In this document: one piece after another, positions 1 to 64,000 of the stretch | How the letters are laid out: each line of letters starts with the position of its first letter | How positions within the stretch are numbered: the first letter of the stretch is position 1 | IMG/VR virus record: IMGVR_UViG_3300025168_000065 | Length of the DNA stretch: 64,000 bases | Reading direction: 5' to 3' (one strand) | Source of the DNA: an uncultured virus (IMG/VR IMGVR_UViG_3300025168_000065) | Taxonomy: Duplodnaviria; Heunggongvirae; Uroviricota; Caudoviricetes; Crassvirales | Translations under genes and position numbers: made by a program | Notes under the pieces: generated by a model | Database searches by the model: none | The model's input: only the letters and a program-made list of their open reading frames with translations | Told to the model about the DNA's origin: nothing

Positions 1-9
1 TAAATAGAT

Positions 10-375
10 ATGAAAGATAATAAAATATGTGAATGCACATCCCCACAATTAGATGATGGGATATGTATATGTGGAAACCCTATTAACAACGAATTTGATT
101 GGTGTAATGATAGTGGATATAATGATGTGTTTCATAATGAGGTATCCGATCCAAAAGAATGGATGGAAATTAAAAGACATCCAAAAGACAGAGGATATGG
201 TTACAAGAAATCATATAACTATGAGCAATCAATATCTGAACACGAAGAGTTAAAGAAACAATTACCTCAATTTATTAAAGAGGGAATACAATTTGCAATA
301 ATAATTGGTATTTTACTTATGTTTGTTGCGTTTGTTATCATTCAGATAATCAAGTTGTTACATATTATATTGTAG
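10..375 (+). CDS. hypothetical protein with C-terminal transmembrane helix
   Basis: 121-aa ORF with Cys pairs at the N-terminus and hydrophobic FAIIIGILLMFVAFVIIQII near the C-terminus. Confidence 0.6.
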   Translation: MKDNKICECTSPQLDDGICICGNPINNEFDWCNDSGYNDVFHNEVSDPKEWMEIKRHPKDRGYGYKKSYNYEQSISEHEELKKQLPQFIKEGIQFAIIIGILLMFVAFVIIQIIKLLHIIL

Positions 376-391
376 AAAGATTGTATAAAAC

Positions 392-422
392 TTGTATAAG
401 TAATTTATATTACTTATTTTTG
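392..422 (+). promoter_or_regulatory. Bacteroidota sigma70-type promoter (TTG...TAnnTTTG)
   Basis: TTG at about 392 and TATTTTTG at 415-422, in the intergenic gap upstream of ORF 456. Confidence 0.55.
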
Positions 423-455
423 CAGAGAATTAAATTAAATTAAATAAATAGAATT

Positions 456-779
456 ATGAGAAAAACAATTGACAGAAACAGAGTAATCATTCCACAAGAT
501 GAATGGTTAGAAAACATCCAACAAGAGATAGATAAAACTAATGGGAAATTCTTCTCAGCAGTATTTGAAAAGAGTGATGGTACGATCCGTAAGATGCTTT
601 GCAGAACGGGAGTACACAAAGGATTAAGTGGTAAAGGATTAAAGTACAATGCAAGAGAAAGAGGTAATGTAATTGTATGGGATGTACAAAAAGCTGGTCA
701 TAGAACAATACCATTAAGAAGATTAATTGACTTAAAAGTCAACAAGAAAGATTATATTAATTCACTATTACCATTTTAA
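456..779 (+). CDS. phage SH3/Sm-like fold small protein
   Basis: F.KSDGTIRKMLCRTGV.K and VWDVQKAGHRTI motifs resemble a widespread phage SH3-like family. Confidence 0.6.
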   Translation: MRKTIDRNRVIIPQDEWLENIQQEIDKTNGKFFSAVFEKSDGTIRKMLCRTGVHKGLSGKGLKYNARERGNVIVWDVQKAGHRTIPLRRLIDLKVNKKDYINSLLPF

Positions 780-780
780 T

Positions 781-1263
781 ATGAAAAAGAAATTAGAATT
801 TGCTTTAGAGTTTGGAGGATTTTATCATTCTTGGCATTCAGAAAGAATAGACAATGATATTGAGATGTATGATTATGACTGGGAAGAGATTGACTATAAA
901 AAAACACACAATAATTATTGTAAAGGATTATTAGAAAGTGTAAATAATGAATTAGATATGAACTTAGAGTTTGTTGAGTTAGATAGTCCAAGAGAATATA
1001 ACTTTACAACTGATAAGATTATAACATCAATACCACACAAAGAGTTTACCGATCTAAAAAAAGAGTATGTAAACAATAGTGAGTTTGTAGAATGGATCAA
1101 TGAAGAAAGTAAAAGTAGAGATGGATTCCATAGCTTCTACTCTGGCTTAGATGCTATAATAAAAGAAGATGCTATATTACTACAATATATATTTAAGTAT
1201 ATTAATATAGAAAATAGTACAATAGATTTAGAATTTGAATATGAATTAGAATTACTCAATTAA
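781..1263 (+). CDS. acidic hypothetical phage protein
   Basis: 160-aa ORF tightly packed in the operon; FGGFY and SRDGFHSFY motifs. Confidence 0.7.
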   Translation: MKKKLEFALEFGGFYHSWHSERIDNDIEMYDYDWEEIDYKKTHNNYCKGLLESVNNELDMNLEFVELDSPREYNFTTDKIITSIPHKEFTDLKKEYVNNSEFVEWINEESKSRDGFHSFYSGLDAIIKEDAILLQYIFKYINIENSTIDLEFEYELELLN

Positions 1264-1274
1264 ATAAAATAATT

Positions 1275-1799
1275 ATGAAAGAGAAAGAAAGCTCAGAATT
1301 ACACCATCGTTTAGAGATGGTACAAGATGATGTTAAAGCATTGTTAAAACATTTGGAAGATGGTAAGAGTATGAAAGAACAAACTAAGTATGTAGATGAT
1401 GGGTATACTCATCTGAATCAACCTTTCTTTGAAGATCCGTTTTCTGGAAAAGATTTGACAATGAATAGAGAACTAACATACAATAAATGGATAAAGTATA
1501 TCCATGATTATCAATTAAATAAAAATAAAAAAATGAAAGTAAAAATTATGCAAAGAAGTGTATATCATAAATATGCTGAAATAGAAATTGAAGTACCTAA
1601 TTTAATAGATTATGAATCAGAAATACATGATTATCTAACAAATAATGAAGATTTATGGGCTGATCAAATGGATGCAAAGTTTGAAGAGTCAGAATATGAG
1701 TTTGGAAGTGGAGTACATGATTACGAGGGTATGAATGAATCAAATTCAGACAGCGAATGGAGATTTCAATGTCCCAATGGATATGGAGGACACTTATAG
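1275..1799 (+). CDS. hypothetical protein, apparently a composite of modules (internal starts at 1461 and 1533)
   Basis: ORF contains a 24-codon segment duplicated at 63234; A-rich initiation region before ATG 1533. Confidence 0.6.
   Translation: MKEKESSELHHRLEMVQDDVKALLKHLEDGKSMKEQTKYVDDGYTHLNQPFFEDPFSGKDLTMNRELTYNKWIKYIHDYQLNKNKKMKVKIMQRSVYHKYAEIEIEVPNLIDYESEIHDYLTNNEDLWADQMDAKFEESEYEFGSGVHDYEGMNESNSDSEWRFQCPNGYGGHL
1460..1530 (+). repeat. 71-bp dispersed repeat, copy 1 (copy 2 at 63233-63303)
   Basis: Direct alignment shows 2 mismatches, both synonymous in the MNRELTYNKWIKYIHDYQLNKNK frame. Confidence 0.95.
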
Positions 1800-1800
1800 T

Positions 1801-2079
1801 ATGAAAGATCTTACTCAAAACTTAATTGCAGAAGTAAAGCAACAAAATTTTTTAGAAGATCTTTGGAGACAAAATACCATAGAGTTTGATCATTACTTTA
1901 AGTATAGTGGTAAGGTAGAAAAATCTACTGAAACTTATAGTAGTTATGAAAACAATATACTGGAGTTTGATAAGTTTCATAAGAAAAACAGACATAAGAT
2001 AGTAAGAAAAAGACAGAGATATACAAAAATTTTAAAAAAACAAAAATCAAAAGAATATAAACTATATAAAATTAAATAA
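1801..2079 (+). CDS. hypothetical protein
   Basis: ORF track 1735..2079; ATG 1801 directly after the upstream stop is the more likely start. Confidence 0.6.
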   Translation: MKDLTQNLIAEVKQQNFLEDLWRQNTIEFDHYFKYSGKVEKSTETYSSYENNILEFDKFHKKNRHKIVRKRQRYTKILKKQKSKEYKLYKIK

Positions 2080-2080
2080 A

Positions 2081-2458
2081 ATGGGATACAGAAGTAAAGT
2101 AATTATTGGAGTAAAAAATGGTAAACGATCAAATGAATTTGATAACATACTAAGAAAACATGATTTTAATACAAAAGATAATGTTATGTTAAAAAAGGAT
2201 GATTGTCTAAAAATACATACCGAAAATGATGGAATGAAATTTTATACATTTGATTATATTAAATGGTATGAATCAGATGATTGGTGTAAAGAGATTATGG
2301 ATTGGTTAGAAAAACAAGATGATCAAACTATTGATAGGCAAGATGGATTTCAAAATGTGTTTTGTATAGGTCTTGGAGAAGATGGCCAAATGCATTCTGA
2401 GATAGGAGATCCTTATGAGTATGTAGAACAAATTAGTGAAATTAACTTAATAGATTAA
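2081..2458 (+). CDS. hypothetical phage protein (MGYRS-start type)
   Basis: MGYRS N-terminus, IKWY and IGLGED motifs; operon packing. Confidence 0.7.
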   Translation: MGYRSKVIIGVKNGKRSNEFDNILRKHDFNTKDNVMLKKDDCLKIHTENDGMKFYTFDYIKWYESDDWCKEIMDWLEKQDDQTIDRQDGFQNVFCIGLGEDGQMHSEIGDPYEYVEQISEINLID

Positions 2459-2463
2459 ATAAA

Positions 2464-2733
2464 ATGGAAAAATTTAAAGTAAAAGTTAATTATTGGGGGG
2501 ATGTGAGCCACCTAACAACGAAAGAAGAGATAAAAAAAACTGAAATTTGGGAAGATACAAAAGAAGAAATCTTTAAAAAATTTGATAAACAAAACAATAG
2601 ATTAAGATATTGCAACGGAAGTTATTTAAAGTTTCAAGATGAATCACTATCATTGGAATATGTGAATTGGTATAATTCTCTTGATAAAAGCACTCAGTTT
2701 GATATGTATTATGGAAATGGGGTAGTAGATTAA
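2464..2733 (+). CDS. hypothetical protein
   Basis: 89-aa ORF, operon packing. Confidence 0.65.
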   Translation: MEKFKVKVNYWGDVSHLTTKEEIKKTEIWEDTKEEIFKKFDKQNNRLRYCNGSYLKFQDESLSLEYVNWYNSLDKSTQFDMYYGNGVVD

Positions 2734-2750
2734 TTTATAAAATAAATAAA

Positions 2751-3050
2751 ATGGATATGAAAACAGAATACTTAATAAAACAAATAGGTAAAGAGGTAAT
2801 AGATTTATTACTGGAAAAGAATAAAGCATACGGAGATACTGCAAATGATCCTCCTAAAATATTTTCTAAACTATCTGCTAAAGAGGGAATACTGGCAAGA
2901 ATAGATGATAAGCTAAGTAGGATCAAGCAAGTAGGCATCAATGATAAAACAGAGGATACAATGCTTGATCTAATTGGATACCTTATACTATATAGAGTTC
3001 AGATAAAAAAAGATGCTTGGAAAAATATTGATTATTCTATAAAGAAATAA
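2751..3050 (+). CDS. DUF1599 / nucleotide-modification-associated domain 1-like all-alpha protein, copy 1
   Basis: EKNKAYGD, RIDDKLSRI and EDTMLDLIGY motifs. Confidence 0.75.
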   Translation: MDMKTEYLIKQIGKEVIDLLLEKNKAYGDTANDPPKIFSKLSAKEGILARIDDKLSRIKQVGINDKTEDTMLDLIGYLILYRVQIKKDAWKNIDYSIKK

Positions 3051-3118
3051 AAATAAGTTAAACATAATTTGGTCAAGTAATACTAAAGTATTATCTTAGC
3101 CCCCTAATTAAATTAAAT

Positions 3119-3412
3119 ATGAAAAAAGATATTTTTGATGGTTATGCAATAGCAATAGCCAAGCAGTTTCATCTGACACTTGATCAGATGTTTGATAAAA
3201 CAAAGAAGAGAGAAATAGTAGATGCAAGACAAATGCTATACTACTTATGTATGGAAAGACCTATTAGAATTTCTTATATCCAAAGGTTTATGGAAGAGCA
3301 AGGGCATAGTGTTGCTCACTCTACAATAATACATGGATATAAAAAAGCAAAAGAACTTATTGATAAGGATAAAGATTTCTTAGAAGTAGTGAGTAAACTA
3401 CAAAATGTATAG
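3119..3412 (+). CDS. DnaA C-terminal (domain IV-like) HTH protein
   Basis: KREIVDARQMLYYL and HSTIIHG match the Bac_DnaA_C pattern. Confidence 0.8.
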   Translation: MKKDIFDGYAIAIAKQFHLTLDQMFDKTKKREIVDARQMLYYLCMERPIRISYIQRFMEEQGHSVAHSTIIHGYKKAKELIDKDKDFLEVVSKLQNV

Positions 3413-3818
3413 TATAGAGCAAATTTTTATACAAGCATTAGAAGATCCCTCAGCATATAATATTGATAATAGTAGTATTGTAAATTATGGAGTAAAAATC
3501 CAAAAGTTTTTTTCTAAAACTGAGATACTTAATTGCAGTAAGAATGGAGATTATTTCCAAGAATGTAATAAAGAGGAATACGAATTGTTTTTTATACATG
3601 GCTGGAAGAAAGGTGCAATAAAATTATCTATGATGAATTACAAAAGGAAATTAGATATTATAGAGTGGAAGATTAAGGAAGAAGTAAACACAAGAAAGAA
3701 CGACAAGCATATAAAAAAATTAAAATCAACAAGAGAAAACCTCCTTGTAAAGTATACAAAGAGAATTAAACAATTAAATAAAATCAAAACAAATGGAAAA
3801 GAAGAAGAACATCTTTAA
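3405..3818 (+). CDS. hypothetical protein
   Basis: 137-aa ORF overlapping both neighbours. Confidence 0.65.
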   Translation: MYSIEQIFIQALEDPSAYNIDNSSIVNYGVKIQKFFSKTEILNCSKNGDYFQECNKEEYELFFIHGWKKGAIKLSMMNYKRKLDIIEWKIKEEVNTRKNDKHIKKLKSTRENLLVKYTKRIKQLNKIKTNGKEEEHL

Positions 3819-4401
3819 GGATTTATCATCCATATCCGTAAAGGATAAAACTGAAAAGAAAGGAAAGTTTAGTTATTTATCATGGGCTACTGCGTGGAGT
3901 ATGATTAAGAATGAGTACCCTAATGCACAAAGAAAGGTATATGAAAGTGAGCATACTGGACTTAACTTTTTTACTGATGGTAAATCTGCATATGTTAAGG
4001 TAGGTATTATAATAAATGATATGGAACATATTGATTACCTACCAGTAATGGACTATCGTAATAATTCTATACCTATTGAAAAGGTTTCTTCTATGGATGT
4101 AAACACTGCAATACAAAGATCAACTGCTAAAGCAATTGCTATGCATGGTTTAGGATTAAGTTTATGGATTGGTGAGGATACTATATCTGTAGTGAAAGCA
4201 CCTCAACCAGTAAGTAAAACTCCTACTCCTAAAGTATCTAAAAAAATAACCTTAGATATTGGAGATGCAAATTGGAGTAAGGTTCTTAATTACATTGGAT
4301 CTAATAAAGAGTTAGGATTACCTAAGATTGTAAAGAATTTAGAGGCAAAGTATAATATCAAGGCAGTAGTTAAGAAAGAATTATCTAAAGCTATAAAATA
4401 A
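3793..4401 (+). CDS. Sak/DUF1071-type single-strand annealing protein
   Basis: YLSWATAW, LPVMDYRN and AKAIAMHGLGLSLWIGED motifs. Confidence 0.85.
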   Translation: MEKKKNIFKDLSSISVKDKTEKKGKFSYLSWATAWSMIKNEYPNAQRKVYESEHTGLNFFTDGKSAYVKVGIIINDMEHIDYLPVMDYRNNSIPIEKVSSMDVNTAIQRSTAKAIAMHGLGLSLWIGEDTISVVKAPQPVSKTPTPKVSKKITLDIGDANWSKVLNYIGSNKELGLPKIVKNLEAKYNIKAVVKKELSKAIK

Positions 4402-5138
4402 TGTTAAATCTACTAAAAAAATTAGAGGATGATAAGCATTACTATGGTGAGTTTGGTCAGCAATACTTATCTAATTCAGACATAATTACATTACTTAATG
4501 ATCCTAAAAGTTTTAGACAACCAAAGGATATAACTAAAGCAATGTTAATTGGGAGATACTTTCATACTGCTATGTTAGAGCCAGAGAAAGTAGGAAGTAG
4601 TGAATTTATAGGGATAGATGCATCAAGTAGAAATACTAAAAAGTATAAAGAAGAAATTCTTGAGCATGGTAGAGATATTATGATGCTACAAAAAGAAAAA
4701 GATCAAACGGATAAGGCTATTGCTACTATGAATAATAACTTAGAATTCTATGAGGCAATCTATGATGAAGAAAATAGATACGAAATACCAGCAATTCATG
4801 AAGTTATGGGAATAGAATGGAAAGGCAAGGCAGATATAGTAGGTAAAGATATTTTAATAGATCTTAAAACTACATCTAACATTAAAGACTTTAAGTATAG
4901 TGCAAGGAAATATAACTATGATAGTCAAGCCTACCTATATCAACAATTTTTTGATAAACCCTTAGTGTTTTATGTGGTAGATAAAATGACATTTGAGTTA
5001 GGTATATACTATCCATCAGAAACATTCTTACAGTATGGTAAGGAAAAAGTAGAGAAAGCAATACAAGTGTATAACAAATTTTATATTAAAGATGCTGAAG
5101 AAGATATTGAATCGTATATTATTAAAGAAACACTTTAA
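4401..5138 (+). CDS. RecE/exonuclease VIII-like PD-(D/E)XK nuclease (DUF3799-like)
   Basis: LSNS, GRYFHTAMLEP, KGKADIV, IDLKTT and YDSQAYLY motifs; adjacent to the annealase. Confidence 0.85.
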   Translation: MLNLLKKLEDDKHYYGEFGQQYLSNSDIITLLNDPKSFRQPKDITKAMLIGRYFHTAMLEPEKVGSSEFIGIDASSRNTKKYKEEILEHGRDIMMLQKEKDQTDKAIATMNNNLEFYEAIYDEENRYEIPAIHEVMGIEWKGKADIVGKDILIDLKTTSNIKDFKYSARKYNYDSQAYLYQQFFDKPLVFYVVDKMTFELGIYYPSETFLQYGKEKVEKAIQVYNKFYIKDAEEDIESYIIKETL

Positions 5139-5256
5139 TAAAAAGAAAAGTGTGGTGTGGTTGCAAATTCCAACCGACCTCAACACACAAGCTGAAAGGG
5201 ATAATCTCATGGAGGCTACAATGAATCAGTTGGAAAAAATTATTTATAAAAATTAA
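5092..5256 (+). CDS. small hypothetical protein (54 aa, not in ORF track)
   Basis: MLKKILNRILLKKHFNKKKSVVWLQIPTDLN...; fills the gap and stops 3 nt before the SSB start. Confidence 0.5.
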   Translation: MLKKILNRILLKKHFNKKKSVVWLQIPTDLNTQAERDNLMEATMNQLEKIIYKN

Positions 5257-5259
5257 ATT

Positions 5260-5520
5260 ATGGCAGAAGAAAAAATCTATGTAGGAAACGGAACATCAAA
5301 GTTTGATGGAAACATGATCTCATGTAGCATATGTTTAACAGACTTACCTCAAGAGCATATGTTTGAGTACAACGGTAAGAAGTACATTAAATTAAATGTA
5401 TCGGCTAAAAGAGATGGTGCTGATGAGTATGGTAAAACACATTACTTAGCAGTAGACACTTATAAGCCAGAACCAAAGAAAGAAACTGCGCCAGAAGAAG
5501 GTGAGGATCTACCTTTCTAA
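5260..5520 (+). CDS. single-stranded DNA-binding protein-like
   Basis: Acidic C-terminal tail EEGEDLPF; position after annealase and exonuclease. Confidence 0.75.
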   Translation: MAEEKIYVGNGTSKFDGNMISCSICLTDLPQEHMFEYNGKKYIKLNVSAKRDGADEYGKTHYLAVDTYKPEPKKETAPEEGEDLPF

Positions 5521-5537
5521 ATTGGTAAAAAGGAATT

Positions 5538-5567
5538 AGAAGAGGGGCTTCGTGTCCCTTTTCTTTT
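5538..5567 (+). terminator. intrinsic terminator after SSB
   Basis: agaagagggg-cttcgtg-tcccttttct hairpin with T-rich tail. Confidence 0.65.
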
Positions 5568-5576
5568 CACTAATAT

Positions 5577-5750
5577 ATGACGAGATGACGACTTTACTTG
5601 TAAATTATATACTCTTTATATATTAAACCTAAACTAACTTTATTTATATATATATATATATATATTTCTTATCATATTGTCATAAAAAAAGAATATATAA
5701 GTAGTAGTTAGTAAAAAAAAGTTAAAATAAAGTTGTCATAAAGTTGACAT
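5577..5750. promoter_or_regulatory. origin-like locus A: ATGAC-core iterons around a (TA)n tract
   Basis: ATGACGAGATGACGACTTTA at 5577-5596; inverted TTGTCAT/GTTGTCAT/GTTGACAT copies at 5677-5750; (TA)n about 5645-5665; directly upstream of the primase-helicase. Confidence 0.6.
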
Positions 5751-5772
5751 AACACAACATAAATCAAATCAA

Positions 5773-8163
5773 ATGGAAATAACAATATTTAAAGATATTA
5801 AAGATACTGCTCAACCTTTTTATAGAGATGTATCAAAGATATTAGAAAGAATTCAATCAGGAGCATCCCAAGACATAGTAAAGTCAATAAGGGTAGAGAA
5901 AGACAAAGAAATAAGAAACCAATTAAAGCAATCATTACCAGCTATATGTTTTAGTGGTAAATTTACAAAAAGAAATGATGTATCATTAAGTCAGCATAGT
6001 GGATTAATATGTTTGGACTTTGATAATTTTCCTTCAGAGAAGTTAATGCTGGAAGAAAAACAAGTTATATCTAAAGATAGATATACATACTCAGTATTTA
6101 TTTCACCAAGTGGATTAGGCTTGAAGGTATTAGTTAAGATACCAGCTGAGTCAGACACACATAAACAATTTTTTAATTCATTACAACATCATTTTAGTAG
6201 TGAGTATTTTGATATATCATGTAAGAATGTATCAAGAGTATGTTATGAATCATATGATCCATTGATATATATTAATGAGCAGTCAAGTGTTTTTAATCAG
6301 ATTATTGAGCAAGAATACCAAGAAGTTATTAAGCATAAAGATGTACAGACTATACCAATTACAGATGAAAATAAGATAGTAGATATTCTTTTAAAGTGGT
6401 GGGAAAGAAAGTACGGACTAAATAGTGGAGAAAGAAATCAAAATGTATTTATATTAGCCTCAGCATTTAATGACTTTGGAGTTAACAAAACTTTAGCAGA
6501 ATATGTTATGGGTAATTTTGCAAGTAAAGATTTTTCTCAAAGCGAAATTAAAAGAACTATTAATTCAGCATATAAGCAAGTACAAAACTTTGGTACTAAA
6601 TATTATGAGGATGAAGAAAAGGTTAATAATGTAAAAAGGAAATTAAGAAAGGGGGCAACTGCCTCTGAAATTAAATCCGAGATTGCAGAGGACTTAAATG
6701 TTGAGGATAATGTTTTAGATAATGTAGTAAGAAGATTAGAGGAAGAACAAGACAAACAAAAATTTTGGACTAAGAGTGAAAAGGGAGTAGTTAAAATAAT
6801 TCATATTGCCTTTAAAGATTTCTTAGAGGATAATGGATTCTATAAATTTAATCCAGAAGGAAGTAAGAACTATGTATTTGTTAGGGTAACTAACAACTTA
6901 ATAGACCATACATCTGAAAAAGAAATAAAGGATTTTGTTTTAAGTTTCTTATTAGATGTAGATGATAAGAGTATATATAATTATTTTGCTGAAAGTGTAA
7001 AGTATTTTAGAGAAGAGTTTCTTACATTATTAGGATCTATTAATGTTTATTTTGTAGCCGACACTAAGGATACTGCTTACCTTTATTATACTAATTGTGC
7101 AGTTAAGATTACTAAAAACGAAATAGTACCTATTGATTATTTAGATTTAGGAGGATATGTTTGGAAGGACCATGTTATTGATAGGGTTTTTGATGTTTGT
7201 GATGTTACTGATTGTGATTTTCAAACCTTTATATCTAATATATCTGGAGGAAACGAAAAAAGAACTAAGTCCATGGAGTCTACTATGGGTTATCTCTTGC
7301 ATGGTTGGAAAAATTTATCTTACTGCCCAGCTACCATACTGAATGATGAGGTTATATCAGATAATCCAGAAGGAGGAACGGGTAAAGGTTTGTTTATGAA
7401 TGGATTGTCTCACATGAAAAAGTTAGTAGTTATAGATGGTAAGTCATTTAACTTTGATAAATCATTTGCTTATCAATTAGTTTCTGCTGATACTCAGATC
7501 CTTTGCTTTGATGATGTAAAGAAACATTTTGACTTTGAGAGATTGTTTAGTGTAGTTACCGAAGGATTAACTCTTGAGAAGAAAAATAAAGACTCAATTA
7601 AAATACCATTTAGTAAATCTCCAAAGGTAGCAATCACTACGAACTATGCTATTAAAGGTAAGGGTAATTCATTTGCGAGAAGAAAGTGGGAATTAGAACT
7701 TAGTCAGTTTTATACCAAAGAGTTTACTCCTCTTGTAGAGTTTGGTAAACTAATGTTTGGAGAGTGGAATGATAATGACTGGTGTCAGTTTGATAACTAC
7801 ATGATCACTTGCCTACAATTACATTTAGATAAAGGATTATTAAAGAGCGACTTTGTAAACCTTAAGACTCGTGTATTATCTGCAGATACTTGTCATGAAT
7901 TTATTGAGTGGTGTGGAGTTATTGATGGAATGAAAAACCCTAAATTAGTTGAGAATAATAGAATATATTCTAATGATTTATATATGGACTTTATTAATGA
8001 GTACCCAGATTACGGACCTAAAGCTAAATTAACTGTGAGCAGAATAAAGTTTGGTAAATGGCTTATGTCTTACGGAACTTATAAATACGACTGCAATCCT
8101 TTAGAGGGTAAAGATATGTTGGGTAAGTGGATAGAATACAGAGACAATGATGATAAAGTTTAG
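5773..8163 (+). CDS. primase-helicase (BT4734/VirE-N-like primase domain, PriCT-like region, SF3-like P-loop helicase)
   Basis: LPAICFSGKF, HSGLICLDFD, FISPSGLGLKV, GERN, Walker A GGTGKG and Walker B ILCFDD. Confidence 0.88.
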   Translation: MEITIFKDIKDTAQPFYRDVSKILERIQSGASQDIVKSIRVEKDKEIRNQLKQSLPAICFSGKFTKRNDVSLSQHSGLICLDFDNFPSEKLMLEEKQVISKDRYTYSVFISPSGLGLKVLVKIPAESDTHKQFFNSLQHHFSSEYFDISCKNVSRVCYESYDPLIYINEQSSVFNQIIEQEYQEVIKHKDVQTIPITDENKIVDILLKWWERKYGLNSGERNQNVFILASAFNDFGVNKTLAEYVMGNFASKDFSQSEIKRTINSAYKQVQNFGTKYYEDEEKVNNVKRKLRKGATASEIKSEIAEDLNVEDNVLDNVVRRLEEEQDKQKFWTKSEKGVVKIIHIAFKDFLEDNGFYKFNPEGSKNYVFVRVTNNLIDHTSEKEIKDFVLSFLLDVDDKSIYNYFAESVKYFREEFLTLLGSINVYFVADTKDTAYLYYTNCAVKITKNEIVPIDYLDLGGYVWKDHVIDRVFDVCDVTDCDFQTFISNISGGNEKRTKSMESTMGYLLHGWKNLSYCPATILNDEVISDNPEGGTGKGLFMNGLSHMKKLVVIDGKSFNFDKSFAYQLVSADTQILCFDDVKKHFDFERLFSVVTEGLTLEKKNKDSIKIPFSKSPKVAITTNYAIKGKGNSFARRKWELELSQFYTKEFTPLVEFGKLMFGEWNDNDWCQFDNYMITCLQLHLDKGLLKSDFVNLKTRVLSADTCHEFIEWCGVIDGMKNPKLVENNRIYSNDLYMDFINEYPDYGPKAKLTVSRIKFGKWLMSYGTYKYDCNPLEGKDMLGKWIEYRDNDDKV

Positions 8164-9382
8164 AGACTACCAAAAGAATATTATATCTGATGGTGTCGGT
8201 ATAATAAAAAATCATAGATTTCTTTATTTAGCTATGGAGGTTAGAACTGGAAAGACACTAACAAGTTTAGGAATATGTAATGAGATTGAAGCTAAGAAAG
8301 TTTTATTTATAACTAAGAAAAAAGCTATCTCCAGTATTCAAAATGATTATGAATTATTACATCCTCAATTTGAGTTAGAGGTTATAAATTACGAATCATT
8401 ACATAAGGTTAGACAAACTGGATGGGATGTAGTTATATGTGATGAGGCCCATGGTATGGGAGCATTTCCTAAACCAAGTGGAAGATCTAAGAAGGTAAAG
8501 AATATTATATTTAGATCTGATCCTTATGTTATATTGTTAAGTGGAACACCAACACCTGAAGCATACTCTCAAATGTATCATCAAGTATACTTTATACCTA
8601 ACAATCCTTTTGCTCATTATAAAAACTTTTATCAGTTTGCTAATGACTATGTTGGTGTAATTAAAAAGAAGATAGGGGGAATGTATATTAATGATTACTC
8701 TAAGGGAAGTAAAAAAATCATAGAGGCTATGTCTCCTTACACTATTAACTTTAGTCAAAAGGATGCAGGGTTTGTAGTTGAGACTACTGAGCATGTGTTA
8801 GAGGTTGATATTAAACCAGAGACTATTAGATTAATTAATAAATTAAAAAGAGACTTAGTTGTGGAAGGTGAGAGTGAAGTAATACTTGCGGACACTTCGG
8901 TTAAACTAATGACTAAGGTACATCAAATGTGTAGTGGTACTATTAAATTTGAGAGTGGCAACTCTATGATACTGGACCTAAGTAAGGCTGAATTTATAAA
9001 GAAAAAATTCAGAGGATTTAAGATAGGTATTTTTTATAAGTTTAAGGAAGAGTTAAATGCTATTAAAGAAGTTTTTGGTGATGCTATATGTACGGACTTA
9101 GATTGTTTTAATACCACTGATAAAAATATAGCACTTCAAATTGTAAGTGGTAGAGAAGGTATTAGTTTACGAAAGGCTAATGCATTAGTATATTATAATA
9201 TTGACTTTAGTGCTACATCTTATTGGCAATCAAGAGATCGCATGACAACTAAGGATAGACTTAAGAATGATGTGTACTGGATATTTAGTAAAGGAGGTAT
9301 TGAAAAAGATATATATAAAGCGGTAGTTAAGAAGAAAGACTACACCCTTACGCATTTCAAAAGAGATTTTGTAAATTTGTAA
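8147..9382 (+). CDS. SF2 (SNF2-like) helicase
   Basis: VRTGKT, DEAH, LSGTP, GREGISL and QSRDR motifs. Confidence 0.88.
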   Translation: MMIKFRDYQKNIISDGVGIIKNHRFLYLAMEVRTGKTLTSLGICNEIEAKKVLFITKKKAISSIQNDYELLHPQFELEVINYESLHKVRQTGWDVVICDEAHGMGAFPKPSGRSKKVKNIIFRSDPYVILLSGTPTPEAYSQMYHQVYFIPNNPFAHYKNFYQFANDYVGVIKKKIGGMYINDYSKGSKKIIEAMSPYTINFSQKDAGFVVETTEHVLEVDIKPETIRLINKLKRDLVVEGESEVILADTSVKLMTKVHQMCSGTIKFESGNSMILDLSKAEFIKKKFRGFKIGIFYKFKEELNAIKEVFGDAICTDLDCFNTTDKNIALQIVSGREGISLRKANALVYYNIDFSATSYWQSRDRMTTKDRLKNDVYWIFSKGGIEKDIYKAVVKKKDYTLTHFKRDFVNL

Positions 9383-9383
9383 T

Positions 9384-9593
9384 ATGAAAAGGTTTGTTAT
9401 ATTTACACTAATATGGATTAGTCAAAACTTAGCAATACCTTTTTGGGTAGTAGGACATATTCATTTATCTATCCATGATTTCCATGATATAATAGAAATT
9501 ATTTCATCAGTAGGAATGAATATAATAGTATCAGTAGGATTTTATTTAGATTATAAATATGACCGAACAACAAATACAAGCAAAGAGGATTAA
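9384..9593 (+). CDS. small membrane protein
   Basis: Two hydrophobic segments; TAAATTTG box just upstream. Confidence 0.55.
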   Translation: MKRFVIFTLIWISQNLAIPFWVVGHIHLSIHDFHDIIEIISSVGMNIIVSVGFYLDYKYDRTTNTSKED

Positions 9594-9804
9594 GCAACTG
9601 GAGTCGGAAGGATACTATGTTCTTAAGCTAATAAAGACTAATAAGAATGGCATCCCCGACCTCCTTGCAATTCCTCCCGACTGTGATGTATTATTTTCAG
9701 AAGTAAAAAAACCAACAGGTAAATTATCTAAACTACAAGAATACAGACTAAAAGAATTAGAAAAACATGGATGTAAAACCGAAGTATACAGAGGCGGGAT
9801 ATGA
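9559..9804 (+). CDS. VRR-NUC domain nuclease
   Basis: EQQIQ, GIPDLL, EVKKPTGKLSKLQ motifs. Confidence 0.85.
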   Translation: MTEQQIQAKRIKQLESEGYYVLKLIKTNKNGIPDLLAIPPDCDVLFSEVKKPTGKLSKLQEYRLKELEKHGCKTEVYRGGI

Positions 9805-10111
9805 TATTGACGAAGATTTTGTTGAAAGCATTCAGCAATTTGATATCAGAACAGGCCAAAAGATAGCTGAGTTTATACAAAATAATATAAACGATATAGA
9901 GCCTAACATATTAGTTTCTACAGTGTTAGCTGGTGTTATTATAAATGATAATAATAATCCTATTACCTTTGTGGTAGAAATAATAAAAGGTCACTCCCCT
10001 AATATTATATTATCAGACTTAGTACAGATAGATATGAATGAATATCTTGACTTAATAAATTTAAAATCAAATGGAAAGATTAAAAGTAGACGCAATAAAA
10101 AATATAGTTAA
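9767..10111 (+). CDS. hypothetical protein
   Basis: 114-aa ORF in operon. Confidence 0.6.
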   Translation: MDVKPKYTEAGYDIDEDFVESIQQFDIRTGQKIAEFIQNNINDIEPNILVSTVLAGVIINDNNNPITFVVEIIKGHSPNIILSDLVQIDMNEYLDLINLKSNGKIKSRRNKKYS

Positions 10112-10586
10112 CACTTACTATAATATAGAGGTAAACTCTTCATTAAAAACTGATCGGTTAGTAAAAGCCAGGGCAATTTGCTATAAAATATTAAAGGAAG
10201 ACTGTCATATGTCTTATACTTTTATTGGATTTTCTTTTAAGAAAAACCATGCAACTATTATGCATTCTATAAAAGGAATAAAATGGATGTTTCAATCTGA
10301 CAAGCAAATGGAAAGAGACTACCATAATATAAAAGCAATATGGTTAGAGGAGTCCACCGATTATGTAGAGCTTAAACCTATTGAATTAAAAAAACAATTA
10401 AATTTGTTGCAAGAACAAAATAAAATGTTAAATTTGTCACTAATTAATGTTCAAGAAAAGTGTGAAGAACTGTTAAAACACACTAAAAAATATAAGTCTG
10501 TAGTAGATATGATAGAAGAGAGAGTCCCTGAACAAAGAATAAAAGAAGTAGAATTAAAATTAAACCAAGTAATAAACGGACTATAA
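10071..10586 (+). CDS. second DnaA domain IV-like HTH protein with C-terminal coiled coil
   Basis: VKARAICYKIL, IGFSFKKNHATIMHS motifs. Confidence 0.75.
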   Translation: MERLKVDAIKNIVNTYYNIEVNSSLKTDRLVKARAICYKILKEDCHMSYTFIGFSFKKNHATIMHSIKGIKWMFQSDKQMERDYHNIKAIWLEESTDYVELKPIELKKQLNLLQEQNKMLNLSLINVQEKCEELLKHTKKYKSVVDMIEERVPEQRIKEVELKLNQVINGL

Positions 10587-10589
10587 AAA

Positions 10590-10781
10590 ATGTCAAGAGT
10601 AGCAGAAGAAGATCAAAAACAAATCACCCATATTAAATATATTTGTAATAATATTCATGACTTTGGAGATGATCTTTATGAGGAATTAATGGATAGGGAT
10701 TATAATAAAGCAAAAGAAAAGGCTGAGGAATTAGTAAAAGAATTAAAAGATTTAATAATATCAATGTCCGATGAGGTTTAA
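10590..10781 (+). CDS. small helical hypothetical protein
   Basis: 63-aa ORF, operon packing. Confidence 0.6.
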   Translation: MSRVAEEDQKQITHIKYICNNIHDFGDDLYEELMDRDYNKAKEKAEELVKELKDLIISMSDEV

Positions 10782-10814
10782 AAAAATAATAGTAGTATGG
10801 CCTTCTTATAGTTA

Positions 10815-11159
10815 ATGGCTTATAAAGATAAAAAAGATCAAGCTGCTGCTTCTAAACGTCACTATGAAGCTAATAAAAAAAAGATAAAAAAAAGATCTTA
10901 TTTAAGAAATAAAAGTCAAAGAAGAAAAGCTAAAGAATATATTGATGCAATTAAAAGTATATCAGAATGTAAAGATTGCGGAGAAAATAATCCATTAGTT
11001 TTAGACTTTGATCATGTAAGAGGAAAAAAAATAATGTGCATTTCAAATATGGTTAGAAATTCTTACAGCATAGAAACCATACAAAAAGAAATAGAAAAGT
11101 GTGAAATAAGATGTGCTAATTGCCATAGAGTAGTAACTCATAAAAGAATAAAAAAATGA
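10815..11159 (+). CDS. HNH endonuclease
   Basis: CKDCG, LDFDH and CANCH motifs. Confidence 0.85.
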   Translation: MAYKDKKDQAAASKRHYEANKKKIKKRSYLRNKSQRRKAKEYIDAIKSISECKDCGENNPLVLDFDHVRGKKIMCISNMVRNSYSIETIQKEIEKCEIRCANCHRVVTHKRIKK

Positions 11160-11413
11160 CAGACAAAGAATTATTAATGGAAGTATTAGCAGAGAACGAA
11201 TGTTTATTAGCTGATGGTTATGAGACAGCATTAATTGGTATAACAGAAGGTGTGAATCCAGTAGCTGTATATGATACTCAGCTTTGTATTAAATGTTTAA
11301 TGAAGGAAGATAATATGAGTGCAGAAGATGCTATAAATTTTTTTTATTACAACACAGTGAGTGCTCATGTTGGAGATAAGACACCTATATATATAAATAC
11401 TTATGAAAAATAG
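11156..11413 (+). CDS. conserved phage hypothetical protein
   Basis: ADGYETALIG, AVYD and YNTVSAHVGDKTP motifs. Confidence 0.7.
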   Translation: MTDKELLMEVLAENECLLADGYETALIGITEGVNPVAVYDTQLCIKCLMKEDNMSAEDAINFFYYNTVSAHVGDKTPIYINTYEK

Positions 11414-11957
11414 AAAAACTAAATATAATTTAATTCATTTTAATAAAGAAACTGTATCCAATGGATTTAGTGATATTCCTAATATTATAAAAGATGTTTG
11501 TAATTTAAAACCATTAGAAGAGACGGAGGGTTGTATAAGAACTCTGGAAGATAAAGTTGTAGCAATTTATTTTTGGGTGACATCTGATATACAAAAGAGA
11601 GCTATTGTTAAATTTACTATAAAAGAAAATAATCTTGCTTTTGATTCTATATATATACGAAGAGAGTTAATAAATAAAAAAGAGTTTGGTGAGATGGAAA
11701 ATTCAAAAGACTACAGGTACGATGAGAATCTTAATTTAATAGCCACTTACGATTTTAGTTTAGAGTCTATATTTTGTATTCAAAATAAAGGTAAAAAAAA
11801 TACCAAAAGCTACACCTCTTTTCCACAAGAAAAGTATGTAAACAAACCCTTACAAGATTGTTCTAATAAATATTTAACTCAAGCATTAAGTAATGAAACC
11901 TTTAGTGCTTTTCATACAACTAAAAATTCTAACGAAATATACTGGCTTATACAATGA
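11403..11957 (+). CDS. hypothetical protein
   Basis: 184-aa ORF overlapping both neighbours. Confidence 0.6.
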   Translation: MKNRKTKYNLIHFNKETVSNGFSDIPNIIKDVCNLKPLEETEGCIRTLEDKVVAIYFWVTSDIQKRAIVKFTIKENNLAFDSIYIRRELINKKEFGEMENSKDYRYDENLNLIATYDFSLESIFCIQNKGKKNTKSYTSFPQEKYVNKPLQDCSNKYLTQALSNETFSAFHTTKNSNEIYWLIQ

Positions 11958-12337
11958 ATAAACAAATTGCAAAAGAATTAAATGAGTTTAGTAAAGTAAT
12001 TGCTAAAAGGTTTTCACGTACAGATAGAGAGGGAAATGTAAGTGGAGAATCCTTTATAGTAGAAGAGGTTATACCAACATCTGACCATACTGCTGTTATT
12101 AATTTTAAAAAGAGTAGCGGTAAAATAGGAGTAGCATTTTGTTATTATATAACTAAAGGAATGTCTAAGGGTTGGAAATATTTCTTTCCTACAGACTCAC
12201 ACCTTAATGGATTCCAAGCATTCTTATATTACAAGTTAGATGCTGAGCGTAGAAATTATGATAAGAATTTTTTAGTTGACCAGTATAATAGAAACAGATC
12301 ACCAGAAGATCAAATAAAATCAGAACATGAAATATAA
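11954..12337 (+). CDS. hypothetical protein
   Basis: 127-aa ORF with ATGA overlap. Confidence 0.7.
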   Translation: MNKQIAKELNEFSKVIAKRFSRTDREGNVSGESFIVEEVIPTSDHTAVINFKKSSGKIGVAFCYYITKGMSKGWKYFFPTDSHLNGFQAFLYYKLDAERRNYDKNFLVDQYNRNRSPEDQIKSEHEI

Positions 12338-12521
12338 AACAATTAAGTGGGTTCTTGCAACTAATATTAAAAAGAATGTAAATACACTATGGACGTGGGA
12401 TAGGGAGGAAAATAACTTTACTCAAATCTATCAGAACTATAATGATAAACTCCCTATCTACACTGCCACTCAGTTATTAGAATTAATAGATAAAGAAATT
12501 AAAGAGACTGCTTCGCTTTAA
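12327..12521 (+). CDS. hypothetical protein (last plus-strand gene)
   Basis: 64-aa ORF converging on the late operon. Confidence 0.6.
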   Translation: MKYKTIKWVLATNIKKNVNTLWTWDREENNFTQIYQNYNDKLPIYTATQLLELIDKEIKETASL

Positions 12522-12732
12522 GAAGTTCAGCACACTTCTCATACTCCTCTGTATAAGTAAAGTATTCTATTAAAGTATCATAAAGATCACATTCCATTGG
12601 AACAATCTTTTTTTTAGGATTAAACATAAGAACTAAATCAGCTGTATCAGATATTAATTCATCTAAAGTTTTTTTTCCTAACAGTAAATTATAGCTGTGT
12701 CTCATACATTGGTCCTCATTAAATTTATTCAT
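12499..12732 (-). CDS. small protein with UVR-like C-terminal motif
   Basis: EEYEKCAELLK motif; directly follows the giant ORF. Confidence 0.65.
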   Translation of the reverse strand: MNKFNEDQCMRHSYNLLLGKKTLDELISDTADLVLMFNPKKKIVPMECDLYDTLIEYFTYTEEYEKCAELLKAKQSL

Positions 12733-12733
12733 A

Positions 12734-15700
12734 TTATTTCATTGGGTTATCGGAATTCATAGGATCTTTTCCTAACATAGGATTTGTTTTATCATTCATT
12801 GGATCTTCTGAGTTCATAGGATCTCCAGAAATCATAGGGTTACTACCTGCTTTTTTCTTTGCTTTTCTTTTACTTTTTTTATTACGTTTTCTTTCTGCTT
12901 CGTTTTGTATTTGATACTCACTGAAGTTAAACAAACGCATAATTACTTTAGCTGGATCCTCTCCTCCTTCAATAAGTTGTTCCATATTTTTAAATATCTT
13001 ACGAACATTATTTACAGGAAGACCTGTGATCTGAGATGTCTCTGCTAAAGCTTTATACAAAGCCTCTTGTTTTTTCTTAGGATCTTTAGTGTCCCTGTAT
13101 CTTGCAAACCTGTTGAAAACTTCCTCTCCCTGTGTTAGGACAGGAAGGTTTTTAAATTGTAAAAATCTCGCAGGTTTACCAATAATAAGGTCTTTTATTT
13201 TAACAGCAAACTCTCCATAAATAAATAAAGCATTTATATTTCCAAGTATAGCAGCTGTCCCTAAATCTTTTGCATCTTCATCTTCCCAGTCGGCTAACAA
13301 ACCTGGCATTCCATTTGCTACAAACTGAAAGAACACAGGCATAATTACATGATAGGTTAAAAATATACGAGCCGCATCTGTCTTTGTTCCTTTACCTGAC
13401 TTACCTCCTGAAGATGCAAGCCTATACATATTACGAATACCATAAACTTCTTTTCTTAAGTATTGTTTAGGAGTGGTTAAGAACATATTAAGTGCTCTAA
13501 ATATTGGGCCTCTGGTTTGATAGTAGTCTCTATCTTGTAAGTCAGTAGACTGCTGAGATCGTTTAGTGTCTCTTTCAAATTTAACAATAGCCTCATCAAT
13601 TGCTTCCTGTTCTGTCTTACCAGCTTCTAATGCTTTGTTTTTATAGTACACATAGTTAGGAACTCCTCCTAAATAAATTGCACCTCTATCTCCTACCTTT
13701 GTAGTATACATTAAAATATTTATAAGAGATTCTTTATTAGCTCCAGTCATTAATCTTTTACCCCCTATTGTTATATCAGGAAAGACTGACTCCATAGCAT
13801 CATCCGAGTACATCTCAATAGCCTTAGTCATACTCTTAGCATCCCTGTCTTGTAGGTAGGTAGAGTTTTCTGATATCTCTTTCCATATAGCTTTTACATC
13901 TTTACCTTTACCAAATCTACTTAAAGCAGCGTTCTTCATCCAATTACCATAACCTATATCTGATGCGTAAGTTATGAATGATGTTAACTGCTTAAGAGTT
14001 ACTACAGGATTAATACCTAAACGAGATAATATAAATAAATCCTGCATAATATCTACAGCATTATCCATTTGAGCATTTTCTTTAAATGTTCCTTTATTAG
14101 CTATCTTTTGAATAGCCGCTGTAATAGCATCCATAGTAGGTTTACCATGTAACCTTTCAATCTCTGACTTTATAACGTCATTAGTAAATAATTTATTGAT
14201 ATCATTAACAGGACGTGCATAAGCTGAAAAGTATTCCATGTCTCTCATGTAAGTATAAAGAACATTAGTACCATCCATAGGTCTAATTTTTTTCTTATTC
14301 TGCTCTCTCATTTTAGTAGAGTTAGCAGCTACTACATTATGGTATTGGATTTTACCACCATCAGCCCCTGGTATAAGATTAACACCTTCCGCTTCTTGCC
14401 CTTCTCTATAAACCATACCTGCATAGTTTACATTATATGGCATCTGAGTTCTGTATATATCTTGATAAGCTTCATTGTAATGATTATAAAGCATAGGGTA
14501 TAATATTTCTACTTGCCAGTCTGCAAACTCTTTTAAGTTCTTATATTGTTCAGACTCTAATCGGGTAGTTATTTCATTCATTACTTTAGCAACACCCTTT
14601 TCATCTGTGCTAAAAGTTTTTTGTAATCCTGGATGATTAGCAGAGTCTTTATACTGGTTGTATAAGTAATACATTTGATTAGGAGATAAAACCATCTCTG
14701 TTCCATCAGGCAAGACAAAAGCCTCAGTCTTTCTACCAAAAGATGTTACTATAGATTTATATTTTTTACCAAACAACTCTTGAAATTTAGAAATTATTAA
14801 TGCATCATTCATTAACATTCTCCCTTTCATCTCACGATTAGCAGCGTCAATTTTTTTAGTTACCTCTTCTTGAGTATTACCCTCAAATAATTCTGCAGGT
14901 AATAAAGATATTTTATCCATTAATAAAAATAGATCAGAGTTCTTAGCCATAACATTTCCTAATCTTTGTATAATATTATTACCTAATTTTTTAAATCTAT
15001 TTTTTACTTTTTCAATTTTTGCAGTTTCTCTGGCTCTGGTATCTTTAGTTTCTTTAATATTCTCAATGATATCAGTTATTTTATCTTGTATCTCTGCTTC
15101 AGTTGGGTTCTCAACACCTTCCTCTTTTAATTGTTTTTTAGCCTGATCCTTAAAGCTTTCAGTTCTTCCTGTTACATCTAAGAAAACTTGCTCAAATTGT
15201 CTTTGATATTCTAAATGTGCTTTTCTTAATTGCTCTTTAAGTATAGTTCTACCTGCTGTAATTATTTGTTTTAACTCTGTCTCCACTCCAGCTAACACAT
15301 TAACTTTAGTAATGTCTTCATTAGACATTAAGTTATTGGCTTTAACCATATTCATAATGATTTGCAGATCAGCCATCGCAGTATAATCACCTTCGGTTTT
15401 TTCAGGTTGCTTATTAATATTATCGTACTCAGTCTCTAATTTATATATGTATTCTAATACTTTATCCTGAGTAGCTAAACTACCATCATCTATTCTTTTC
15501 TTTAAAGATGCTAATCTTTTTCTTGTAGTCTCATCTATCTTAACACCTTTAAGAATATTACTTATTTTCTTGAGAGTATTTTTAGGATCTAATAAATCAT
15601 CAATAGACTTATGTAGTCTTACATTGTTTTTTTGAGCAGCAAACTCCATAACTTCATTCATTATTTCATTAATGTTATCTTTATTAGCTTGCTCAATCTT

Positions 15701-18700
15701 TCTCATTAACTTAATAGCTTCTGACTTACTATATATATCTGCAGGTAAAGTCTTACGCATAAAGTTTCTAAGCTCTCTTTGTATTTTTCTTAATTCTTTT
15801 TTACCTTTAGTCTTAGCTCTTAATATTATTCTGGCTTTACGGATAGCCGCATTCAAGTTTGTACTTTGCTTACCACCTAAAGCTTTAGCAACATCCATTT
15901 CTAATACCATCTGCTCAGTAGAAATTCCTTTCAGTACAGCATCAGCCATTTTTTTATACTCAGGCTGTGCTCTTAAGAAATCCATAGCCTGATCCATTAT
16001 CTCTTGTTCTGATAGTTTGGTTTTAGCTTTAGCATTTTTAGTTATTAACTTATTATAATGATTAGAAACTTTATTAAATAATTTAATACCAGCCTTCATA
16101 CCCCCTACTATATTACCCATTGATGGTGGTATAATACTAAGAAGGTCTGCATTTACTTTCATTAAGTCTCTAACCTCAGTCTTAGTAAACTTTCTTACTC
16201 TTGTTAAGTAATCAAGAATAGCAGGATCTGTAAAGTTTAAGTCTCTTGCTTTATTAATTATCTGTAATGGTGTATCAAACTTATTAAAAGTCTTTTGTGC
16301 TTTCTCATCTACACTTCTTTGTGCTTTTTCTTTAGTAGGTGTATATACCTTACCATCTGGTTGGATTAATTTATATCCAGTAAGCTCACCTATATCTCCT
16401 CTTTTTACTTCTACTTTGAACCCTAATGAGTTTGCCCAGTCTTCTAAAGCTACTCTATTAACTCCTGGCTTATTAAAGATAACACCATTCTTTTTCATCT
16501 CATACATCTTAGCCAGTCTATCTACTGAAGCTTTCTGTGCTTTTTCAGTAGCAGGTTTAGTAATAGACTTAACCGCTGTACCTACAGCTCCACCATAGGG
16601 AGCTATACTTGAAGTTTGTTCCGAAATACCTTTACCTTCTATTTTTGCTTTAATAGCTTCAGGCATTATTTCTTTTGCATTTAATTTAATATCAGGTACC
16701 CCTACAACTTCACCTAATATATCATAAGCATAAGTAGAGTGATTGGATTTACCACCTACAGAAGTTGGTTTTAACACCATCATAATATCATTCTGAGCAA
16801 ATTCGTTTTCTTTATAGAAACCATCTCTTAAAGATTGTAAATCTACAAATCCACCTAATGTATTTACCAGTGCATGAAATTTAGTATTAGGTTTTTTAGA
16901 TTGTTCATTTACTGCTATTAAAAAAGTTTTTCTTTTAGGGCTTCTTCTCATCGCAGGCCAGCTATCAAACTCTTCTAAAGTTTCTCTAATATTTTTAACT
17001 GGATTAGTTGCTAATGCTTTTTTCTTAAATGTATTATAATCACCTAAGTTATTAGCATACTTATCAAATACTTTTTTGTTAAATAACTTACTGGTTTCTG
17101 GAGAACCACTTATAATAAATATAAAATCAGCAGCAGTTATATTTTTGTCTAATTTTTTAGTATCTAAACCACTTGCCCATATAGCTCCTTTCTTTATATT
17201 TTCAGGTTGTAATGCAAAACTTGGACCTGCATCCATACCATTACCTAATCCTAATTGATCCGCTACCCAAAACCAAACTTTCTGGTCATTCTTAATTATG
17301 TTATCTACTAATCCTAATAAATCAATCTTATTTTTAGGAGTAACTAAAGACATATCATAAGACTTCTTAAAATCTATCTGAGGCTTTTCTGTTTTAGATG
17401 GTTTATTAATAGTGGTTGGAGTTCCAATAGGAGCTGTTCCGTCATCTATCACTTCTATATCTCCTTCTGTAACTTCTGTTCCCTCTCTTACTTTCTTAGA
17501 TACTGTGTTGAAGAACTCAATCATATCAGCCTCTTCCTTAGTAAACTCTGTTATGTTAACAGGTAAACCAACAGCTTTAGCTGCTTTCTGTAACCATCTC
17601 TTTACTATATTTTTAGTTGGCCCATCTAACTGCGTATAAGCTGCAGATAAATATCCAAACAACTCAGACACTTGCTCTTCATTTTGTTCTTCAATAGCAT
17701 AGTCTTTAGCAAAATCTTCTATAACTTCTTTTAAATTAGAATCTTTAGGCATTGCTTTTACTACAGCATCTAACATTCTCTTTGTAACTTTATTAAAGTC
17801 TGCATTGATTCCCAGTTTCTTTAATAGCACTGCGTGCATAACCTCATGGGCAACAGTTCTGGTATTAGCCTTAGGAGCGTTGATATGAATAGTATTAGTT
17901 GTGGGAGAAAAGGTTCCTCGTGTTCCTTTGTTTGCCGCACTAACTGCTTGATTATAAGCGTCTTCTGTAGCGTGAAGCACAATATTGGCATTAGGCATTA
18001 ACTTAGCAATAGCCTTACCTGCATTCTTAGCTTGTCTTAATAAAGAAGGAAGAATCCTTACTGCTTTAGGATCACCTGCAGTTTCAGTTACACTTACATT
18101 TTCACTTACACTTACACCTGGTAGTGTTACCTTTGTCCCATCATTTTTTTCTATAGTAACATTATCATTTTCACTATCTACTTCAACTCCTTTAGTTTTA
18201 ACCTTAGAATCAGTTTGTTCAGGAGTTCCTTCTTGCTCCTGCATACCTGTTTGTTCATTAAATATAGATGTTAAATCTTCTACTTCCTCTTGCGTCTGCG
18301 AGTCAATATCTGTTTCACTTTCGATACTTTCCTGGGCAGGCTCCCCTTGGGTGTCTCGCTCTCCCACTTCTTGGCTACCCTCGGTAGATTCTTGTACATC
18401 CACTTTCTTTGGGCTTGACTTTTGAATGGCATCTCTTTTAGTTTTAATTTGTTCAGGAGTTGGGTTCTCTACTCCCTCCTCTTTTAATTCATTTATTGCC
18501 TGAGTATTTAACTCAGTCTCTTGTGCTTCTTGTTGGTTTTGTATATTACCAGATCGAACTATTCTTTCTACATCATTCTCTAAATCTAACAACTCTTGTT
18601 GTTGTCTTTTAGTTAATTGTTTATTATATTTATCTATATCATCTTGAAGTTCTTGCTGTCTTAAAAGATTACCAAGTAACTCTTTCTTTTGATTAGTAGG

Positions 18701-21013
18701 AAGGTCAGATGGTATTTGATCCATAACACCATTAACTTTATCATACATATCAATTTCACGCTGTCCTTCCTCTTTAGTAATTTCATTATTTAAAATACGC
18801 TCTTTAGTTTTTTGAATAAACGCATCTCTTACTACAGGTTCGTTATGAATATCTTCATACATTTCAAATATACCATCAGCTAATTTGGTAAAGTCTCCAG
18901 TAGATGCTACAGTTGCAATAGCTGAAGGAGTACCAATTACAAATCCTCCCACTGCCTCTTGTGCTCCTGCTCTTATTACTTGCTTAACCCCATCTCCAAA
19001 TGACTCAGGAGTATTAAACATATCTTTACCTTTCATAGCATTATAAGCTTCTTTAAAACCTATATCAGCAATTTCTTGTGCTAAACCTGTTTCAAACTCA
19101 GCAAGTCCCGCTGCACTTACTACTAACGATCCTTGCGCAATCATACTATTTACTTCTTTTTTAACTACTTCTCTAAAAGTTTTTCCTGTAATATCTTTCC
19201 CATGCTTATTAAGAACTTTTAATAATACTTTACTTGCTAAACCTTTCTGAGCAATAGCATTTCTAAACCCAAGATTTTCTAACACACCAACTACTATACC
19301 TAAAGGAATAGTAAACTTAACTTTTTCTCCTTCTGTTACATCATCAAACTCAGGATTGTTAGCCATCTCCTCCATTACATGATCCTCTACTTGAGATATC
19401 ATATTAAAAACTCTTATTGGTGCAGGCCCTAACATAGCTGGTATAGACTCAGTTACTCCTAAAAGAGCACCGCCCCAAAAACCTTCTTTGGTTTTTTTAG
19501 TTGCCTCAATAGTAGTTTCAGACATTCCTATTGTTTCTCTTAAGCCTCCTCTTACCGCTGGTATTACGTCAGATTTAATATCTTTTCTTAACTCGTCTAA
19601 AATTTTAGATTCTATATCATCTAATAAAGTTGTAGTTACTTTTCGAGTAGAAGCAGGGGTACCATCTTTTATAGATCTTGCTGATTTAATTTCTTTAGTA
19701 GTTCCTGGAGTTTTTTCTATTAACTCTAAAAATCTTTCATACTCTTCATTATTAGAAATAATTTCTTGTATTCTTTCATCTGTGTATGTATCTCCTAAGG
19801 CACCTGATTCTCTTGCTTTAGTAAGAACTTTTGTCCTATAATCATCTTCACTCATTAATCCACTACCCACTGGTCCTTGTACATAAGTTCCAAAATCAAT
19901 AATTCTATTTGCATTTTGAGTAGCTATACGTGCAGCTCCATCTAAAAAAGCATTATATCCTAAGCCTAAAACACTCTTTTGCTTAGACCTCATTTCATAC
20001 CAATCACCTAAACTCTCATCTAACTCTTTACTTTTAGTTCGTAAATTCTTTTGAGATGTTCTAATGTTTTGTTGAGCAATAGCAAGTTTCTCTGCAAGAA
20101 CTTTAGGTGTTGTTGACATTTGATTTCCATCAGGGCCTTCTACATATATTACTTCATCAGGATCTTTTTCTTCTATATTATTAGAATCATAAAAATTTTT
20201 AGCAGCTAAATATTCTTCTATTTCATTTTTTATTAAAGAAGCTTCATCACTAAAACTTTTATTTATTTCATCAACTTCTTTTTTATTTTGAATCTTGGCT
20301 TGTTTTTTAATATATCCTGACTCTAATTGCTGCAGCTTAGAACTTTCTTCTTTATTATCTTTTAAAAATTGTTTAAGTTCATCTGAATATTTACCTTTAA
20401 AGAATAATGCATCTAACTCTACACTCAACTTTTCTCCATTAGCCGCTTCTACTTTCATTTCATCTCCAGTAAAATCTGCTTCTTTAAAAGTAAATCCGTA
20501 GTCATTAAAATGATAGTTCATTAAAGGAACTACATTCTCTTCTGTTTTAGAAATAAGGTCTGGTGTAATTTGTTGTAAAGACTCCTCAAAAAAATCTGTA
20601 GTATCCTCTTGATCAGGAGTAACAAATTCTGTTTCTTCAGTAGATATAGTTTCAGGTTGTATTAAATCTTCAGGATTTACCTGATTTCCTGCCCCTATAT
20701 TTGTAGTTTCAACATCATTAGTTTCGGTTTCCAAAGACTCCGATGAGCCAGGTTCTTGAACCTCCTCTGTATCTGACACCATAACTTCCTCTTCTCCAGT
20801 ACCATTGCCAACAAGATTTTTTTTTTCACCGATACCAAATAAAGTTACGAAGTCATTAACAGTTCCATTATATCCTGTTTCAACAAAGTGTTTATAGGTA
20901 TCATTAACAGCATCTTCATTGGTATTAAGGAGTGCTTTATAATCATCTATTGTACCTTGGTATCCTGTCTCTACAAAATATTGGTACCCGTCATTAATTG
21001 CTTCTTCGTTCAT
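12734..21013 (-). CDS. giant internal virion/ejection (polyvalent-type) protein with zincin-like HExxH motif
   Basis: 2759 aa; TIHINAP..RTVAHEVMH; third of three internal-protein genes after the tail genes. Confidence 0.75.
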   Translation of the reverse strand: MNEEAINDGYQYFVETGYQGTIDDYKALLNTNEDAVNDTYKHFVETGYNGTVNDFVTLFGIGEKKNLVGNGTGEEEVMVSDTEEVQEPGSSESLETETNDVETTNIGAGNQVNPEDLIQPETISTEETEFVTPDQEDTTDFFEESLQQITPDLISKTEENVVPLMNYHFNDYGFTFKEADFTGDEMKVEAANGEKLSVELDALFFKGKYSDELKQFLKDNKEESSKLQQLESGYIKKQAKIQNKKEVDEINKSFSDEASLIKNEIEEYLAAKNFYDSNNIEEKDPDEVIYVEGPDGNQMSTTPKVLAEKLAIAQQNIRTSQKNLRTKSKELDESLGDWYEMRSKQKSVLGLGYNAFLDGAARIATQNANRIIDFGTYVQGPVGSGLMSEDDYRTKVLTKARESGALGDTYTDERIQEIISNNEEYERFLELIEKTPGTTKEIKSARSIKDGTPASTRKVTTTLLDDIESKILDELRKDIKSDVIPAVRGGLRETIGMSETTIEATKKTKEGFWGGALLGVTESIPAMLGPAPIRVFNMISQVEDHVMEEMANNPEFDDVTEGEKVKFTIPLGIVVGVLENLGFRNAIAQKGLASKVLLKVLNKHGKDITGKTFREVVKKEVNSMIAQGSLVVSAAGLAEFETGLAQEIADIGFKEAYNAMKGKDMFNTPESFGDGVKQVIRAGAQEAVGGFVIGTPSAIATVASTGDFTKLADGIFEMYEDIHNEPVVRDAFIQKTKERILNNEITKEEGQREIDMYDKVNGVMDQIPSDLPTNQKKELLGNLLRQQELQDDIDKYNKQLTKRQQQELLDLENDVERIVRSGNIQNQQEAQETELNTQAINELKEEGVENPTPEQIKTKRDAIQKSSPKKVDVQESTEGSQEVGERDTQGEPAQESIESETDIDSQTQEEVEDLTSIFNEQTGMQEQEGTPEQTDSKVKTKGVEVDSENDNVTIEKNDGTKVTLPGVSVSENVSVTETAGDPKAVRILPSLLRQAKNAGKAIAKLMPNANIVLHATEDAYNQAVSAANKGTRGTFSPTTNTIHINAPKANTRTVAHEVMHAVLLKKLGINADFNKVTKRMLDAVVKAMPKDSNLKEVIEDFAKDYAIEEQNEEQVSELFGYLSAAYTQLDGPTKNIVKRWLQKAAKAVGLPVNITEFTKEEADMIEFFNTVSKKVREGTEVTEGDIEVIDDGTAPIGTPTTINKPSKTEKPQIDFKKSYDMSLVTPKNKIDLLGLVDNIIKNDQKVWFWVADQLGLGNGMDAGPSFALQPENIKKGAIWASGLDTKKLDKNITAADFIFIISGSPETSKLFNKKVFDKYANNLGDYNTFKKKALATNPVKNIRETLEEFDSWPAMRRSPKRKTFLIAVNEQSKKPNTKFHALVNTLGGFVDLQSLRDGFYKENEFAQNDIMMVLKPTSVGGKSNHSTYAYDILGEVVGVPDIKLNAKEIMPEAIKAKIEGKGISEQTSSIAPYGGAVGTAVKSITKPATEKAQKASVDRLAKMYEMKKNGVIFNKPGVNRVALEDWANSLGFKVEVKRGDIGELTGYKLIQPDGKVYTPTKEKAQRSVDEKAQKTFNKFDTPLQIINKARDLNFTDPAILDYLTRVRKFTKTEVRDLMKVNADLLSIIPPSMGNIVGGMKAGIKLFNKVSNHYNKLITKNAKAKTKLSEQEIMDQAMDFLRAQPEYKKMADAVLKGISTEQMVLEMDVAKALGGKQSTNLNAAIRKARIILRAKTKGKKELRKIQRELRNFMRKTLPADIYSKSEAIKLMRKIEQANKDNINEIMNEVMEFAAQKNNVRLHKSIDDLLDPKNTLKKISNILKGVKIDETTRKRLASLKKRIDDGSLATQDKVLEYIYKLETEYDNINKQPEKTEGDYTAMADLQIIMNMVKANNLMSNEDITKVNVLAGVETELKQIITAGRTILKEQLRKAHLEYQRQFEQVFLDVTGRTESFKDQAKKQLKEEGVENPTEAEIQDKITDIIENIKETKDTRARETAKIEKVKNRFKKLGNNIIQRLGNVMAKNSDLFLLMDKISLLPAELFEGNTQEEVTKKIDAANREMKGRMLMNDALIISKFQELFGKKYKSIVTSFGRKTEAFVLPDGTEMVLSPNQMYYLYNQYKDSANHPGLQKTFSTDEKGVAKVMNEITTRLESEQYKNLKEFADWQVEILYPMLYNHYNEAYQDIYRTQMPYNVNYAGMVYREGQEAEGVNLIPGADGGKIQYHNVVAANSTKMREQNKKKIRPMDGTNVLYTYMRDMEYFSAYARPVNDINKLFTNDVIKSEIERLHGKPTMDAITAAIQKIANKGTFKENAQMDNAVDIMQDLFILSRLGINPVVTLKQLTSFITYASDIGYGNWMKNAALSRFGKGKDVKAIWKEISENSTYLQDRDAKSMTKAIEMYSDDAMESVFPDITIGGKRLMTGANKESLINILMYTTKVGDRGAIYLGGVPNYVYYKNKALEAGKTEQEAIDEAIVKFERDTKRSQQSTDLQDRDYYQTRGPIFRALNMFLTTPKQYLRKEVYGIRNMYRLASSGGKSGKGTKTDAARIFLTYHVIMPVFFQFVANGMPGLLADWEDEDAKDLGTAAILGNINALFIYGEFAVKIKDLIIGKPARFLQFKNLPVLTQGEEVFNRFARYRDTKDPKKKQEALYKALAETSQITGLPVNNVRKIFKNMEQLIEGGEDPAKVIMRLFNFSEYQIQNEAERKRNKKSKRKAKKKAGSNPMISGDPMNSEDPMNDKTNPMLGKDPMNSDNPMK
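18280..18432 (-). CDS. overprinted 50-aa basic protein MPFKSQAQRKWMY...
   Basis: Alternative-frame ORF with ATG and TAG, A-rich upstream leader and locally raised GC. Confidence 0.7.
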   Translation of the reverse strand: MPFKSQAQRKWMYKNLPRVAKKWESETPKGSLPRKVSKVKQILTRRRKRK

Positions 21014-21016
21014 ATA

Positions 21017-22969
21017 TTATGTGTTGTATTTACTTCCAGTTCCTTTAGATGATCCACCACTACCTGTACTTCCTGCGTTTTGATTACTTACAGCAGTCTC
21101 AATAGATTTTTGCATAAAGTTTATAATTTCTTCTACACTATCTCCTTCACCATAAATATCATCATATATAAACTCTTTTCCTCCAATAGTAAAGACACCG
21201 TTACCATCTACAATTTTTAAACTACCACCACCTTCAAGACCACGTGGCATTATCTCGTCCATATCCATAAGTTTATTAAATTCTTGCTCTACTTGTTCTA
21301 TAGGATCAGACGTAGAATTTAAAGTACTACCTAACTCACCATACATATAAACTGAAGGAGTAACCTCTTCACCATCCGCATTAGTTACATTCATTCTCTT
21401 ATAAGTAATCTTATCTTTAGCTCCTTCACCTCCAGCTTCTCCTTTACCTACCCCTCTTGATAAGTCGCCTGTATAATCTGATTCTGCAATATCATATTTA
21501 GTAGAACCTTTTGGAGTAATCTTTTCATAAAGCTCTCTTTTAATTTGTTGACCAGTTTTTTTAGTTCCATCATTATTATAAGGATCAACAATAGCATCTT
21601 GCTGACCTTGAACTTTAACTACAAAATTTTCTGGAATTTCTTCCCCTATTTTAGTAGCTCTACCTGAATCAACATCTTCTTTTGTAGCTACACGTACATT
21701 TCTTTTAATTTTATTTAACCTTGGAAGATCTGGATTGTTTTTATTAATATCATCAATTAAATTCTGAGCTGCTGCGTCTGACTCCGCCTCGTTACCTGAC
21801 ACCACCATGTCTACATTTTTAATATAAACTGAAGCAACTTTTTTTCTATCTCCTAATCCTATTTCAGAAGATGTTGCAGCTCTTGTTTGAGCCAGTCCTT
21901 TAACACTTTGTTCTTTAGAGTAATCAAGAGCTCCTGTTATTTGTGCTCTTGCATATTCTTTAGCAGCCTTATCTTGAGTCTCATTAAACTTTGGCTTGTA
22001 TAAATTATCCTCACCAAATTCCATAACAAGATATGGGTTGTTTTTTTCATCACCACCATTCTCTTCCATCCATCTGTCATAATCTTCCTCTCCACCTACC
22101 TCATACTTAGTACCATTAGGTGTTGTTAAATTACCATTAACAATCATGGACTGAACATTATATGGAGAAGAAGTAAGCTGGTCTACCTTAAGACTTAAAA
22201 AATCATTCCCGTCTTTAGTTCCAAAAAATTCTTCCTCAGCTCTGCTTTTCATTTCTTTTGTTATCACAACATTAGGACCATACTGTTTTCTAATCATTGT
22301 AGTGGTAACAGTACCCATCTCATCCTTGATAGCTAACACCTCTTTACCTATATCAAAATTATCAATCTGTTGCTTCATAAGTAAAGTCATCCTTTGAACA
22401 CTCATACTCTCTCCAGGTATTGGGTTTCCTTTATCATCTGTTCTTAACATAACCATATCCCCCGTTTCAGGATCAGCTTGTAAACTCATATTATTCATAT
22501 TAGCAAAGCCCTCTAACTGCTCAGCTATCCACTGTTCCCCTGGAGCACCTGTTCCATCTTGAACTCTTGCGGTATACTCTTTAAAAGTATTGTCAAATTG
22601 TTCAGCATTCTTTTTAACTAAATCAAATCCAGTTTTTAAATTGTGTTGAAACATCGTATAGTCAGCAGGCTTAGCTAATCCTCTCTTAACTAAATTATAA
22701 AACTCTTGTTCTTTATTAGCAGCATCTTGACCACCGTTCATAACAAACTGCTGAATAGTAGGGTTGTCATACTCACCAATATCTTGTAATGCTTTTTGTT
22801 GGTCTTGATAACTTTTCTCAATTGCATCTTTTTTTGCTTGTCTTGTATCACGAATTTCTTCAAAAGTTGTCGTAATATCTTTTGCAGCTTTACCCCAATC
22901 TACTGTTGATGCTGGGTCTTGTCTTTGATATACATCAAAGTCTATTTCTTTTTTACTTGGTATTGCCAT
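21017..22969 (-). CDS. internal virion protein
   Basis: 650 aa; lies between the pilot-like gene and the giant gene; VDWGK motif. Confidence 0.65.
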   Translation of the reverse strand: MAIPSKKEIDFDVYQRQDPASTVDWGKAAKDITTTFEEIRDTRQAKKDAIEKSYQDQQKALQDIGEYDNPTIQQFVMNGGQDAANKEQEFYNLVKRGLAKPADYTMFQHNLKTGFDLVKKNAEQFDNTFKEYTARVQDGTGAPGEQWIAEQLEGFANMNNMSLQADPETGDMVMLRTDDKGNPIPGESMSVQRMTLLMKQQIDNFDIGKEVLAIKDEMGTVTTTMIRKQYGPNVVITKEMKSRAEEEFFGTKDGNDFLSLKVDQLTSSPYNVQSMIVNGNLTTPNGTKYEVGGEEDYDRWMEENGGDEKNNPYLVMEFGEDNLYKPKFNETQDKAAKEYARAQITGALDYSKEQSVKGLAQTRAATSSEIGLGDRKKVASVYIKNVDMVVSGNEAESDAAAQNLIDDINKNNPDLPRLNKIKRNVRVATKEDVDSGRATKIGEEIPENFVVKVQGQQDAIVDPYNNDGTKKTGQQIKRELYEKITPKGSTKYDIAESDYTGDLSRGVGKGEAGGEGAKDKITYKRMNVTNADGEEVTPSVYMYGELGSTLNSTSDPIEQVEQEFNKLMDMDEIMPRGLEGGGSLKIVDGNGVFTIGGKEFIYDDIYGEGDSVEEIINFMQKSIETAVSNQNAGSTGSGGSSKGTGSKYNT

Positions 22970-22983
22970 AGTTTATTTATCTA

Positions 22984-23760
22984 TTAAGATTGCATATAAT
23001 CCATTCCTAAATCACTTTGAAACTCAAACTGATTATCTACTTTATTAAATAATGCTCGTCCTTTTTCAGCATCTCTAAGTTGTTTGTATTGATCTCTGGA
23101 ATAATCATTAGCCCCTAACTGAGCTGCAAACTGTGCGTCTGTCATACCCTCAGGTTTCTGATCTGCATATTGTGATGCTAATTTAGCACCCCTTCTATCT
23201 GCTTTACTCTGTCCATATAAAGGTGCCAATGATGCTGCTGAAGTAAGAGCCCCTCCTACACCCGCAATACCCTGCTCAATACCTGCAGCTCTTGCCGCTT
23301 CTGCATCTCTCATTCTCATGTTCTGCTCTTTCGCTGCAGCTACATCCATCTGTATAAGCTGTTGGTTTATAGCGTCTTTAGATTCAGCTTTCATTTTATT
23401 TAAATCTGAAATTTCTTCCCCCATAGCAATACGAGTTTGTTCCGCTCCTGCTTGAGCCTGAGCCCCAACCCTACCTACTCCAGCTGCTAAAGCCCTTGCA
23501 TCTCCTTCTTGCAAAGCCTCAACCGCTTGCTGTTGTTGTGCTAAATTAGTTTCAAACTCCGCTTCATATGCATCCATAGGAACATTCAGTCCTGCAAAAT
23601 AATCTTTCTCTGCCTTTGCTTTTGCTTCAGACATTGCCTTTGCTGCTGCTGTATTTGCTTCTTCTGCTAATCTTTTTTGTTTAGCTGCTGCGCTAAATCC
23701 TTGTACCGCAGATGCTCCTGCTGACGCTATTCCTACTACTGCTGTTGTTACTGCTGCCAT
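22984..23760 (-). CDS. internal virion / pilot-like protein
   Basis: Ala/Gly-rich hydrophobic N-terminus, helical Ala/Gln-rich body. Confidence 0.7.
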   Translation of the reverse strand: MAAVTTAVVGIASAGASAVQGFSAAAKQKRLAEEANTAAAKAMSEAKAKAEKDYFAGLNVPMDAYEAEFETNLAQQQQAVEALQEGDARALAAGVGRVGAQAQAGAEQTRIAMGEEISDLNKMKAESKDAINQQLIQMDVAAAKEQNMRMRDAEAARAAGIEQGIAGVGGALTSAASLAPLYGQSKADRRGAKLASQYADQKPEGMTDAQFAAQLGANDYSRDQYKQLRDAEKGRALFNKVDNQFEFQSDLGMDYMQS

Positions 23761-23761
23761 A

Positions 23762-24172
23762 TTATATTATTTTAATCATTTCGTGAGTGTAAGTATCACC
23801 CTCTTTAAAACCTACTTTTTTATATACATCAATTAAAGGTTTGTTTTTAATCAAAGCATATATATATTTTTTTCCTAACGCTTCTGCTTCATCACTTATA
23901 GTTTTAACTAATAACTCTAAAGCTTCTTTTCTTTTTTGCCTGTCTTTATATTTTAAATTAGAAATAATCCAATCGCACCATGCTGCTTTTGAGTTAGTTA
24001 CATACATAAAGCCTGCACATATTGGAACCTTGCCATCATAAACCATAAAGCCACCCATACCATCATCAGGCAAAAAATCTTTTGAAGGCGGTGTCCATCT
24101 CCAATCTCTCCACCAATTACATAGAATATTTTCATAGTCGTCTGCATGTAATGGTAAGATATTTAATTTCAT
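23762..24172 (-). CDS. GNAT-like protein (positional analogue of T7 gp13)
   Basis: ICAGFMY, AWCDWIISN and YKKVGFK motifs; sits between tail and internal-protein genes. Confidence 0.65.
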   Translation of the reverse strand: MKLNILPLHADDYENILCNWWRDWRWTPPSKDFLPDDGMGGFMVYDGKVPICAGFMYVTNSKAAWCDWIISNLKYKDRQKRKEALELLVKTISDEAEALGKKYIYALIKNKPLIDVYKKVGFKEGDTYTHEMIKII

Positions 24173-24177
24173 TTACG

Positions 24178-24185
24178 CAAAGATA
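24178..24185 (-). promoter_or_regulatory. -7 promoter box TATCTTTG, probably leaderless
   Basis: caaagata on the plus strand, 5 nt from ATG 24172. Confidence 0.65.
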
Positions 24186-24192
24186 GTAAATT

Positions 24193-24999
24193 CTATGGAT
24201 TACTTTTCATTACACTTCCTCCTACAGCAAACAATTCAACTGCATTGGTATTAGTATTTTCAAGCGTAAAATTTAAATAGTATCCACGTGCACCATGTGA
24301 TTCTGCTACAGCATTTTTAGCAAATAAAATAAAGTCTGTAACTGAAGGAACTGTACCTGTAGTACAGTTAACAGTAATAGATCCTAATGTAGCTACACCA
24401 GTAGCAGTAGTAGAGGGTTGAGTGATAGCGGTTATTACACCACCAAGAGTAGGCGTACCTGCTGGAGCAGGGAATGTAGTAGGGGTTACCCAATACATTT
24501 CATCACCAACACTTACTATACTTCCTATGTCTACGTTAAACTCTATAACAACTGCTGTTACAGGACCTGTAATATTAATACACGCCCCAATCCCATTTAC
24601 CGACCTGTCTTTTAAATCTAAGGTGTTTTCATTCTCTCTTAAAAACGTAAACCACTCTCCTTCCTTTTGCTCAAAGTAGGTAGACAACATAGACCCAGTC
24701 CCTAAGTCTGAGAACAAACTTGTACACGCCCACCTGTCATCACTCTCGTACGACATGGTCTTAAACAATTTAATAGTCATCGGCTCTACATTAAACACTG
24801 AGGTAATAGTAGAACTATACTGAACACCGTAATAATTATTTCTTAGTAAATTGGTATTATGTCTATATAACTGACCACCTTTCCAGCTGTAAAAAAAACC
24901 ATTCATACCACACATATAATCTGGTATAAAAGAATAGAACGAAGGCCAGCCTTTTACGTCTTCGCTGTAGGATAATGTTTGTGCTGGGTATGATGACAT
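24193..24999 (-). CDS. tail protein, probably the C-terminal part of the nozzle/stabilization protein
   Basis: TLSYSEDVKGWPSFYSFIP, KLFKTMSYES, KEGEWF and RGYY motifs. Confidence 0.7.
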   Translation of the reverse strand: MSSYPAQTLSYSEDVKGWPSFYSFIPDYMCGMNGFFYSWKGGQLYRHNTNLLRNNYYGVQYSSTITSVFNVEPMTIKLFKTMSYESDDRWACTSLFSDLGTGSMLSTYFEQKEGEWFTFLRENENTLDLKDRSVNGIGACINITGPVTAVVIEFNVDIGSIVSVGDEMYWVTPTTFPAPAGTPTLGGVITAITQPSTTATGVATLGSITVNCTTGTVPSVTDFILFAKNAVAESHGARGYYLNFTLENTNTNAVELFAVGGSVMKSNP

Positions 25000-25020
25000 A
25001 TTTTTATTTTAAATATTAAA

Positions 25021-26442
25021 CTATTGTATATCAGAACACGCTACTATAGATTTAACAATACCATCTATATACGCTCCGTTTGATTGTACATTATATCCTT
25101 GATTAGTATAATCTTCAGGAGGTAATGCTTGTTGTTGAACAGGAGACCTTGCTGCCGTACTTCCATCAAACCAAACAGGGCCTGTATCCTTATACTCTCT
25201 TACCCCAACTTCTACTATCCAGTCTCTTAACCCTCCACCATCATTAGCATCAAAAGTCATTTTGTAAAGACCAGCAGCTAAAGGGTTTTCTCCGTTTTCA
25301 TCTGTATATATCCAGTCATGCAAACCTAATACTCCATTTGGTTGACCCATTGCAACATTTTGAGTTGGGAAATTTGCTCCACCATAATAACTTGAATTAG
25401 GATTTGAAGTGCCGTAAGCATCAACAGGAACATGATAATAAGTTGTCTGATTAGGAGCTGCACATACTGTGGTTGGGTCAGTTCCTTTAGCAAGTCTTAT
25501 ACTACCCTGTATTCCTGTTAATAATCGAGGGCAATCTACTTTAAGTCCCCACCAAGAACCACAAGGAGAGTCTACTGTAATAGTTAATATATTATTTGAA
25601 ACTCCAGGAGGAGAAGGAACAACCATAGTAGCCCCCCTGTATTCCATTCCAGGTGAAGGCCAAGGAGTTCCAGGAGTTGCAAGGGATGAAGAGTAAGAGT
25701 ATGGAGGTAAATTAGGAGCTAAAGCCCTGTTAGGAGCAAAAGGATTAGAAGGTACTAATAAAGAGTCAGGTAGTGGAGGAGGTCTTTCAAAATAATTCCA
25801 ATTTAAAAGTGTGGACTCATACGTTCCTGCGTTATTTGACAAACCTGTCCATCCTAAAGGTGCTACTTGAGACCCTCCATTCCAAGGTCCTGTAGCAACA
25901 AACGCTTGGGTATTAGCATCCCATATATATTCTTGACCTGTAGGAGAATAATTATCACTACCAAATTCTGTAGTCATTGTCTCTGAAGTTCCAACAAAAC
26001 AATCATCTGAAGAAACTGGTCTTGGAAGAGCATCAGGTGATCCTATTAATCCTGTTTGATAACCACCAACTAAAGCACTATACTCTGATGCTGTAATACC
26101 ATTATAACTCCAAGTACATTGATCGGGAGAAGGAAAAGTAGTAGTGTTTAATTGCCCAGAACTAAATGTTATTATTGCAGCTCCTGAAGTAGACCCTAAA
26201 TTTATATCTATAGTATACCTACCCGTACCTCCGCTATTCTGCCATTGTGTATTACATGCAAGCGAACAAGTAGGGCATGGCTGAGGAGGGCCTAAAACCC
26301 CTGAAGTCATTACTCTACTAAAAGATCCAAAAGTATATATACCATCAGATGCAACTGTAGTTAAAGCCGCATCAGAATATAATTGTGTTGCTGAAGAAAA
26401 TGATACTCCAGCCCAATATACTGTAGGTGTTGTACAAGCCAT
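25021..26442 (-). CDS. virion structural/appendage protein
   Basis: 473 aa, Ser/Thr/Gly/Pro-rich; LYSDAALTTVASDG.Y motif. Confidence 0.65.
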   Translation of the reverse strand: MACTTPTVYWAGVSFSSATQLYSDAALTTVASDGIYTFGSFSRVMTSGVLGPPQPCPTCSLACNTQWQNSGGTGRYTIDINLGSTSGAAIITFSSGQLNTTTFPSPDQCTWSYNGITASEYSALVGGYQTGLIGSPDALPRPVSSDDCFVGTSETMTTEFGSDNYSPTGQEYIWDANTQAFVATGPWNGGSQVAPLGWTGLSNNAGTYESTLLNWNYFERPPPLPDSLLVPSNPFAPNRALAPNLPPYSYSSSLATPGTPWPSPGMEYRGATMVVPSPPGVSNNILTITVDSPCGSWWGLKVDCPRLLTGIQGSIRLAKGTDPTTVCAAPNQTTYYHVPVDAYGTSNPNSSYYGGANFPTQNVAMGQPNGVLGLHDWIYTDENGENPLAAGLYKMTFDANDGGGLRDWIVEVGVREYKDTGPVWFDGSTAARSPVQQQALPPEDYTNQGYNVQSNGAYIDGIVKSIVACSDIQ

Positions 26443-26459
26443 AATTTATTTATTTATTT

Positions 26460-29400
26460 TTAACATGTTCCACTATTTATTACCACACCATTTTGACCAA
26501 GTTGAATCCATTTTTTTGGTGACGTTGTTGATGGGTTATTTACGTCAACTATATAAAAACCAGTACCTAAAAATCCTTCAAAAAACAAAGTTCCATTTAC
26601 ATTAACTTGTGCATTTGGATTACAAGTATTAGTACTGTCCATATAACATATGTCTCCAATTGTAGGGGTACTATAAGCACCAGAGAATGATTTCAATCCT
26701 AAACTTAAAGGACTATTTGTATCAGTAGCACATACTTGTGTAGCATTCTGTGTTTGTGGGCCAAAGTAACATGTGTTACATGGAGGAGTACAAGTACAAC
26801 AAGCTTCTTCAATAGTTGATCCCCCTGTACAATAGCATACTGATTGACTTGTTATCATTCTTAAATCCCATATTAAATATAAATAATCATTAACAGCAGG
26901 CATATTAAAAGCTGGTTCAGTAGCCTGAAACACACCTGTAGATGGATTAGTTATAGGACCACTAACTACTGATGATGCCGCAAGTAAACTGGCAATATCT
27001 GCAGTACTATTACTATACAAAGTACTTGAAGATAATATTTTAAAACTATGTAATGCAGGATCAAAATCAAAATTATCAGGAATAATTTTTTGAGTCCTTA
27101 TATTTATATCTGAACCTGTAGATGGGAAAACACCAACTCCTCTTACCCCTGTAGATGATTGATATATTGCTGGTTGAGATGTTGTTAAAGCTGCTGCCGT
27201 TAAATTATAAGGACTTATTGTAGGAGTGTTAGTCCAATTATAAGATGTATGAATAAACTCATTAACATAATTTGGAGAATTAACCACAACCTGAACAACT
27301 GTTAAAGGTATGGTTGGCGGACACTCTATTGTTATCTCATAGCTACTTAAATTATTAACTGTAATATCTACATTAGCTTGTGCCGATGGAAGAGATTTGT
27401 TAAAACTTAATGTTCCTGCACCTGTTAATCCTACTTGATTTATAACTACCGAACCGTTCCAAGTAATAACTATATCAATAGACCCTAAAGTTATATTGTA
27501 TGGTATATTAACTTGACCTGTTACTGTTCCTAAAGAAACATTGTAATTTAAATTATCAGTAGTACTATACTGAGTTAATGTAGTACCACAAGGAACCTTA
27601 GCTCCTGGAATAAATATACCAGTGTTGTTTGTAGTTAAAACATACTCATTCATATAAGGATCATAACCTCCTAATTTTTGAGTAGCAAGTTGAGCGTTAA
27701 ATCTATCTCTAAACCAAGAGTTCATACCATATTGTGACACAACTTGTAGTTGATCACTACCTTGAGATGCACCTCTTAAGTTAAGTACAGCTCCTCTTTT
27801 GGTATCTGTAAAAAACATATCATATCCCCAAGAGGTAAAACTTTCAGGATTAAAACTAATTCCAAATTCTTCTATTCGTGCTACCTGAGTTCCTAATATT
27901 TCAGGTACAGATGCAATTGCACCACCACCTGTAGAGTCAGTAATAACATTTTTCTTTACTAATACATATGATATTTTATCTTCTTGCAATGTAAGAATGT
28001 CTGTTTCTCTTGCGTGTAATTTCATGATAGGACCAAAAGAAGTTTCGCAATCTTTAAAGTTTACTAAACCTAAATTAAACTCATTTAAGTTATTACTGTT
28101 AGCGGCCCCACTATACACACCGCTGTATGTCATTCCTGCAAAACGGTCAGCCTCTTTAAAGTCTTGATTAGAAACTGCTAATACTCTTTCTCCTAAATTA
28201 AAAAACTTACCTGCTGGACTATCTCCAATTCTATAACTCTCAACACCATTTCCAAATGTATAACAATTATATGCAGTTAAGTCTGTAGTTAAATCTGTAG
28301 TTGGACTTTGATTAACAGAGTTAGGAGCTAAACTATAAGTGTTAGACTGAACGTCATATATAGTATTAGCCATATGATAAGGCTGAGCACCTGCAGTTTG
28401 AGGTTCAATATCTAATAGTTCTGATGCATCATAAAATAAATTAGGGTCTGCATCTTGAGGCACAGTTTCAAATACAAATAAAGATCCCCCTCTTGTAACC
28501 TCTATAAGTGTACTACAATGACCATTATAATATTCAAATGCTTCCCAACAACGAGGAATATTACAAGTATTTACAAAAAATTGTCTACCATTTGTAGCTT
28601 GTCTTATTCTACACACACTATTAAATTGATTTTCTGTACACCCACTTCCTGATGTAACCAGAACTGGATCAAAAGATATAGCCATTTCTTGAGCAGTACT
28701 TGCCTGTTGAGTTGTCATTTGACTTGCAAGATCATCTCCTACAGCCCAAGCGTGAAAGCTTTGGTAATCTGAAGTAGAAACAAAAGACCTATCGTAAGTT
28801 AAACTCTTACTATCACAATCGCCTCCGCCTCCGCCTCTCCAATTACGAATTTTAATTCTTATAGTTGATCCAGCAGGAATGGTATAAGGAACACTTGGAG
28901 TAGCATTATCATTTAAACTATAATTACTGATACATCCATCTTTAAAATTACCTGCATCATTTGCATCTTTAGACATTCTTCCTCTAAAGTAAGAAGGCTC
29001 TGTGCTTTCAATATTAAAACTACCTGGTTTTAATAACATATAAAGACCAGCTAAAGAAACACTCGTTATCTCTTTAGTAGCAAAAGCCTCTACTGCTAAA
29101 ACAGTTGTAGACACTTCTGATGCTACCGCACCTCCTGTGTCCACCTTTACTATTAATTCATCTCCAACTTTTACTAAGTTTTGATTATTACCCTCTAACT
29201 TAAACCACACTAAACTTGGGTCGTTTTCATTAGTCAGACCACTACTTACTCCTGACTGTTTACCTGATCCATCTTGCTGGTAAAAAGTATTTGAAAAAAT
29301 AGTCATATAATTCCCTTCACTTGGCTTTATTACAAACTTATATTTCTTTGCCCAATAAGGAGGTAAGTTACTTAAAGTAACTCGTATTTTATTTTTATAA

Positions 29401-31700
29401 GTTGACTTGTCAGGTTCAACAAATACAGTGTTAGTATCAGAGACTAATACTGTAGATGATCTACCGTAGTCATCCATATACACAACGCCTACTTCGTAAT
29501 CTCTATTTGAATGTAGACTGTTTGTTTTACTTACCTGCCTGTATCCAGCAGTACATCCATACCCTATAAAGTTATAATAAATAAATGCTTCACTATAATT
29601 TGAGGAAGCAGGTGAAGTTCCGTCTGTATAATAATATTGAGTAGCAGGAAGCTCCAGAATGAAACCACCAGCAGTTGCTGTAAACTCAATACCTGAAGGG
29701 CTACACAATGCAGAGCTTCCAGATGCAGGAGTTATTTGATAATTTACCCCACTTGTTTCTAAAGTTACTAAACCACCATTTATATCTGTTAACCCTAAGT
29801 CATTGGCTGCTATTGAATTAACACTTGCTGTTAATCCTGTAGTCATATCCATTACTATATCTCCTACTGCTAATCCAGCAATTAAAGTAAAGTCTATATT
29901 TGAATTGGTTAAAAATCCTGCAACAGCTGCGTCTGTAGCTCCTGAAGTAATAATAGTATTACTACATGTTAAAGGAAAAGATGATGGAGTACATTGTTGT
30001 GCTACCGTTCTTCCACCATTAATTAATTCTAAGTTAGTTCCTGTCATAGGAGTTACTGCAGCTTCATAAAACTTATCTGAAAGTGTAGCTCCTTCATTTG
30101 AATTATAACAAGGATAAAGCTCTTGAATTGAGTTAGAACTAAATCCTTGAGCAATAGAACCTCCTATTCTTTCTTTAAACTCTTGAGATGCACACATTTG
30201 TGTTACATTAGGATAGTCAACAGAACACGTAAAACTCATTCTAATTGTAAAAGGAGACTGCTGATTAAAATTATTTCCATTATTAGTACTACACTCTACC
30301 CCTGTACCGGAATCATTACAGGTAATACTGTTTTGAGAAATAGAAAAACCAAAGAAAAAAGTAGTCCCTGTTTTTATATCTCCTGAAGTTGGATTTGCAG
30401 CCGTTAGATCCCATGTTAATCGAGAGTCGGTACCTAAAGCTCCGCCTCCTATAGTATAAGCAGAAGTCTGTACAAGTGGATTTGCAGCTACTGCAGGAAC
30501 ACCACCTTGAGCAGGACTTGCAACCGATCCATTTCCTAAAGGAACTCCCGCTATCTCTTCAAAGACAGGAGCTACAGTATAATTTATAGGTATTTTATTC
30601 CCATCAAAAGCAGAAAGTAAATCATAACCATCCACATAGTTTCCGTATATTAATCTATTACCTTTAATGGTTTGAGCCTTAGCAGTTCTTGGAACATTAT
30701 CATAAAGTCTTAGTAATTCATCTGAACCTAATGTGGTATAGATTTCACTATTTGTAAATCGATGAGTCATAGTATCATTATTAGGAATACCTAAGTCATC
30801 TTTTTTAAATCTTTTAATAACATTTATAACATTAGATGTAGTTTGTTTAAATAACAAATCTATTTCTACTACTCTTTTAGTACCTGTAGAGAATGTAACA
30901 TCAAAAGCTTTATAAACATTATACATCCCTGCATTTAAATAGTCATCAATACTAAATCTAAATTCACGAGGTTGAAACGCAGGATCACTAAATAAAGATA
31001 TTGCACTATACCCTCCATCTGTATATCTATATCTATAAGCAAAAGTAACAAACCTGGTTTGTAAATAATTTTCTTGACCTACATAGTCCTGTATAGGAAC
31101 CACTACTGGAGATCCTAACGGAAAATTTTGTCCTGCCGTAGTATCAAACTCTTCGTATCCTGGTGGCTTAACTATTACGCTAATATCTTCTTCTTTAAAT
31201 ATAGTATCTATACCGCCTACAGGATAATCATAGTCTCTTGTTACATTAATTACTCGAGGAGGATTTATATCGTCAGTAAAAAATAATAAATCTTCTATCT
31301 TATTTATACCAGTAATTAAATGTTTTTCATCAAAATTTAAAACAGATGTACTTATACAGTGATAAGTCAAAGAAGAAGTATTGGTATTAAAAGATACTAT
31401 TAAGTCAACCTTACCTGTAGGAGAGTTTGGATTATTACTATCATGTATAAACCAATAAAGAGTTTCATTTATACCATCTTCATAAACTCCAAGTGTCTTT
31501 CCATTGACTGTTTGCCCTGCATATTCAACATTAGTTAAAAGAGAATTACCTTTAGAGTTTTCTACAGCTCCTATTTCAGTAGCTTCAGTAGACCCTAAAC
31601 GAACATTTAAAGCATCTATATACTCTCCAGGTGGAACCAAGCGTTCATCAACGCTCTTATTCATTTTACCTGCTATAAAATTTGTTGAGGCTTTTGCCAT
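26460..31700 (-). CDS. tail nozzle / stabilization protein
   Basis: GKMNKSVDERLVPPGEYIDALN, NRLIYGNY, FGNGVES, FGISFNPESF and LGGYDPY motifs. Confidence 0.75.
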   Translation of the reverse strand: MAKASTNFIAGKMNKSVDERLVPPGEYIDALNVRLGSTEATEIGAVENSKGNSLLTNVEYAGQTVNGKTLGVYEDGINETLYWFIHDSNNPNSPTGKVDLIVSFNTNTSSLTYHCISTSVLNFDEKHLITGINKIEDLLFFTDDINPPRVINVTRDYDYPVGGIDTIFKEEDISVIVKPPGYEEFDTTAGQNFPLGSPVVVPIQDYVGQENYLQTRFVTFAYRYRYTDGGYSAISLFSDPAFQPREFRFSIDDYLNAGMYNVYKAFDVTFSTGTKRVVEIDLLFKQTTSNVINVIKRFKKDDLGIPNNDTMTHRFTNSEIYTTLGSDELLRLYDNVPRTAKAQTIKGNRLIYGNYVDGYDLLSAFDGNKIPINYTVAPVFEEIAGVPLGNGSVASPAQGGVPAVAANPLVQTSAYTIGGGALGTDSRLTWDLTAANPTSGDIKTGTTFFFGFSISQNSITCNDSGTGVECSTNNGNNFNQQSPFTIRMSFTCSVDYPNVTQMCASQEFKERIGGSIAQGFSSNSIQELYPCYNSNEGATLSDKFYEAAVTPMTGTNLELINGGRTVAQQCTPSSFPLTCSNTIITSGATDAAVAGFLTNSNIDFTLIAGLAVGDIVMDMTTGLTASVNSIAANDLGLTDINGGLVTLETSGVNYQITPASGSSALCSPSGIEFTATAGGFILELPATQYYYTDGTSPASSNYSEAFIYYNFIGYGCTAGYRQVSKTNSLHSNRDYEVGVVYMDDYGRSSTVLVSDTNTVFVEPDKSTYKNKIRVTLSNLPPYWAKKYKFVIKPSEGNYMTIFSNTFYQQDGSGKQSGVSSGLTNENDPSLVWFKLEGNNQNLVKVGDELIVKVDTGGAVASEVSTTVLAVEAFATKEITSVSLAGLYMLLKPGSFNIESTEPSYFRGRMSKDANDAGNFKDGCISNYSLNDNATPSVPYTIPAGSTIRIKIRNWRGGGGGDCDSKSLTYDRSFVSTSDYQSFHAWAVGDDLASQMTTQQASTAQEMAISFDPVLVTSGSGCTENQFNSVCRIRQATNGRQFFVNTCNIPRCWEAFEYYNGHCSTLIEVTRGGSLFVFETVPQDADPNLFYDASELLDIEPQTAGAQPYHMANTIYDVQSNTYSLAPNSVNQSPTTDLTTDLTAYNCYTFGNGVESYRIGDSPAGKFFNLGERVLAVSNQDFKEADRFAGMTYSGVYSGAANSNNLNEFNLGLVNFKDCETSFGPIMKLHARETDILTLQEDKISYVLVKKNVITDSTGGGAIASVPEILGTQVARIEEFGISFNPESFTSWGYDMFFTDTKRGAVLNLRGASQGSDQLQVVSQYGMNSWFRDRFNAQLATQKLGGYDPYMNEYVLTTNNTGIFIPGAKVPCGTTLTQYSTTDNLNYNVSLGTVTGQVNIPYNITLGSIDIVITWNGSVVINQVGLTGAGTLSFNKSLPSAQANVDITVNNLSSYEITIECPPTIPLTVVQVVVNSPNYVNEFIHTSYNWTNTPTISPYNLTAAALTTSQPAIYQSSTGVRGVGVFPSTGSDINIRTQKIIPDNFDFDPALHSFKILSSSTLYSNSTADIASLLAASSVVSGPITNPSTGVFQATEPAFNMPAVNDYLYLIWDLRMITSQSVCYCTGGSTIEEACCTCTPPCNTCYFGPQTQNATQVCATDTNSPLSLGLKSFSGAYSTPTIGDICYMDSTNTCNPNAQVNVNGTLFFEGFLGTGFYIVDVNNPSTTSPKKWIQLGQNGVVINSGTC

Positions 31701-31701
31701 A

Positions 31702-32622
31702 TTATTTTAACCATTTATCCTGACCTCTTAAATTTTGTAAGAGTCTGCCAGGGTGTATATTACTTAATCTTAATTTAGCATTACGAAGCAAAGAAGACTT
31801 ATCTTTTCTTGCTCTGTTTACTATATATTCCTGTACTCCAAATCGGCCATTTAAAATAGCATATTTAATATATGCGTATATAAAATCTTCAAATAATTTG
31901 TTAACACTAATACTGGAGTCATCACCATTTTCCATACCATCAGAAATATATTCTAATACCACTAACTTTCCAGCCATTCCTGAATTAAAGTTTATAACAC
32001 CTCCTTTTTTATTTATACTAAAAGTAGGATTTACATTTGCTGTTTCTGTGTTTAATCCAAAACGTGCACCTATTGCATAATCAAAACACCAATTTCCATT
32101 AATACAATAACCTTCCTGTCCATGATAAGGACCTTGTCCTAAATACATTGTTCTTTGTTGTCCTGATAATCTTTCTTTATCAAAAAAAGAATTGTTAGGT
32201 TTTAATACATTTCCGTCTATATCAAATAATATTTTACAATCATTATCTTGTAAGTATGCCCCACTCCAATTAGTTTGAATATTTTCTGTCATTGGATACA
32301 GCATACCATTTTGTTCTAATGAGATTCTCACCCAGTTAACATAGTCAGGTGGAAGTACAAATCTTAATTGATCACAAATCTGAAGTTCTAATATTTTTAT
32401 TTCTTTCATTGCATCGTAATTCAATTCTTGAATTCCTCTTTTTGCATGAAACAAAACTTGATATCTATTTAAGTTGTTTACAATCTCATTGTTACCTTGA
32501 AACATTAACATGAAATTATTTACAATATCTTCTAAAGATATGTACTGATAAGACCCCCAATTAGAATCAGTTGGTACTACCCCATTGTTTTCATAATATT
32601 GATAATCTGTAATATATGTCAT
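31702..32622 (-). CDS. tail adaptor/ring protein
   Basis: LPPDYVNWVRIS and VVLEYISDG motifs; position after the capsid block. Confidence 0.7.
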   Translation of the reverse strand: MTYITDYQYYENNGVVPTDSNWGSYQYISLEDIVNNFMLMFQGNNEIVNNLNRYQVLFHAKRGIQELNYDAMKEIKILELQICDQLRFVLPPDYVNWVRISLEQNGMLYPMTENIQTNWSGAYLQDNDCKILFDIDGNVLKPNNSFFDKERLSGQQRTMYLGQGPYHGQEGYCINGNWCFDYAIGARFGLNTETANVNPTFSINKKGGVINFNSGMAGKLVVLEYISDGMENGDDSSISVNKLFEDFIYAYIKYAILNGRFGVQEYIVNRARKDKSSLLRNAKLRLSNIHPGRLLQNLRGQDKWLK

Positions 32623-32624
32623 AA

Positions 32625-33578
32625 TTAACTTGTTTCTTGTATTTCGTTACCCTCTTCAGTTTTCCCAAAATTATATACTTCAGCATCTCTAATTTCTATA
32701 CCTACATACTGACATATCTTTGCAATTAATGTTGGCTCATCAGACTGAGGTAATTCAAACTCTTGAAAGTCAGGCTGTGTAGGATCAAATATTGGCTCAC
32801 CAACTCCTAAGTTTTGCCAAGTCCATTTAGGTATCTTAGGATATCTTACATACTGAGCTTGTATATCTCCTACGTTTAATATAGTAGTAGGATATACTGT
32901 TATTATATTACCATCTAAAACATATGCTGGATACGTTTTAGTAGGAGCAGTTAAAGCAGAGTTTGTTAAATAAAATATTTTATTTTGATTAACCCTTTCT
33001 ACTTCTCTAATATTTGTATTAGAATAAATGACATAATTCTGACCACCAACTAAAAATATATCTGCACTTAAAGTTACTACAGTACTACTAAGAACCCCTG
33101 TAATATAAGCCTGCTGTAATGTTGTAGTGTTAACCACTAAAGAACCAATCTTAGGTGTTGGTGATGATGCTGGTATTATCGTCCATCCTACAGCATTTAT
33201 ATCTATTAATTGATTTGCTACTACTGCAGTATTTGTTCCTTTAAATAAAGGGACTGAATAATAAAATAATTTATTTATTAGATAATAATCATTAGGTAAG
33301 TTATAAGTATTAGAATTGTTCTGAGATAAAAAAACTTGATTAGAAAAACTATCCATCACCTCTACTAATCCTTTTATTACATCAGCATAACCTTCACCTG
33401 ACATTCTGCTATTTTGTTTGTTGATCCAATTATTATAACTATAAAAGTAATCTTCAAACATATCTACCTGCGCTTGTTTAGCGTACAAATTAAAATCTTG
33501 AGGAGATATATATCCGTAGTTATTTTTATTTGCTATAGCTAATACAGTATTCCTTACTTCATTTATTGATGCTGCCAT
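32625..33578 (-). CDS. head-tail adaptor/ring protein
   Basis: NKNNYGYISPQDFN..AKQAQ, YVRYP and FELP motifs. Confidence 0.7.
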   Translation of the reverse strand: MAASINEVRNTVLAIANKNNYGYISPQDFNLYAKQAQVDMFEDYFYSYNNWINKQNSRMSGEGYADVIKGLVEVMDSFSNQVFLSQNNSNTYNLPNDYYLINKLFYYSVPLFKGTNTAVVANQLIDINAVGWTIIPASSPTPKIGSLVVNTTTLQQAYITGVLSSTVVTLSADIFLVGGQNYVIYSNTNIREVERVNQNKIFYLTNSALTAPTKTYPAYVLDGNIITVYPTTILNVGDIQAQYVRYPKIPKWTWQNLGVGEPIFDPTQPDFQEFELPQSDEPTLIAKICQYVGIEIRDAEVYNFGKTEEGNEIQETS

Positions 33579-33596
33579 ATTATATAAACATTTCTA

Positions 33597-33604
33597 CAAA
33601 GATA
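33597..33604 (-). promoter_or_regulatory. -7 promoter box TATCTTTG
   Basis: Upstream of ATG 33578, immediately after a terminator. Confidence 0.65.
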
Positions 33605-33606
33605 AC

Positions 33607-33644
33607 AAAAAAAAAGAGGCCCACTTTTTTTGTAGGCCTCTCTT
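33607..33644 (-). terminator. intrinsic terminator
   Basis: gaggcc/ggcctc stem plus A9 on the plus strand (U9 on minus). Confidence 0.75.
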
Positions 33645-33660
33645 AATATATAATAATTAA

Positions 33661-34437
33661 TTATGCTAAAACTACAGAAGTAGCATAAAGAACTGAAGGT
33701 CTTGAAGCCACTACAGGAGCAACGACCATTGGCATTTCAGCTATAACATCTTTCCAGTCTGACTCTAAAGTTTCAATCATCACTTTTTCAAAAGCTTTTT
33801 GCCAGCTATAATTAGCTTGTGCTGCTGATATAGTAATAGTTAAAATATCATTACCTGCTGTTTTAGTTTTGTAAGTTAATACAACAGGTGTAGTACCTGC
33901 TCCACCTGCTGTGGGAGTATTAGTAACTATATTATCTAAATTAATTAATCTACCACCATAACCACTTTGAGATATAACAACCGCAGCATCAGATCCGTTA
34001 TCATCAAAAATAAAGTTATCCATAGTTAAAGAAGTATCAGAATTAACCTTTGCTACTTTAGCCATTCTACCAGTTGAAGTATTAATTACTAAGTCTCCTA
34101 CATTTACATCAGTTAAAAAAGTTCCTGCTGCAACTAAAAAAGCATATGCATTAGCATATGGCCATATTTTAAAAGCAGCACCTGAAGCCTCTAAAGCAGC
34201 ATTACCTGTTCCAGATATACTTAAAACAGTATCACTATCTACAGCTGTTACTGTAGAAATTGTCCATGTAGTAGTGTCTAAAACTTGATCTCCTACATTT
34301 ACAGCAGCATTAAAGCCACCTGTAGCATAAGTTAGTTTGCCCGTAGCAGTACCAGATGTGGTACCTGCTATTGCTGGGGAAGCCATGTCCGCTGTTACAC
34401 TGTAAAGCGGGAGAGGCACGTTAATAAACTTTCCCAT
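33661..34437 (-). CDS. virion structural (decoration-like) protein
   Basis: Likely start MGKFINVP at 34437 rather than 34503; paralogous to the upstream 92-aa gene. Confidence 0.7.
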   Translation of the reverse strand: MGKFINVPLPLYSVTADMASPAIAGTTSGTATGKLTYATGGFNAAVNVGDQVLDTTTWTISTVTAVDSDTVLSISGTGNAALEASGAAFKIWPYANAYAFLVAAGTFLTDVNVGDLVINTSTGRMAKVAKVNSDTSLTMDNFIFDDNGSDAAVVISQSGYGGRLINLDNIVTNTPTAGGAGTTPVVLTYKTKTAGNDILTITISAAQANYSWQKAFEKVMIETLESDWKDVIAEMPMVVAPVVASRPSVLYATSVVLA

Positions 34438-34439
34438 AA

Positions 34440-34718
34440 CTATGCTATAACTATTCCTGAAACTGCTTGTGGTGGTATAGCCATGTATGTTACACGAGTC
34501 CAAGAAGTTTGTAAAGCAGCAACCATTGAATCAGCAATAAATTTTCTCATACTGAAAGCTACTTGAGCAGCTGCAGTAAGTGTTGCAGTGTTACCATTTA
34601 AATAAGTAATAACTGTAGTAGTTGCTGTACCTGAAGCAGCTGTTACTGACAGGACTTCATTTACGTTTAAAAGAACGTCCCCAGAGCCTGTTACTGGGAT
34701 TGATAAGAATTTTTCCAT
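34440..34718 (-). CDS. small virion structural protein
   Basis: 92 aa, Ala/Thr-rich; own promoter box at 34751-34758. Confidence 0.7.
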   Translation of the reverse strand: MEKFLSIPVTGSGDVLLNVNEVLSVTAASGTATTTVITYLNGNTATLTAAAQVAFSMRKFIADSMVAALQTSWTRVTYMAIPPQAVSGIVIA

Positions 34719-34761
34719 TTTATAAAAGTTTTTAATGGGTTAATAAAGTGCAAAGATAGAT

Positions 34762-34786
34762 AAAAAAAAACACCCTTATTAGGGTG
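34762..34786 (-). terminator. intrinsic terminator
   Basis: caccct-tatt-agggtg plus A9. Confidence 0.75.
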
Positions 34787-34811
34787 CTCTTTTAAATTAT
34801 GTTAATAAAGA

Positions 34812-35567
34812 TTATTTCTTTTTCTTTAACATTTGTTTTAATAACTTGTAAGTCTCCAGTCCTTCATCAGTTTGTAAATAAGAAGATACAATATCATTTG
34901 GTTGTTCTCCATAAGGAACTGTTAACATTTTAGTTTTATTTTTAGCTAAGTTAAAATAAACATCTCTTTGGTTGTTTCTTAAAGTTAATAGGTTTTTACT
35001 AAAAAACTGAACAACATCATCATACATTTGTAGTGCAGGATCATTTAAAATATCAATAAAGTCTTCAGGATGATTTCTTGAAAAGACAAGGATATCTCTT
35101 TTTAATTCTGCGGTACTTAACTTATCTGCACCAGAACCTAAAAGAACACGTGCAACCGTTTCAAGCATTGCAATATCTAAATCTCTTGCTAACAGTTGAG
35201 CATCTAAAATTAATTCTTCAATTTCTAATTCTTCAGCCGCATCTTTTGCTTCATCTATTTCATCGAATATCATTCCGTTTCCAGGATGTAAAGATAAAAA
35301 GTGTTGAAGTACTTGGTTGGTTCTATCTACAGTTAGGAAACCATCTTCAAAAACAATAGGCTCCATAATAGCATTACCGTCTTGCTCTTCCTCAAAAGGG
35401 CTCTTTTGGTTTCTTGCATAACGAAGAGGTTTGTTTACTCCTGACTCTTCATCAAAATAAAGTAATGGGGATCTTTTGTTGTGGTGTGAATTTAACATGA
35501 AGCACAATGGTGCTACATCTCTCTTAAGTTTATACTGCTTAGTAACAGTGGTTTTTGGTTTTTTCAT
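34812..35567 (-). CDS. conserved capsid-adjacent protein
   Basis: LRYARNQKSPF and IVFEDGFL motifs; directly after the major capsid gene. Confidence 0.7.
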   Translation of the reverse strand: MKKPKTTVTKQYKLKRDVAPLCFMLNSHHNKRSPLLYFDEESGVNKPLRYARNQKSPFEEEQDGNAIMEPIVFEDGFLTVDRTNQVLQHFLSLHPGNGMIFDEIDEAKDAAEELEIEELILDAQLLARDLDIAMLETVARVLLGSGADKLSTAELKRDILVFSRNHPEDFIDILNDPALQMYDDVVQFFSKNLLTLRNNQRDVYFNLAKNKTKMLTVPYGEQPNDIVSSYLQTDEGLETYKLLKQMLKKKK

Positions 35568-35590
35568 TTTATTGTAATTTAATTAAAGTT

Positions 35591-35620
35591 AAAAAAAAGG
35601 GGAGGAGGTTAATCCTCCCC
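35591..35620 (-). terminator. intrinsic terminator after major capsid gene
   Basis: ggggagga/tcctcccc stem plus A8. Confidence 0.85.
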
Positions 35621-35637
35621 TAAATTAGTGTTACTTA

Positions 35638-37077
35638 TTAATCTCTAAATAAGAAGAAGTTGTTTGCACCTAAAGTACATACAGCTCTTTCAGATAAGAA
35701 GTTAACTGTCATTGCATCAAGATCAGAAGTTCTTGCGCCACCAGCTGAACCAGTGATCCAAGTTTTGTAACGTCTGTCTTCAGTCTCAGAAGCTCTGTAA
35801 CGAACATGTAAGAATGGTCTCTTAGCGTTCTTACCTAAGATTTGGTCATATACAGTTGTAGAACCAGCTGGAACCATAAGTCCATTGATTGCTCCACCTG
35901 TTAAACCACCTCTCATAGTAGGATCGTTTAAGTATTTCCAGTCTGACTTGTAGAAGTCATAACCTCTTCGGAATCCTGTGAATCCTAAGTTAAGAGCCAT
36001 TTCTTCGTCATTGTCAAATAAACCATATGAAGTACCACCAGCTCCGTAAGAGTTTTGAGCAGCTAACATATCGTCAATATCAAATGAGAATTGTCTATTA
36101 CAGAAAATAACATTTTCCTCGATAGCGCCTTGCTTGTCAAGTCTTTGGATTACTGAATCGAAACCTGCAAGAGCAACTGGGTTACCACCACTCCATACAT
36201 TTCCTCTTGTATTTACTACATGGAAAACTCCTTCAGAACCTTTGTTTCCTACTGGAGCTGCTGCTGCTGCTGCACCAGAACCTACCGCTGCAGGAACCGC
36301 TTCAACCATTGCAGTCTCAAGATAGTCTTCAAAACGAAGTCTTGTTTCGTGCTCAGATTTTAGGTACCATAAGTATCCTGTACCACCATTCTCAGTAGAA
36401 ATTTCTACCCATCCAATTTGAGCCATGTCAGAACCGCTTACCTCGTAAGTGTCTTTAATGATAATTGGAGAGTTTTCAAATATTAAGTCTTGAGCTTCTA
36501 AAGATCCTTGCATTCCTACTTGACCTTTTGCAAACTCAGAACCATAAATAAATATACTACTATTTGTAGCTGCTGCCATTGCTTGACCACCTGCTTCATA
36601 GTAAGCTACAGTTACTGTAAATGGAGCTACGTTTGAAACAGCTGTTACAATAGCTTTATTGCTTAGTACAGAACCTGCACTCTCATCAGAAATCATTACA
36701 GTTTGACCTACTCTGATTGCTGAAAAACCTCCTGTTGGTTGTGATGAAGCTGGAGCTGCTGGGTTAACTTGAGCTGTTGGAATAGTCCAAGTTGCTACGT
36801 TAGCCGCTGCTGCTGCTGCAGATGTACATGCTGTATACTTAGTGTGTAACCTTCCTTGCTCAGCCCATTTAATAAGGTCAGAGTTAGAAGGCATTTCAGC
36901 ACCAACCATTCTTAAGAATGATGCTACTGTTCTATTACCATATCTTTCAAATTCTTTCTCATATGTATCTGGAAGATACTGATTTAAGAAATCAAAGTTA
37001 GTAATGTAATTTGTTGCCAGGGCAACCTGTTGACTACTTGGTTGTAAGTCAAATCCTGGTGTTGCATTAATTGCCAT
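35638..37077 (-). CDS. major capsid protein
   Basis: 479 aa after the scaffold; WAEQGRLH, YGSEFAKG and LSERAVCTLGANNF motifs; biased codon usage; strong terminator. Confidence 0.85.
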   Translation of the reverse strand: MAINATPGFDLQPSSQQVALATNYITNFDFLNQYLPDTYEKEFERYGNRTVASFLRMVGAEMPSNSDLIKWAEQGRLHTKYTACTSAAAAAANVATWTIPTAQVNPAAPASSQPTGGFSAIRVGQTVMISDESAGSVLSNKAIVTAVSNVAPFTVTVAYYEAGGQAMAAATNSSIFIYGSEFAKGQVGMQGSLEAQDLIFENSPIIIKDTYEVSGSDMAQIGWVEISTENGGTGYLWYLKSEHETRLRFEDYLETAMVEAVPAAVGSGAAAAAAPVGNKGSEGVFHVVNTRGNVWSGGNPVALAGFDSVIQRLDKQGAIEENVIFCNRQFSFDIDDMLAAQNSYGAGGTSYGLFDNDEEMALNLGFTGFRRGYDFYKSDWKYLNDPTMRGGLTGGAINGLMVPAGSTTVYDQILGKNAKRPFLHVRYRASETEDRRYKTWITGSAGGARTSDLDAMTVNFLSERAVCTLGANNFFLFRD

Positions 37078-37096
37078 TTTTGTTTAATTTTTTAAT

Positions 37097-38200
37097 TTAT
37101 ACTTTTTTTATACTTCTTATTTTGAGTCCTTTACCACTACTATTATCACCTACGGTTCTAATCTTCAATCCATCTTTACTGAATGTCTGAGGAGTTTTAC
37201 GCATGTCCATATTAATGTTTTTAGATTTCTTAGTAACATTATCTACAGCTTCGGTCATCCCCTGATTGTAAAAAAATTCAGCAAATTTGTCGAGATTCAT
37301 AGCTACCGACATAGCTCTATGATATCCTTGAGCGTCATTCATCAATCCTGACTCTGCATCCATATACTTGTTTACAAAGTTGTTTACATTAGATTGTTTA
37401 CTTTTTAACTCATCTCTATCACCAGGTTTAAAGTTAAAACTTTTTTCTCCGATATTGAACTCAAAACCTTTGAACTCATCGTTAAAAACCTCATCAGTCT
37501 TTGATAAAAAATAGTCATACCTTTTCTTCTGTGCTTCTTTAGCAGTGTTAGATTCCTCTACATAACTTTTATAGCTATTAAATTCTTCCATGTTCTCTTT
37601 AGATAAACCCTTCCCACTTGACTCAAGAGGAAGTTTATATTTATCTTTTTGTTCATTTAAAAACTTTTTAGCTTTTACAAGTTCTCTTTTTTTGGCTAAT
37701 TGCTTTTTCTTAATATCTTTAGCATCATCTAAATCTTCGTCAAACGAAAACTTATCTTCTATAATGTCTGAGATATCACTACTATCCAACCCTTCTTCTG
37801 TTGAATTGTAATAAGCTCTTAGCACTTGGTCACCATCCATTTCATCATAGTCCTTTTGTAATTTTACAAAGTCTTCGATTCCACGTCCAGTTTCTTTTTT
37901 GTACTTAAAATATGCTGAGACATCTTCAGGTAAATCTTCATTTGATTCTTTCGTTTCAAATAATTGATCTACTGAATCTATGTCTTTATCATATCTGCTT
38001 TTAATATATGAAAGAACGTCTGCATCATTTAACTCTGGTGCGGGAGTTTCTTCTTTTACTTCTATTTTTTCTGGCTCTGAATCTTTATTTTCTGTTGATT
38101 CAAATTTTTCTTCATGTTCTTTAAGTAGTTTTTCTTCTATTTCTACTTTGGATTTTTCAACCCCTGTCACATCTTTTACTATAATTTTTTGCTCGTCCAT
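37097..38200 (-). CDS. capsid scaffolding protein
   Basis: Highly acidic and helical; between portal and capsid; TAACTTTG box at 38221-38228. Confidence 0.75.
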   Translation of the reverse strand: MDEQKIIVKDVTGVEKSKVEIEEKLLKEHEEKFESTENKDSEPEKIEVKEETPAPELNDADVLSYIKSRYDKDIDSVDQLFETKESNEDLPEDVSAYFKYKKETGRGIEDFVKLQKDYDEMDGDQVLRAYYNSTEEGLDSSDISDIIEDKFSFDEDLDDAKDIKKKQLAKKRELVKAKKFLNEQKDKYKLPLESSGKGLSKENMEEFNSYKSYVEESNTAKEAQKKRYDYFLSKTDEVFNDEFKGFEFNIGEKSFNFKPGDRDELKSKQSNVNNFVNKYMDAESGLMNDAQGYHRAMSVAMNLDKFAEFFYNQGMTEAVDNVTKKSKNINMDMRKTPQTFSKDGLKIRTVGDNSSGKGLKIRSIKKV

Positions 38201-38254
38201 TTTATTTAATTTAATTTATACAAAGTTAATACTATTTTTATAGGTTTTTCAAGC

Positions 38255-40690
38255 TTATCGAGGCTCAAATTCTGCTAAGTCAAAACCATCTAAACTATCC
38301 TCATTAGACTCAAAGTTAATCGGGGGAAGGTTTCTTTTTCGTTGTTCAATCATTTTAGATTGCTGTGTATTCCCTTGACTTATACGCTCAGCCTTTGCAT
38401 CCTCTTTTTGTGTTTCTCTTGCGTCAATTTGTGATTGCTCCATACCTCTTAGTTGCATATTCATATTGAATTCAACTTGCATTAATTGGCGTTTAAGGTC
38501 TGCTTCATTTTTTTGTTTCTCAATTTCAAAAGCTATCTCAGCTTGTTTGATTTGTATTTTAGCTTGAAGCTCTGCCTGTGTTTGTTGCATTTTAGATTGA
38601 GCTGCTTGTTGTTGCAATTGTTGTTGTTGTTGGTTTTGCATTGCCTGCTTCTGCTGCTCTTGAGCTTGTTTTTCTGCAGCACTCTGTTTACGCTTAACCT
38701 TTAATAATTGATTAGCCATCTTAAGATTATTAATAGTTCTAATATCAATAGCATCTTCTAAGTCAATACCTTGTTGTTGTAATGCCATTTGTATATTAGC
38801 TTCTAATTGAGCCTTTTCTTCTTCATCAGGACTCATCTCTATAAATATTCCAAAGTCATATATATATAGATTTTTTATTTCATCTAAAATATTTAAATTG
38901 TATTTACCAATCTGCATTGCAAACTCATCTCTAAAATCTGCATACTGTAATACATCTGCAGTTCTAATAGATAAACATTCTGCTAATGTTTTAGTTATAT
39001 ATAAACTTGCATTTAATATATGTCTTGTTGCTACATTAGAATTTAATGCAGCTAATTTCTGTATACCAACTAAAGAATTTGGATCAGGTGTTGATGCATC
39101 ACGAGCTTCATTTAATCCTGTAACCTGTCTCATCATATTTAAATAATGATTATAATTACCAATAAGCATTTGCATTTTACTTTGACCACTATTAGATGTT
39201 AATTGAGTAATTGGAACTTTAGCATTATTAAACTCACCATCTTGAGTATAACTTCTACCTACCACACTACCTGTTTGGAAGTATAACCTTAAAGCATCTT
39301 CAGGATTATAAGCAGCACCTGTGCCTAAGTCTACCTCACTTAATCCATCAGCATCTATAAATACACCGTCTGGAACAACCTTAGAAACAACTTGCTGAAT
39401 CTTTAAATGTGATATTTGAATTAAGTCTGCAAAAGGAATCATTCTTCTAACTAAAGACTCTAAAGTTCCTTTGTACATTCTTGGAGCACACGCTACATAG
39501 TTAGGCATAGCAAATTGATTAGCAGAATTTGGACGCACCATATTCTCCATCATTTCCCATTTTAATATAATATTAGTACCCATAACCATAACCCCCTCAT
39601 ACCAAACATCAATTCTTTTTTCTACTCTTTCAAACTCTCCTTCGTCCATCATTTCTTGTGGAGGATTGAATTGGTCGTCCTTCTCTACTGTTTTAAAAGT
39701 TCCTTCTGAAACTTTCTTTTTCTTATAAACAAAACTATTTGTTGTCTTGTAATTAAAATATAGTAAAGTACAAGTATCTCTTGAGAACATACTATTCTCA
39801 TACATAGCCGCTACGTTATAGTAGTCATACCATGACTGGCTATACTTAGATATTTTCTCCATGTCTTCATTAGTTATATCTGGATCAATCTTAACTAACT
39901 CTCCAATTGGAACTGTTTTTATTTCTCCCCAATAAAATGTGTCTTTAAAATATGGGTCCTCTGTGTAACTGTAAACAACATTTGCTGGATCAACATACTC
40001 TACTCTAATGCCATCACCAGATTGAAACATATGTTTTGTAATACCTATACCTAAAGTTGTTATATCCATATCAACTCTTTTACGAGTATCTACATAATGG
40101 TTTTCTTCAAGCATAGTATTAATAGCAATTTCATTAGCTATCTCTATCCCTGGCTTGTAATTAAGCTGCATATATAATTCCATTTCACTATCCGTTTCAG
40201 GTAGTGTTTTAGGATCAACATCAAACATAGGTACTTTAAAGTCTTGTTCTATCTGAAGAAATAATGATTTTGAAATTGAGTTTCTCTCTACCATACTTTG
40301 AAACTGATTTCTTTTTTCAGCAGACATAGCGTCCATAGCAACGCAGTTTATTTTAAATAATCTGTCTGACATACCATTAACAACTATATCTACAAACTTA
40401 GGTATGATAGGAACGGGAGTCCAATCTAAATTTAAATAAGATAAATCTCCATCAACTGCTAATTCATTTTTATATTTAGCAATAGGTTGTTCGCCTCTTG
40501 CGTACAGTCTTAACCTATGAAATTCTTGCCATTGATTATAAAATCTACACCCTCCTCCATCTTTTCTAAACCACTCATATTGTATAGCTTGACCAACTTG
40601 TAACCCAAATTCATCAGTGGCTTTTTTAGCATCACTCGTGAATTGATCTGGGAAGGCTGTTGACTTTATATTTATATTGACTTCTTTCAT
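38255..40690 (-). CDS. portal protein
   Basis: 811 aa after the terminase; PIIPKFVDIVV, VTGLNEARD and Gln-rich C-terminal coil. Confidence 0.85.
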   Translation of the reverse strand: MKEVNINIKSTAFPDQFTSDAKKATDEFGLQVGQAIQYEWFRKDGGGCRFYNQWQEFHRLRLYARGEQPIAKYKNELAVDGDLSYLNLDWTPVPIIPKFVDIVVNGMSDRLFKINCVAMDAMSAEKRNQFQSMVERNSISKSLFLQIEQDFKVPMFDVDPKTLPETDSEMELYMQLNYKPGIEIANEIAINTMLEENHYVDTRKRVDMDITTLGIGITKHMFQSGDGIRVEYVDPANVVYSYTEDPYFKDTFYWGEIKTVPIGELVKIDPDITNEDMEKISKYSQSWYDYYNVAAMYENSMFSRDTCTLLYFNYKTTNSFVYKKKKVSEGTFKTVEKDDQFNPPQEMMDEGEFERVEKRIDVWYEGVMVMGTNIILKWEMMENMVRPNSANQFAMPNYVACAPRMYKGTLESLVRRMIPFADLIQISHLKIQQVVSKVVPDGVFIDADGLSEVDLGTGAAYNPEDALRLYFQTGSVVGRSYTQDGEFNNAKVPITQLTSNSGQSKMQMLIGNYNHYLNMMRQVTGLNEARDASTPDPNSLVGIQKLAALNSNVATRHILNASLYITKTLAECLSIRTADVLQYADFRDEFAMQIGKYNLNILDEIKNLYIYDFGIFIEMSPDEEEKAQLEANIQMALQQQGIDLEDAIDIRTINNLKMANQLLKVKRKQSAAEKQAQEQQKQAMQNQQQQQLQQQAAQSKMQQTQAELQAKIQIKQAEIAFEIEKQKNEADLKRQLMQVEFNMNMQLRGMEQSQIDARETQKEDAKAERISQGNTQQSKMIEQRKRNLPPINFESNEDSLDGFDLAEFEPR

Positions 40691-42975
40691 GTAATTATTT
40701 GACTTTTATTGGAGGAATTATTATATCTCGCAAAGTTAATACTTATTTTTGATTTTTCTTTAGACGGTGTGTATAAGTGCTTCTGGTTGGCCATGATAGC
40801 TAATCCTGAACTTATAGCTGCATCAAACTTTGTTCTATTGCTAATATCAAATTTAGCCCAGTCTTCTAATGTTTTTCCAAAATACATTACACCCATGTCT
40901 CCAGCGTCTCTATAGTCTCCATTAAAATCTATTCCTACATATTTTTCTATGTATGATTCTATAGCAGAAGCATGAGATTGTTTTACGTCTTCAGAAGTAT
41001 TAGGTATACCTCCTAATTCTCTTTCTGTTTTAGATAATTTATTATAAGTTTTGTCTGGTCTGTTTAAAGAAAAACCTCTGTAACCTCTATTTTTAAAATG
41101 ATAAAGCAACCTGGGTTTATTGTTTTCACAAAGTATAGGCATACCATAAAATATACAAGCCATTAATACTTCTTCAAAAAATATTTCAGCTGTCTGTGGC
41201 CTTGCAATGTATTCTAAAAAAAACTCATTACTTGGAGCGTCTTCCATACTAAATTTAGTTAATCCATGTAAGGCACCATTAGATCCTTTTCCAACTACCA
41301 CTCCAGATATATCGTAAGAGTCACATCCAAAAGAACCTATATGTTCGTTCCCTGGTTTTTTAATTCCTCTTTGTGATACAATATTATTTTGTAAATGTGG
41401 AGGAGGTGTCCAGCTCACTAAAAATCTTCCATGCTTATTAGGACTCCAAATTACCTCAGTATCTTTTATACCGTTCTTCCAAGAAAAAGATCCTCTTGTT
41501 AAATGATGATGAATAATTAAAGAATCATTATAATCTACCTGTTGGTATATTTTAGTTAAGTTAAATATAGACTGCTTACTTTCATCTCTAAATGCATGAG
41601 ACTCAGTACGAGGAAATTGTCTGTAAAATTCATTTAATGCGTCAGCATCTTGCGATAAAGAATCAACTTCGTTTTTCCAATAATCAATAGCGCCAAGAGA
41701 TATAGGCTCCCCATCAATACCTATTATTGGGGTTTTTGGAGAATGTAATACTGGCATACCATATCTATCTATGTATCCTTCAAAGTTCCATTCCATTGGA
41801 ACAAACAAACAATACAAACCACTTTTAGTTTGTCCATTTGCATTTCGTTTATTTGGCATAGAGTCTTCATATAAAGATTTAAAATTATTACCACCCTTAT
41901 CTAAAGCATTAGATGTTGACCCCATCATACACTTACCTATAACCTTACTACCTAATCGTAAACAAGTTTTAGTTACCCTCCAGTTGTTTAATATATTATC
42001 AGGCCTTTCCCATTTACCACTTTCATCATGTAATAATAACTGTAGCTTCTCCCCATCATAACTATTATCCCCTGTGTTTTTCCAGTCAATAGTAGTATCT
42101 AAACCTTCTAACTCTTCTTCAGCTAAATTGTGCATGTTTTTTTTAGTAATCTTAGACGCTGGAACTCTATAAGCTAACTCTGTTTTAGGCTTATCCATAC
42201 CATCTTGTATAGGTTTAAAAAAGAAAGGATAGTTGTTAGATATTGGAACTACTTTATCTGTAAACATTTTTTTAGCATCTGATCCAGATTTTGAAAGTAT
42301 TCCTATACGAGCATCTTTAGTTATAGTAGCCTGATTAACACCTTCACACGAGCTCATAAATGAAAATCCTGAACGCCTTATTTTTAAATAACACATTCCA
42401 AAACTTCTTTTATCTGCCTTACATGCTTCCCAAAAAATATAGAATATTCTATTTGCTTCTCTAAAGTCTGGATTACCAACATCAATCTTAGTCCACTGTA
42501 AATACATATAATGAGTACCAGTAATATAAGTAGGGACACCATTATTCATAAACCAATATCCTTGTTCTCTTCTATTAAACTCTTCTTCTATATAGTCAAC
42601 CCATTGAGACTTAAATGTATCAGGGGTTTCGTGCCATTGAAATATAGACTTTACCCTGTTTAATTCTTTAGATATTGGATGCGCTTCCCAGTACTGCTCT
42701 TGTTTATCTTTAGATCTTTTATATATATTTTTAGGAACTTTTGGAAGTGCAATCCTTAATCCATTTATATCAATCACACTTTCTATCTGTCCTGTTTTTG
42801 ATATTACAACAACATCATACTTTTCATTATAACCATAGAGCCATGTCCTTGCTCTGTTCTTATTTGATATAACAGAGTTAGGAATAACTTTACTTATTTC
42901 TTTATATAATTTATTTTGATCTTGACTCTGCAAATCCTTTAGGTGTATTATTTTTCTTTTCTGCAACGTTTCCAT
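40687..42975 (-). CDS. terL: terminase large subunit
   Basis: YITGTHY, KIRRSGFS (Walker A-like), LLHDESGK (Walker B), GCDSYD and D-containing C-terminal nuclease motifs; exact start uncertain. Confidence 0.88.
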   Translation of the reverse strand: METLQKRKIIHLKDLQSQDQNKLYKEISKVIPNSVISNKNRARTWLYGYNEKYDVVVISKTGQIESVIDINGLRIALPKVPKNIYKRSKDKQEQYWEAHPISKELNRVKSIFQWHETPDTFKSQWVDYIEEEFNRREQGYWFMNNGVPTYITGTHYMYLQWTKIDVGNPDFREANRIFYIFWEACKADKRSFGMCYLKIRRSGFSFMSSCEGVNQATITKDARIGILSKSGSDAKKMFTDKVVPISNNYPFFFKPIQDGMDKPKTELAYRVPASKITKKNMHNLAEEELEGLDTTIDWKNTGDNSYDGEKLQLLLHDESGKWERPDNILNNWRVTKTCLRLGSKVIGKCMMGSTSNALDKGGNNFKSLYEDSMPNKRNANGQTKSGLYCLFVPMEWNFEGYIDRYGMPVLHSPKTPIIGIDGEPISLGAIDYWKNEVDSLSQDADALNEFYRQFPRTESHAFRDESKQSIFNLTKIYQQVDYNDSLIIHHHLTRGSFSWKNGIKDTEVIWSPNKHGRFLVSWTPPPHLQNNIVSQRGIKKPGNEHIGSFGCDSYDISGVVVGKGSNGALHGLTKFSMEDAPSNEFFLEYIARPQTAEIFFEEVLMACIFYGMPILCENNKPRLLYHFKNRGYRGFSLNRPDKTYNKLSKTERELGGIPNTSEDVKQSHASAIESYIEKYVGIDFNGDYRDAGDMGVMYFGKTLEDWAKFDISNRTKFDAAISSGLAIMANQKHLYTPSKEKSKISINFARYNNSSNKSQIIT

Positions 42976-43189
42976 TAAGCATTGCTCTTTCTTCTTCTAT
43001 TCTTTTAAGTATTTCAAAAGCATCCATAATACAAAGCTTCTTAGTAGCAGCCGCATTTTTTAATCTATCAGCAGCCAACGGATCTTCAGACTCATACTTT
43101 ATTATATCTTCTTTAGCTACTTTGATTAATTGTTTAACAGCTTTCTCTCCTGCCTTTATTATTTCTTCTTTAATTTCTTTAGTATCCAT
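42911..43189 (-). CDS. probable terminase small subunit
   Basis: Short helical protein immediately upstream of terL. Confidence 0.55.
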   Translation of the reverse strand: MDTKEIKEEIIKAGEKAVKQLIKVAKEDIIKYESEDPLAADRLKNAAATKKLCIMDAFEILKRIEEERAMLNGNVAEKKNNTPKGFAESRSK

Positions 43190-43761
43190 TACTTAAATTT
43201 ATAAAATATTACATAAACTTCTCTGCCTTCTTTCCAAGATGTATTAGGAAATTTACTATGAAAGTAATTAGAAGGGTAAGATAAAATTCTATTTTGCTGA
43301 TACCCCACTACAGATGAAAGCCTCCATTTCTCCAGCATCTCAGAATCTTCAGTAAGTAATAAATCAAATTCTTTATCGCTAATATCCATAGGTAATTCCT
43401 TACCATATACATCGTGTTCATAAAAAGCAGTCCCATGTAAATCTTCTAATTCTCTTGGAGACATATATAAAACAGCAGCCCTATCTGGACGCTCTCCTTT
43501 TATCTTAGCGTCTGCATGTATTCTCCAGTCATCATCAAACTCAGCATTAGACATTCTAAAAAAACTTAATATATTATATAGTTTCTTACCTTCAAACTTA
43601 GATAGTTTATTTAATACATAATTATCAAACTCTTCGTTAGACTCTTGAATATAAAAATTTTTATCTCCAGCTTTTTTCTCAGTCCAACTTCCTTTTTTTA
43701 AATAGTTGTTAGCTATCTCAAATAATTTTTTATCTATAAAATCATCCAGTATATATATCAT
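43189..43761 (-). CDS. 2OG-Fe(II) oxygenase-like protein
   Basis: IYILDDF, WRIHAD (HxD), VLYM, GTAFY, NR..Y...FHS and distal Arg. Confidence 0.8.
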   Translation of the reverse strand: MIYILDDFIDKKLFEIANNYLKKGSWTEKKAGDKNFYIQESNEEFDNYVLNKLSKFEGKKLYNILSFFRMSNAEFDDDWRIHADAKIKGERPDRAAVLYMSPRELEDLHGTAFYEHDVYGKELPMDISDKEFDLLLTEDSEMLEKWRLSSVVGYQQNRILSYPSNYFHSKFPNTSWKEGREVYVIFYKFK

Positions 43762-44321
43762 ACAATCATTGTTATGTTATTAGTAAACATTCTATATAGC
43801 TTTTCATCATCTACTGTAAAAGGATATTCACTGTCAGGGGTAAATGATATTTGATCCCCTTCCTTTACACCTAAATCTAAAAGCTCTTGGTTAATATATT
43901 TAATAGTTCCAAATAAAGGTTCTTCACTGCCTCCCTTAAAAATATAAGAATCTGTAAGTGGAGCTGGCTTTACAAAACAATACTTTCCATGGGCTTTCCA
44001 TTTTCCTTTTTGTTTGTATAAAAAAAACTGTTCGTTATCTACTAAGAATAAGTTTTCTTTTAAAAAACTTCTACCACTTTTTTCTCTTCCATACATATCA
44101 TAATAAAACTTAAATACATTATGATGTACTAATAAAGTATCTCCTATTTCTATAGGTCCTTTATAATTAATAGGTAAGGAGACTACTTCTGAAAATCTAT
44201 TAGAAGCCTCATGATCTTCTTGTGAAGAGCTGGTGATAAATTCTACACCACTTATACTTTTAATATTGTCATACCTCCTGTTGTTTAAAGGTTTAACAAT
44301 AAAGTTATATGGAGACCTCAT
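43758..44321 (-). CDS. GroES-like protein with two tandem GroES-type domains
   Basis: FIVKP..EVVSLP..IEIGDTLLVH, then FVKP..GTIKY..GVKEGDQISF. Confidence 0.6.
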   Translation of the reverse strand: MRSPYNFIVKPLNNRRYDNIKSISGVEFITSSSQEDHEASNRFSEVVSLPINYKGPIEIGDTLLVHHNVFKFYYDMYGREKSGRSFLKENLFLVDNEQFFLYKQKGKWKAHGKYCFVKPAPLTDSYIFKGGSEEPLFGTIKYINQELLDLGVKEGDQISFTPDSEYPFTVDDEKLYRMFTNNITMIV

Positions 44322-44539
44322 TAGAAGTTTATGTTAAATTCTAAAGATATAGGTAGTGTACTTAAAAATTCTTTCCACATATATATCTCATCATTTCTCT
44401 GTATCCAGATCTTATAAGACCTTTCACTTCCTTGAATTAAATGTATTGTATGTGAGCCGCCTAAAACTTCTTGACCGACTATGTAGTGCATTGCTCCAGA
44501 CTTATAGTCAGAGCCAATTGATATTTTTCTAATGTCCAT
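44321..44539 (-). CDS. hypothetical protein
   Basis: 72 aa; IRKISIG.DYK..AMHY.VGQ motif. Confidence 0.7.
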   Translation of the reverse strand: MDIRKISIGSDYKSGAMHYIVGQEVLGGSHTIHLIQGSERSYKIWIQRNDEIYMWKEFLSTLPISLEFNINF

Positions 44540-44563
44540 TTCATTTAATTTAATTATATATTA

Positions 44564-46561
44564 TTATGGCACATTTTGTTCAAACGCCATATTTACATCC
44601 ATTAATAGTTTAGGTTTCCAAGATATATTAGTATCTGTTCTTCTCATAGTCATAAAAACTGCATCTCCAACATTAATATTTTGATTACCCGTAATAGTTA
44701 CCGTAGCACAATTAATAGCTGTTGCTGATACTGATATATCAGTAGAAGATATTGGTAACATAGAAGATGGAGTACATTTAGGACCTGTTATTTTCCAGAA
44801 CTCAACATTAATATCTGCATCTGCAGAAGTTGTAATTGCTAAATCAATTTGACAAATAGTCGCCATAGAAAGATAGGTCTGACAACGTGTATTTGTATTT
44901 TTAAAAATTTGTCCTGCTAAAAAATCTTGCACACTATATATTGTTCCTGAAGGAATGTTAGGTAATGGATTGTGAATAGCATTTGTACCATCACCAGCTA
45001 CTAAATCAAGATTACTATTTAATGTGTAATATATATTATTAGTCATTGAAACTGTATTATTTATATAATACCTTTCGTTAAATATAAATCCACTTAATTG
45101 AGCAGCGCCTCCTGTTGCTGCTATTGTCATCTGTGAAGCACTATTTCTGGTAATAGTAACGCCTGTTCCCGCTGATAAAGTTACAGGGTCTGCTGTACCG
45201 TCACTTCCTGTTAATGTAATATTTGTAGTTCCAACAGGTACATCTAAGTCGTATGTAGTATTTGTTCCTGCTGCTGAAGACCAAGCTAAGGCTGTACCTG
45301 TAGAGGTAAGAACTTGTCCTGCTGTCCCAACACTTGCAACGCCATCTTGAATTACTCCTGGTATAGCTGTAGGTACGGTTAAAGAAGCTGAACCTGTTAA
45401 AGTAATAGAAGTAGTAGAAGTAGCTCCTACTGCTAAAACGTTATCTAAAGTACAACATGCTGGAGGGGTTATCCAAGACAATCCTGTTCCTGTTGATGTT
45501 AAATATTGACCAGCCGATCCTGATGATGATGACCCATCTTGTATGGTAGCAGGCTCTATAAATCCTGTTAATGTAATATTTGCATTTGCTCCTGTAGCAG
45601 AATTCCCTGCTGTCAATACTTGTTGCAATGTTTGTGCTGATGCAGATGATGTTATCCAAGAAACACCCCCAGAACCTGTTGATGATAATATCTGTCCTGC
45701 TGTCCCTGTTGTAACTCCATCATATAAGCTTCCTGACAAAGCAATAGCAGCTGTTGATGATGTAGTTCCAGTAGCGCTAAAAGTATTGTTTCCGCTAAAA
45801 GTATTTGTTCCTGCAGAAGAAATATTATTGCTTGATCCAAATGTCCACGTGCTTGTACCGCTTAGTGTAACACTCTGACCAACCGATGTAGCTCCTGCTG
45901 CTAAAGTATCTTGTAGATTGCAACATGATGTAGATGGTATTGTACTACTCCATTCTACTCCTGTTCCTGCTGCATCTACTGTTAACCACTGACCAGCTGT
46001 TCCTGTACTACCTGTACTATCATTAATTTGACCTGTAGTATTAAAACTTAATTGTGTGGAATTAATATTTACTTGGCCAGTAAAAGTACTTGTACCTGTG
46101 TTAAGTAATGTAGCAGGAGTTATTATTTGTAACTGACCTCCTGCATCTTTTATTTCTAATGTATTTCCACTAACAATAACTTTTTGAGTGGCAGTATTTC
46201 CAACAGTTAAAGAGGCATCCCAGCTACTAACTGAAGTTGAAGGACTTGGTATCCACGCTAAACCTGTTCCAGTTGAACTTAATATTTGACCCGATGTCCC
46301 TGTACTACCTCCTGCTGTTATAGTAGTTGGCTCTACAGTACCAAAAACAATTATGTTACCTGTAAGAGTAATATTTTGTGTGGCAACATTACCTGTGTCT
46401 AAAACTGATTGTAAATCTTGAGCAACACCTCCTGCGCCTACTATATCACTTACTAAAAATGTAACTGTTTCATTATTATTATCAACATCAGTACCTATCA
46501 GTAAATCGCTTGCTGATGGAAGTACCGTAGGGTATGCAGTAGTGTTTTCAATTTTTGCCAT
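44564..46561 (-). CDS. fibre-like protein with five internal repeats
   Basis: LQSVLDTGN/LQDTLAAGA/LQQVLTAGN-type motifs alternating with GTAGQxLxSTGTG.xW. Confidence 0.75.
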   Translation of the reverse strand: MAKIENTTAYPTVLPSASDLLIGTDVDNNNETVTFLVSDIVGAGGVAQDLQSVLDTGNVATQNITLTGNIIVFGTVEPTTITAGGSTGTSGQILSSTGTGLAWIPSPSTSVSSWDASLTVGNTATQKVIVSGNTLEIKDAGGQLQIITPATLLNTGTSTFTGQVNINSTQLSFNTTGQINDSTGSTGTAGQWLTVDAAGTGVEWSSTIPSTSCCNLQDTLAAGATSVGQSVTLSGTSTWTFGSSNNISSAGTNTFSGNNTFSATGTTSSTAAIALSGSLYDGVTTGTAGQILSSTGSGGVSWITSSASAQTLQQVLTAGNSATGANANITLTGFIEPATIQDGSSSSGSAGQYLTSTGTGLSWITPPACCTLDNVLAVGATSTTSITLTGSASLTVPTAIPGVIQDGVASVGTAGQVLTSTGTALAWSSAAGTNTTYDLDVPVGTTNITLTGSDGTADPVTLSAGTGVTITRNSASQMTIAATGGAAQLSGFIFNERYYINNTVSMTNNIYYTLNSNLDLVAGDGTNAIHNPLPNIPSGTIYSVQDFLAGQIFKNTNTRCQTYLSMATICQIDLAITTSADADINVEFWKITGPKCTPSSMLPISSTDISVSATAINCATVTITGNQNINVGDAVFMTMRRTDTNISWKPKLLMDVNMAFEQNVP

Positions 46562-46565
46562 ATCT

Positions 46566-47084
46566 TTATATTTCTACTATTCTATATTGTAAGTTTATTG
46601 TTATCGTCCCATCTCCTAAAGTAAACACACCTCCAAAAGTAGAAAAAAGAAGAGGGTTGTTATCTGTAACTGTATTAACGCCTGTTAACTGCATGTTATA
46701 TGCATAGGAAGCTGTAGCTCCTCCTGTTAAGTCTGTTGAATTTACAGTTGTATAAACAGCTGTACCACATAAAAAACCTGGGTTAGGAGTAGTATATGAA
46801 TATGCTGTTGTGTTGAAAGTATTTGTAATAACTAAAGATCCAAAAGGAACTATAGCCTTACCTGCTCCTGGTGTAGGAACTATAACTACAGGATGGGTGT
46901 GTAGGTTAAGAATTTGAGATTTACTCAATGTTACTGAAGCTATACCACCACCATTAATATTTTGAAAATTAGATACCTTACAAGTCTTAGTCGCATTACT
47001 ATCACTAACATCTGTTAATATTAATAAATCATCAGAGGTTGGTGTTATAGTAGGATAGACTGTAGTATTACTTATTTTCGACAT
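46566..47084 (-). CDS. structural protein sharing an N-terminal anchor with the fibre gene
   Basis: MSKISNTTVYPT..DLLILTD versus MAKIENTTAYPT..DLLIGTD. Confidence 0.7.
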   Translation of the reverse strand: MSKISNTTVYPTITPTSDDLLILTDVSDSNATKTCKVSNFQNINGGGIASVTLSKSQILNLHTHPVVIVPTPGAGKAIVPFGSLVITNTFNTTAYSYTTPNPGFLCGTAVYTTVNSTDLTGGATASYAYNMQLTGVNTVTDNNPLLFSTFGGVFTLGDGTITINLQYRIVEI

Positions 47085-47322
47085 CTTTTTCTTTTTGTTT
47101 TATTTCTCCTGTTTCAAGATTAATTACAGAATCAACACCATACTTTTCCATTAGTGCTTTCTCTAACATTTGAAACTCTGTTTTTAACTCTTCTACTCTT
47201 AAGCAAATCCCATGCTTTTGTAAGCTTAAGTCTCCCAACTGTGTTTTAAATTTATTAAACTCAGTGTTTAACTCTTGTAAACTTGCTAATTCTTTTTCAT
47301 CAATTTTTTTTTGTGCACTCAT
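47068..47322 (-). CDS. small coiled-coil protein
   Basis: LMEKYG..INLETGEI motif; TATCTTTG box at 47355-47362. Confidence 0.7.
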   Translation of the reverse strand: MSAQKKIDEKELASLQELNTEFNKFKTQLGDLSLQKHGICLRVEELKTEFQMLEKALMEKYGVDSVINLETGEIKQKEKDVENK

Positions 47323-47383
47323 TTTTATTAAATTTTATTTGTAATTAATTTTTACAAAGATAATAAAAAGATTGGGATGTGTT

Positions 47384-47791
47384 TTATTTGTTTTCTTTAC
47401 TACTACCTCCAAAAAAGAAATCAACTATAGTATTAACTTTAGCCGACATAGCTCCAAATACGGTAGATATAAAACCTATTTCGTATTCAGATAAAACAAC
47501 TTCGTGTAGAACAAAGTATTTAAACATAGTATATGTAAGTAAGAAGTATGCTATAGTAAATAATGCTGCTAATATTTTCTGAATGAAAGCATCGTCTTTA
47601 TATAAAGATCTTGCGTCTTTACGATCTTCTACTTCTTTATTGAAAGCCTCTCTTTCTGCTTCCAACATTATTCTTTTTATTTCAAGCTTAGCCTTATCAC
47701 GCTCTTCGTCTGTTGTAATGATTTCATCTAATATTCCCTCCGCATTTTCAACAACTTTTCCAAATAATCCTCCTAATAAATTTTTTAGCAT
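47384..47791 (-). CDS. holin-like membrane protein (3TM-holin type)
   Basis: LDEIITTDEER, DRKDAR, two TM helices, FFFGGS. Confidence 0.7.
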   Translation of the reverse strand: MLKNLLGGLFGKVVENAEGILDEIITTDEERDKAKLEIKRIMLEAEREAFNKEVEDRKDARSLYKDDAFIQKILAALFTIAYFLLTYTMFKYFVLHEVVLSEYEIGFISTVFGAMSAKVNTIVDFFFGGSSKENK

Positions 47792-47794
47792 AAC

Positions 47795-48085
47795 TTAATA
47801 TTTTCCCCTTCTGTTAGACGGTGAGCTTTTAGTAGAGCCACCTTTACCTGCCCATAGTTTTTTACAAGACCAGTATCTTGCTGTTAGTTTTGACTTTGCT
47901 GTTCCGCATTTATGTCTGGCTTTAAAAGACTTTCTCGCAGCCGCAGAATAGTTGTGACCATAACCTTTAGCACCAAAGTGAATTAACTTTTCTTTACCGC
48001 CTTCACAAGCCTTAACCATCTTCTTCTTACCTGGGCGGTCAGAAGCTGTAACTCGGTTACATTTCATTCTGCTTTTTTCAGCCAT
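47795..48085 (-). CDS. small basic conserved phage protein
   Basis: KLIHFGAKG, RKSFKARHKC and ARYWSCK motifs. Confidence 0.75.
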   Translation of the reverse strand: MAEKSRMKCNRVTASDRPGKKKMVKACEGGKEKLIHFGAKGYGHNYSAAARKSFKARHKCGTAKSKLTARYWSCKKLWAGKGGSTKSSPSNRRGKY

Positions 48086-48228
48086 TATTTTTTCTTAGGT
48101 AATGATTTAATCTTTCCGTTTTCTGTTCTTGCGTATCTATGAGTTTTAGTTTCTTTACTCGGTATTAATGTACCACAGTATTTTCCTTTACCGTATTCCC
48201 AACATACTTTCTTTCCTTTTCTTTTCAT
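48085..48228 (-). CDS. small basic protein (47 aa, not in ORF track)
   Basis: MKRKGKKVCWEYGKGKYCGTLIPSKETKTHRYARTENGKIKSLPKKK; fills the gap exactly. Confidence 0.6.
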   Translation of the reverse strand: MKRKGKKVCWEYGKGKYCGTLIPSKETKTHRYARTENGKIKSLPKKK

Positions 48229-48229
48229 C

Positions 48230-48595
48230 TTAATATAACCATATTGCGTCAGGCTTAGATGAGTCTACGTCCGCATGTATAAAGGATTTTGCAATCCCTA
48301 AACGGGTAACCCCAACATTTATTAAAGCCTTAACTATTGTTAATCTATCAGCTGCATTAATGCACATAATGTCAGCCGCTTTTCCTATCATATGTGAACT
48401 ATTCATACTTGCTTTGTAACCTCTATTACGCAAGTCTTGATTGTGTTTTTGTGTTCTGTATCCTGAAGTTATTTTAAAAGGGATATCTGCTTCTTCTCTT
48501 GCATGATCTAATAAGTCTAAGAAGTCGGGATCCATATTTTTACCTGATCCTGTTTCATCAGGGGAATCAAATTCCTTAAAGGTAAAATATTTCAT
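48230..48595 (-). CDS. endolysin, peptidase M15 family
   Basis: YFTFKEFD, ITSGYRT, SSHMIGKAADI and FIHAD motifs. Confidence 0.88.
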   Translation of the reverse strand: MKYFTFKEFDSPDETGSGKNMDPDFLDLLDHAREEADIPFKITSGYRTQKHNQDLRNRGYKASMNSSHMIGKAADIMCINAADRLTIVKALINVGVTRLGIAKSFIHADVDSSKPDAIWLY

Positions 48596-48597
48596 GA

Positions 48598-48753
48598 CTA
48601 CTTGTCTTTTTTAATAAACTTATAAATGGTAAATATAATAGCAAGTGAAAGTGAAATAAACTGAAGCCAGTCGTTTACTTGCGTTAATGTTAATCCTAAT
48701 GCACCCCCGTTTGCAATTGCTACTTCTACTGTATCTTTCACTTGTTTAGTCAT
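48598..48753 (-). CDS. small holin-like membrane protein (51 aa, not in ORF track)
   Basis: MTKQVKDTVEVAIANGGALGLTLTQVNDWLQFISLSLAIIFTIYKFIKKDK; directly upstream of the endolysin. Confidence 0.65.
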   Translation of the reverse strand: MTKQVKDTVEVAIANGGALGLTLTQVNDWLQFISLSLAIIFTIYKFIKKDK

Positions 48754-48844
48754 TTTATTTTGTTGAGGTTTGATAGTAATTTATCTCGCCATAATATGTT
48801 GTATCTTGTGTCCACTTCATAATTGCAAATATATAATTATTTTA

Positions 48845-49060
48845 TTACACTTTTCGGCTATATGTCATAGCTCTTGTAGCCTTTCTTACCCCCTCGCTGC
48901 TTTCATGAATTTTTTTATGAACCTTTGCTGTAGTCTTAGCAATATTAACATAACTTTTTGCTGGAGTAGGTATAGTACCTTGATTAACTTTACGTTTATA
49001 TTTCTTAATCTTATTACGGTGAGTTTTATTTGTTTTATTATTTCCTGATGGTGTAGGCAT
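48845..49060 (-). CDS. small basic protein
   Basis: Likely start MPTPSGNNK at 49060; Lys/Arg-rich. Confidence 0.55.
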   Translation of the reverse strand: MPTPSGNNKTNKTHRNKIKKYKRKVNQGTIPTPAKSYVNIAKTTAKVHKKIHESSEGVRKATRAMTYSRKV

Positions 49061-49070
49061 AAGTTTTTTA

Positions 49071-49412
49071 TTAAGGGTTAACGTCTGTTCCTTCAGCATT
49101 TTGTGGCCATCCTAAAAATGAATGAGCACAGTCTTTTGGAAATATTTCATGAGATCCAAAGTCTATATCTTCAGTTGTCATCAGATCATAATATACTCCA
49201 GGATAATATACAGGTGGTGTTATTTCGTGTCCATCAGGATCATACGTTCCTGGGATCTCTACTATTTTACCTATGTAAACTATTGCTTGAGTACCATTAA
49301 TGTAAACATCTTGACTTACTCCTTCTTCAGTTACTACTTCATAAGTACCTTTAGCAAGTAAATCTGCATCTCCTTGTGCTTTGTCTGTGTATTGTAATTT
49401 ATATATGTTCAT
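49071..49412 (-). CDS. fibre-associated hypothetical protein
   Basis: 113 aa downstream of the fibre genes; GTYDPDGHEITPPVY motif. Confidence 0.7.
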   Translation of the reverse strand: MNIYKLQYTDKAQGDADLLAKGTYEVVTEEGVSQDVYINGTQAIVYIGKIVEIPGTYDPDGHEITPPVYYPGVYYDLMTTEDIDFGSHEIFPKDCAHSFLGWPQNAEGTDVNP

Positions 49413-49422
49413 TTCTTTTTAT

Positions 49423-50949
49423 TTATGATGTTAGTGCTGCTAAATCTATATCTGTTGTTTTATATACTTGTAGTTGTTTTACTTTTCCGTAAGTTCTTGA
49501 ACCTTCTGATATAAATAAAATTTTACTGAGGTCATTTAATGTAAATGTACCTGCAACTACTGTTTCATTTCCATCTACCCATATTGCTGAACTTCCTGAC
49601 TTATATTTTACTGCTATTTTATAGTATGTATTTAATTGATTTGCACTACTAACAAATTGAGTAACAACATTCGCTCCATTTTCTCTAATTCTACAAAATA
49701 CAGTTCCTGAAAATCCTAACACAACTTGGTCGTCTGATGCATCTGAATTTAAAATCGCTAATCTACCTGCATCTGAAAAAGCAATCTCAACAAACAAAAC
49801 ACCCTCTGTACTATTAATCAAACTACCTATTCCATCTCTTGTGAAGATGTCTTGGTTTCTTGTAACTGTACTTCCTGATGTTGGAATGTATGATGTTGGA
49901 TATGAGCCTTCTTCTATTTGAAACCCATAAACAAGACAGTTTGTAGCATCATTAGAAGATAAAATAATTCTAACCCCTATATTGTCTGTTACTAATGTCA
50001 ATGGGTCTAATTCTACTCTTTGCCATATAGAAGTTAATGTAATTGTTTTATTTACTGCGACATAAGAACCTCCACTTGACCTTTTTACTCTAATTATAAC
50101 ATCTTTACCAATATTACTTCCCTCTCCTTTTAAATATCCACTAAAAGAATGAGTAACACCTGCACTTGAACCTATACTTTTTGCTAATCCTATATCTTTA
50201 TCCGATTGAAGTAAAAAATTAACTCTATCAGCATTTATAGTGCCATCAGGAGAAGTAGAAATATTTGATTGTATTCCATCTGTTCCAATACTTGTATCAA
50301 TAGCAGAAGAACTCTTAGACCAATATACATTGGCAAAATCATTAGATTGCGTAAAGTCATTAGTCCTCTGTGGCTCTGCTAATAAACTTGAAGTACCATC
50401 TGTATAATCTACTCTTGCTAAGTTATCTATTGTTGCTTCTTTTACTGATACGCTTTTTAATGTTAATGAAGTGCCTGATAAAGTGCTTATGTAAAAATAA
50501 GTATTAGATGTAGCAGTAAGATAAACAGTATGAATACCTACACTATTATCTACAAAAGTATAAGCAGCACCATTATAAAATCTTAATGTCATACCACCTG
50601 TATTTTCAGTTACTTCATAAGTAAATTTATAAACTTTGCCTATATCAAATATATTTTGACGTATTTTTGAATTTATATCAAAGGTTGCTTCATTATTAAA
50701 TGTTACAGTACCATCTGTTACCGCCCAAGCAGTAGTTCCTGCAGGAAAACCTCCATCAGTTACTTCTTCACTACCTAAAATCTCAGCATAATTTACTAAG
50801 CCCTCAGGATTAACTCTTGTCCCTAATGATGCTCTGGTCATTGTTATAGGTATTGGTAAGTAATCATTACCTACTCTATTGTATCCTAATAGCTCTCCCT
50901 CCTTTATTGCCCAGTTACTATTTCCTATTTCTAAACTTGGTTTTTCCAT
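49423..50949 (-). CDS. receptor-binding/fibre protein with CBM-like and LamG-like domains
   Basis: TRASLGTRVN, LLAEPQRTN, QIEEGSYPTSYIPT and YKIAVKY motifs. Confidence 0.75.
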   Translation of the reverse strand: MEKPSLEIGNSNWAIKEGELLGYNRVGNDYLPIPITMTRASLGTRVNPEGLVNYAEILGSEEVTDGGFPAGTTAWAVTDGTVTFNNEATFDINSKIRQNIFDIGKVYKFTYEVTENTGGMTLRFYNGAAYTFVDNSVGIHTVYLTATSNTYFYISTLSGTSLTLKSVSVKEATIDNLARVDYTDGTSSLLAEPQRTNDFTQSNDFANVYWSKSSSAIDTSIGTDGIQSNISTSPDGTINADRVNFLLQSDKDIGLAKSIGSSAGVTHSFSGYLKGEGSNIGKDVIIRVKRSSGGSYVAVNKTITLTSIWQRVELDPLTLVTDNIGVRIILSSNDATNCLVYGFQIEEGSYPTSYIPTSGSTVTRNQDIFTRDGIGSLINSTEGVLFVEIAFSDAGRLAILNSDASDDQVVLGFSGTVFCRIRENGANVVTQFVSSANQLNTYYKIAVKYKSGSSAIWVDGNETVVAGTFTLNDLSKILFISEGSRTYGKVKQLQVYKTTDIDLAALTS

Positions 50950-53900
50950 TATTGTAGTGTGTAATTTAATGCATTTGCCATTTCAGCATATGTTGAATAA
51001 GTACTGTTAGGTGGTATTGTTAAAAGTGTTAACTCCTCATCTGTTAGTGCTGTATCGTAGACTTGTAGTTGTCTAACATTACCATAAAAAGGTAAAACAC
51101 CATTACCATTATAATCAAAAGATAAATTATCTAAAGTTGCAGTAAAAGCAAAAGCATTTGAAAGATTCCCTCCATTTGGAGTAATAGGACTACCATCTAT
51201 ATAAATTAAACTTTGACCACTTTTATATGCTATTGCTATTTTATAAAAAGTATTAGCCAAAGATGCAGTAGTATTATCAGTAAAAATATTACTTGCATTT
51301 GCTCTTAATCTTATATAAAAATCATCTGAAACATTATTAAAGCCTATTGTTACACTATTAACATCAGAATTAGAAGCAGCATTATTTAAACTGATTAAAT
51401 AGTAATTATCAGGTTCAAGTACAGGTTTAGATAATTCTATAAAGAATGTTCCTTCTGTTTGTCCTATCAACCCACTTATATCCTCAGCGCTTTCATATTT
51501 TTCAATTGCTCTGGTAGCTGTAGTACCTTCAGTTGGAATATAACTTGTTTCGTAAGAGCCTTCTTCTAATTGTGCGCCCCATAAATAGAAAGACCTATTG
51601 TCAGAATCTTGAAAGGCATAGAATGGGTATGTGTCAGTCGCTAAAGGCATAATCACAGTATCAGCAACAGTAGAAGAAGGAAAAGTAGCAGTTATAGATA
51701 TTCTATAATAATCGCCTAAAGTTGTAAAAGATGCTGAACCTGTTGTAGTTCCATTAAAAATAAGTGTTTTAAAAGTGTTAGTAGTAAAATCAAAATTTGT
51801 TCTCACTCTCTGAGCATTTGAACCAAAACTTATTCCTAAATATCTACCATTATTATTTTTTACATAAAAAGTAAATGTATGAGAACCTGTACCTAAAGTA
51901 ATTGAACTTAATAAGTCAAAACTTGGTATTCCTCCTGTGTAAACTGTTTCTTGAATTAAAGATGCATCTAATTGTCCACTTGGCGAAATAATAGAATTAG
52001 CTGTTACTGTTACCTTATCTTTTCTCCAATAACTTTGTGTAAAGTCTTCACTGTATTGAATATTATTAGTCCTCTGAGGCTCTGCTAATATATGTGGACA
52101 ACCTCCTCCTGTGTAGTCTATACGAGGGATATCAATCTCCCCTCCCTCTACTACAGAAACATTTGTAAGCACAGCAGTTCCAGAAGATGATCCATAAATT
52201 TGTATTCTATTTGTATCTGCATCTGTGTTGACAGTTATAATATCTGGCAAGGTAACCTCAATCATCTGTCCTGGTATACCTGCAAATCCTGTTCTAAGAC
52301 GCACAGGACCTGTTCCCTCAAGCTGTATATAATAAGTTGTACCTGTTTCCTCTGTCCAAGCTTGAAAAAGATTTTGACCGTTAGAGGTAAATGTAACTGA
52401 TCCTAAACTCAACTCAGGCGATGTAGCTATAGTCCACCCTTGAAATACTTCTTTTACGGATACGTTGTCAATTGAAAAATAACCACCTGTACTACTATTT
52501 AAAGCAGTAAAAGTTAGTCTATCTAATCCACTTGTTATGGTATGGTAATAAGTATATGTGCCTGCTGAAAACTTTGTATATGGAAATACACTCTCAGGAG
52601 CACCACTACAATCTAATTTAAAATAAGCATCTTTAGCAGCTTCAACATCTAATATATCAAATTGAATTTTTACTGTTTTCCCAGATGCAATACTTGACAT
52701 TAATTGTCTTAATTCTGTCCCTGTAACTGTTGCATCGTAATTTGCTTTATCATCACCCATACCCCAACCATTTCCAAAAGTCCACCCCTGTCCTACTTCT
52801 TTGACTGATATGTTTGTAATTGTACCATCAAAATCTAAAGCAGCTCTAAATCTTATTAATGTAGTATCTGATGCTTGACCATAAAATGTAAAATCTCCTG
52901 TATTACCTGTACCTGTATGACCAACATATACACCCCCAATATATACACTTAATCTTCCTGCATTATTTTCAGGTATAGTAAAAGTTGCTTTGTAAAACTT
53001 ACCTGCTACTGAACCTGATTGTAAAATGTCTGCATTATTTGTACCATCTGATACTGCCACACTATTTGCTTGATTTATAGACCAACCTGTATCTAAAGTC
53101 CAATCTTGCCCAACCTCTTTTACTGATACGTTGTCTATTGTAACATTTAATCCTGTATAAGAACCTGTTGTTTGAAACCAAATATACCCATCAGAAATCA
53201 TTGTGAAATATGTAGTGTAAACACCACCAACTAAGTCAGAAGTTAAAATAGGAGTAACTGCACCACCTGTAACTCTATAAGCAAAACCACCACTAATTGA
53301 TAAAGTTTCTATATCTACTTGAAGTTTGTATTGTTTTCCTGAAGTCAAAAAATTAGTTCCTTGTTGTGATGTTAATTGACTATATTGAGAAGCACTTGTT
53401 ATTGATGCTTTTCCTCCACTTATTGCAAAATCTCCTACTTCAGTCCACCCTGTTGTTCCACCACTAAAATCTCCATTAGTAACTAATTCTGGACCTATCT
53501 GATCAAAATTACCATTACTTACTTCTTCTGGTCCTATCTGATCGAAGTCTCCGTTACTTACTTGTTCTGGACCTATCTGCTGAAAGTTTCCGTTAGTCAC
53601 CTGCTCCACACCTGGTAAGACACCTGCATAATTAATAAATCCTAATGGATCAACTCTTGTAGCAGCACTTGCTCTGGTGAAATCTAAATCAGCAATACCT
53701 GTTAGCTCTTGCTTGACAGTTAAATTTCTTATGATTAATAACTCACCACTATTACCGTATATATTTAATGCCGTTCCAAATCCTGCTACACCAGTAAATG
53801 TATTACAACCTAAAGGTAAGTGTGTGCTGTTAGTAAGAGTAGTACTCCCTAAAGACACTGTATTGTTTTGATCACCCGTATTTTGAGTAACCTCAAAAGT

Positions 53901-54158
53901 TACAGTATATCTGTTACCTCCCGTAACACCGATTATGTTTTGTGAGATAGAAGTACCAAGAGCATTACCATCATAACGAGCTGAATTCCCACCTATTGAC
54001 CAACCTGGATTTAATGTCCATGCTGTTGAGCCATCAGCAAAATCACCATCCCCCGCAAGCTCTCCACCAAAAGTAGGAGAAGGAAGAGCTGCGAACAACT
54101 TTCCCTTCTTATACGCATTAGGTGTTATTAATATATCTATCTTATCTAATAAACTCAT
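50949..54158 (-). CDS. receptor-binding/fibre protein with multiple CBM-like domains
   Basis: Repeated ExVxNGxF and xxNVSVKEV motifs; FTRASAATRV, LAEPQRTN, GAQLEEGSYETSYIPT. Confidence 0.8.
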   Translation of the reverse strand: MSLLDKIDILITPNAYKKGKLFAALPSPTFGGELAGDGDFADGSTAWTLNPGWSIGGNSARYDGNALGTSISQNIIGVTGGNRYTVTFEVTQNTGDQNNTVSLGSTTLTNSTHLPLGCNTFTGVAGFGTALNIYGNSGELLIIRNLTVKQELTGIADLDFTRASAATRVDPLGFINYAGVLPGVEQVTNGNFQQIGPEQVSNGDFDQIGPEEVSNGNFDQIGPELVTNGDFSGGTTGWTEVGDFAISGGKASITSASQYSQLTSQQGTNFLTSGKQYKLQVDIETLSISGGFAYRVTGGAVTPILTSDLVGGVYTTYFTMISDGYIWFQTTGSYTGLNVTIDNVSVKEVGQDWTLDTGWSINQANSVAVSDGTNNADILQSGSVAGKFYKATFTIPENNAGRLSVYIGGVYVGHTGTGNTGDFTFYGQASDTTLIRFRAALDFDGTITNISVKEVGQGWTFGNGWGMGDDKANYDATVTGTELRQLMSSIASGKTVKIQFDILDVEAAKDAYFKLDCSGAPESVFPYTKFSAGTYTYYHTITSGLDRLTFTALNSSTGGYFSIDNVSVKEVFQGWTIATSPELSLGSVTFTSNGQNLFQAWTEETGTTYYIQLEGTGPVRLRTGFAGIPGQMIEVTLPDIITVNTDADTNRIQIYGSSSGTAVLTNVSVVEGGEIDIPRIDYTGGGCPHILAEPQRTNNIQYSEDFTQSYWRKDKVTVTANSIISPSGQLDASLIQETVYTGGIPSFDLLSSITLGTGSHTFTFYVKNNNGRYLGISFGSNAQRVRTNFDFTTNTFKTLIFNGTTTGSASFTTLGDYYRISITATFPSSTVADTVIMPLATDTYPFYAFQDSDNRSFYLWGAQLEEGSYETSYIPTEGTTATRAIEKYESAEDISGLIGQTEGTFFIELSKPVLEPDNYYLISLNNAASNSDVNSVTIGFNNVSDDFYIRLRANASNIFTDNTTASLANTFYKIAIAYKSGQSLIYIDGSPITPNGGNLSNAFAFTATLDNLSFDYNGNGVLPFYGNVRQLQVYDTALTDEELTLLTIPPNSTYSTYAEMANALNYTLQ

Positions 54159-54322
54159 TGTATACTTTCTAATTGATGTAACACTTTAAGTAAACATGCA
54201 CGTGCCTCTATTGTTCCTCCATTACAATTTACCCTTATTATAAAAGGTATAAAGTGAGAAGAAGCCCCGCTTTCTATCTTTGAAAAAGGTACGGCATTAC
54301 CAGATGCTATTCCTAAAGACAT
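54155..54322 (-). CDS. small protein (55 aa, not in ORF track)
   Basis: MSLGIASGNAVPF...GGTIEARACL...LESIQ; ATGA overlap with the next gene. Confidence 0.6.
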   Translation of the reverse strand: MSLGIASGNAVPFSKIESGASSHFIPFIIRVNCNGGTIEARACLLKVLHQLESIQ

Positions 54323-54323
54323 A

Positions 54324-54857
54324 TTACCAGAGTGCTATAATGTCCGTAGCTGTTGATAAAGGACTAACCCTTACAACCTGAATAGGTAAAAAAGCTGCAT
54401 TCCCTATATTCTTATAAGTTAATTCGTAATTAGCTGGCTTATCTACCGCTGTAACATTTCCGTTTTTAGCAGCCATCTGAACTATTAAATCCCCAGTTCC
54501 ACCAACATATAATGAACATCCAATTGTTGGCCTGTTATATATTGTAAAGCTATCCGTTGCACCACCTGTTGTTGCAGGTGTTAGCGATAATGCAGTATCA
54601 CTATCTATATTTGTCACTGTGTAAGCAACATTAGTTGTTGTGTTATATACAATAGCACCTATATTTATTCCCGCTGTTGTAAATTTTGGGGCAGCTGGAG
54701 TAGCTATTGTTAATGCACCAGCAGTAAAAGATGCTGTTCCAACAGTCTGACCTGTAGTTGTGTCTAATACAACAACCGCTGATGGATCTGGAATAGGCAC
54801 CGTTGTACTCGGTATTACCTTTAGACCTTCACTTATTTGTAGTTTTTGATATGCCAT
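54324..54857 (-). CDS. virion structural protein
   Basis: LYVGGTGDL, FLPIQVVRV and TATDIIALW motifs. Confidence 0.75.
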   Translation of the reverse strand: MAYQKLQISEGLKVIPSTTVPIPDPSAVVVLDTTTGQTVGTASFTAGALTIATPAAPKFTTAGINIGAIVYNTTTNVAYTVTNIDSDTALSLTPATTGGATDSFTIYNRPTIGCSLYVGGTGDLIVQMAAKNGNVTAVDKPANYELTYKNIGNAAFLPIQVVRVSPLSTATDIIALW

Positions 54858-54862
54858 TTTAT

Positions 54863-55039
54863 TTATTTATTTTCGTAAGGAAACATTCTATTTAAAGTAT
54901 CCTTTCTTTTATTACATCCGCAGTCACTATTAGTAGCCTTAGCTACAGTATCAACTACTTTTTTTATTCCTGTTGCTCTGGTGAACTTCTCTACTGAATC
55001 CCCTAAGCCTCTTGACTTATTAATTGCAGTTCTTTTCAT
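54863..55039 (-). CDS. small conserved phage protein (58 aa, not in ORF track)
   Basis: SRGLGDSVEKFTRATGIKK..DCGCNKRKDTLN motif. Confidence 0.7.
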   Translation of the reverse strand: MKRTAINKSRGLGDSVEKFTRATGIKKVVDTVAKATNSDCGCNKRKDTLNRMFPYENK

Positions 55040-55143
55040 TATGATTTACAACATTTTCCTGATTCACAACAACACTCACACCAATTAAAACATACTAATC
55101 CAAAAGTTATAGCCTCAACCCATTTGCATATTCTTGCTTTCAT
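55039..55143 (-). CDS. Cys-rich micro-protein (34 aa, not in ORF track)
   Basis: MKARICKWVEAITFGLVCFNWCECCCESGKCCKS; exact operon fit. Confidence 0.55.
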   Translation of the reverse strand: MKARICKWVEAITFGLVCFNWCECCCESGKCCKS

Positions 55144-55146
55144 AAT

Positions 55147-55344
55147 TTATTTTGTTTTACATCCAAAGTTGTTAGCGTAGTTTGCCATCTTTACTACTTT
55201 TTCAGAATACTTTTTAGTATTCTTCATTACAGCAGAAGCTCCACTACAAGCATCTTTGAATCCATTATTCTTAGCCCATTTAGTAAAAGCTCCTTGTCTG
55301 GATTCTTTTATTGCTGGGAATTTCTTTTTAGTTCTACCTGCCAT
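55147..55344 (-). CDS. small basic protein
   Basis: GAFTKWAK and KMANYANN motifs. Confidence 0.7.
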   Translation of the reverse strand: MAGRTKKKFPAIKESRQGAFTKWAKNNGFKDACSGASAVMKNTKKYSEKVVKMANYANNFGCKTK

Positions 55345-55550
55345 TATTTTCTAATTGCAGATCCGATCTTTTTCTTTACGTTGTTGATACACTCGTAAGA
55401 CATATTGTGATCTCCACCGTATGCATGACCGTAATCTTTTTTAGACATAGCTTTAGACTCATCTCTTCTGTCTTTCATAGACTGAGACTTCTTTCCGTTC
55501 TTAGCTCCTAATGACTCATCAAGTCTTGAATTGTAACCTTGCTTTTTCAT
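55344..55550 (-). CDS. small basic protein
   Basis: QGYNSRLDESLG..KSQSMKDRRDESK motif. Confidence 0.7.
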   Translation of the reverse strand: MKKQGYNSRLDESLGAKNGKKSQSMKDRRDESKAMSKKDYGHAYGGDHNMSYECINNVKKKIGSAIRK

Positions 55551-55552
55551 AA

Positions 55553-55948
55553 TTATTTTTTCTTTTTAATTTTATTACCATGTTTGTCTCTACCCATTTC
55601 CTTAAACCTTGGATCATCATAGATATAAGTCTTTGTTTTAGAATTTCCAAAACCTGAAGCATTAGATTTTGGCTTTAAAGATTTTACATCACTTTCTAAT
55701 TTATCTCTTTTTTCCTTGAGCTTAATATATTTTCTTGTATTACGAGCTGTTTTAGATAATCCTTTAGTCTTGTCGTAGTCAATCTTTTTCTTTCCAGAAT
55801 CATGGTCAGCTTGTTTTTTCTTTATTTTCTCATTTACCTTAGCAATCCTTTTAGTTTTTCTTTTTATTTTTCTTGCAGTTCTTCTTTCTTTACCATCAAA
55901 CTCAGATGTCGATAATGGTTGTGATAGATTTCTTCTTATGGGTGCCAT
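55553..55948 (-). CDS. Lys/Arg-rich protein
   Basis: 131 aa; TATCTTTG box at 55970-55977. Confidence 0.65.
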   Translation of the reverse strand: MAPIRRNLSQPLSTSEFDGKERRTARKIKRKTKRIAKVNEKIKKKQADHDSGKKKIDYDKTKGLSKTARNTRKYIKLKEKRDKLESDVKSLKPKSNASGFGNSKTKTYIYDDPRFKEMGRDKHGNKIKKKK

Positions 55949-55991
55949 AATTTATTTTTTAATTCTTTACAAAGATAGTTATTTTATTTAT

Positions 55992-56651
55992 TTAATTCCA
56001 AGTTGTGTCATATCTCTTGAGACCCGTTTGAGCTTGCATTCTTTTCTTTCTGTTAGCACGCTTAGTAGCTCTACGCTTTTGATTAGACATTCTTGTGTTA
56101 GATCTTTTTTCTTTTCTTTCTGTTTGAGCTTGAATTTTTTCAGCTTTTTTATCTCCTCTTTTTTGAACTCTCTCTGGTCTTGCTTTTATTTTTTGACCTT
56201 TTGCCTCTAACTTGGCATTAAGCTTAGCCTTTCTTTCTTTAAGCTCGTTTCTTTTGTCAATTAATTTATTTCTTTTTTTACCTATTGGAGCATTATTTAT
56301 ATTCTCTTGATTTGCTTTTAATTTTGCTTTAAATGAAGCGTCTTTCTTTTTTTGCTTTTCCTGAAGTCTGCTTGATTTTTTATTAGCAGTCTCTTTAGCT
56401 TTTTCTACTTTCTTCTTAGTCTTGCCTATATTCTTCTGACCCTTAGTTTCCTGCTTTGCAGTAATATTAGCCAACCTTTCTTTATTTTTCTTTTCAGCTA
56501 AAGCTTTTTTGTTTGCCGCTTTTATGTCAGCCTCTGATCTTTTCTTCTTGTTAGACTCTTTCTTTAAAGTAGCTTTAGATTTAACAGTAGTTTTCTTTTT
56601 TGTAATAGCCTTACTAAAAGGCTTTTTATATTTTTTCTTAGGATCTGGCAT
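55992..56651 (-). CDS. very Lys-rich (histone H1-like composition) protein
   Basis: Likely start MPDPKKK at 56651 because the promoter box at 56674-56681 lies inside the longer call. Confidence 0.7.
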   Translation of the reverse strand: MPDPKKKYKKPFSKAITKKKTTVKSKATLKKESNKKKRSEADIKAANKKALAEKKNKERLANITAKQETKGQKNIGKTKKKVEKAKETANKKSSRLQEKQKKKDASFKAKLKANQENINNAPIGKKRNKLIDKRNELKERKAKLNAKLEAKGQKIKARPERVQKRGDKKAEKIQAQTERKEKRSNTRMSNQKRRATKRANRKKRMQAQTGLKRYDTTWN

Positions 56652-56694
56652 AATTTTATTACTTTTGTTCTTGCAAAGATACAAATTAAATTTA

Positions 56695-57159
56695 ATGCCA
56701 AATATAGTAAGAAAGAACTACGATAGGATTCAACCCTCACACGATTATATGAAGTACTGGAGGGTGATAAGGTACTGGGCTAAAGCCAAGTATAAGATCG
56801 GAACCCCCGATATAGACATGCTATTCTTCCTATATAGCGAACAAATATTTAATAAAAGTAAGTTTAAAGAGTTTGAAGAGTGTATGTCATGGGATGAACC
56901 CAGGTTTCATAGGCTCCTGAAAGAAGGATGGATACATGTATGGCGTAAGCGCACAGGCAATGAGACAACACTATACGAGCTTTCTTATCAAGGTAAAAGA
57001 CTTGTAAACACTATATACAAAAAATTAAATGGAGATGAGATTGCAGAAAACCCAAAGAACAACCCTCTGTTTAGACATGACGCCTCTTACATGGATAAGA
57101 TTTACCGTAATATGATATTAGAGATGAATCAGTTTATAAAACAAGAAAAGCTTAAGTAG
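56695..57159 (+). CDS. winged-helix-like regulator, lone plus-strand gene in the late region
   Basis: RFHRLLKEGWI..YELSYQGK pattern; likely start MPNIV at 56695. Confidence 0.65.
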   Translation: MPNIVRKNYDRIQPSHDYMKYWRVIRYWAKAKYKIGTPDIDMLFFLYSEQIFNKSKFKEFEECMSWDEPRFHRLLKEGWIHVWRKRTGNETTLYELSYQGKRLVNTIYKKLNGDEIAENPKNNPLFRHDASYMDKIYRNMILEMNQFIKQEKLK

Positions 57160-57637
57160 ACTTTGCTTGGATTACAATCCACTGCACACCATCAGACCAA
57201 ACAGCACATCCATTGTATGATTTATTAATTTCATAAAAAGACGCTCCATCAATAGTCTCCGATCCTGGTGCTGTTATGTGAATTTTTTCAGAAGCAGTAA
57301 CAGAGCTATTATTTACAAATCGTATTTTTCGATAAGGAATAGCTGCAGCACTTGGAAGTATAAATTCATATGTACCTGATCCTCCACCCCCTACCCAAGA
57401 AAAATCAACTATATTGTTTGAAGCTGTATATGTATCGCTACCAGCAGGAGATGCTTCTTGAAAGTAAGGAACAAGTCTGATAATTTGAGTGTCCTCAATA
57501 ATAATGTTTATAGCAGCTGCTAACTCCTCAATTGTATAAGCGTCCCTCCAGCTATTGGCTAAATAAGACCCTTTGTTTGTTGTTTCTATTGAAGTGTCTA
57601 CTCCATGAAATTTAGTTCCTGCAGGTATTGAACTCAT
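57152..57637 (-). CDS. structural protein
   Basis: IPAGTKFHG, ETIDG and WSDGVQW motifs; TATCTTTG box at 57643-57650. Confidence 0.7.
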   Translation of the reverse strand: MSSIPAGTKFHGVDTSIETTNKGSYLANSWRDAYTIEELAAAINIIIEDTQIIRLVPYFQEASPAGSDTYTASNNIVDFSWVGGGGSGTYEFILPSAAAIPYRKIRFVNNSSVTASEKIHITAPGSETIDGASFYEINKSYNGCAVWSDGVQWIVIQAKST

Positions 57638-57660
57638 AGGAACAAAGATACAAAATAATA

Positions 57661-57918
57661 TTACACAACTACAACAACATCCCTCTCCTGAATAACAGCG
57701 TAGGGATTGTCCTCTATTAACATCTCATGACCTGCAGCTCCGTCATAGTAAATAATATCTCCAGAGTTAATTACACTCACATCAGTACCAGCCTTTACAA
57801 CCTCACCCTTCTTGTACCTAAACCCAGAAGCATCTTGAGCAGATAATAAAAGACCTGACTCAGTTTTTAACTCTTCTTTTATTTTTTTTATTACTATGTA
57901 CTTTCCTATTGGCTTCAT
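57661..57918 (-). CDS. groES: co-chaperonin GroES (Cpn10)
   Basis: MKPIGKYIVI, KTESGLLL, GEVVKAG, SGDIIYY and ERDVVVV motifs. Confidence 0.9.
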   Translation of the reverse strand: MKPIGKYIVIKKIKEELKTESGLLLSAQDASGFRYKKGEVVKAGTDVSVINSGDIIYYDGAAGHEMLIEDNPYAVIQERDVVVVV

Positions 57919-57983
57919 ATTGTTTTATGTTTTCAATTAATTTTTTATCAGAGTCCTCCTTTAAAAATAATGATCTTATAAGC

Positions 57984-59579
57984 TTAATCATCTTTCCCTG
58001 CTCTGGCGTGCGTTATAATTGCATTGGTAGTAAGGATAGTCGTAGCTACACTTATTGCATTAGAGAGCGCCTGACAGGTAACCTTAGCTGGATCAATAAC
58101 CCCCATCTTAAACATATCTCCCCACTCCCCTGTCTTTACATTCAATCCTTCATTATTAGCATCATACATAAGCTTTTCGTTATCATCTTCAGATAACTCT
58201 AAGCCTGCATTAGAATATATTTGCAACAAAGGCGCTCGAAGTGCTGTCGCTAAAATCTTACCTGCAATCTTATAGTTCATATCTTCAGCGAATGTAGCTT
58301 TTTTATAAAGCGCTACACCTCCCCCTGCTACTATCCCTTCCTGTAGTGCGGACCGCACTGCACAGACAGAGTCATCGACTCTGTCGAATTTTTCTTTTTG
58401 CTCAATATCAGAGGTAGCTCCAACGTAAATACATCCTATACCACCAACCAAAGATGCGATACGCTCGTTCACAAAGTCTCTCTCGTGCTTAGCAGTTAGT
58501 GTTTCTTGCTGTAGTCTAAGCTCTGTCACCCTGTTCATAGTCTCCTTAGTAATCTCGCCGTTCTTAATTATTATGGCATTGTCTTTCCCTACAATAATTT
58601 TATCTGCATACCCTAAGTCCTCAGGTCTAATCAATGATAAATCATCTCCAGTCTTTTCTGAAAAGTATTTAGCACCTACTGAGAACGCAATGTCCTGCAT
58701 TAACTCATGAGACTTGTAGCCGAATGATGGCACCATGATATTACAAAACTTTAAACCATTACGCTGAACGTTAGCCGCCATAGTATTAATAACATTCTGA
58801 GAGCAGTTCCCTATGATAAGAAGCTTCTCTCCAGCATTAATAATTGGTTTAAGTACATTCTCAATCTGAAGTATGTTGGTTATCTCTGTATCACACAGCA
58901 AAACCTTAACACCCTCCATAATACACTCGTCCTTTCTCTGGTCATTAATAAACATCGTAGAGGTATAACCCCTATCAACCTTTATCCCGTTAGTAACCTC
59001 AGAATATGTTTTGTCAGTTTGAGATCTCTCAACCGTTACAATACCATCCCTACCAACTTCCTTGTAGGCCTCAGCTATAATCTTACCGATCTCTGGATCA
59101 TTATTAGCAGAGATAGTCGCAATATCCTCCAGCATATCATCAGTAACTGGGATTGCTCTTTCTTTAATCTCGTCTAAAATAGCTTCTCCCTGCCATCTAA
59201 TATCTCTAACTATCTCTATGGTATTATCACCCTCCTTAATATACTTCTGACCCGCCTTTACTAAAGCCTCCGTCAAAACAATAGCCGTAGTTGTTCCATC
59301 ACCAGCTACATTAGCCGTCTTCTCCGAAGCTTGCTTCATCATCCTAACCGCTAAGTTCTCTACAGGATCAATAAGAAATATACTCTTAGCCACAGTAACA
59401 CCATCCTTAGTCACTGTTAACCCCTGAGTATGCTGGGTCGATTCAATTAAAACAGTCTGACCCTGAGGCCCCAATGTTGACTTAACCGCATTAGATATTT
59501 TTGAGATTCCCGATATTAGTTTTGTTCTTGCCTGCTCATCAAACGACAGGTCTTTTGGAATGTATCCTTGTTCTTGCAT
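57984..59579 (-). CDS. groEL: chaperonin GroEL (Cpn60)
   Basis: VKSTLGPQG, TKDGVTVAK, AGDGTTTA, GIVAGGG and GVIDPAKV motifs. Confidence 0.97.
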   Translation of the reverse strand: MQEQGYIPKDLSFDEQARTKLISGISKISNAVKSTLGPQGQTVLIESTQHTQGLTVTKDGVTVAKSIFLIDPVENLAVRMMKQASEKTANVAGDGTTTAIVLTEALVKAGQKYIKEGDNTIEIVRDIRWQGEAILDEIKERAIPVTDDMLEDIATISANNDPEIGKIIAEAYKEVGRDGIVTVERSQTDKTYSEVTNGIKVDRGYTSTMFINDQRKDECIMEGVKVLLCDTEITNILQIENVLKPIINAGEKLLIIGNCSQNVINTMAANVQRNGLKFCNIMVPSFGYKSHELMQDIAFSVGAKYFSEKTGDDLSLIRPEDLGYADKIIVGKDNAIIIKNGEITKETMNRVTELRLQQETLTAKHERDFVNERIASLVGGIGCIYVGATSDIEQKEKFDRVDDSVCAVRSALQEGIVAGGGVALYKKATFAEDMNYKIAGKILATALRAPLLQIYSNAGLELSEDDNEKLMYDANNEGLNVKTGEWGDMFKMGVIDPAKVTCQALSNAISVATTILTTNAIITHARAGKDD

Positions 59580-59612
59580 CTTGTTGTGTATTTGATTAAA
59601 ATTAATTTAAAG

Positions 59613-59620
59613 CAAAGATA
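59613..59620 (-). promoter_or_regulatory. -7 promoter box TATCTTTG for groEL
   Basis: caaagata 33 nt upstream of the ATG. Confidence 0.65.
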
Positions 59621-59639
59621 CTAAAAATAAATAAACACT

Positions 59640-59822
59640 ATGACAACATTTTAAGTTTTTACTTTCTATTTGTTATATATATATTTATTATTATTATTAT
59701 TATTTATTATTATATATTTTAGACTTAAAGTCGTCATCTTGTCATAAATAAATATAATATATTGAAAATCAATTAGTTAGGCCCATGACGACTTTTTTTA
59801 AAGTCATCATAACTATGACGAG
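59640..59822. promoter_or_regulatory. origin-like locus B: ATGAC-core iterons, (TAT)n tract, IHF-consensus site
   Basis: ATGACAAC 59640; TAAAGTCGTCATCTTGTCAT 59726-59745; ATGACGACTTT 59785; ATGACGAG 59815; AATCAATTAGTTA 59767-59779. Confidence 0.6.
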
Positions 59823-59837
59823 TCTTGAAATATTATT

Positions 59838-59870
59838 AAAAAAAAGAGGTAGACCATAAGCCTACCCCTC
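59838..59870 (-). terminator. intrinsic terminator
   Basis: Imperfect gaggtag/ctacccctc stem plus A8. Confidence 0.6.
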
Positions 59871-59897
59871 TCACACAACAGAACAAATAAGAAATCT

Positions 59898-60095
59898 TTA
59901 GAAGTCTAACTGCCTCCAATTCTTTTTATTTTCCGCTAACTCAATACCCTCAGCTATACGGTTTATCTTACGATCATTCTTAACCGAACGCTTAATACGA
60001 GAAGCCTGAGCTATACCCGTCTCACCATCTCTACGCTCATTTATAAGTCTTCCGTTCTTTACATATAACCCATCTACATAATCCATTTTTTTCAT
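59898..60095 (-). CDS. hypothetical protein (first late-strand gene)
   Basis: DGLYVKNGRLIN motif; likely start MKKMD at 60095, with TATCTTTG at 60114-60121. Confidence 0.6.
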   Translation of the reverse strand: MKKMDYVDGLYVKNGRLINERRDGETGIAQASRIKRSVKNDRKINRIAEGIELAENKKNWRQLDF

Positions 60096-60558
60096 AGTGC
60101 TTTTTATTTTTAACAAAGATATAAAATTTTTTTAGATGTCTCGGGGTTGAGGGTTATTATACGTTATACGCACACACATTGCCTCAGGAAATAGATTTCA
60201 AAAAGCACCCCCCCCATGACGATTTGGAAATTTTCACCCCAACTTTTTGACGTTTTTGTATGAGCTTCCCGTATGCCGTAGGGATTCCCCTTGTACACTA
60301 CCTCTATCCCTACCTTACACTCCTGTTGTACTCTTAATGTCTACGATTACACCAATACCTTCCCCTCTTTGCAAGGGATAAAAGAGAATATATCTTTAGT
60401 TAGATAAAGAGAGATGTCTCTTAATCCCATCCCCATCCCCAAAATACCTAAACATATCAACAAATCAATAGATCATTTCGAAAGCACGTAAGATGCTGAT
60501 AATCAGTTAGTTTCATTTCATTTCATTTATGGAACAAGATATTCTTTTGAATTTATAG

Positions 60559-60588
60559 TTGACAATCCAATTATTTATAGTATATTTG
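60559..60588 (+). promoter_or_regulatory. early promoter (TTG-N19-TATATTTG)
   Basis: Matches the Bacteroidota -33/-7 consensus; precedes the first plus-strand ORF. Confidence 0.75.
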
Positions 60589-60630
60589 TACAGAATTTAA
60601 ACAATTAATAACTTAAAAGACACACACAAA

Positions 60631-60777
60631 ATGGAACAAAGAGTAGAGTACATTAGACAAGAAATCAGAGTATTGAATCAAGCATTAACATTAGTAAATG
60701 AGATAGATTCTCTTTACATTAAAGAAATGATAAAAGAAAAGGAAAAATACATTCGCCTGATGAGAATGCAAGACTAA
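60631..60777 (+). CDS. small early protein (48 aa, not in ORF track)
   Basis: MEQRVEYIRQEIRVLNQAL...; same ACACACACAAAATG leader as neighbouring genes. Confidence 0.7.
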   Translation: MEQRVEYIRQEIRVLNQALTLVNEIDSLYIKEMIKEKEKYIRLMRMQD

Positions 60778-60778
60778 A

Positions 60779-60846
60779 CCTCACCAACTACCGAATGGCT
60801 CGTACTGAATTAAGTACGGGCTTTTCGTAGTAGAGGGATATTCCTC
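60779..60846 (+). ncRNA. structured intergenic element B1 (long hairpin plus GAGGGATRTTCCTC hairpin)
   Basis: gctcgtact/agtacgggc stem, actac/gtagt outer stem, 3' motif shared with 62463-62480. Confidence 0.65.
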
Positions 60847-60868
60847 GCAAGATTAAAACACACACAAA

Positions 60869-61351
60869 ATGAATAAGCAACAAGAAGAATTAGCAATGAG
60901 ATTAGATTTAAAAACACCATACAAATGGGTAATGGATAATCTAATTCCAAACCAATCATCTGATGTACAAGAGAGATGGAAGATAATGAGTAAAATGGTA
61001 GAATTGAATCAGGAATGGGTAGAGGAAGTAGTAAACAATGGAGATTTAAAGTTATCTGAAGTATTGCATGACTTTAGAGGTATCTACTCAGAGGATGAGC
61101 ATTTCGTACCAAGAATATCTACTGAAGTTTCTGATGATAGGGTTAACGGATACACTAACCTTCAAACCTACCGATTATGTTTAGTATTAGATAACGAGCA
61201 AGTAGTACCTAATCCCTTAACAAGATTCTTAGAGTTAGTACAAGAGAATGAGTTTGAATCTAATGATATTGATATTATCAATTGGAATGAGGTAATTGAG
61301 AGATACTCTGATAGCATTCTTTTAGAGCATTCGTTTTACGCAAACAAATAA
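60869..61351 (+). CDS. early hypothetical protein (two-module)
   Basis: 160 aa; second half has NGYTNLQTY...INWNEV motif. Confidence 0.7.
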   Translation: MNKQQEELAMRLDLKTPYKWVMDNLIPNQSSDVQERWKIMSKMVELNQEWVEEVVNNGDLKLSEVLHDFRGIYSEDEHFVPRISTEVSDDRVNGYTNLQTYRLCLVLDNEQVVPNPLTRFLELVQENEFESNDIDIINWNEVIERYSDSILLEHSFYANK

Positions 61352-61405
61352 GATACTCTGATGAGGACTCAGTGTCCGAAACACTACGCAAGTAGTGTCA
61401 GTATC
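61352..61405 (+). ncRNA. type I hammerhead ribozyme HH1 (predicted cleavage after C61399)
   Basis: gatact-CTGATGA-ggac tcagt gtcc-GAAA-cactac gcaa gtagtg-TC-agtatc: complete core and three perfect stems. Confidence 0.93.
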
Positions 61406-61431
61406 ATAAGATACCAATTAACACACACACA

Positions 61432-61641
61432 ATGACAACAAGCGAAAAAGCAGTAGAGGTACTTAAAACCAAGTACGGCATAGATGCAAGAATCTATAAG
61501 GACAATGTATACTTAGCAGTATGGAATGATGACTTATCCGACACCATAGATGTTGAAGCGTCTAAAGGACAAGTAGAAGATTGGGCATTAGAACATGACA
61601 AAGAATGTACTTGGTATGGAGAATATAAAGCAAAGCAATAG
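61432..61641 (+). CDS. early hypothetical protein flanked by two hammerheads
   Basis: 69-aa acidic ORF with CA-rich leader. Confidence 0.75.
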   Translation: MTTSEKAVEVLKTKYGIDARIYKDNVYLAVWNDDLSDTIDVEASKGQVEDWALEHDKECTWYGEYKAKQ

Positions 61642-61642
61642 A

Positions 61643-61699
61643 GATACTCTGATGATGGATTTAATATCCGAAACTACTCTTAATTGAGTAGTCAGTATC
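61643..61699 (+). ncRNA. type I hammerhead ribozyme HH2 (predicted cleavage after C61693)
   Basis: gatact-CTGATGA-t-ggat ttaat atcc-GAAA-ctactc ttaatt gagtag-TC-agtatc; one extra U after the core; compensatory changes versus HH1. Confidence 0.9.
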
Positions 61700-61726
61700 A
61701 TAAGATACCAATTTAAATAACACACA

Positions 61727-61951
61727 ATGTATAAAACAATGGTTAAAGATTCCCAAGATTTTTGGGGAAAAGTAGCGTCCGAAAATGGATGGAGTATGAA
61801 TGGTAGAGGATGTACAATATGGATTAATAAAGACAATGAAGTATTAGATAGTATCTACAACAAAGAAGATAATAAAGAATCTTATATTGTACAAGTAGAT
61901 GTAGATTATGAAGGTTTCTATGAGAATGAGGTATTAATTAAAACAATATAG
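61727..61951 (+). CDS. early hypothetical protein
   Basis: 74 aa; FWGKVASENGW motif; CA-rich leader. Confidence 0.75.
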   Translation: MYKTMVKDSQDFWGKVASENGWSMNGRGCTIWINKDNEVLDSIYNKEDNKESYIVQVDVDYEGFYENEVLIKTI

Positions 61952-61953
61952 AT

Positions 61954-62112
61954 ATGAAAGATATATTAGGATTACCGATAAAATGGTTAGCAAGATACTA
62001 CTACACAATATTGATAGTATGGTTAACATTAACGATGAGTAGCTGTGGATTAAGATTTGGAGACTACCATGCATGGGAAAAAGATTATAAACAAAAATGT
62101 ATAAGAAAATGA
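61954..62112 (+). CDS. small putative lipoprotein (52 aa, not in ORF track)
   Basis: MKDILGLPIKWLARYYYTILIVWLTLTMSSCGLRFG...; hydrophobic stretch ending in MSSC. Confidence 0.6.
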   Translation: MKDILGLPIKWLARYYYTILIVWLTLTMSSCGLRFGDYHAWEKDYKQKCIRK

Positions 62113-62411
62113 TGAGATTAAAATTAAGTATGATAACATTTAATATGTTAGAGAGTCATTTCAGTAATGACTACGGGAAAAAGAATGGTAATGGTGTAGC
62201 TATGCCACTTGGAGATGATAGCTTACATATGATTCATAATGAAGGTGCATTAGAGAATTACAAAGAGACGATAACAAAAAAGTTTGGAGATGTTATGGTG
62301 TTATTACAGGATCCTGACGAGGTATGGTTTAACAAGGTAAAGATTGATGACGGAGTATTTCAAGATTATCATAGAAAATATATGCAGAAAGCAATGAATA
62401 ATAGGAATTAA
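62097..62411 (+). CDS. early hypothetical protein
   Basis: ORF track; true start may be ATG 62109. Confidence 0.7.
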   Translation: MYKKMMRLKLSMITFNMLESHFSNDYGKKNGNGVAMPLGDDSLHMIHNEGALENYKETITKKFGDVMVLLQDPDEVWFNKVKIDDGVFQDYHRKYMQKAMNNRN

Positions 62412-62412
62412 C

Positions 62413-62485
62413 GTGTGTGTTTCCATCATCTAACCTCACTACGAAAGTAGTGGGGATTTGGTGGTAGAGGGATGTTCCTCACACA
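62413..62485 (+). ncRNA. structured intergenic element B2
   Basis: cctcactac-gaaa-gtagtgggg hairpin, ccatca/tggtgg outer stem, GAGGGATGTTCCTC hairpin, tgtgt/acaca closing stem. Confidence 0.65.
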
Positions 62486-62501
62486 ATTAAATTAAATTAT
62501 T

Positions 62502-62993
62502 ATGAGTAGAAAAGAATTAGAAGCAAAGTTTATGGAGTTTCCTAAACTGGTAGTAGCAAAGTATGATGTAGGAGAATACATCCAAGACCAAATTAAATTC
62601 TTCCAAGATGACAAGCAAGAGTTTCTTGTAAGTAAACTATGGGATGAAGAGAGAGATGTTGAAAGTGTAACTGATAAAGAAATAGAAGAACACTTCTATG
62701 ATGATGTTTGGATTAGTGTTCAATGTTATGAAGACTTTGAGTATGACTTGACTGAAGAGTTTAAAAAACACATAGGTAAAGAAGTTTATGTAGAGGGAAG
62801 AAATATGGGATGGAGAAATAGAAGTGGACATAAATGTTTCACTATAAATAAACCATTAGACTTGTTTAAAGAAATAGCACCTGAATGTGAACTGACTTAT
62901 GAAATGGAGAAAGTAACCGATAAAGAGTATGAGGTAAGAATTGCACACCACGACTCACCAATGGGAGAATATTATAACTTAAAAATTAAATAG
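62502..62993 (+). CDS. early acidic hypothetical protein
   Basis: GRNMGWRNRSG and HHDSPMGE motifs. Confidence 0.75.
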   Translation: MSRKELEAKFMEFPKLVVAKYDVGEYIQDQIKFFQDDKQEFLVSKLWDEERDVESVTDKEIEEHFYDDVWISVQCYEDFEYDLTEEFKKHIGKEVYVEGRNMGWRNRSGHKCFTINKPLDLFKEIAPECELTYEMEKVTDKEYEVRIAHHDSPMGEYYNLKIK

Positions 62994-62995
62994 AT

Positions 62996-63241
62996 ATGAA
63001 TTGGAAAGAAATGAAAAGTAAGATACTATCAAATAGTATATTATTAGAGAAACTAAAAAAGTTTCCTAACAGAAAGTTTATTCAGAAGTGTCAGCAAAAA
63101 TTAGATGCATACAAGAAACCTAAACCAAATCCTTTAGATTGGTTTAATCATTTTGTAGATTACATTGAAAATACAGATAGCAATCTTTATAATCAAGCGT
63201 GTGAGTATGCCGACAATAAAGAAAAGCAAGAAAATGAATAG
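62996..63241 (+). CDS. early hypothetical protein
   Basis: 81 aa; YNQACEYAD motif. Confidence 0.65.
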   Translation: MNWKEMKSKILSNSILLEKLKKFPNRKFIQKCQQKLDAYKKPKPNPLDWFNHFVDYIENTDSNLYNQACEYADNKEKQENE

Positions 63242-63303
63242 AGAATTAACATACAATAAGTGGATAAAGTATATCCATGATTATCAATTAAATAAAAATA
63301 AAA
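63233..63303 (+). repeat. 71-bp dispersed repeat, copy 2 (copy 1 at 1460-1530)
   Basis: Direct alignment, 2 mismatches. Confidence 0.95.
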
Positions 63304-63641
63304 TTATGAAAAAAGATCAAGCGTTAAAAAAAATCAGTAATATGTTGGGAGACAAACATATACATATATCAGATGAGGTAAAAATAGATGATATAAAGGG
63401 AACAAAAGGGAAAGTATATGTAGATAATTCATTGTTAATGGAATTAATAGATGAGATTGCTACTCAAATGACAGAAGAAAAATTTGGAGAATACTATCAC
63501 AATACGGGATTTGATAATGTTAAAGATAGAACGTACACTTTAACAGATGAAGCACAGGATTTTTACAATAAAAAGTATGATGAGGTAGAGGGTATGATAA
63601 ATAACATTACTAACATATATTCAAATAATGATGAGCGATAG
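63234..63641 (+). CDS. early hypothetical protein
   Basis: ORF track 63165..63641; likely start 63234 or 63306. Confidence 0.65.
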   Translation: MNRELTYNKWIKYIHDYQLNKNKIMKKDQALKKISNMLGDKHIHISDEVKIDDIKGTKGKVYVDNSLLMELIDEIATQMTEEKFGEYYHNTGFDNVKDRTYTLTDEAQDFYNKKYDEVEGMINNITNIYSNNDER

Positions 63642-63707
63642 ATTAGAAAGTAGTTTTGCAGAAATAATAATAGTAATTTTAATAACATTAATAATTTTAA
63701 TATCAAT

Positions 63708-63989
63708 ATGAAACAGACAAGCGAATTAATTAAGGAAGTAGGAAGAGAGGTAGTAATGCTACTACTTGAAAAGAATAAAGCGTATGGAGACACTGCAAAT
63801 GATCCTCCTAAAATATTTTCTAAACTATCAGCAAAAGAGGGAATACTTGCGAGGATAGATGACAAGTTAAGTAGGATTAAAACAAGTGGGTTAAACGATA
63901 AAACTGAGGATACAATGCTTGATTTAATTGGATACCTTATATTGTATAGAGTACAATGTAAGAAGGAAAATCCCCCAAATGGGCAGTAA
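63708..63989 (+). CDS. DUF1599-like protein, copy 2
   Basis: Core nearly identical in amino acids to 2751..3050. Confidence 0.75.
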   Translation: MKQTSELIKEVGREVVMLLLEKNKAYGDTANDPPKIFSKLSAKEGILARIDDKLSRIKTSGLNDKTEDTMLDLIGYLILYRVQCKKENPPNGQ

Positions 63990-64000
63990 TTCCCCAAAAT

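Follow-up and report, generated by a model that had tools for sequence, protein, structure and literature searches.

The closest described systems are the Rz/Rz1 spanins of phage lambda and its relatives, in which a short gene lies in the +1 frame inside a longer gene of the same strand. Across phages, spanin pairs occur as nested, overlapped or separate genes. The nested product of the Rz1 type is an outer-membrane lipoprotein with a signal peptide and a lipobox cysteine, and its host gene encodes a membrane protein of the lysis cassette. Classical overprinted genes are known from small viruses, such as B in A and E in D of phiX174, and in the textbook form of overprinting the nested frame is the young one that arose de novo. 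Nested genes of phages are textbook material, yet convincing cases are few and come mostly from genetics. Overprinting in general is reviewed in PMC8227390. For bacteria, PMC11230408 describes GndA, a peptide of <60 aa translated in an alternative frame from a start site within gnd, a housekeeping mRNA of E. coli.

Here we analyzed a window of 64,000 nt from an uncultured member of the Crassvirales, for which an original prediction, made from the sequence alone, had proposed a small gene overprinted within the gene of a giant virion protein. The following features of the window are of particular interest:

12734..21013, minus strand: host gene, the final one in the structural block of this strand, encoding a giant virion/cargo-type protein of 2759 aa
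18280..18432, minus strand: nested gene of 50 codons plus TAG, encoding a small basic protein of the MPFKS...ETPKG..LPKKV-Lys/Arg-tail family
18197..18415, minus strand: acidic linker in the host frame (giant residues 867-939), disordered in the AF2 model
18433..18462, minus strand: putative internal translation-initiation region, A-rich, unstructured and without a Shine-Dalgarno (SD) motif, inside the giant ORF
37097..38200, minus strand: 367-aa gene between the portal gene and a major-capsid-like gene, with no nested copy in the window

The minus-strand ORF from ATG 18432 to TAG 18280 translates to exactly the 50-aa peptide of the original prediction. Its ATG lies 2581 nt (1 mod 3) downstream of the start of the 2759-aa ORF, which places it in the +1 frame of 21013..12734 (-). 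The comparisons described below make it highly probable that the giant gene harbors, at 18432..18280 (-), a functional nested gene whose protein product is predicted to be expressed. The GC content is indeed elevated over the ORF, at 0.49 compared to 0.33 in 3 kb of flanks, and the GC profile reaches its maximum of 0.45 at 18225-18449.

The giant protein itself had no match in searches against Pfam, PHROG and PDB sequences. Its C-terminal 988 aa share 21.6% identity with gp74 of Tenacibaculum phage Gundel_1, annotated as ‘structural protein’, and its neighboring genes encode a terminase, a portal, a crAss muzzle-like protein and proteins of virion structural PHROGs. Over the nested ORF the host frame reads DAIQKSSPKKVDVQESTEGSQEVGERDTQGEPAQESIESETDIDSQTQEEV, an acidic stretch as originally described. 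In an AF2 model of giant residues 760-1060, built from a 14-sequence alignment, the pLDDT is <50 at model residues 108-180, with helices preceding this low-pLDDT linker and a beta-rich domain after it. According to this model, the host frame over the nested gene encodes a disordered interdomain linker, the first ~45 residues of which use the same bases as the nested gene. A blastn search with 3 kb around the nested ORF against GenBank phages gave no match.

Like the Rz/Rz1 genes, the small gene analyzed here occurs nested, directly adjacent (4-15 nt) or free. Unlike Rz1, the window peptide is free of cysteine and of a hydrophobic leader, is highly basic (net charge about +16) and is no lipoprotein but a soluble helical protein in its AF2 model (pLDDT 81.9; helices at residues 6-15 and 17-26, a loop, and a helix at 38-49). 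The hosts also differ from Rz: they are virion, packaging or cargo genes, in the window the gene of a 2759-aa protein of the virion block, and at least three of them are unrelated to one another. As in other overprinted pairs, two unrelated proteins are involved, one frame being ordered and conserved and the other disordered and fast-evolving. In contrast to textbook overprinting, however, the nested frame has thousands of relatives that stand alone, in very different phages, and over the overlap it is the enclosing frame that is unconstrained. The arrangement resembles GndA in gnd in that a small ORF of <60 aa is nested on the same strand in another frame, its translation here being predicted. 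Whereas those bacterial cases are lineage-restricted, the present gene comes from a large, mobile family that also has free-living members, so that its evolution can be tested unusually cleanly. As many lineages have it in free, adjacent or nested form, selection can be measured per frame against a built-in control.

A resemblance of the peptide to a family of small basic phage proteins had been proposed with the original prediction, and profile and sequence searches confirmed it. The peptide is one of the MPFKS small basic phage proteins, a large family without a name, which we delimited by our own alignments. In a search of 5.8e9 proteins, 63 of 63 length-matched candidates had E-values ≤5.6e-5 (best 1.9e-10), and a profile search yielded 4348 cluster representatives at E ≤ 1e-3, among them 859 at ≤1e-10. 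Family members are ~40-50 aa long, with an invariant MPFKS N-terminus and a two-helix core that leads into an ETPKG..LP loop and then a tail of Lys/Arg. The window peptide retains every invariant residue (M1, P2, F3, K4, S5, Q8 and P17) as well as the near-invariant R9, A20, W23, E26, T27, P28, K29, L32 and P33 and the Lys/Arg-rich tail. With a local HMM the window ORF was detected at an E-value of 1.1e-23, as the sole family copy in the window. A lack of stand-alone homologs had been named as an argument against the gene; stand-alone copies are abundant, and the GenBank phages 023Pt_psg01, C75C1 and S-CBS2 carry them. Such stand-alone genes usually abut the stop codon of the upstream gene and often lie between terminase and portal.

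Many longer proteins (100-761 aa) also carry the module as their N-terminal domain. Among the best 150 of the 4348 representatives, it starts at residue 1 in most and within the first 53 residues otherwise. The MPFKS module seems to require a free N-terminus, which would explain why the gene has kept its own frame and was not fused in-frame to its hosts.

Searches of Pfam and NCBIfam with the 50-aa peptide gave no match, and neither did a PDB sequence search with the peptide or a Foldseek search with its AF2 model. The only PHROG family touching the window peptide was phrog_1375 (no assigned function), with a non-significant E-value of 0.11 over residues 3-34 and profile positions 17-46 of 70 only; the N-terminal module of 12 of 50 longer family members matched it at E ≤ 1e-4 with partial profile coverage. 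By language-model search, the nearest named cluster was DUF3008 (PF11450), which comprises small viral proteins of similar size, with a score of 0.86 that we took as a lead only. An identity with DUF3008 was not confirmed: the Pfam model matched none of 53 family members even at E ≤ 10; it also had no match in 15 phage records, nine of them with the small gene, in a search in which no positive control scored either. Searches of a library of open-access articles turned up neither this family nor any gene nested in the giant virion genes of phages.

To 111 distinct family genes from 165 sources we assigned 59 instances nested in a longer ORF, 3 partly nested and 49 not nested. All 59 nested genes lie in the host frame +1, and the other same-strand frame encloses the gene in just 1 of the 111 cases. 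The hosts are giant virion genes, a portal-adjacent gene of ~400 aa and a terminase. A second set of 80 loci was seeded with the N-terminus of the giant protein only and was therefore blind to the small ORF. Here, the small gene was nested in 32 loci, always in host frame +1, and directly behind the giant ORF in 7; 18 complete giants were without it, and 23 loci were not assessable. The adjacent small genes sit 4-15 nt behind the stop codon of the giant gene. Frequent stop codons in related genomes, the other observation proposed to count against the gene, were not seen: an intact small ORF was missing from 0 of 80 host-linker motifs, and the nested ORF is intact in the close relatives L085, L086, L087 and L008. 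The nearest record, a 26.8-kb fragment, is without the small gene.

Each carrier has exactly one copy (5 of 5, and 4 of 4 GenBank carriers). In GenBank MW202828.1 the nested copy is unannotated, and free copies are unannotated in two other records. None of the 23 records with a giant lacking the small gene carries a copy elsewhere (6 of the 23 are ≥90% complete). Because of these records and the 18 complete giants without it, the small gene is considered dispensable for the phage group. Nearest neighbors share the nested or free state in 85 of 98 cases (BLOSUM label test). The comparative sets are phylogenetically structured, and the 59 nested cases therefore represent few independent events, probably four or more.

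We compared the selection on both frames; owing to indels, 13 of the 59 nested genes were excluded at the codon level. Across 21 independent nested pairs, pN/pS was 0.24 in the small frame versus 2.04 in the host frame, and it was lower in the small frame in all 21 (p = 9.5e-7). For 19 stand-alone pairs the corresponding values were 0.18 in the small frame and 2.03 in a virtual host frame. The test of selection and ORF retention suggested with the original prediction hence turned out in its favor, the small frame being constrained and uninterrupted in related giant genes. Between the window and L085 there are 10 differences within the ORF: 7 are synonymous for the small protein, the other 3 nt cause two K/R swaps in it, and 8 alter a host residue. 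At the amino-acid level, the small frame is under the same purifying selection as stand-alone copies are. No amino-acid constraint is seen in the host frame here, except that it remains stop-free and hydrophilic or acidic.

Codon-position entropies were 0.78/0.58/1.10 in nested versus 0.85/0.61/1.50 in stand-alone copies. The codon for Phe-3 is TTC in 46 of 46 nested but 17 of 49 stand-alone copies, and the codon for Pro-2 ends in T in none of 46 nested but 17 of 49 stand-alone copies. Wobble-base choice in nested copies avoids stop codons in the host frame and so keeps it open, which also accounts for the elevated GC content over the nested ORF. In the alignment of 14 giants, the only conserved host-frame columns overlie the nested gene. 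We considered the host-frame motif DAIQE.S...VDV.E as a selected protein motif and rejected this at a host-frame pN/pS of about 2.

These results bear on the possibility that the small gene is a relic, captured by ORF fusion and now unexpressed, whose conservation is a by-product of constraint on the linker. Such a relic would fit the host frame being demonstrably kept open over the nested stretch, and the fact that some related phages manage without the small gene. However, with 2.04 the pN/pS of the host frame is like that of the non-coding virtual frame of stand-alone copies (2.03), and the 0.24 of the small frame is lower in each of the 21 pairs. Moreover, the start codon is ATG in 110 of the 111 distinct family copies and GTG in one, there are no decayed copies among the 80 linker motifs, and the nested gene is conserved although the linker sequence flanking it is unalignable between giants. 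We consider a relic improbable.

Directly upstream of the nested ATG lies the A-rich leader that had been pointed out originally (gaacaaattaaaactaaaagag). It has 65% A in its last 20 nt, a value matched by 1.4% of the windows of this size on the minus strand (rank 0.024 in the giant gene). The minimum free energy of the segment from -30 to +20 at the nested ATG is -0.8 compared to a background of -5.14 kcal/mol (rank 0.057). For the 44 gene starts of the window the means are 54% A and -1.65 kcal/mol, and not one of them has an SD core of ≥5 nt. Of the nested starts, 43 of 59 fall in the least-structured 10% of their own host gene, a signal to which the first 20 nt of the ORF, being shared among the copies, contribute in part. 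Six-nt SD cores are present at the nested starts of four high-GC relatives (L013, L036, L054 and L067). The nested start in the window looks like an ordinary gene start of this phage, A-rich, unstructured and without SD, and the absence of an SD is expected for a Bacteroidota-type host. The small protein would be produced from its own ATG on the late mRNA of the giant gene by independent internal initiation. Contigs from four RNA-library runs align at 17603-18118 and 18851-19131, outside the ORF, and are uninformative on its transcription. The region is present in 14 marine metagenome runs.

Alternatively, ribosomes could reach the second frame by programmed frameshifting and not by a separate initiation event. 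Shifting +1 out of the giant frame, they would make a truncated N-terminal product with a basic tail; shifting -1 out of the small frame, they would join the MPFKS module to the C-terminal 1850 aa. The two frames are adjacent, and the longer proteins headed by the module (100-761 aa) are natural precedents for a product of module plus large protein. Nevertheless, nested copies retain the invariant N-terminal Met-Pro-Phe and their own ATG, the features of a gene start lie directly upstream of it, and the nested ORFs share the Lys/Arg tail and the stop with the stand-alone genes, all of which makes frameshifting very unlikely.

The length of the ORF by itself is within chance expectation. The giant gene contains 98 same-strand ATG ORFs in alternative frames, two of them of ≥50 aa, and codon-shuffled versions have on average 0.41 alternative-frame ORFs of ≥50 aa, with at least one in 34% of 300 shuffles. 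Homology and conservation of the nested ORF exceed chance. In Lys/Glu-rich coding sequence, GAA/AAG-type repeats encode Glu in one frame but Lys in its neighbor, and an accidental open frame could resemble small basic proteins by composition. Such a chance ORF is next to impossible here, since the match falls within the non-repetitive core (MPFKSQAQRKWMY.N.P..AKKWE.ETPKG; E-values down to 1.9e-10 against 5.8e9 proteins), every invariant residue is kept, and dozens of divergent genes show this nesting too. In addition, our negative control, the second long ORF in an alternative frame of the giant gene (56 aa), has stops in 2 of 3 close relatives.

For the small gene as a functional nested gene, the question of origin follows. 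The proposal of an overprinted, dual-coding gene holds with respect to dual coding, which homologs, pN/pS and retention support, but probably not with respect to the small gene being a novelty overprinted on the giant. Stand-alone relatives exist and the enclosing frame is unconstrained, therefore the long gene appears to have engulfed an older short gene. Most likely, the large ORF came to read through an older, widespread and tightly coupled small gene. Stop loss or recombination may have extended the upstream ORF through the adjoining small gene, a plausible route because there are intermediates in which the small gene lies 4-15 nt past the stop of the giant gene. This case shows that the ‘younger’ reading of an overlap can belong to the enclosing gene. 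In marine flavobacterial-type phages, which are abundant, giant virion/cargo genes contain a gene overlooked by annotation, and it will systematically escape any gene caller that does not allow long overlaps on one strand.

With regard to function, gene neighborhood and charge, the sole basis of this guess, tentatively suggest a head-associated microprotein that binds nucleic acid or acidic cargo and is co-expressed with packaging and cargo genes. A predicted complex of the window portal with the small protein scored 0.00 in a run without controls, a result that speaks neither for nor against binding. The family is large (4348 representative clusters), functionally uncharacterized and tied to packaging genes, and is a worthwhile target for experiments.

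A more speculative and, as a whole, rather doubtful reading joins these elements to an ancient, nomadic ‘rider’ gene of phage head modules. The small gene, in need of a free N-terminus, would dock at the end of or inside a nearby large packaging or cargo gene. Large genes would repeatedly engulf it, and a giant injected protein and the +16 peptide would be made from the same bases. The Lys/Arg codons of the peptide would be the Glu/Asp linker of the giant, resulting in a charge-complementary pair, and within the capsid the peptide might escort or neutralize either the cargo protein, which is acidic, or DNA packed next to it. If true, this would be a new route to nesting in which an old gene is engulfed and none is newborn, with built-in functional coupling.

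The hosts of ~400 aa were also considered as fragments of giant genes. We rejected this, as they are homologous to the portal-adjacent 367-aa gene of the window. The 408-aa host in L056 is 35% identical to the 367-aa protein over 280 aa (E-value 5e-49), and beside this host the portal and a 479-aa protein are 48% and 50% identical to their window counterparts, respectively.

The original prediction placed an overprinted gene inside the gene of the 2759-aa giant virion-block protein (ORF 21013..12734, minus strand). The nested gene starts 2581 nt from the giant start and hence in the +1 frame; another +1-frame ORF served as a control.

18432 (ATG)..18280 (TAG), minus strand: nested small ORF, encoding MPFKSQAQRKWMYKNLPRVAKKWESETPKGSLPRKVSKVKQILTRRRKRK
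17991..17821, minus strand: control alternative-frame ORF in the giant gene, second +1-frame ORF, 56 aa, hydrophobic

The giant gene contains 98 alternative-frame ATG ORFs on the same strand, including two of ≥50 aa; when its codons were shuffled 300 times, 34% of the shuffled versions yielded at least one alternative-frame ORF this long. By itself, the length of the nested ORF means little. Three compositional features noted at the outset were confirmed, namely an A-rich leader (65% A), a rise in GC (0.49 across the ORF vs 0.33 in the flanks, also seen in the GC profile) and an acidic host-frame peptide.

The suspected kinship with a small basic phage protein family was borne out. Searching 5.8 billion proteins, limited to lengths of 27-88 aa, gave 63 candidates, all with E ≤ 5.6e-5 (best 1.9e-10) and all gene calls of 38-74 aa with the N-terminus MPFKS. 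The window peptide retains all invariant and near-invariant residues of the family (consensus MPFKSQAQRKWMYANxPxMAKxWEKETPKGKKLPKKVKK), and a profile run against 1.84 billion cluster representatives found 4348 matches at E ≤ 1e-3 and 859 at ≤1e-10. Stand-alone homologs include GenBank phages: 023Pt_psg01 carries a free copy annotated as hypothetical, C75C1 and Synechococcus phage S-CBS2 free, unannotated ones. Public annotation lacks the family genes at 6001-6132 of MW202828.1 (L001), 1501-1605 of OQ984151.1 (L003) and 1501-1611 of GU936714.1 (L004); two are free in apparent intergenic gaps and one is nested, in a CDS labeled “reticulocyte binding/rhoptry protein”. The 50-aa peptide had no match in Pfam or NCBIfam and a single, weak one in PHROGs (phrog_1375, E 0.11). 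A language-model atlas suggested DUF3008 (score 0.86), a lead that the Pfam model did not bear out, matching 0/53 family members and 0/15 records.

AlphaFold2 (70-sequence alignment, pLDDT 81.9) predicts with confidence a small fold in which helices at 6-15 and 17-26 are joined by a loop to a basic helix at 38-49, with no relative in the PDB by sequence or structure. The module is N-terminal in each of the 150 best relatives, many longer proteins (100-761 aa) included, which suggests that it requires a free N-terminus; this would explain why the small gene has its own start and is not fused in frame. Five longer proteins (P0100, P0113, P0157, P0169 and P0184) begin with the MPFKS module and end with Gly-rich hydrophobic, glycine-zipper-like segments; the module could serve varied payloads as a reusable N-terminal adaptor.

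Nesting recurs. The best GenBank tblastn match lies within another giant CDS (MW202828.1) and is an intact 43-aa ORF in the identical relative frame; BLASTP between the two giant proteins around the site detected no similarity (best E 0.49). We collected IMG/VR loci seeded with the small family (at least 418 confirmed among the 600 pattern matches listed, the best 80 used) and 80 further loci seeded only with the N-terminal 70 aa of the giant protein, blind to the small ORF. A six-frame HMM scan of all loci gave 124 matches, 121 of them usable, representing 111 distinct genes. We called a gene nested if a longer stop-free frame reached ≥20 codons beyond it on each side. By this definition 59 were nested, in three the frame was open but not extended and in 49 it was closed, counts to be read in the light of phylogenetically clustered samples. 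In 59/59 nested cases the host codon begins one base ahead of the small ATG. Enclosure by the other same-strand frame occurs in 1/111 (high GC, no upstream start codon).

Within the blind set of 80, the small gene was nested in 32, lay 1-12 nt past the giant stop in seven (in one of these, L129, the giant gene is split in two) and was lacking from 18 complete giant ORFs; the remaining 23 were not assessable. No copy was found elsewhere in 23 giant-bearing records without a nested gene, six of them ≥90% complete, and the same search recovered exactly one copy in each of five carriers used as positive control. The window itself holds one copy, the nested ORF. The small gene is thus accessory.

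Substitution patterns were compared over codons 2-30 in non-overlapping pairs, 13/59 nested copies with indels being excluded from codon analyses. In 21 nested pairs, pN/pS was 0.24 in the small frame and 2.04 in the host frame, lower in the small frame in 21/21 (sign test p = 9.5e-7). In 19 stand-alone pairs the values were 0.18 and, in the corresponding non-coding frame, 2.03. The figures over all 1033 nested pairs agreed (0.41 small, 1.37 host), as did those of 65 close nested pairs (0.19 and 1.87). The window and L085, its closest relative, differ at ten positions within the ORF; seven of these changes leave the small protein unaltered, three cause K10R and R34K, and eight alter a host residue. 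Compared with L086, another close relative, 7/50 small-protein residues differ, mostly in the tail, vs 14/51 in the host stretch. The nested stretch is less conserved than its flanks (143/153 identical bases vs 97-100% in most adjoining 150-nt bins). Among 14 divergent giant proteins, the only conserved host-frame columns were those overlapping the nested gene. The small ORF was retained intact at every linker motif (0/80 lacking it), whereas the control 56-aa ORF has stops in 2/3 close relatives (L085, L086) and is not conserved.

Codon choice in the nested copies keeps the host frame open and hydrophilic. Phe-3 is TTC in 46/46 nested vs 17/49 free copies, because TTT would create a host-frame TAA, and Pro-2 codons end in T in 0/46 vs 17/49. 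At small-frame third positions, nested copies have almost no T and an excess of G, and entropy is 1.10 bits vs 1.50 in free copies; at first/second positions it is 0.78/0.58 vs 0.85/0.61, a comparable constraint. Such a codon choice accounts for the GC bump and for the mirroring of the Lys/Arg-rich peptide (net ~+16) by a Glu/Asp-rich host stretch (net ~-11). For giant residues 760-1060, AlphaFold2 predicts helices to 866, a disordered linker at 867-939 (pLDDT ~30) and then a beta-rich domain. After this domain follows an HExxH motif, HEVMH (residues 1056-1060; window 17834-17848, minus strand), suggesting a putative zincin-type metallopeptidase domain; a related metagenomic giant protein has a sub-threshold Pfam zincin-family match.

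Two tandem repeats of ~30 aa, NEEAINDGYQYFVETGYQGTIDDYKALL and NEDAVNDTYKHFVETGYNGTVNDFVTLF, form giant residues 1-60 (window 20834-21013, minus strand), a motif conserved at giant ORF starts in 80 IMG/VR loci (of 128 pattern matches, 81 were confirmed). The last ~35 residues (window 12734-12850, minus strand) are a DPMN-like short repeat (…NPMISGDPMNSEDPMNDKTNPMLGKDPMNSDNPMK) preceded by a Lys-rich run; this terminus might act as a tail for targeting or processing. A 1746-aa protein (window 26460-31700, minus strand) matches phrog_14478 and the crAss muzzle protein PF25731 (E 1.6e-12), so that the phage has tail and muzzle parts common to crAss-like viruses.

The hosts are diverse. In 46 they are giant proteins mutually related after the linker and falling into four clusters before it, nine belong to one ~400-aa family, and one is a large terminase that carries the small gene at residues 61-104. 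The ~400-aa host in L056 is a homolog (35% identity, E 5e-49) of the 367-aa gene at window 37097..38200 and lies between a portal (48% identical to that of the window) and a capsid-like protein (50%); the small gene therefore occupies different structural genes within one phage family. Nearest neighbors of the peptides shared their class in 85/98 cases (shuffles: mean 48.7, maximum 75), which shows that the nested or free state is inherited. Peptides behind the giant gene are closest to giant-nested ones and the terminase-nested copy to free ones, a pattern that implies several independent nestings. In L141 (10004-18776; = L021), the giant protein is collinear with both halves of the window giant and has no nested copy; the small gene follows 10 nt past its stop and has thus changed position relative to homologous host domains.

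None of 44 clear gene starts in the window has a Shine-Dalgarno (SD) core ≥5 nt; their leaders average 54% A and their structure (-30..+20) -1.65 kcal/mol, compared with -0.8 kcal/mol at the nested start, whose leader is matched in A content by only 1.4% of 20-nt minus-strand windows. In 48 nested copies with hosts <45% GC, leaders average 62.5% A (mean within-host-gene rank 0.058), and in hosts ≥45% GC 8/11 have an SD core ≥4 nt. Cores of 6 nt occur in L013, L036 and L054 (42-44% GC) and in L067 (63% GC), at rank ~0.01. The start region is among the least-structured 10% of the host gene in 43/59 (median rank 0.051). From these features, the small protein would be made from its own start inside the giant gene. 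Contigs from RNA libraries fall to either side of the nested ORF (17603-18118 and 18851-19131), and none covers it. Free copies are typically coupled to the upstream gene, 34/52 beginning no more than 15 nt from its stop, 12 of them with a TAATG overlap. Where the small gene closely trails an upstream gene, stop loss or recombination could generate the nested form. The stretch is very probably a real dual-coding region, as predicted. Within the open-access literature searched, it represents a new form of gene nesting in phages, with unusually good controls, where the long gene probably came to read through a short gene that existed before.

In six loci (L076, L042, L038, L066, L071, L014) the free copy separates terminase from portal; it is immediately ahead of the portal in L052 and L065 and soon after it in L047, L083 and L032, and other free copies adjoin unrelated genes. 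Nested copies sit in terminase, portal-adjacent and giant virion-block genes. In one longer relative the module is fused to a segment common to minor-head and DarB-like polyvalent proteins. The C-terminal part of the giant protein resembles a Tenacibaculum phage Gundel_1 protein annotated as structural, a label for which the passages of PMC8776804 consulted give no proteomic basis. From neighborhood, fusion, this similarity and charge, we tentatively propose a head-associated nucleic-acid- or cargo-binding microprotein, a role we consider possible rather than probable. The window also encodes a GroEL-like chaperonin (57984-59579, minus strand; phrog_5725, E 2e-134), and in L079 the small gene, here a free copy, has a GroEL-like neighbor.

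Follow-up and report, generated by a model that had tools for sequence, protein, structure and literature searches.

What could two hammerhead ribozyme motifs be doing between neighbouring genes of a phage? Hammerheads are abundant in phage genomes, and a 2019 review calls their purpose there undefined in the part that deals with them (PMC6765202). The window considered here (the whole stretch of DNA that was analysed, 64 kb) contains two such motifs, HH1 and HH2 (Table 1), which a sequence-only reading had presented as self-cleaving elements that cut an early polycistronic mRNA into gene-sized units. They are genuine type I hammerhead motifs, they covary, and they lie in a same-strand block of small phage genes.

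Two type I hammerheads between small genes

The letters of both elements agree with what that reading had claimed, namely a full core with three stems, stem I being the same in the two copies, and stems II and III differing yet staying paired. The assignment to type I also stands, because in both copies it is stem I that is left open, stems II and III each ending in a loop. The distances that had been given are right: HH1 follows its upstream stop codon (last nucleotide 61351) with a gap of 0 nt and HH2 its own (last nucleotide 61641) with a gap of 1 nt, and the predicted cuts fall 32-33 nt before the ATGs at 61432 and 61727. As class criteria we used the consensus and rejection rules from the methods section of Perreault et al. 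(PMC3088659). By these, the core nucleotides C3 U4 G5 A6 N7 G8 A9, G12 A13 A14 and H17 (not G) are present in HH1 and HH2, the core-adjacent pairs G10.1-C11.1, A1.1-U2.1 and A15.1-U16.1 are standard in both, and stems I, II and III measure 6, 4 and 7 bp in each. An uninterrupted core from A9 to stem II, a consensus feature from which accepted members deviate, is seen in HH1 and not in HH2; the earlier description of HH2 had its core, stems and cut right and had overlooked the extra U61656, which is inserted after A9 and before the first pair of stem II. In each element the structure of lowest energy is the three-stem fold (-19.0 kcal/mol, z -2.7 for HH1; -17.0 kcal/mol, z -3.0 for HH2). A loose pattern, CTGATGA..GAAA..TCAG, has two occurrences in the window where 0.12 would be expected, and one of 100 shuffles also reached two; a strict scan of the window for the core plus three stems gave no further site whose stem I exceeded 2 bp.

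Table 1. Hammerhead elements and neighbouring features of the window
Feature	Position	Strand	Sequence or remark
HH1, type I hammerhead	61352..61405	+	core, stems, family-model match, minimum-energy fold
HH1 stem I	61352-61357/61400-61405	+	GAUACU/AGUAUC
HH1 core CUGAUGA	61358-61364	+	
HH1 stem-loop II	61365-61377	+	GGAC-UCAGU-GUCC
HH1 GAA	61378-61380	+	
HH1 stem-loop III	61381-61398	+	A-CACUAC-GCAA-GUAGUG-U
HH1 predicted cleavage	after C61399	+	
Alternative hairpin at HH1	61401..61414	+	GUAUC-AUAA-GAUAC; uses 3' strand of HH1 stem I
32-nt leader after HH1 cut	61400..61431	+	AGUAUCAUAAGAUACCAAUUAACACACACACA
HH2, type I hammerhead with extra U	61643..61699	+	core, stems, family-model match, minimum-energy fold
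HH2 stem I	61643-61648/61694-61699	+	GAUACU/AGUAUC
HH2 core CUGAUGA	61649-61655	+	extra U at 61656
HH2 stem-loop II	61657-61669	+	GGAU-UUAAU-AUCC
HH2 GAA	61670-61672	+	
HH2 stem-loop III	61673-61692	+	A-CUACUC-UUAAUU-GAGUAG-U
HH2 predicted cleavage	after C61693	+	
Alternative hairpin downstream of HH2	61695..61708	+	same as at HH1
33-nt leader after HH2 cut	61694..61726	+	
Promoter-like site	60559..60588	+	TTGACA-N16-TATATT (60559-60586), also fits TTG-N19-TAnnTTTG
Upstream gene, 160 aa	60869..61351	+	no family match; stop codon abuts HH1
69-aa gene between HH1 and HH2	61432..61641	+	orthologue after a hammerhead in G002 and L099
74-aa gene downstream of HH2	61727..61951	+	

A covarying family below the Rfam thresholds

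At gathering thresholds, Rfam 15 gave no match in the whole window, and over 61300-61760 the Hammerhead_1 model (RF00163, gathering score 34 bits) found nothing at E up to 10. The only ribozyme match in that interval within the same E limit was to RAGATH-1-hammerhead (RF03152), at 18.2 bits (E 1.7) for a cut-off of 56.3 bits; it aligns the core and stems I and III of HH2, and the model's 5' hairpin falls on gaps. Hammerhead_1 is like the present elements in ribozyme class and permutation (stem I open). In five relatives of the window (G002-G006, four of them near-complete and one 78% complete) it matched four of the 12 sites found there by our own family model, at 13.5-16.6 bits, below its gathering score, and because it scores relatives so low, the silence of Rfam is a property of the models, not of the elements. 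Twenty family loci compared with the Rfam gathering thresholds likewise gave no match. The check by covariance model which the sequence-only reading had proposed therefore has a divided outcome: the Rfam models stay below cut-off, and a family-specific model matches both sites. This model, R1, was built on a seed of ten close relatives with HH1 included and HH2 left out. Run over the 64 kb with filters off, it found only HH1, at 80.4 bits, which is the score of a seed member, and HH2, at 62.1 bits (E 2.9e-15), which is that of a non-seed sequence; the next-best site reached 12.9 bits.

An exact-pattern scan of IMG/VR (stem I/core/GAAAC) returned 17 loci, 12 with complete hammerheads and five that were dropped as chance matches within coding sequence. 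Scanning with the 3' side plus the downstream block returned 20 loci, six of which were discarded as chance matches, and a broader pattern, ACUCUGADGA..GAAAC..GUCAGU, returned 116 stretches. From all loci, 75 unique hammerhead sequences were extracted. The search with R1 covered 100 sources, made up of the window, 9 wide loci and 90 of the 116 broad-pattern loci (the other 26 were duplicates of covered contigs or were left out), and gave 93 matches, or 74 distinct rows, from phage contigs. R1 matches 67 of the 90 broad-pattern loci; 22 were dropped as coding-like chance matches devoid of stems, and an extra-U hammerhead in L101 was overlooked by R1 at E 0.001. In bacterial genome collections, 62 of 80 pattern loci had no R1 match at E 0.001, and 14 of the 18 that matched are labelled Flavobacteriales, Weeksellaceae or Bacteroidetes.

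In the 74-row alignment, which was fitted to R1, 99.0% of the 1223 stem cells are paired, compared with 68.9% in shuffles. Compensatory change is seen at 14 of the 17 pairs; the search pattern, it should be borne in mind, had left no freedom at the three inner pairs of stem I or at the first two of stem III. The alignment has a covariation score of 0.732 and the control one of 0.159, none of 500 shuffles reached the observed value, and pairing falls to 26-42% when the partners are slid by 1-3 columns. All 11 core nucleotides are present in 75 of 75 unique members, a figure to be read with the fact that the scan itself required them. Judged from the sequences at orthologous junctions, pairing is maintained there also without recourse to R1: before the gene that starts ATGACAACAAGC in the window, in G002 and in L099, the hammerheads have the same stem III, stem II varies (GGAC/GUCC, GGAU/AUCC, GUCC/GGAC), and so does stem I (GAUACU/AGUAUC vs AAUACU/AGUAUU). 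A blastn comparison of 60600-63300 with named phages gave no match; for the HH1 region the only match, 19 nt in Klebsiella phages, was set aside as chance.

The extra U of HH2 and tertiary contacts

A single insert after A9 is found in 9 of the 75 unique members, on seven different stem I sequences, and it is always U (9/9); a twin of HH2 that lacks it occurs in L017/L036. This spread points to tolerance rather than decay. There are precedents among accepted hammerheads. In the sections of the respective papers that describe them, the CChMVd (+) hammerhead has an extra A10 between A9 and G10.1 and is active, at a moderately lower rate (PMC1636495), and the hammerheads of Penelope-like elements conserve a nucleotide between A9 and G10.1 (PMC4209133). 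Both inserts stand at the core position equivalent to U61656, with the difference that here the insert is always U and is carried by type I ribozymes of phages in which stem III is long. Since the insert recurs in the family and has these precedents, HH2 is filed as a variant hammerhead; it is best read as a tolerated variant, possibly one that cleaves more slowly. As for tertiary contacts, the complementarity of loop II to the 25-nt flanks is not enriched over shuffles (2.78 vs 2.53 and 2.58 vs 2.49), in a test that is blind to non-Watson-Crick contacts, and a search for a pseudoknot of loop II or III with the flanks gave no signal. Fast cleavage at low Mg2+ depends on a contact between stems I and II; because neither such a contact nor a pseudoknot was found, the speed at cellular Mg2+ is uncertain.

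Genes, promoter and layout

Genes of the window encode a large terminase, portal, tail and virion proteins, GroEL, a Sak-type annealing protein, an exonuclease and a primase/helicase. Judged by the terminase, portal and tail proteins and by the relatives of the terminase, the window is phage DNA; the carrier is a marine podophage of Flavobacteriia type with a lytic-looking genome. The terminase is 72% identical to that of its closest named relative, the uncultured Caudoviricetes genome MW202828.1, 45% to those of Flavobacterium phages of the genus Elemovirus and 36-37% to those of Cellulophaga phages. Genes are on the plus strand from 60631 to the end of the window and from 10 to 12521, and on the minus strand from 12499 to 59579. 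The proteins flanking the ribozymes gave no Pfam or PHROG family and no usable Atlas lead; neither a Pfam scan of 47 further ORFs nor the earlier scans showed a ligase, kinase or cyclic-phosphodiesterase family that could serve RNA repair. The first 12 nt of the 74-aa gene recur in genes that follow hammerheads with other stems in L013.

The promoter-like site upstream of the block has 11 of 12 matches to its pattern and is the best in 59500-64000; no other site of this type was found on the plus strand of 60500-64000. It also fits TTG-N19-TAnnTTTG, which we take to be the Bacteroidota promoter consensus. It is likely to be the start of the transcription unit that bears the ribozymes, which would then follow the second and third ORFs of an apparently single early unit, the basis for assuming one unit being the promoter motifs only. 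A conserved element unlike a hammerhead is present at two junctions, 60778-60868 and 62412-62501, and might contain a terminator or a promoter.

Across the family the layout is stop codon, ribozyme, leader of 19-35 nt and ATG. In the 79 unique hammerhead-plus-flank sequences, counting ORFs of at least 30 codons (or 15 where the ORF runs off the locus), an ORF starts 19-35 nt past the cut in 67 of 78 cases (median 27), and in 60 of the 74 that have an upstream ORF, its stop is placed -5 to +6 nt from stem I (median 1). Because of this layout, the predicted upstream product would still include its stop codon and have the folded ribozyme as its 3' end, and the downstream one would receive a short leader. 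The stop abuts stem I, and a terminating ribosome would therefore cover the 5' strand of stem I, so that ribozyme folding and translation termination may well be mutually exclusive.

On each contig of G002-G006, the R1 matches (12 in all) are confined to a terminal stretch of a few kb. In G002 the ribozyme region aligns with 60000-64000 of the window, and no hammerhead follows the orthologue of the 69-aa gene. R1 had no match on MW202828.1, on Cellulophaga phages phi13:2 and phi38:1 or on Tenacibaculum phage Gundel_1, and the elements are dispensable for this reason. The nearest record, G001, is a 26.8-kb fragment that does not include the ribozyme region.

A hairpin that shares a strand with stem I

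The earlier description of how far the elements extend had overlooked a conserved downstream sequence able to replace stem I. After the ribozyme, AUAAGAUACC is unchanged in all 11 unique members with the stem I GAUACU/AGUAUC, and the rest of the leader varies. In the same 11 of 11, AGUAUC-AUAA-GAUAC can form a 5-bp hairpin by drawing on the stem I 3' strand; among the 68 unique members whose stem I is different, one has a downstream complement of at least 5 nt. Both arms are invariant, and the hairpin is consequently devoid of covariation. Isolated at a 5' end, it folds with -3.9 kcal/mol (z -6.4), and in every GAUACU-type member the best structure in which it is enforced lies 0.4 kcal/mol above the hammerhead conformer. 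On the RNA downstream of the cut, the hairpin would be 5'-terminal. Our reading of these predicted energies is that before the cut it may compete with the active fold, and that it may take over after the cut; being nearly as stable as stem I, it could also slow cleavage instead of locking the cut. A target-site duplication, with ATAAGATAC flanking the ribozyme on both sides, was considered and dropped, the upstream copy being only partly conserved among the 11 members of the subfamily.

Possible roles of the two ribozymes

Self-cleavage of a polycistronic early RNA, the role proposed by the sequence-only reading, is the most likely explanation and, as far as sequences can tell, probably the right one. 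In its full form we hold it with reasonable confidence: HH1 and HH2 would be active and cut a multi-gene early RNA in a flavobacterial phage, with takeover by the hairpin, so as to uncouple the genes. Both would be active type I ribozymes belonging to a family common in marine Flavobacteriales phages. The early RNA would begin at or near the promoter-like site and include HH1 and HH2, each of which would fold and cut itself after C17. The upstream RNA would retain its stop codon and terminate in the compactly folded ribozyme, which would bear a 2',3'-cyclic phosphate; the RNA on the other side of the cut would begin with a 5'-OH, 32-33 nt before the ATG. In the GAUACU subfamily, the freed 5' end AGUAUC would fold back onto the conserved GAUAC ten bases downstream, and this would release the product, hinder re-ligation and leave a small hairpin capping the 5'-OH end. 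Neighbouring early genes would become separate RNAs, free to differ in stability and translation. The motif, its fold, the covariation and the fixed layout are observed; that the block is transcribed as a single unit, that its RNA is cut in vivo, what the hairpin does and how expression is affected are what we infer here.

One part of the original proposal was overstated, that of gene-sized units: there are two R1 sites in 64 kb, the other junctions in 60631-64000 have no hammerhead, and many neighbouring genes are free of ribozymes. The comparison with T7 that had accompanied it is a functional analogy. In the early transcript of T7, RNase III sites are structured intergenic elements which are cut between genes. 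There, the cut is made by a host protein enzyme in double-stranded hairpins and leaves 5'-phosphate and 3'-OH ends, as against the 5'-OH and cyclic phosphate of a hammerhead. As to RNA itself, the RNA libraries contained 6-10% of the sampled words, and four of them gave 12 short contigs of relatives; none covers 61440-61627, none spans a whole ribozyme, and since contigs cannot show RNA ends, they speak neither for nor against cleavage.

The main purpose of the cut might instead be translational, which would be compatible with self-cleavage of early RNA. Ribosomes would meet a fresh 5' end 19-35 nt ahead of the start codon of an internal gene, as they do on a promoter-proximal gene. The distance from cut to ATG is indeed narrow, and the promoter matches at 392-422 and 60559-60588 also lie about 25-45 nt before ATGs, with similar A/U- or AC-rich leaders. 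The host, moreover, presumably makes little use of Shine-Dalgarno pairing. A precedent is described in the part of a 2026 paper that treats fungal RNA viruses, in some of which cleavage by type I hammerheads of the 5'-UTR is needed for translation initiation (PMC13725137). This precedent, however, is eukaryotic and cap-related, short spacers are to be expected anyway in a compact phage genome, and many genes of the block are translated without a ribozyme, so that we regard a mainly translational purpose as rather unlikely. The same doubt attaches to its stricter version, where the cut would provide a promoter-independent fresh 5' end, required for efficient translation of the downstream early gene, and the hairpin of the GAUACU subfamily would lock the cut and shield this end. 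Were it true, a bacterial hammerhead would have a defined function, parallel to the fungal RNA virus case as there reported (PMC13725137). A different objection is that the motifs could be inactive relics or simple stabilising hairpins, with host RNases, or nothing, doing the cutting. The loop-flank complementarity test detected no tertiary contact, the core of HH2 has an insertion and the Rfam models remain below threshold, all of which count in favour of relics; but every stem covaries, the 11 core nucleotides are kept throughout the 75 members (as the scan required), and an extra U shared by 9 of them over seven stem I sequences is tolerated and no sign of decay. We give the relic explanation very little credence.

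The identity of stem I in HH1 and HH2 raises yet another possibility. Two cuts would free a 294-nt RNA, 61400-61693, carrying the 69-aa gene. This RNA starts with AGUAUC, which is able to pair with stem I of HH2 on its 5' side; re-ligation would then make a circle in which the back-joined junction consists of the HH2 body followed by the HH1 leader, ...CCAAUUAACACAC, or fragments would be re-joined in trans. Such sharing of stem I is seen more often within contigs than between them: the outer three pairs of stem I, which alone were counted because the search had fixed the inner three, are common to 9 of 22 within-contig hammerhead pairs compared with 6.2% of 3059 between-contig pairs, and to 8 of the 17 within-contig pairs in which stems II and III both differ, although these numbers are low and contigs that are related do not count as independent. 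Circular or spliced products have also been suggested for clustered phage hammerheads, in a passage of PMC3088659, and tandem ribozyme pairs 186-399 nt apart are tied to circRNAs in eukaryotic systems in a passage of PMC13725137. On the other hand, Perreault et al., in what that passage reports, did not detect circular or spliced products (PMC3088659), the 5' end would be tied up in the downstream hairpin, to the detriment of ligation, and successive hammerheads are not generally compatible in stem I. A circle is thus a highly improbable outcome, and the sharing of stem I is consistent with homogenisation between copies or with some need for product ends to be interchangeable. An endless ORF on the circle was discarded as well, the 294-nt circle having stops in all three frames (8, 14 and 2) and the hammerhead-to-hammerhead distance being a multiple of three in 6 of 17 intervals, as by chance. 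Finally, ribozyme and leader might form portable cassettes which mark boundaries for recombination and the swapping of early genes, with RNA cutting secondary. The same hammerhead and leader do stand before different genes (another ORF follows the HH2 twin in L017/L036), the same genes are preceded by hammerheads with different stems, and presence or absence varies among close relatives. But recombination sites require neither a catalytic core nor compensatory stems, both of which are kept, and the fixed orientation and ATG distance indicate a function at the RNA level; a primarily recombinational role therefore appears improbable.

Relation to known hammerheads

A role in transcript processing is not new, the same proposal having been made in 2011 for clustered phage hammerheads. 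The relevant parts of Perreault et al. (PMC3088659) describe multiple hammerheads flanking genes in prophages, infer from them that long phage transcripts are divided into mRNAs the length of an operon or a gene, and report in vitro cleavage of three tandem arrangements; the prophage hammerheads tested there are from Clostridium scindens, Azorhizobium caulinodans and Agrobacterium tumefaciens. HH1 and HH2 agree with the pattern set out in those parts (clustered, co-oriented, flanking a gene) in that they bracket the 69-aa gene on the plus strand, and they resemble these hammerheads in clustering, in co-orientation with small genes, in flanking single genes and in the role proposed. They differ in that many bacterial hammerheads, according to the same source, are of type II or use pseudoknots, whereas those studied here are of type I, with an open 6-bp stem I and no detectable pseudoknot, and are found in lytic-looking podophages of Flavobacteriia. 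Another parallel given in PMC3088659 is the HHphage element of haloviruses HF1/HF2, located 13 nt before a start codon in an early polycistronic transcript of which a mapped 5' end lies within 3 nt of the hammerhead cut. Like HH1 and HH2, it stands few nucleotides before a start codon in an early polycistronic region, but it belongs to an archaeal virus, is an unusual variant and precedes the first ORF of its transcript instead of standing between ORFs. The hammerheads of fungal RNA viruses, as far as PMC13725137 describes them, are likewise of type I, with a long helix III and a position upstream of an ORF, and their tandem pairs enclose a few hundred nucleotides; the difference is in the RNA genomes and the cap-independent eukaryotic translation.

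The present elements are no new kind of element. What they add is a type I family, large, clean and with strong covariation, that lies below current Rfam thresholds, along with a rigid stop-ribozyme-leader-ATG layout, a hairpin that may compete with the fold or lock the cut, an insertion that recurs in the core, and a member that belongs to a cultured phage. This last, Flavobacterium phage vB_FspP_elemoB_14-3B (17213-17270, minus strand, 40.6 bits with R1), infects Flavobacterium sp. BAL314, and since phage and host form a cultured pair, the purpose of the hammerhead is directly testable. The annotated start of its gp69 is inside the ribozyme, and the first ATG past the cut is 28 nt downstream.

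A second conserved intergenic element

The slot occupied by the hammerheads, between a stop codon and the ATG of the next gene, also accommodates a second conserved element, which is followed by an AAUUAAA-type leader and is present twice in the window (folding z-scores of -3.9 and -5.3). Its 5' part is a covarying GC-rich hairpin followed by three to four U residues, while the 3' part consists of an invariant block, GGUGGUAGAGGGAUGUUCCUCRCACAAUUAAA, for which a long imperfect hairpin is possible. No match to this element was found in Rfam. It was identified in eight IMG/VR loci (L168-L175), six of which lie on contigs that also carry hammerheads of the family, and in one related locus (L001, ~1290-1343) a hammerhead comes after the first hairpin and takes the place of the invariant block. 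The second element could be a terminator plus a phage promoter, or another processing site.

Features of the window and of a cultured phage
Feature	Sequence	Coordinates	Strand	Match
Second conserved intergenic element	window	60778-60868 and 62412-62501	+	
Hammerhead of Flavobacterium phage vB_FspP_elemoB_14-3B	NC_062741.1 (L166)	17213-17270	-	
GroEL-like chaperonin	window	57984-59579	-	phrog_5725, E 2e-134
Cpn10/GroES-like co-chaperonin, adjoining GroEL-like gene	window	57661-57918	-	
Two muzzle-family proteins and giant ORF	window	26460-31700, 24193-24999, 12734-21013	-	

Variation and density of the hammerheads

Some family members carry insertions of 45-65 nt in the loop of stem III (L001, 1344-1439; L021, 1269-1369) and nevertheless keep the base of the stem, which indicates that stem III tolerates large extra domains. 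The densest array among the loci examined is found on a single 2857-bp contig from a sediment MAG (L212-L214), where there are at least four matches to the family-specific covariance model within 2.9 kb and one further match cut off by the contig end. In the cultured phage vB_FspP_elemoB_14-3B, the hammerhead encloses the position annotated as the start of gp69 (17232); downstream of the predicted self-cleavage at 17219, the first ATG is found at 17190 and keeps the reading frame.

Other features of the phage genome

The window phage encodes its own GroEL-like chaperonin and co-chaperonin. About 1 kb without long ORFs (59580-60560) separates divergent gene blocks and contains AT-rich simple repeats, as well as four copies of ATGACGA, a motif with seven copies in the window against 2.6 expected. 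Two more copies are arranged in tandem at 5577-5591, ahead of the primase gene, and a DnaA C-terminal helix-turn-helix was detected in two small proteins (3119-3412 and 10071-10586). The region is possibly an origin with iterons.

Two proteins match the crAss-phage muzzle families PF25731 and PF25729; the window phage and crAss-like phages thus have a structural module in common. The adjoining ORF of 2759 amino acids, for which Pfam and PHROG gave no match at all, might, speculatively, code for a virion-delivered enzyme.

What the first reader, a model, noticed from the sequence alone, without database searches (positions are those of the whole stretch)
61400..61693. Tandem hammerheads could release a 294-nt, circularizable, single-gene RNA
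Seen: cleavage at both sites yields fragment 61400-61693 (294 nt), containing the CA-rich leader and the entire 69-aa ORF 61432-61641. Stem I is identical in both ribozymes, so the fragment's 5' agtatc (61400-61405) can pair with its own gatact (61643-61648) and rebuild a hammerhead across the two ends. Known: hammerhead products carry 5'-OH and 2',3'-cyclic phosphate ends that can be joined by the reverse reaction or RtcB; retrozymes make circular RNAs from tandem hammerheads this way. Inference: this may be a phage-encoded circular mRNA or a ribozyme-bounded mobile gene cassette.
Basis: inference. Interest (0 to 1): 0.8.

Follow-up and report, generated by a model that had tools for sequence, protein, structure and literature searches.

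The report
Two hammerhead ribozymes bracketing a phage gene
Two genuine self-cutting hammerhead RNA motifs bracket one small early gene of a marine phage and most likely chop a long message into single-gene messages, a layout known in phages since 2011; related phages gain, lose and swap exactly such ribozyme-bounded gene units in their DNA, but nothing shows a circular RNA.

Summary
Two type-I hammerheads lie at 61352-61405 and 61643-61699, with predicted cuts after 61399 and 61693. The 294-nt piece between the cuts holds a leader and the 69-aa ORF.

A covariance model built only from 79 hammerheads of other phage contigs hits the window at exactly these two places (69.9 and 64.6 bits; next best 12.9). 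Stems covary: 15 of 17 pairs carry compensatory changes.

In 74 family members the motif sits between a stop codon and a start codon 15-45 nt after the cut (70 of 74). The best reading is therefore intercistronic mRNA processing, as described for prophages by Perreault et al. 2011.

The circular-RNA idea stays untested. No junction contig was found. The fragment's 5' end is predicted to fold into its own hairpin (p about 0.89) and to rebuild stem I only rarely (p about 0.03).

The cassette idea is supported at the DNA level. One relative lacks exactly this unit. Another carries the same unit (89% identical) between different genes. Stem II and stem III variants reassort, which places crossovers inside the ribozyme.

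This is a new member of a known kind. This scan has reported the same layout on other DNA before.

The parts
60559..60588 (+). Putative early promoter of the rightward small-gene operon (consensus match only)
   Evidence: TTGACA-16-TATATT, 11 of 12, is the best site of the scan. TATATTTG at 60581-88 was read. That this fits a Bacteroidota -7 box is recalled, not tested.
60631..60777 (+). 48-aa first ORF of the operon
   Evidence: no family in Pfam
60778..60868 (+). Structured intercistronic spacer (long irregular hairpin plus a second hairpin) followed by the same CA-rich leader; not a hammerhead
   Evidence: MFE -29.6 kcal/mol, z -5.3. Two copies in G007/G009 sit before f6 and f4. Only noise-level Rfam matches.
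60869..61351 (+). ORF f4 (160 aa), the gene that most often precedes this hammerhead in relatives
61352..61405 (+). Hammerhead 1, type I; predicted cut between 61399 and 61400
61401..61414 (+). 5'-terminal hairpin of the downstream product (5 bp, loop AUAA); its 3' arm repeats the stem I 5' strand
   Evidence: ATAAGATAC occurs at 61348-56 and again in the hairpin
61415..61431 (+). Unstructured CA-rich leader up to the start codon
61432..61641 (+). ORF f6, short form (69 aa): conserved N-terminal ~55 aa of a 127-141-aa protein family plus a short tail
   Evidence: The same short form occurs in L149 (7 synonymous and 4 non-synonymous codon differences).
61643..61699 (+). Hammerhead 2, type I, with an extra U at 61656; predicted cut between 61693 and 61694
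   Evidence: The extra U is seen in 7 of 74 family members.
61695..61708 (+). Second copy of the 5'-terminal hairpin
61727..61951 (+). ORF f7 (74 aa), the gene served by hammerhead 2

Best explanation
The two elements are active-type, type-I hammerhead self-cleaving ribozymes in the spacers of a phage early operon. The phage is a crAss-like podovirus related to phages of Flavobacteriia.

Each ribozyme starts at the stop codon of the upstream gene. Each cuts 32-33 nt before the next start codon. Self-cleavage during or just after transcription would turn the polycistronic RNA into separate linear messages.

The upstream piece would end in the folded ribozyme with a 2',3'-cyclic phosphate. The downstream piece would begin with a 5'-OH, a small hairpin and an unstructured CA-rich leader. 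The hairpin's 3' arm is a copy of the stem I 5' strand. After the cut, the released end can therefore swap partners, which favours product release over re-ligation.

The same conserved ribozyme-plus-leader module also serves as a DNA recombination joint. Through it, related phages gain, lose and exchange single small genes.

Shown here: motif, structure, covariation, position rule, and unit gain, loss and relocation in relatives. Inferred: cleavage in vivo, the fate of the ends, the hairpin's role, and recombination as the route.
For: Motif and structure: the full core and three helices are present. Minimum-energy folds give the hammerhead shape. Among 10 close sequences 98.8% of 166 cells pair and 9 of 17 pairs carry changes on both sides. 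Among 79 wider sequences 98.9% of 1245 cells pair and 15 of 17 pairs do so. Model R2, built without the window, finds exactly these two sites.

Position rule in 74 distinct family members: the first ATG lies 15-45 nt after the cut in 70, that ATG opens at least 40 codons in 67, and an upstream ORF stops within 25 nt before stem I in 64.

Arrays are common: 20 of 52 other loci hold two or more hammerheads within about 2.4 kb (my count on the table).

Published precedent: clustered hammerheads flank single genes in prophages and cleave in vitro and in E. coli (Perreault 2011, passages read).

The hairpin competes with stem I.

DNA-level shuffling: L129 lacks the unit and L149 has it elsewhere. 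Four four-gamete violations occur among 5 stem II by 6 stem III variants. The phage encodes a Sak single-strand annealing protein and a PDDEXK nuclease.
Against: There is no cleavage assay and no usable RNA end data. Rfam's own hammerhead models stay below their gathering scores: none; RAGATH-1 18.2 against 56.3; in relatives 25.2 against 34 and 35.9 against 56.3. HH2's extra U could lower its activity. The hairpin never varies in the subgroup that has it, so it has no covariation support, and other subgroups lack it. Gene order also varies at junctions without a hammerhead: successor concordance is 60 of 196 there against 24 of 149 at hammerhead junctions, on 21 of 49 gene orders that I picked by hand. 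The ribozyme is therefore not the only joint.
Confidence: 0.7

Rival explanations
1. Circular mRNA. After both cuts, the 294-nt piece pairs its 5' end with 61643-48 and rebuilds hammerhead 2. It is then closed by the reverse reaction or by a host RtcB-type ligase, giving a stable circular message for the 69-aa protein.
For: Stem I is identical in both ribozymes. The ends would carry the right chemistry (established hammerhead chemistry, recalled). In other phage contigs, adjacent hammerheads have cross-compatible stem I more often than random pairs: 6 of 6 pairs in 8 of 27 against 13% of random pairs, and at least 5 of 6 in 18 of 27 against 44%. Their stems II and III are never the same, 0 of 27.
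Against: The end-joining helix has a predicted probability of about 0.03, against about 0.89 for the local hairpin. Nine of 27 adjacent pairs have 4 or fewer cross pairs, so compatibility is not a family rule. Of the 9 relatives' records searched, 6 have one hammerhead, 2 have two and 1 has none. The ORF has its own stop codon, so a circle offers no endless frame. No RNA ligase turned up among 41 ORFs of 120 aa or more. Perreault 2011 did not detect circles.
Confidence: 0.07
2. Decay or timing switch. The cuts mainly serve to destabilise or uncouple particular early messages, for example a fast shut-off of the upstream gene. On this view they do not build stable single-gene messages, and cleavage is regulated by upstream translation or by ionic conditions.
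For: The ribozyme begins at or within a few nt of the upstream stop codon in most members. A terminating ribosome would therefore cover stem I and the core (inference). Perreault 2011 raises regulated cleavage for phage hammerheads.
Against: No ligand-binding or sensor element is visible. Stems II and III are short plain hairpins. The conserved leader and the fixed distance to the start codon point to a role for the downstream product.
Confidence: 0.15
3. The conserved modules are kept mainly as DNA recombination sites or as selfish repeats. On this view RNA cleavage is incidental or lost.
For: Unit gain, loss and relocation, and reassorted stems. This parallels the PeSL cassettes of T4-type phages (abstract read).
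Against: Compensatory changes keep all three helices paired and the catalytic core never varies across 79 sequences. That pattern is selection on the RNA fold, not on DNA identity.
Confidence: 0.05

Closest known systems
Clustered hammerhead ribozymes flanking single genes or short gene blocks in prophages (Perreault et al. 2011, PMC3088659; passages read)
   Same: Several hammerheads lie on the coding strand between genes of a phage operon. The flanked genes are not constant. Processing into single-gene mRNAs was proposed, and circular or spliced products were considered.
   Different: Here the phage is an uncultured marine crAss-like podovirus. All motifs are type I with a 6-bp open stem I. 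This subgroup has a partner-swap hairpin after the cut. Relatives give direct evidence of unit gain, loss and relocation.
Type I hammerhead, Rfam RF00163 / RAGATH-1 hammerhead RF03152
   Same: Same core, same three-helix junction, open stem I.
   Different: Scores stay below both gathering cut-offs. There is no upstream RAGATH-1 hairpin. HH2 has an extra U after A9.
RiboJ synthetic insulator (hammerhead plus 23-nt hairpin that normalises the 5' UTR; passage read in PMC7536230)
   Same: A hammerhead is followed by a hairpin, then the translation start region. Cleavage gives every gene the same 5' end.
   Different: Ours is natural, not designed. Our hairpin re-uses the stem I strand. The leader is CA-rich with no Shine-Dalgarno-like motif.
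PeSL mobile regulatory cassettes of T4-type phages (Arbiol et al. 2010, PMC2839356; abstract read)
   Same: A short repeated regulatory module flanks small non-essential early genes. Insertions, deletions and replacements between relatives are bounded by the module.
   Different: PeSLs are promoter plus terminator, whereas here the module is a ribozyme plus leader. DNA mini-circles were shown for PeSLs and are untested here.
Retrozymes and viroid-like circular RNAs (abstract of PMC5680766 seen in the listing)
   Same: Tandem hammerheads delimit a unit whose ends could be ligated.
   Different: Those units are non-coding, 600-1000 nt, in eukaryotes, and spread by reverse transcription. Here the unit is a protein-coding cistron in a DNA phage, with no reverse transcriptase found.

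Membership tests
Hammerhead ribozyme (type I) | Conserved core CUGANGA ... GAAA, U16.1 and a non-G residue at the cleavage site | tested here: met
   Both copies read. The pattern matches 2 places and none in 100 shuffles. The core never varies in alignments A1 and A3.
Hammerhead ribozyme (type I) | Three helices around the core, supported by compensatory changes; stem I open | tested here: met
   98.8% paired and 9 of 17 pairs compensatory. 98.9% paired and 15 of 17. Slid controls pair in only 21-46% of cells.
Hammerhead ribozyme (type I) | Score at or above Rfam's gathering cut-off (RF00163, RF03152) | tested here: not met
   No match at gathering. RAGATH-1 18.2 against 56.3 on HH2. In relatives, RF00163 25.2 against 34 and RF03152 35.9 against 56.3. 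The own-family models R1 and R2 score 65-89 bits.
Hammerhead ribozyme (type I) | Self-cleavage at the predicted site | not testable with these tools
   Needs in vitro transcription or end-specific RNA-seq.
Hammerhead ribozyme (type I) | Tertiary contact between loop II and stem I or its flank | tested here: inconclusive
   I looked by eye for a loop II to leader pairing shared by both copies and found none that held in both. No tool test was made.
Clustered phage hammerheads (Perreault 2011) | Two or more hammerheads close together, on the gene strand, flanking single genes in a phage genome | tested here: met
   phage genes; arrays in relatives
Retrozyme / viroid-like circular RNA | Circular RNA product with the cut-site junction | tested here: inconclusive
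   No joints in 4 RNA libraries, but they hold only sparse assembled contigs of relatives.
Retrozyme / viroid-like circular RNA | Non-coding unit that depends on reverse transcription or rolling-circle RNA replication | tested here: not met
   The unit is a conserved protein-coding cistron. No reverse transcriptase among 41 ORFs of 120 aa or more, nor among the 9 proteins (8 of the window, 1 of L027).
PeSL-like mobile regulatory cassette | Indels and replacements between relatives are bounded by the repeated module | tested here: met
   L129 lacks one HH-to-HH period. L149 has the unit between other genes. Homology blocks end at 61434-35, 61630-42 and 61729.
PeSL-like mobile regulatory cassette | The module is a promoter plus a terminator stem-loop | tested here: not met
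   The module is a ribozyme plus a leader. No promoter-like site of rank lies within it.

The most novel reading that the evidence does not exclude
The 294-nt ribozyme-bounded unit is a true mobile gene cassette that passes through a circular intermediate. The circle could be a circular mRNA closed by the rebuilt hammerhead or a host RtcB-type ligase. It could instead be a 294-bp DNA mini-circle made by recombination between the two ribozyme-leader repeats. In either case self-cleaving ribozymes would act as the 'attachment sites' of a phage gene-cassette system, not only as RNA scissors.
Probability: 0.07. Interest if true: 0.8.

Novelty: new member of a known kind. Interest (0 to 1): 0.4.

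Why it matters
What the many bacterial and phage hammerheads are for is still an open question; reviews say so (PMC6765202, passage read). This family gives a clean positional rule: stop codon, ribozyme, about 26 nt, start codon. It also gives a possible product-release hairpin, and comparative evidence that ribozyme-bounded single genes are shuffled among related marine phages with crossovers inside the ribozyme.

The locus does not show a new kind of system. It does offer a compact test case for two questions. First, do phage hammerheads act as natural cistron insulators? Second, do repeated regulatory RNAs double as recombination joints? A cultured relative with one family member exists: Flavobacterium phage elemoA, NC_055852.1, 17280-17347 on the minus strand.

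Tried and rejected
- Rfam at gathering score found no match in the window. At E up to 1 over the whole window no hammerhead model matched. Only a small-region scan gave a weak RAGATH-1 match.
- blastn of 60800-62500 against 50,697 phage records found no match.
- No whole genome is held for this window.
- RNA evidence: 4 RNA libraries from 3 studies were laid. They held only short assembled contigs of relatives. There were no joints, and no contig bridged either cut site. Coverage is far too sparse to count for or against cleavage or circles.
- PHROGs and Pfam gave no family for the small genes f4, f6, f7 and their neighbours.
- Hairpin covariation cannot be tested. The hairpin never varies in the GAUACU subgroup apart from one one-sided change that keeps a G-U pair in L169. 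It is absent from other subgroups.
- A loop II to leader pseudoknot was considered by eye and dropped, because no pairing held in both copies.
- 'Identical stem I within a genome' as a rule: it is enriched but not general. The null is inflated because the seed pattern fixes three of the six pairs, and shared ancestry is not controlled.
- 'The 69-aa ORF is a dead truncation': rejected. The same short form with the same tail occurs in L149.
- The resemblance of the ORF's last ~25 nt to the 3' end of f4 in G002 is weak. I do not rest on it.
- The two-hairpin spacer at 60778-60868 as a known ribozyme: only noise-level microRNA-type matches.

Full report
**What the window is**

The window has 32.7% G+C. 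It carries a terminase, portal, virion proteins and a GroEL-type chaperonin. It also carries crAss-type muzzle proteins, a Sak single-strand annealing protein and a PDDEXK nuclease.

Its terminase is 72% identical to that of an uncultured podovirus. It is 45% identical to Flavobacterium phages of the genus Elemovirus and 36-37% to Cellulophaga phages. It is therefore a podovirus of the kind that infects Flavobacteriia.

The finding lies at the start of a rightward block of small genes. This block sits behind the best promoter-like site of the region, at 60559-60586.

**Checking the observation**

Both elements are there exactly as described.

- HH1 spans 61352-61405 and HH2 spans 61643-61699.
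- Each has a 6-bp open stem I (GAUACU/AGUAUC), the core CUGAUGA, a 4-bp stem II, GAAA, a 7-bp stem III and a GUC cleavage triplet.
- The cuts fall after 61399 and 61693, giving a 294-nt piece.
- That piece holds a 32-nt leader and the 69-aa ORF 61432-61641.

Several tests show this is more than chance.

- The combined pattern matches twice in the window and in none of 100 shuffles.
- My own scan for type-I geometry found only these two strong candidates, plus one weak one with 3-4-bp stems.
- Minimum-energy folds give the hammerhead shape for both copies.
- Rfam reports nothing at its gathering scores, and no hammerhead at E up to 1 over the whole window.
- A small-region scan gives only a weak RAGATH-1 hammerhead match on HH2, 18.2 bits against a cut-off of 56.3.
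- In relatives the Rfam models reach 25.2 of 34 bits (RF00163) and 35.9 of 56.3 bits (RF03152).

**Independent support from other sequences**

The exact stem I plus core pattern occurs in 11 viral contigs. They give 10 distinct sequences together with the window.

On these, 98.8% of 166 cells pair and 9 of 17 pairs carry changes on both sides. No shuffle of 500 reaches the covariation score, and slid controls pair in 21-46% of cells.

A relaxed pattern found 84 stretches. Model R1 found 79 hammerheads in 52 of those loci that do not belong to the window's own subgroup. On that alignment 98.9% of 1245 cells pair and 15 of 17 pairs are compensatory.

Model R2 was built from those 79 sequences only. 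It hits the window at 61352-61415 (69.9 bits) and 61643-61709 (64.6 bits), with the next hit at 12.9 bits.

HH2's extra U after A9 recurs in 7 of 74 distinct family members and is always a U. So it is a tolerated natural variant. I recall that an extra residue at this place is known from a viroid hammerhead, but I did not check this.

**What the family does, judged by position**

The 74 distinct members show a consistent placement.

- In 70 the first ATG lies 15-45 nt after the cut, with a median of 26 nt.
- In 67 that ATG opens at least 40 codons.
- In 64 an upstream ORF stops within 25 nt before stem I, most often within one base of it.

The element is thus an intercistronic punctuation mark.

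Arrays are common. Twenty of 52 loci of about 2.4 kb hold two or more copies, and up to four lie within 1.1 kb (the count is mine). Perreault et al. 2011 described this layout in prophages. They showed cleavage in vitro and in E. coli and proposed processing into single-gene mRNAs. They also considered circular or spliced products but did not detect them (passages read). A 2019 review still calls the purpose open (passage read).

**A feature of this subgroup: a partner-swap hairpin**

Right after each cut site the RNA reads AGUAUC-AUAA-GAUAC. The last nine bases repeat the 'stop codon plus stem I 5' strand' that lies upstream.

Before cleavage, the hammerhead fold and the hairpin fold are nearly equal in energy: -19.0 for the minimum-energy fold against -18.6 kcal/mol for the centroid. 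In the free 294-nt piece the hairpin has a probability of about 0.89. The end-joining stem I has about 0.03.

I infer that the hairpin helps release the product and caps the new 5' end. This resembles the synthetic RiboJ insulator, a hammerhead plus hairpin that normalises the 5' UTR (passage read in PMC7536230). The hairpin never varies, so covariation cannot back this inference.

**The circular-RNA idea**

The idea is chemically possible and I could not test it directly.

- All available RNA runs are assembled contigs. The four I laid hold short pieces of relatives, show no joints and bridge neither cut site. This says nothing either way.
- Against the idea: the ensemble figures above; the counts of hammerheads in the 9 relatives' records searched (6 have one, 2 have two, 1 fragment has none); the ORF's own stop codon; no RNA ligase among 41 ORFs of 120 aa or more; and the negative remark in Perreault 2011.
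- Mildly for the idea: in 27 adjacent hammerhead pairs of other contigs, the upstream 3' strand can pair fully with the downstream 5' strand in 8 (30%), against 13% of random pairs. Stems II and III are never alike in these pairs. However, 9 of 27 pairs have four or fewer cross pairs, and shared ancestry is not controlled.

**The cassette idea**

This idea is supported, at the DNA level.

Gene orders:

| Genome | Order |
|---|---|
| window | f4 \| HH \| f6 short \| HH \| f7-f8-f9-f10 |
| L129 | f4 \| HH \| f7-f8-f9-f10 |
| G008 | f4 \| HH \| g3-f8-f9-f10 |
| G006 | f4 \| HH \| g36 \| HH \| f7-g3-f8 |
| L149 | g5 \| HH \| g48 \| HH \| f6 short \| HH \| g3-f8-f9 |
| L144 | f4 \| HH \| f6 \| HH \| g3 |
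| G009 | f6-f4 \| HH \| f7-f8 |

L129 matches the window at 88.6% up to the first hammerhead-leader and at 88.0% from the second one onward. It therefore lacks exactly one HH-to-HH period. L149 carries the whole unit, from ribozyme through leader and short f6 to the next ribozyme. That unit is 88.9% identical over 397 columns and lies between different neighbours. Its short f6 differs from the window's at 7 synonymous and 4 non-synonymous codons.

Across 38 hammerheads of this subgroup, 5 stem II variants and 6 stem III variants occur in 13 combinations. Four of these combinations violate the four-gamete rule. Crossovers must therefore fall inside the roughly 50-nt ribozyme.

Between the window's two copies the identical blocks are 14, 8 and 23 nt long. 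The phage has its own annealing protein and nuclease.

The closest parallel is the PeSL promoter-terminator cassette of T4-type phages. PeSLs mediate modular shuffling and form DNA mini-circles (abstract read).

One caution applies. Junctions without a hammerhead vary too. Successor concordance is 60 of 196 there, against 24 of 149 at hammerhead junctions. This rests on 21 of 49 gene orders that I selected by hand, dropping duplicates, very short loci and distant f4 types.

**Verdict**

- The motifs are real hammerheads of a large phage family.
- The most likely function is cutting the early transcript into linear, hairpin-capped single-gene messages.
- The module also acts as a recombination joint for small-gene cassettes.
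- A circular mRNA remains an untested minority reading.
- The layout has been in print since 2011.
- This scan has reported the layout on other DNA: e1-5355983, e1-6096472, e1-5689541 and e1-6284844.
- My search for papers that link hammerheads with phage mosaicism (at least 3 of 4 terms, 12 of 927 listed) showed none that makes the recombination point. That is a shallow search.

Noticed in passing
window 60778-60868: A strongly structured spacer (long irregular hairpin in an outer helix plus a second hairpin, z -5.3) lies between the 48-aa ORF and f4, followed by the same CA-rich leader. Two covarying copies stand before f6 and f4 in G007/G009, in the place where other relatives have a hammerhead. 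It could be a host RNase III-type processing site or an attenuator.
   Followed up: partly
window 61302-61312 (inside f4): The first 11 nt of the hammerhead (stem I strand plus the start of the core) recur about 40 nt upstream, inside the f4 coding sequence, where they encode the conserved ERYSD motif. The same holds in G008 and L038. It may be an alternative pairing partner or a relic. It remains unexplained.
   Followed up: no
window 12734-21013 (-), 24193-24999 (-), 26460-31700 (-): A 2759-aa ORF with no Pfam or PHROGs family lies near two crAss-type muzzle proteins. It may be the giant virion RNA polymerase type known from crAss-like phages (recalled, not tested).
   Followed up: no
window 57984-59579 (-): A phage-encoded GroEL-type chaperonin (Cpn60_TCP1, E 5e-58).
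   Followed up: no
window 3793-5138 (+): A Sak single-strand annealing protein next to a PDDEXK-like nuclease. This is a recombination module that could use short homologies such as the ribozyme blocks.
   Followed up: partly
L177 (NC_055852.1 17275-17382): In the cultured Flavobacterium phage elemoA, the annotated opposite-strand 'gp68' overlaps a family hammerhead (55.2 bits) that sits in a gap of the minus-strand gene block. That ORF call is probably spurious.
   Followed up: partly
L052 1198-2344; L149 2917-3577; L169 152-1375: Other phage contigs hold arrays of three to four hammerheads spaced 283-700 nt apart, each before a small gene.
   Followed up: partly
L151, L155, L160, L162, L163: A weaker class of matches (30-33 bits) spans about 122 nt, as if one stem carried a large insertion. 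They lie upstream of gene g4 in more distant relatives.
   Followed up: no
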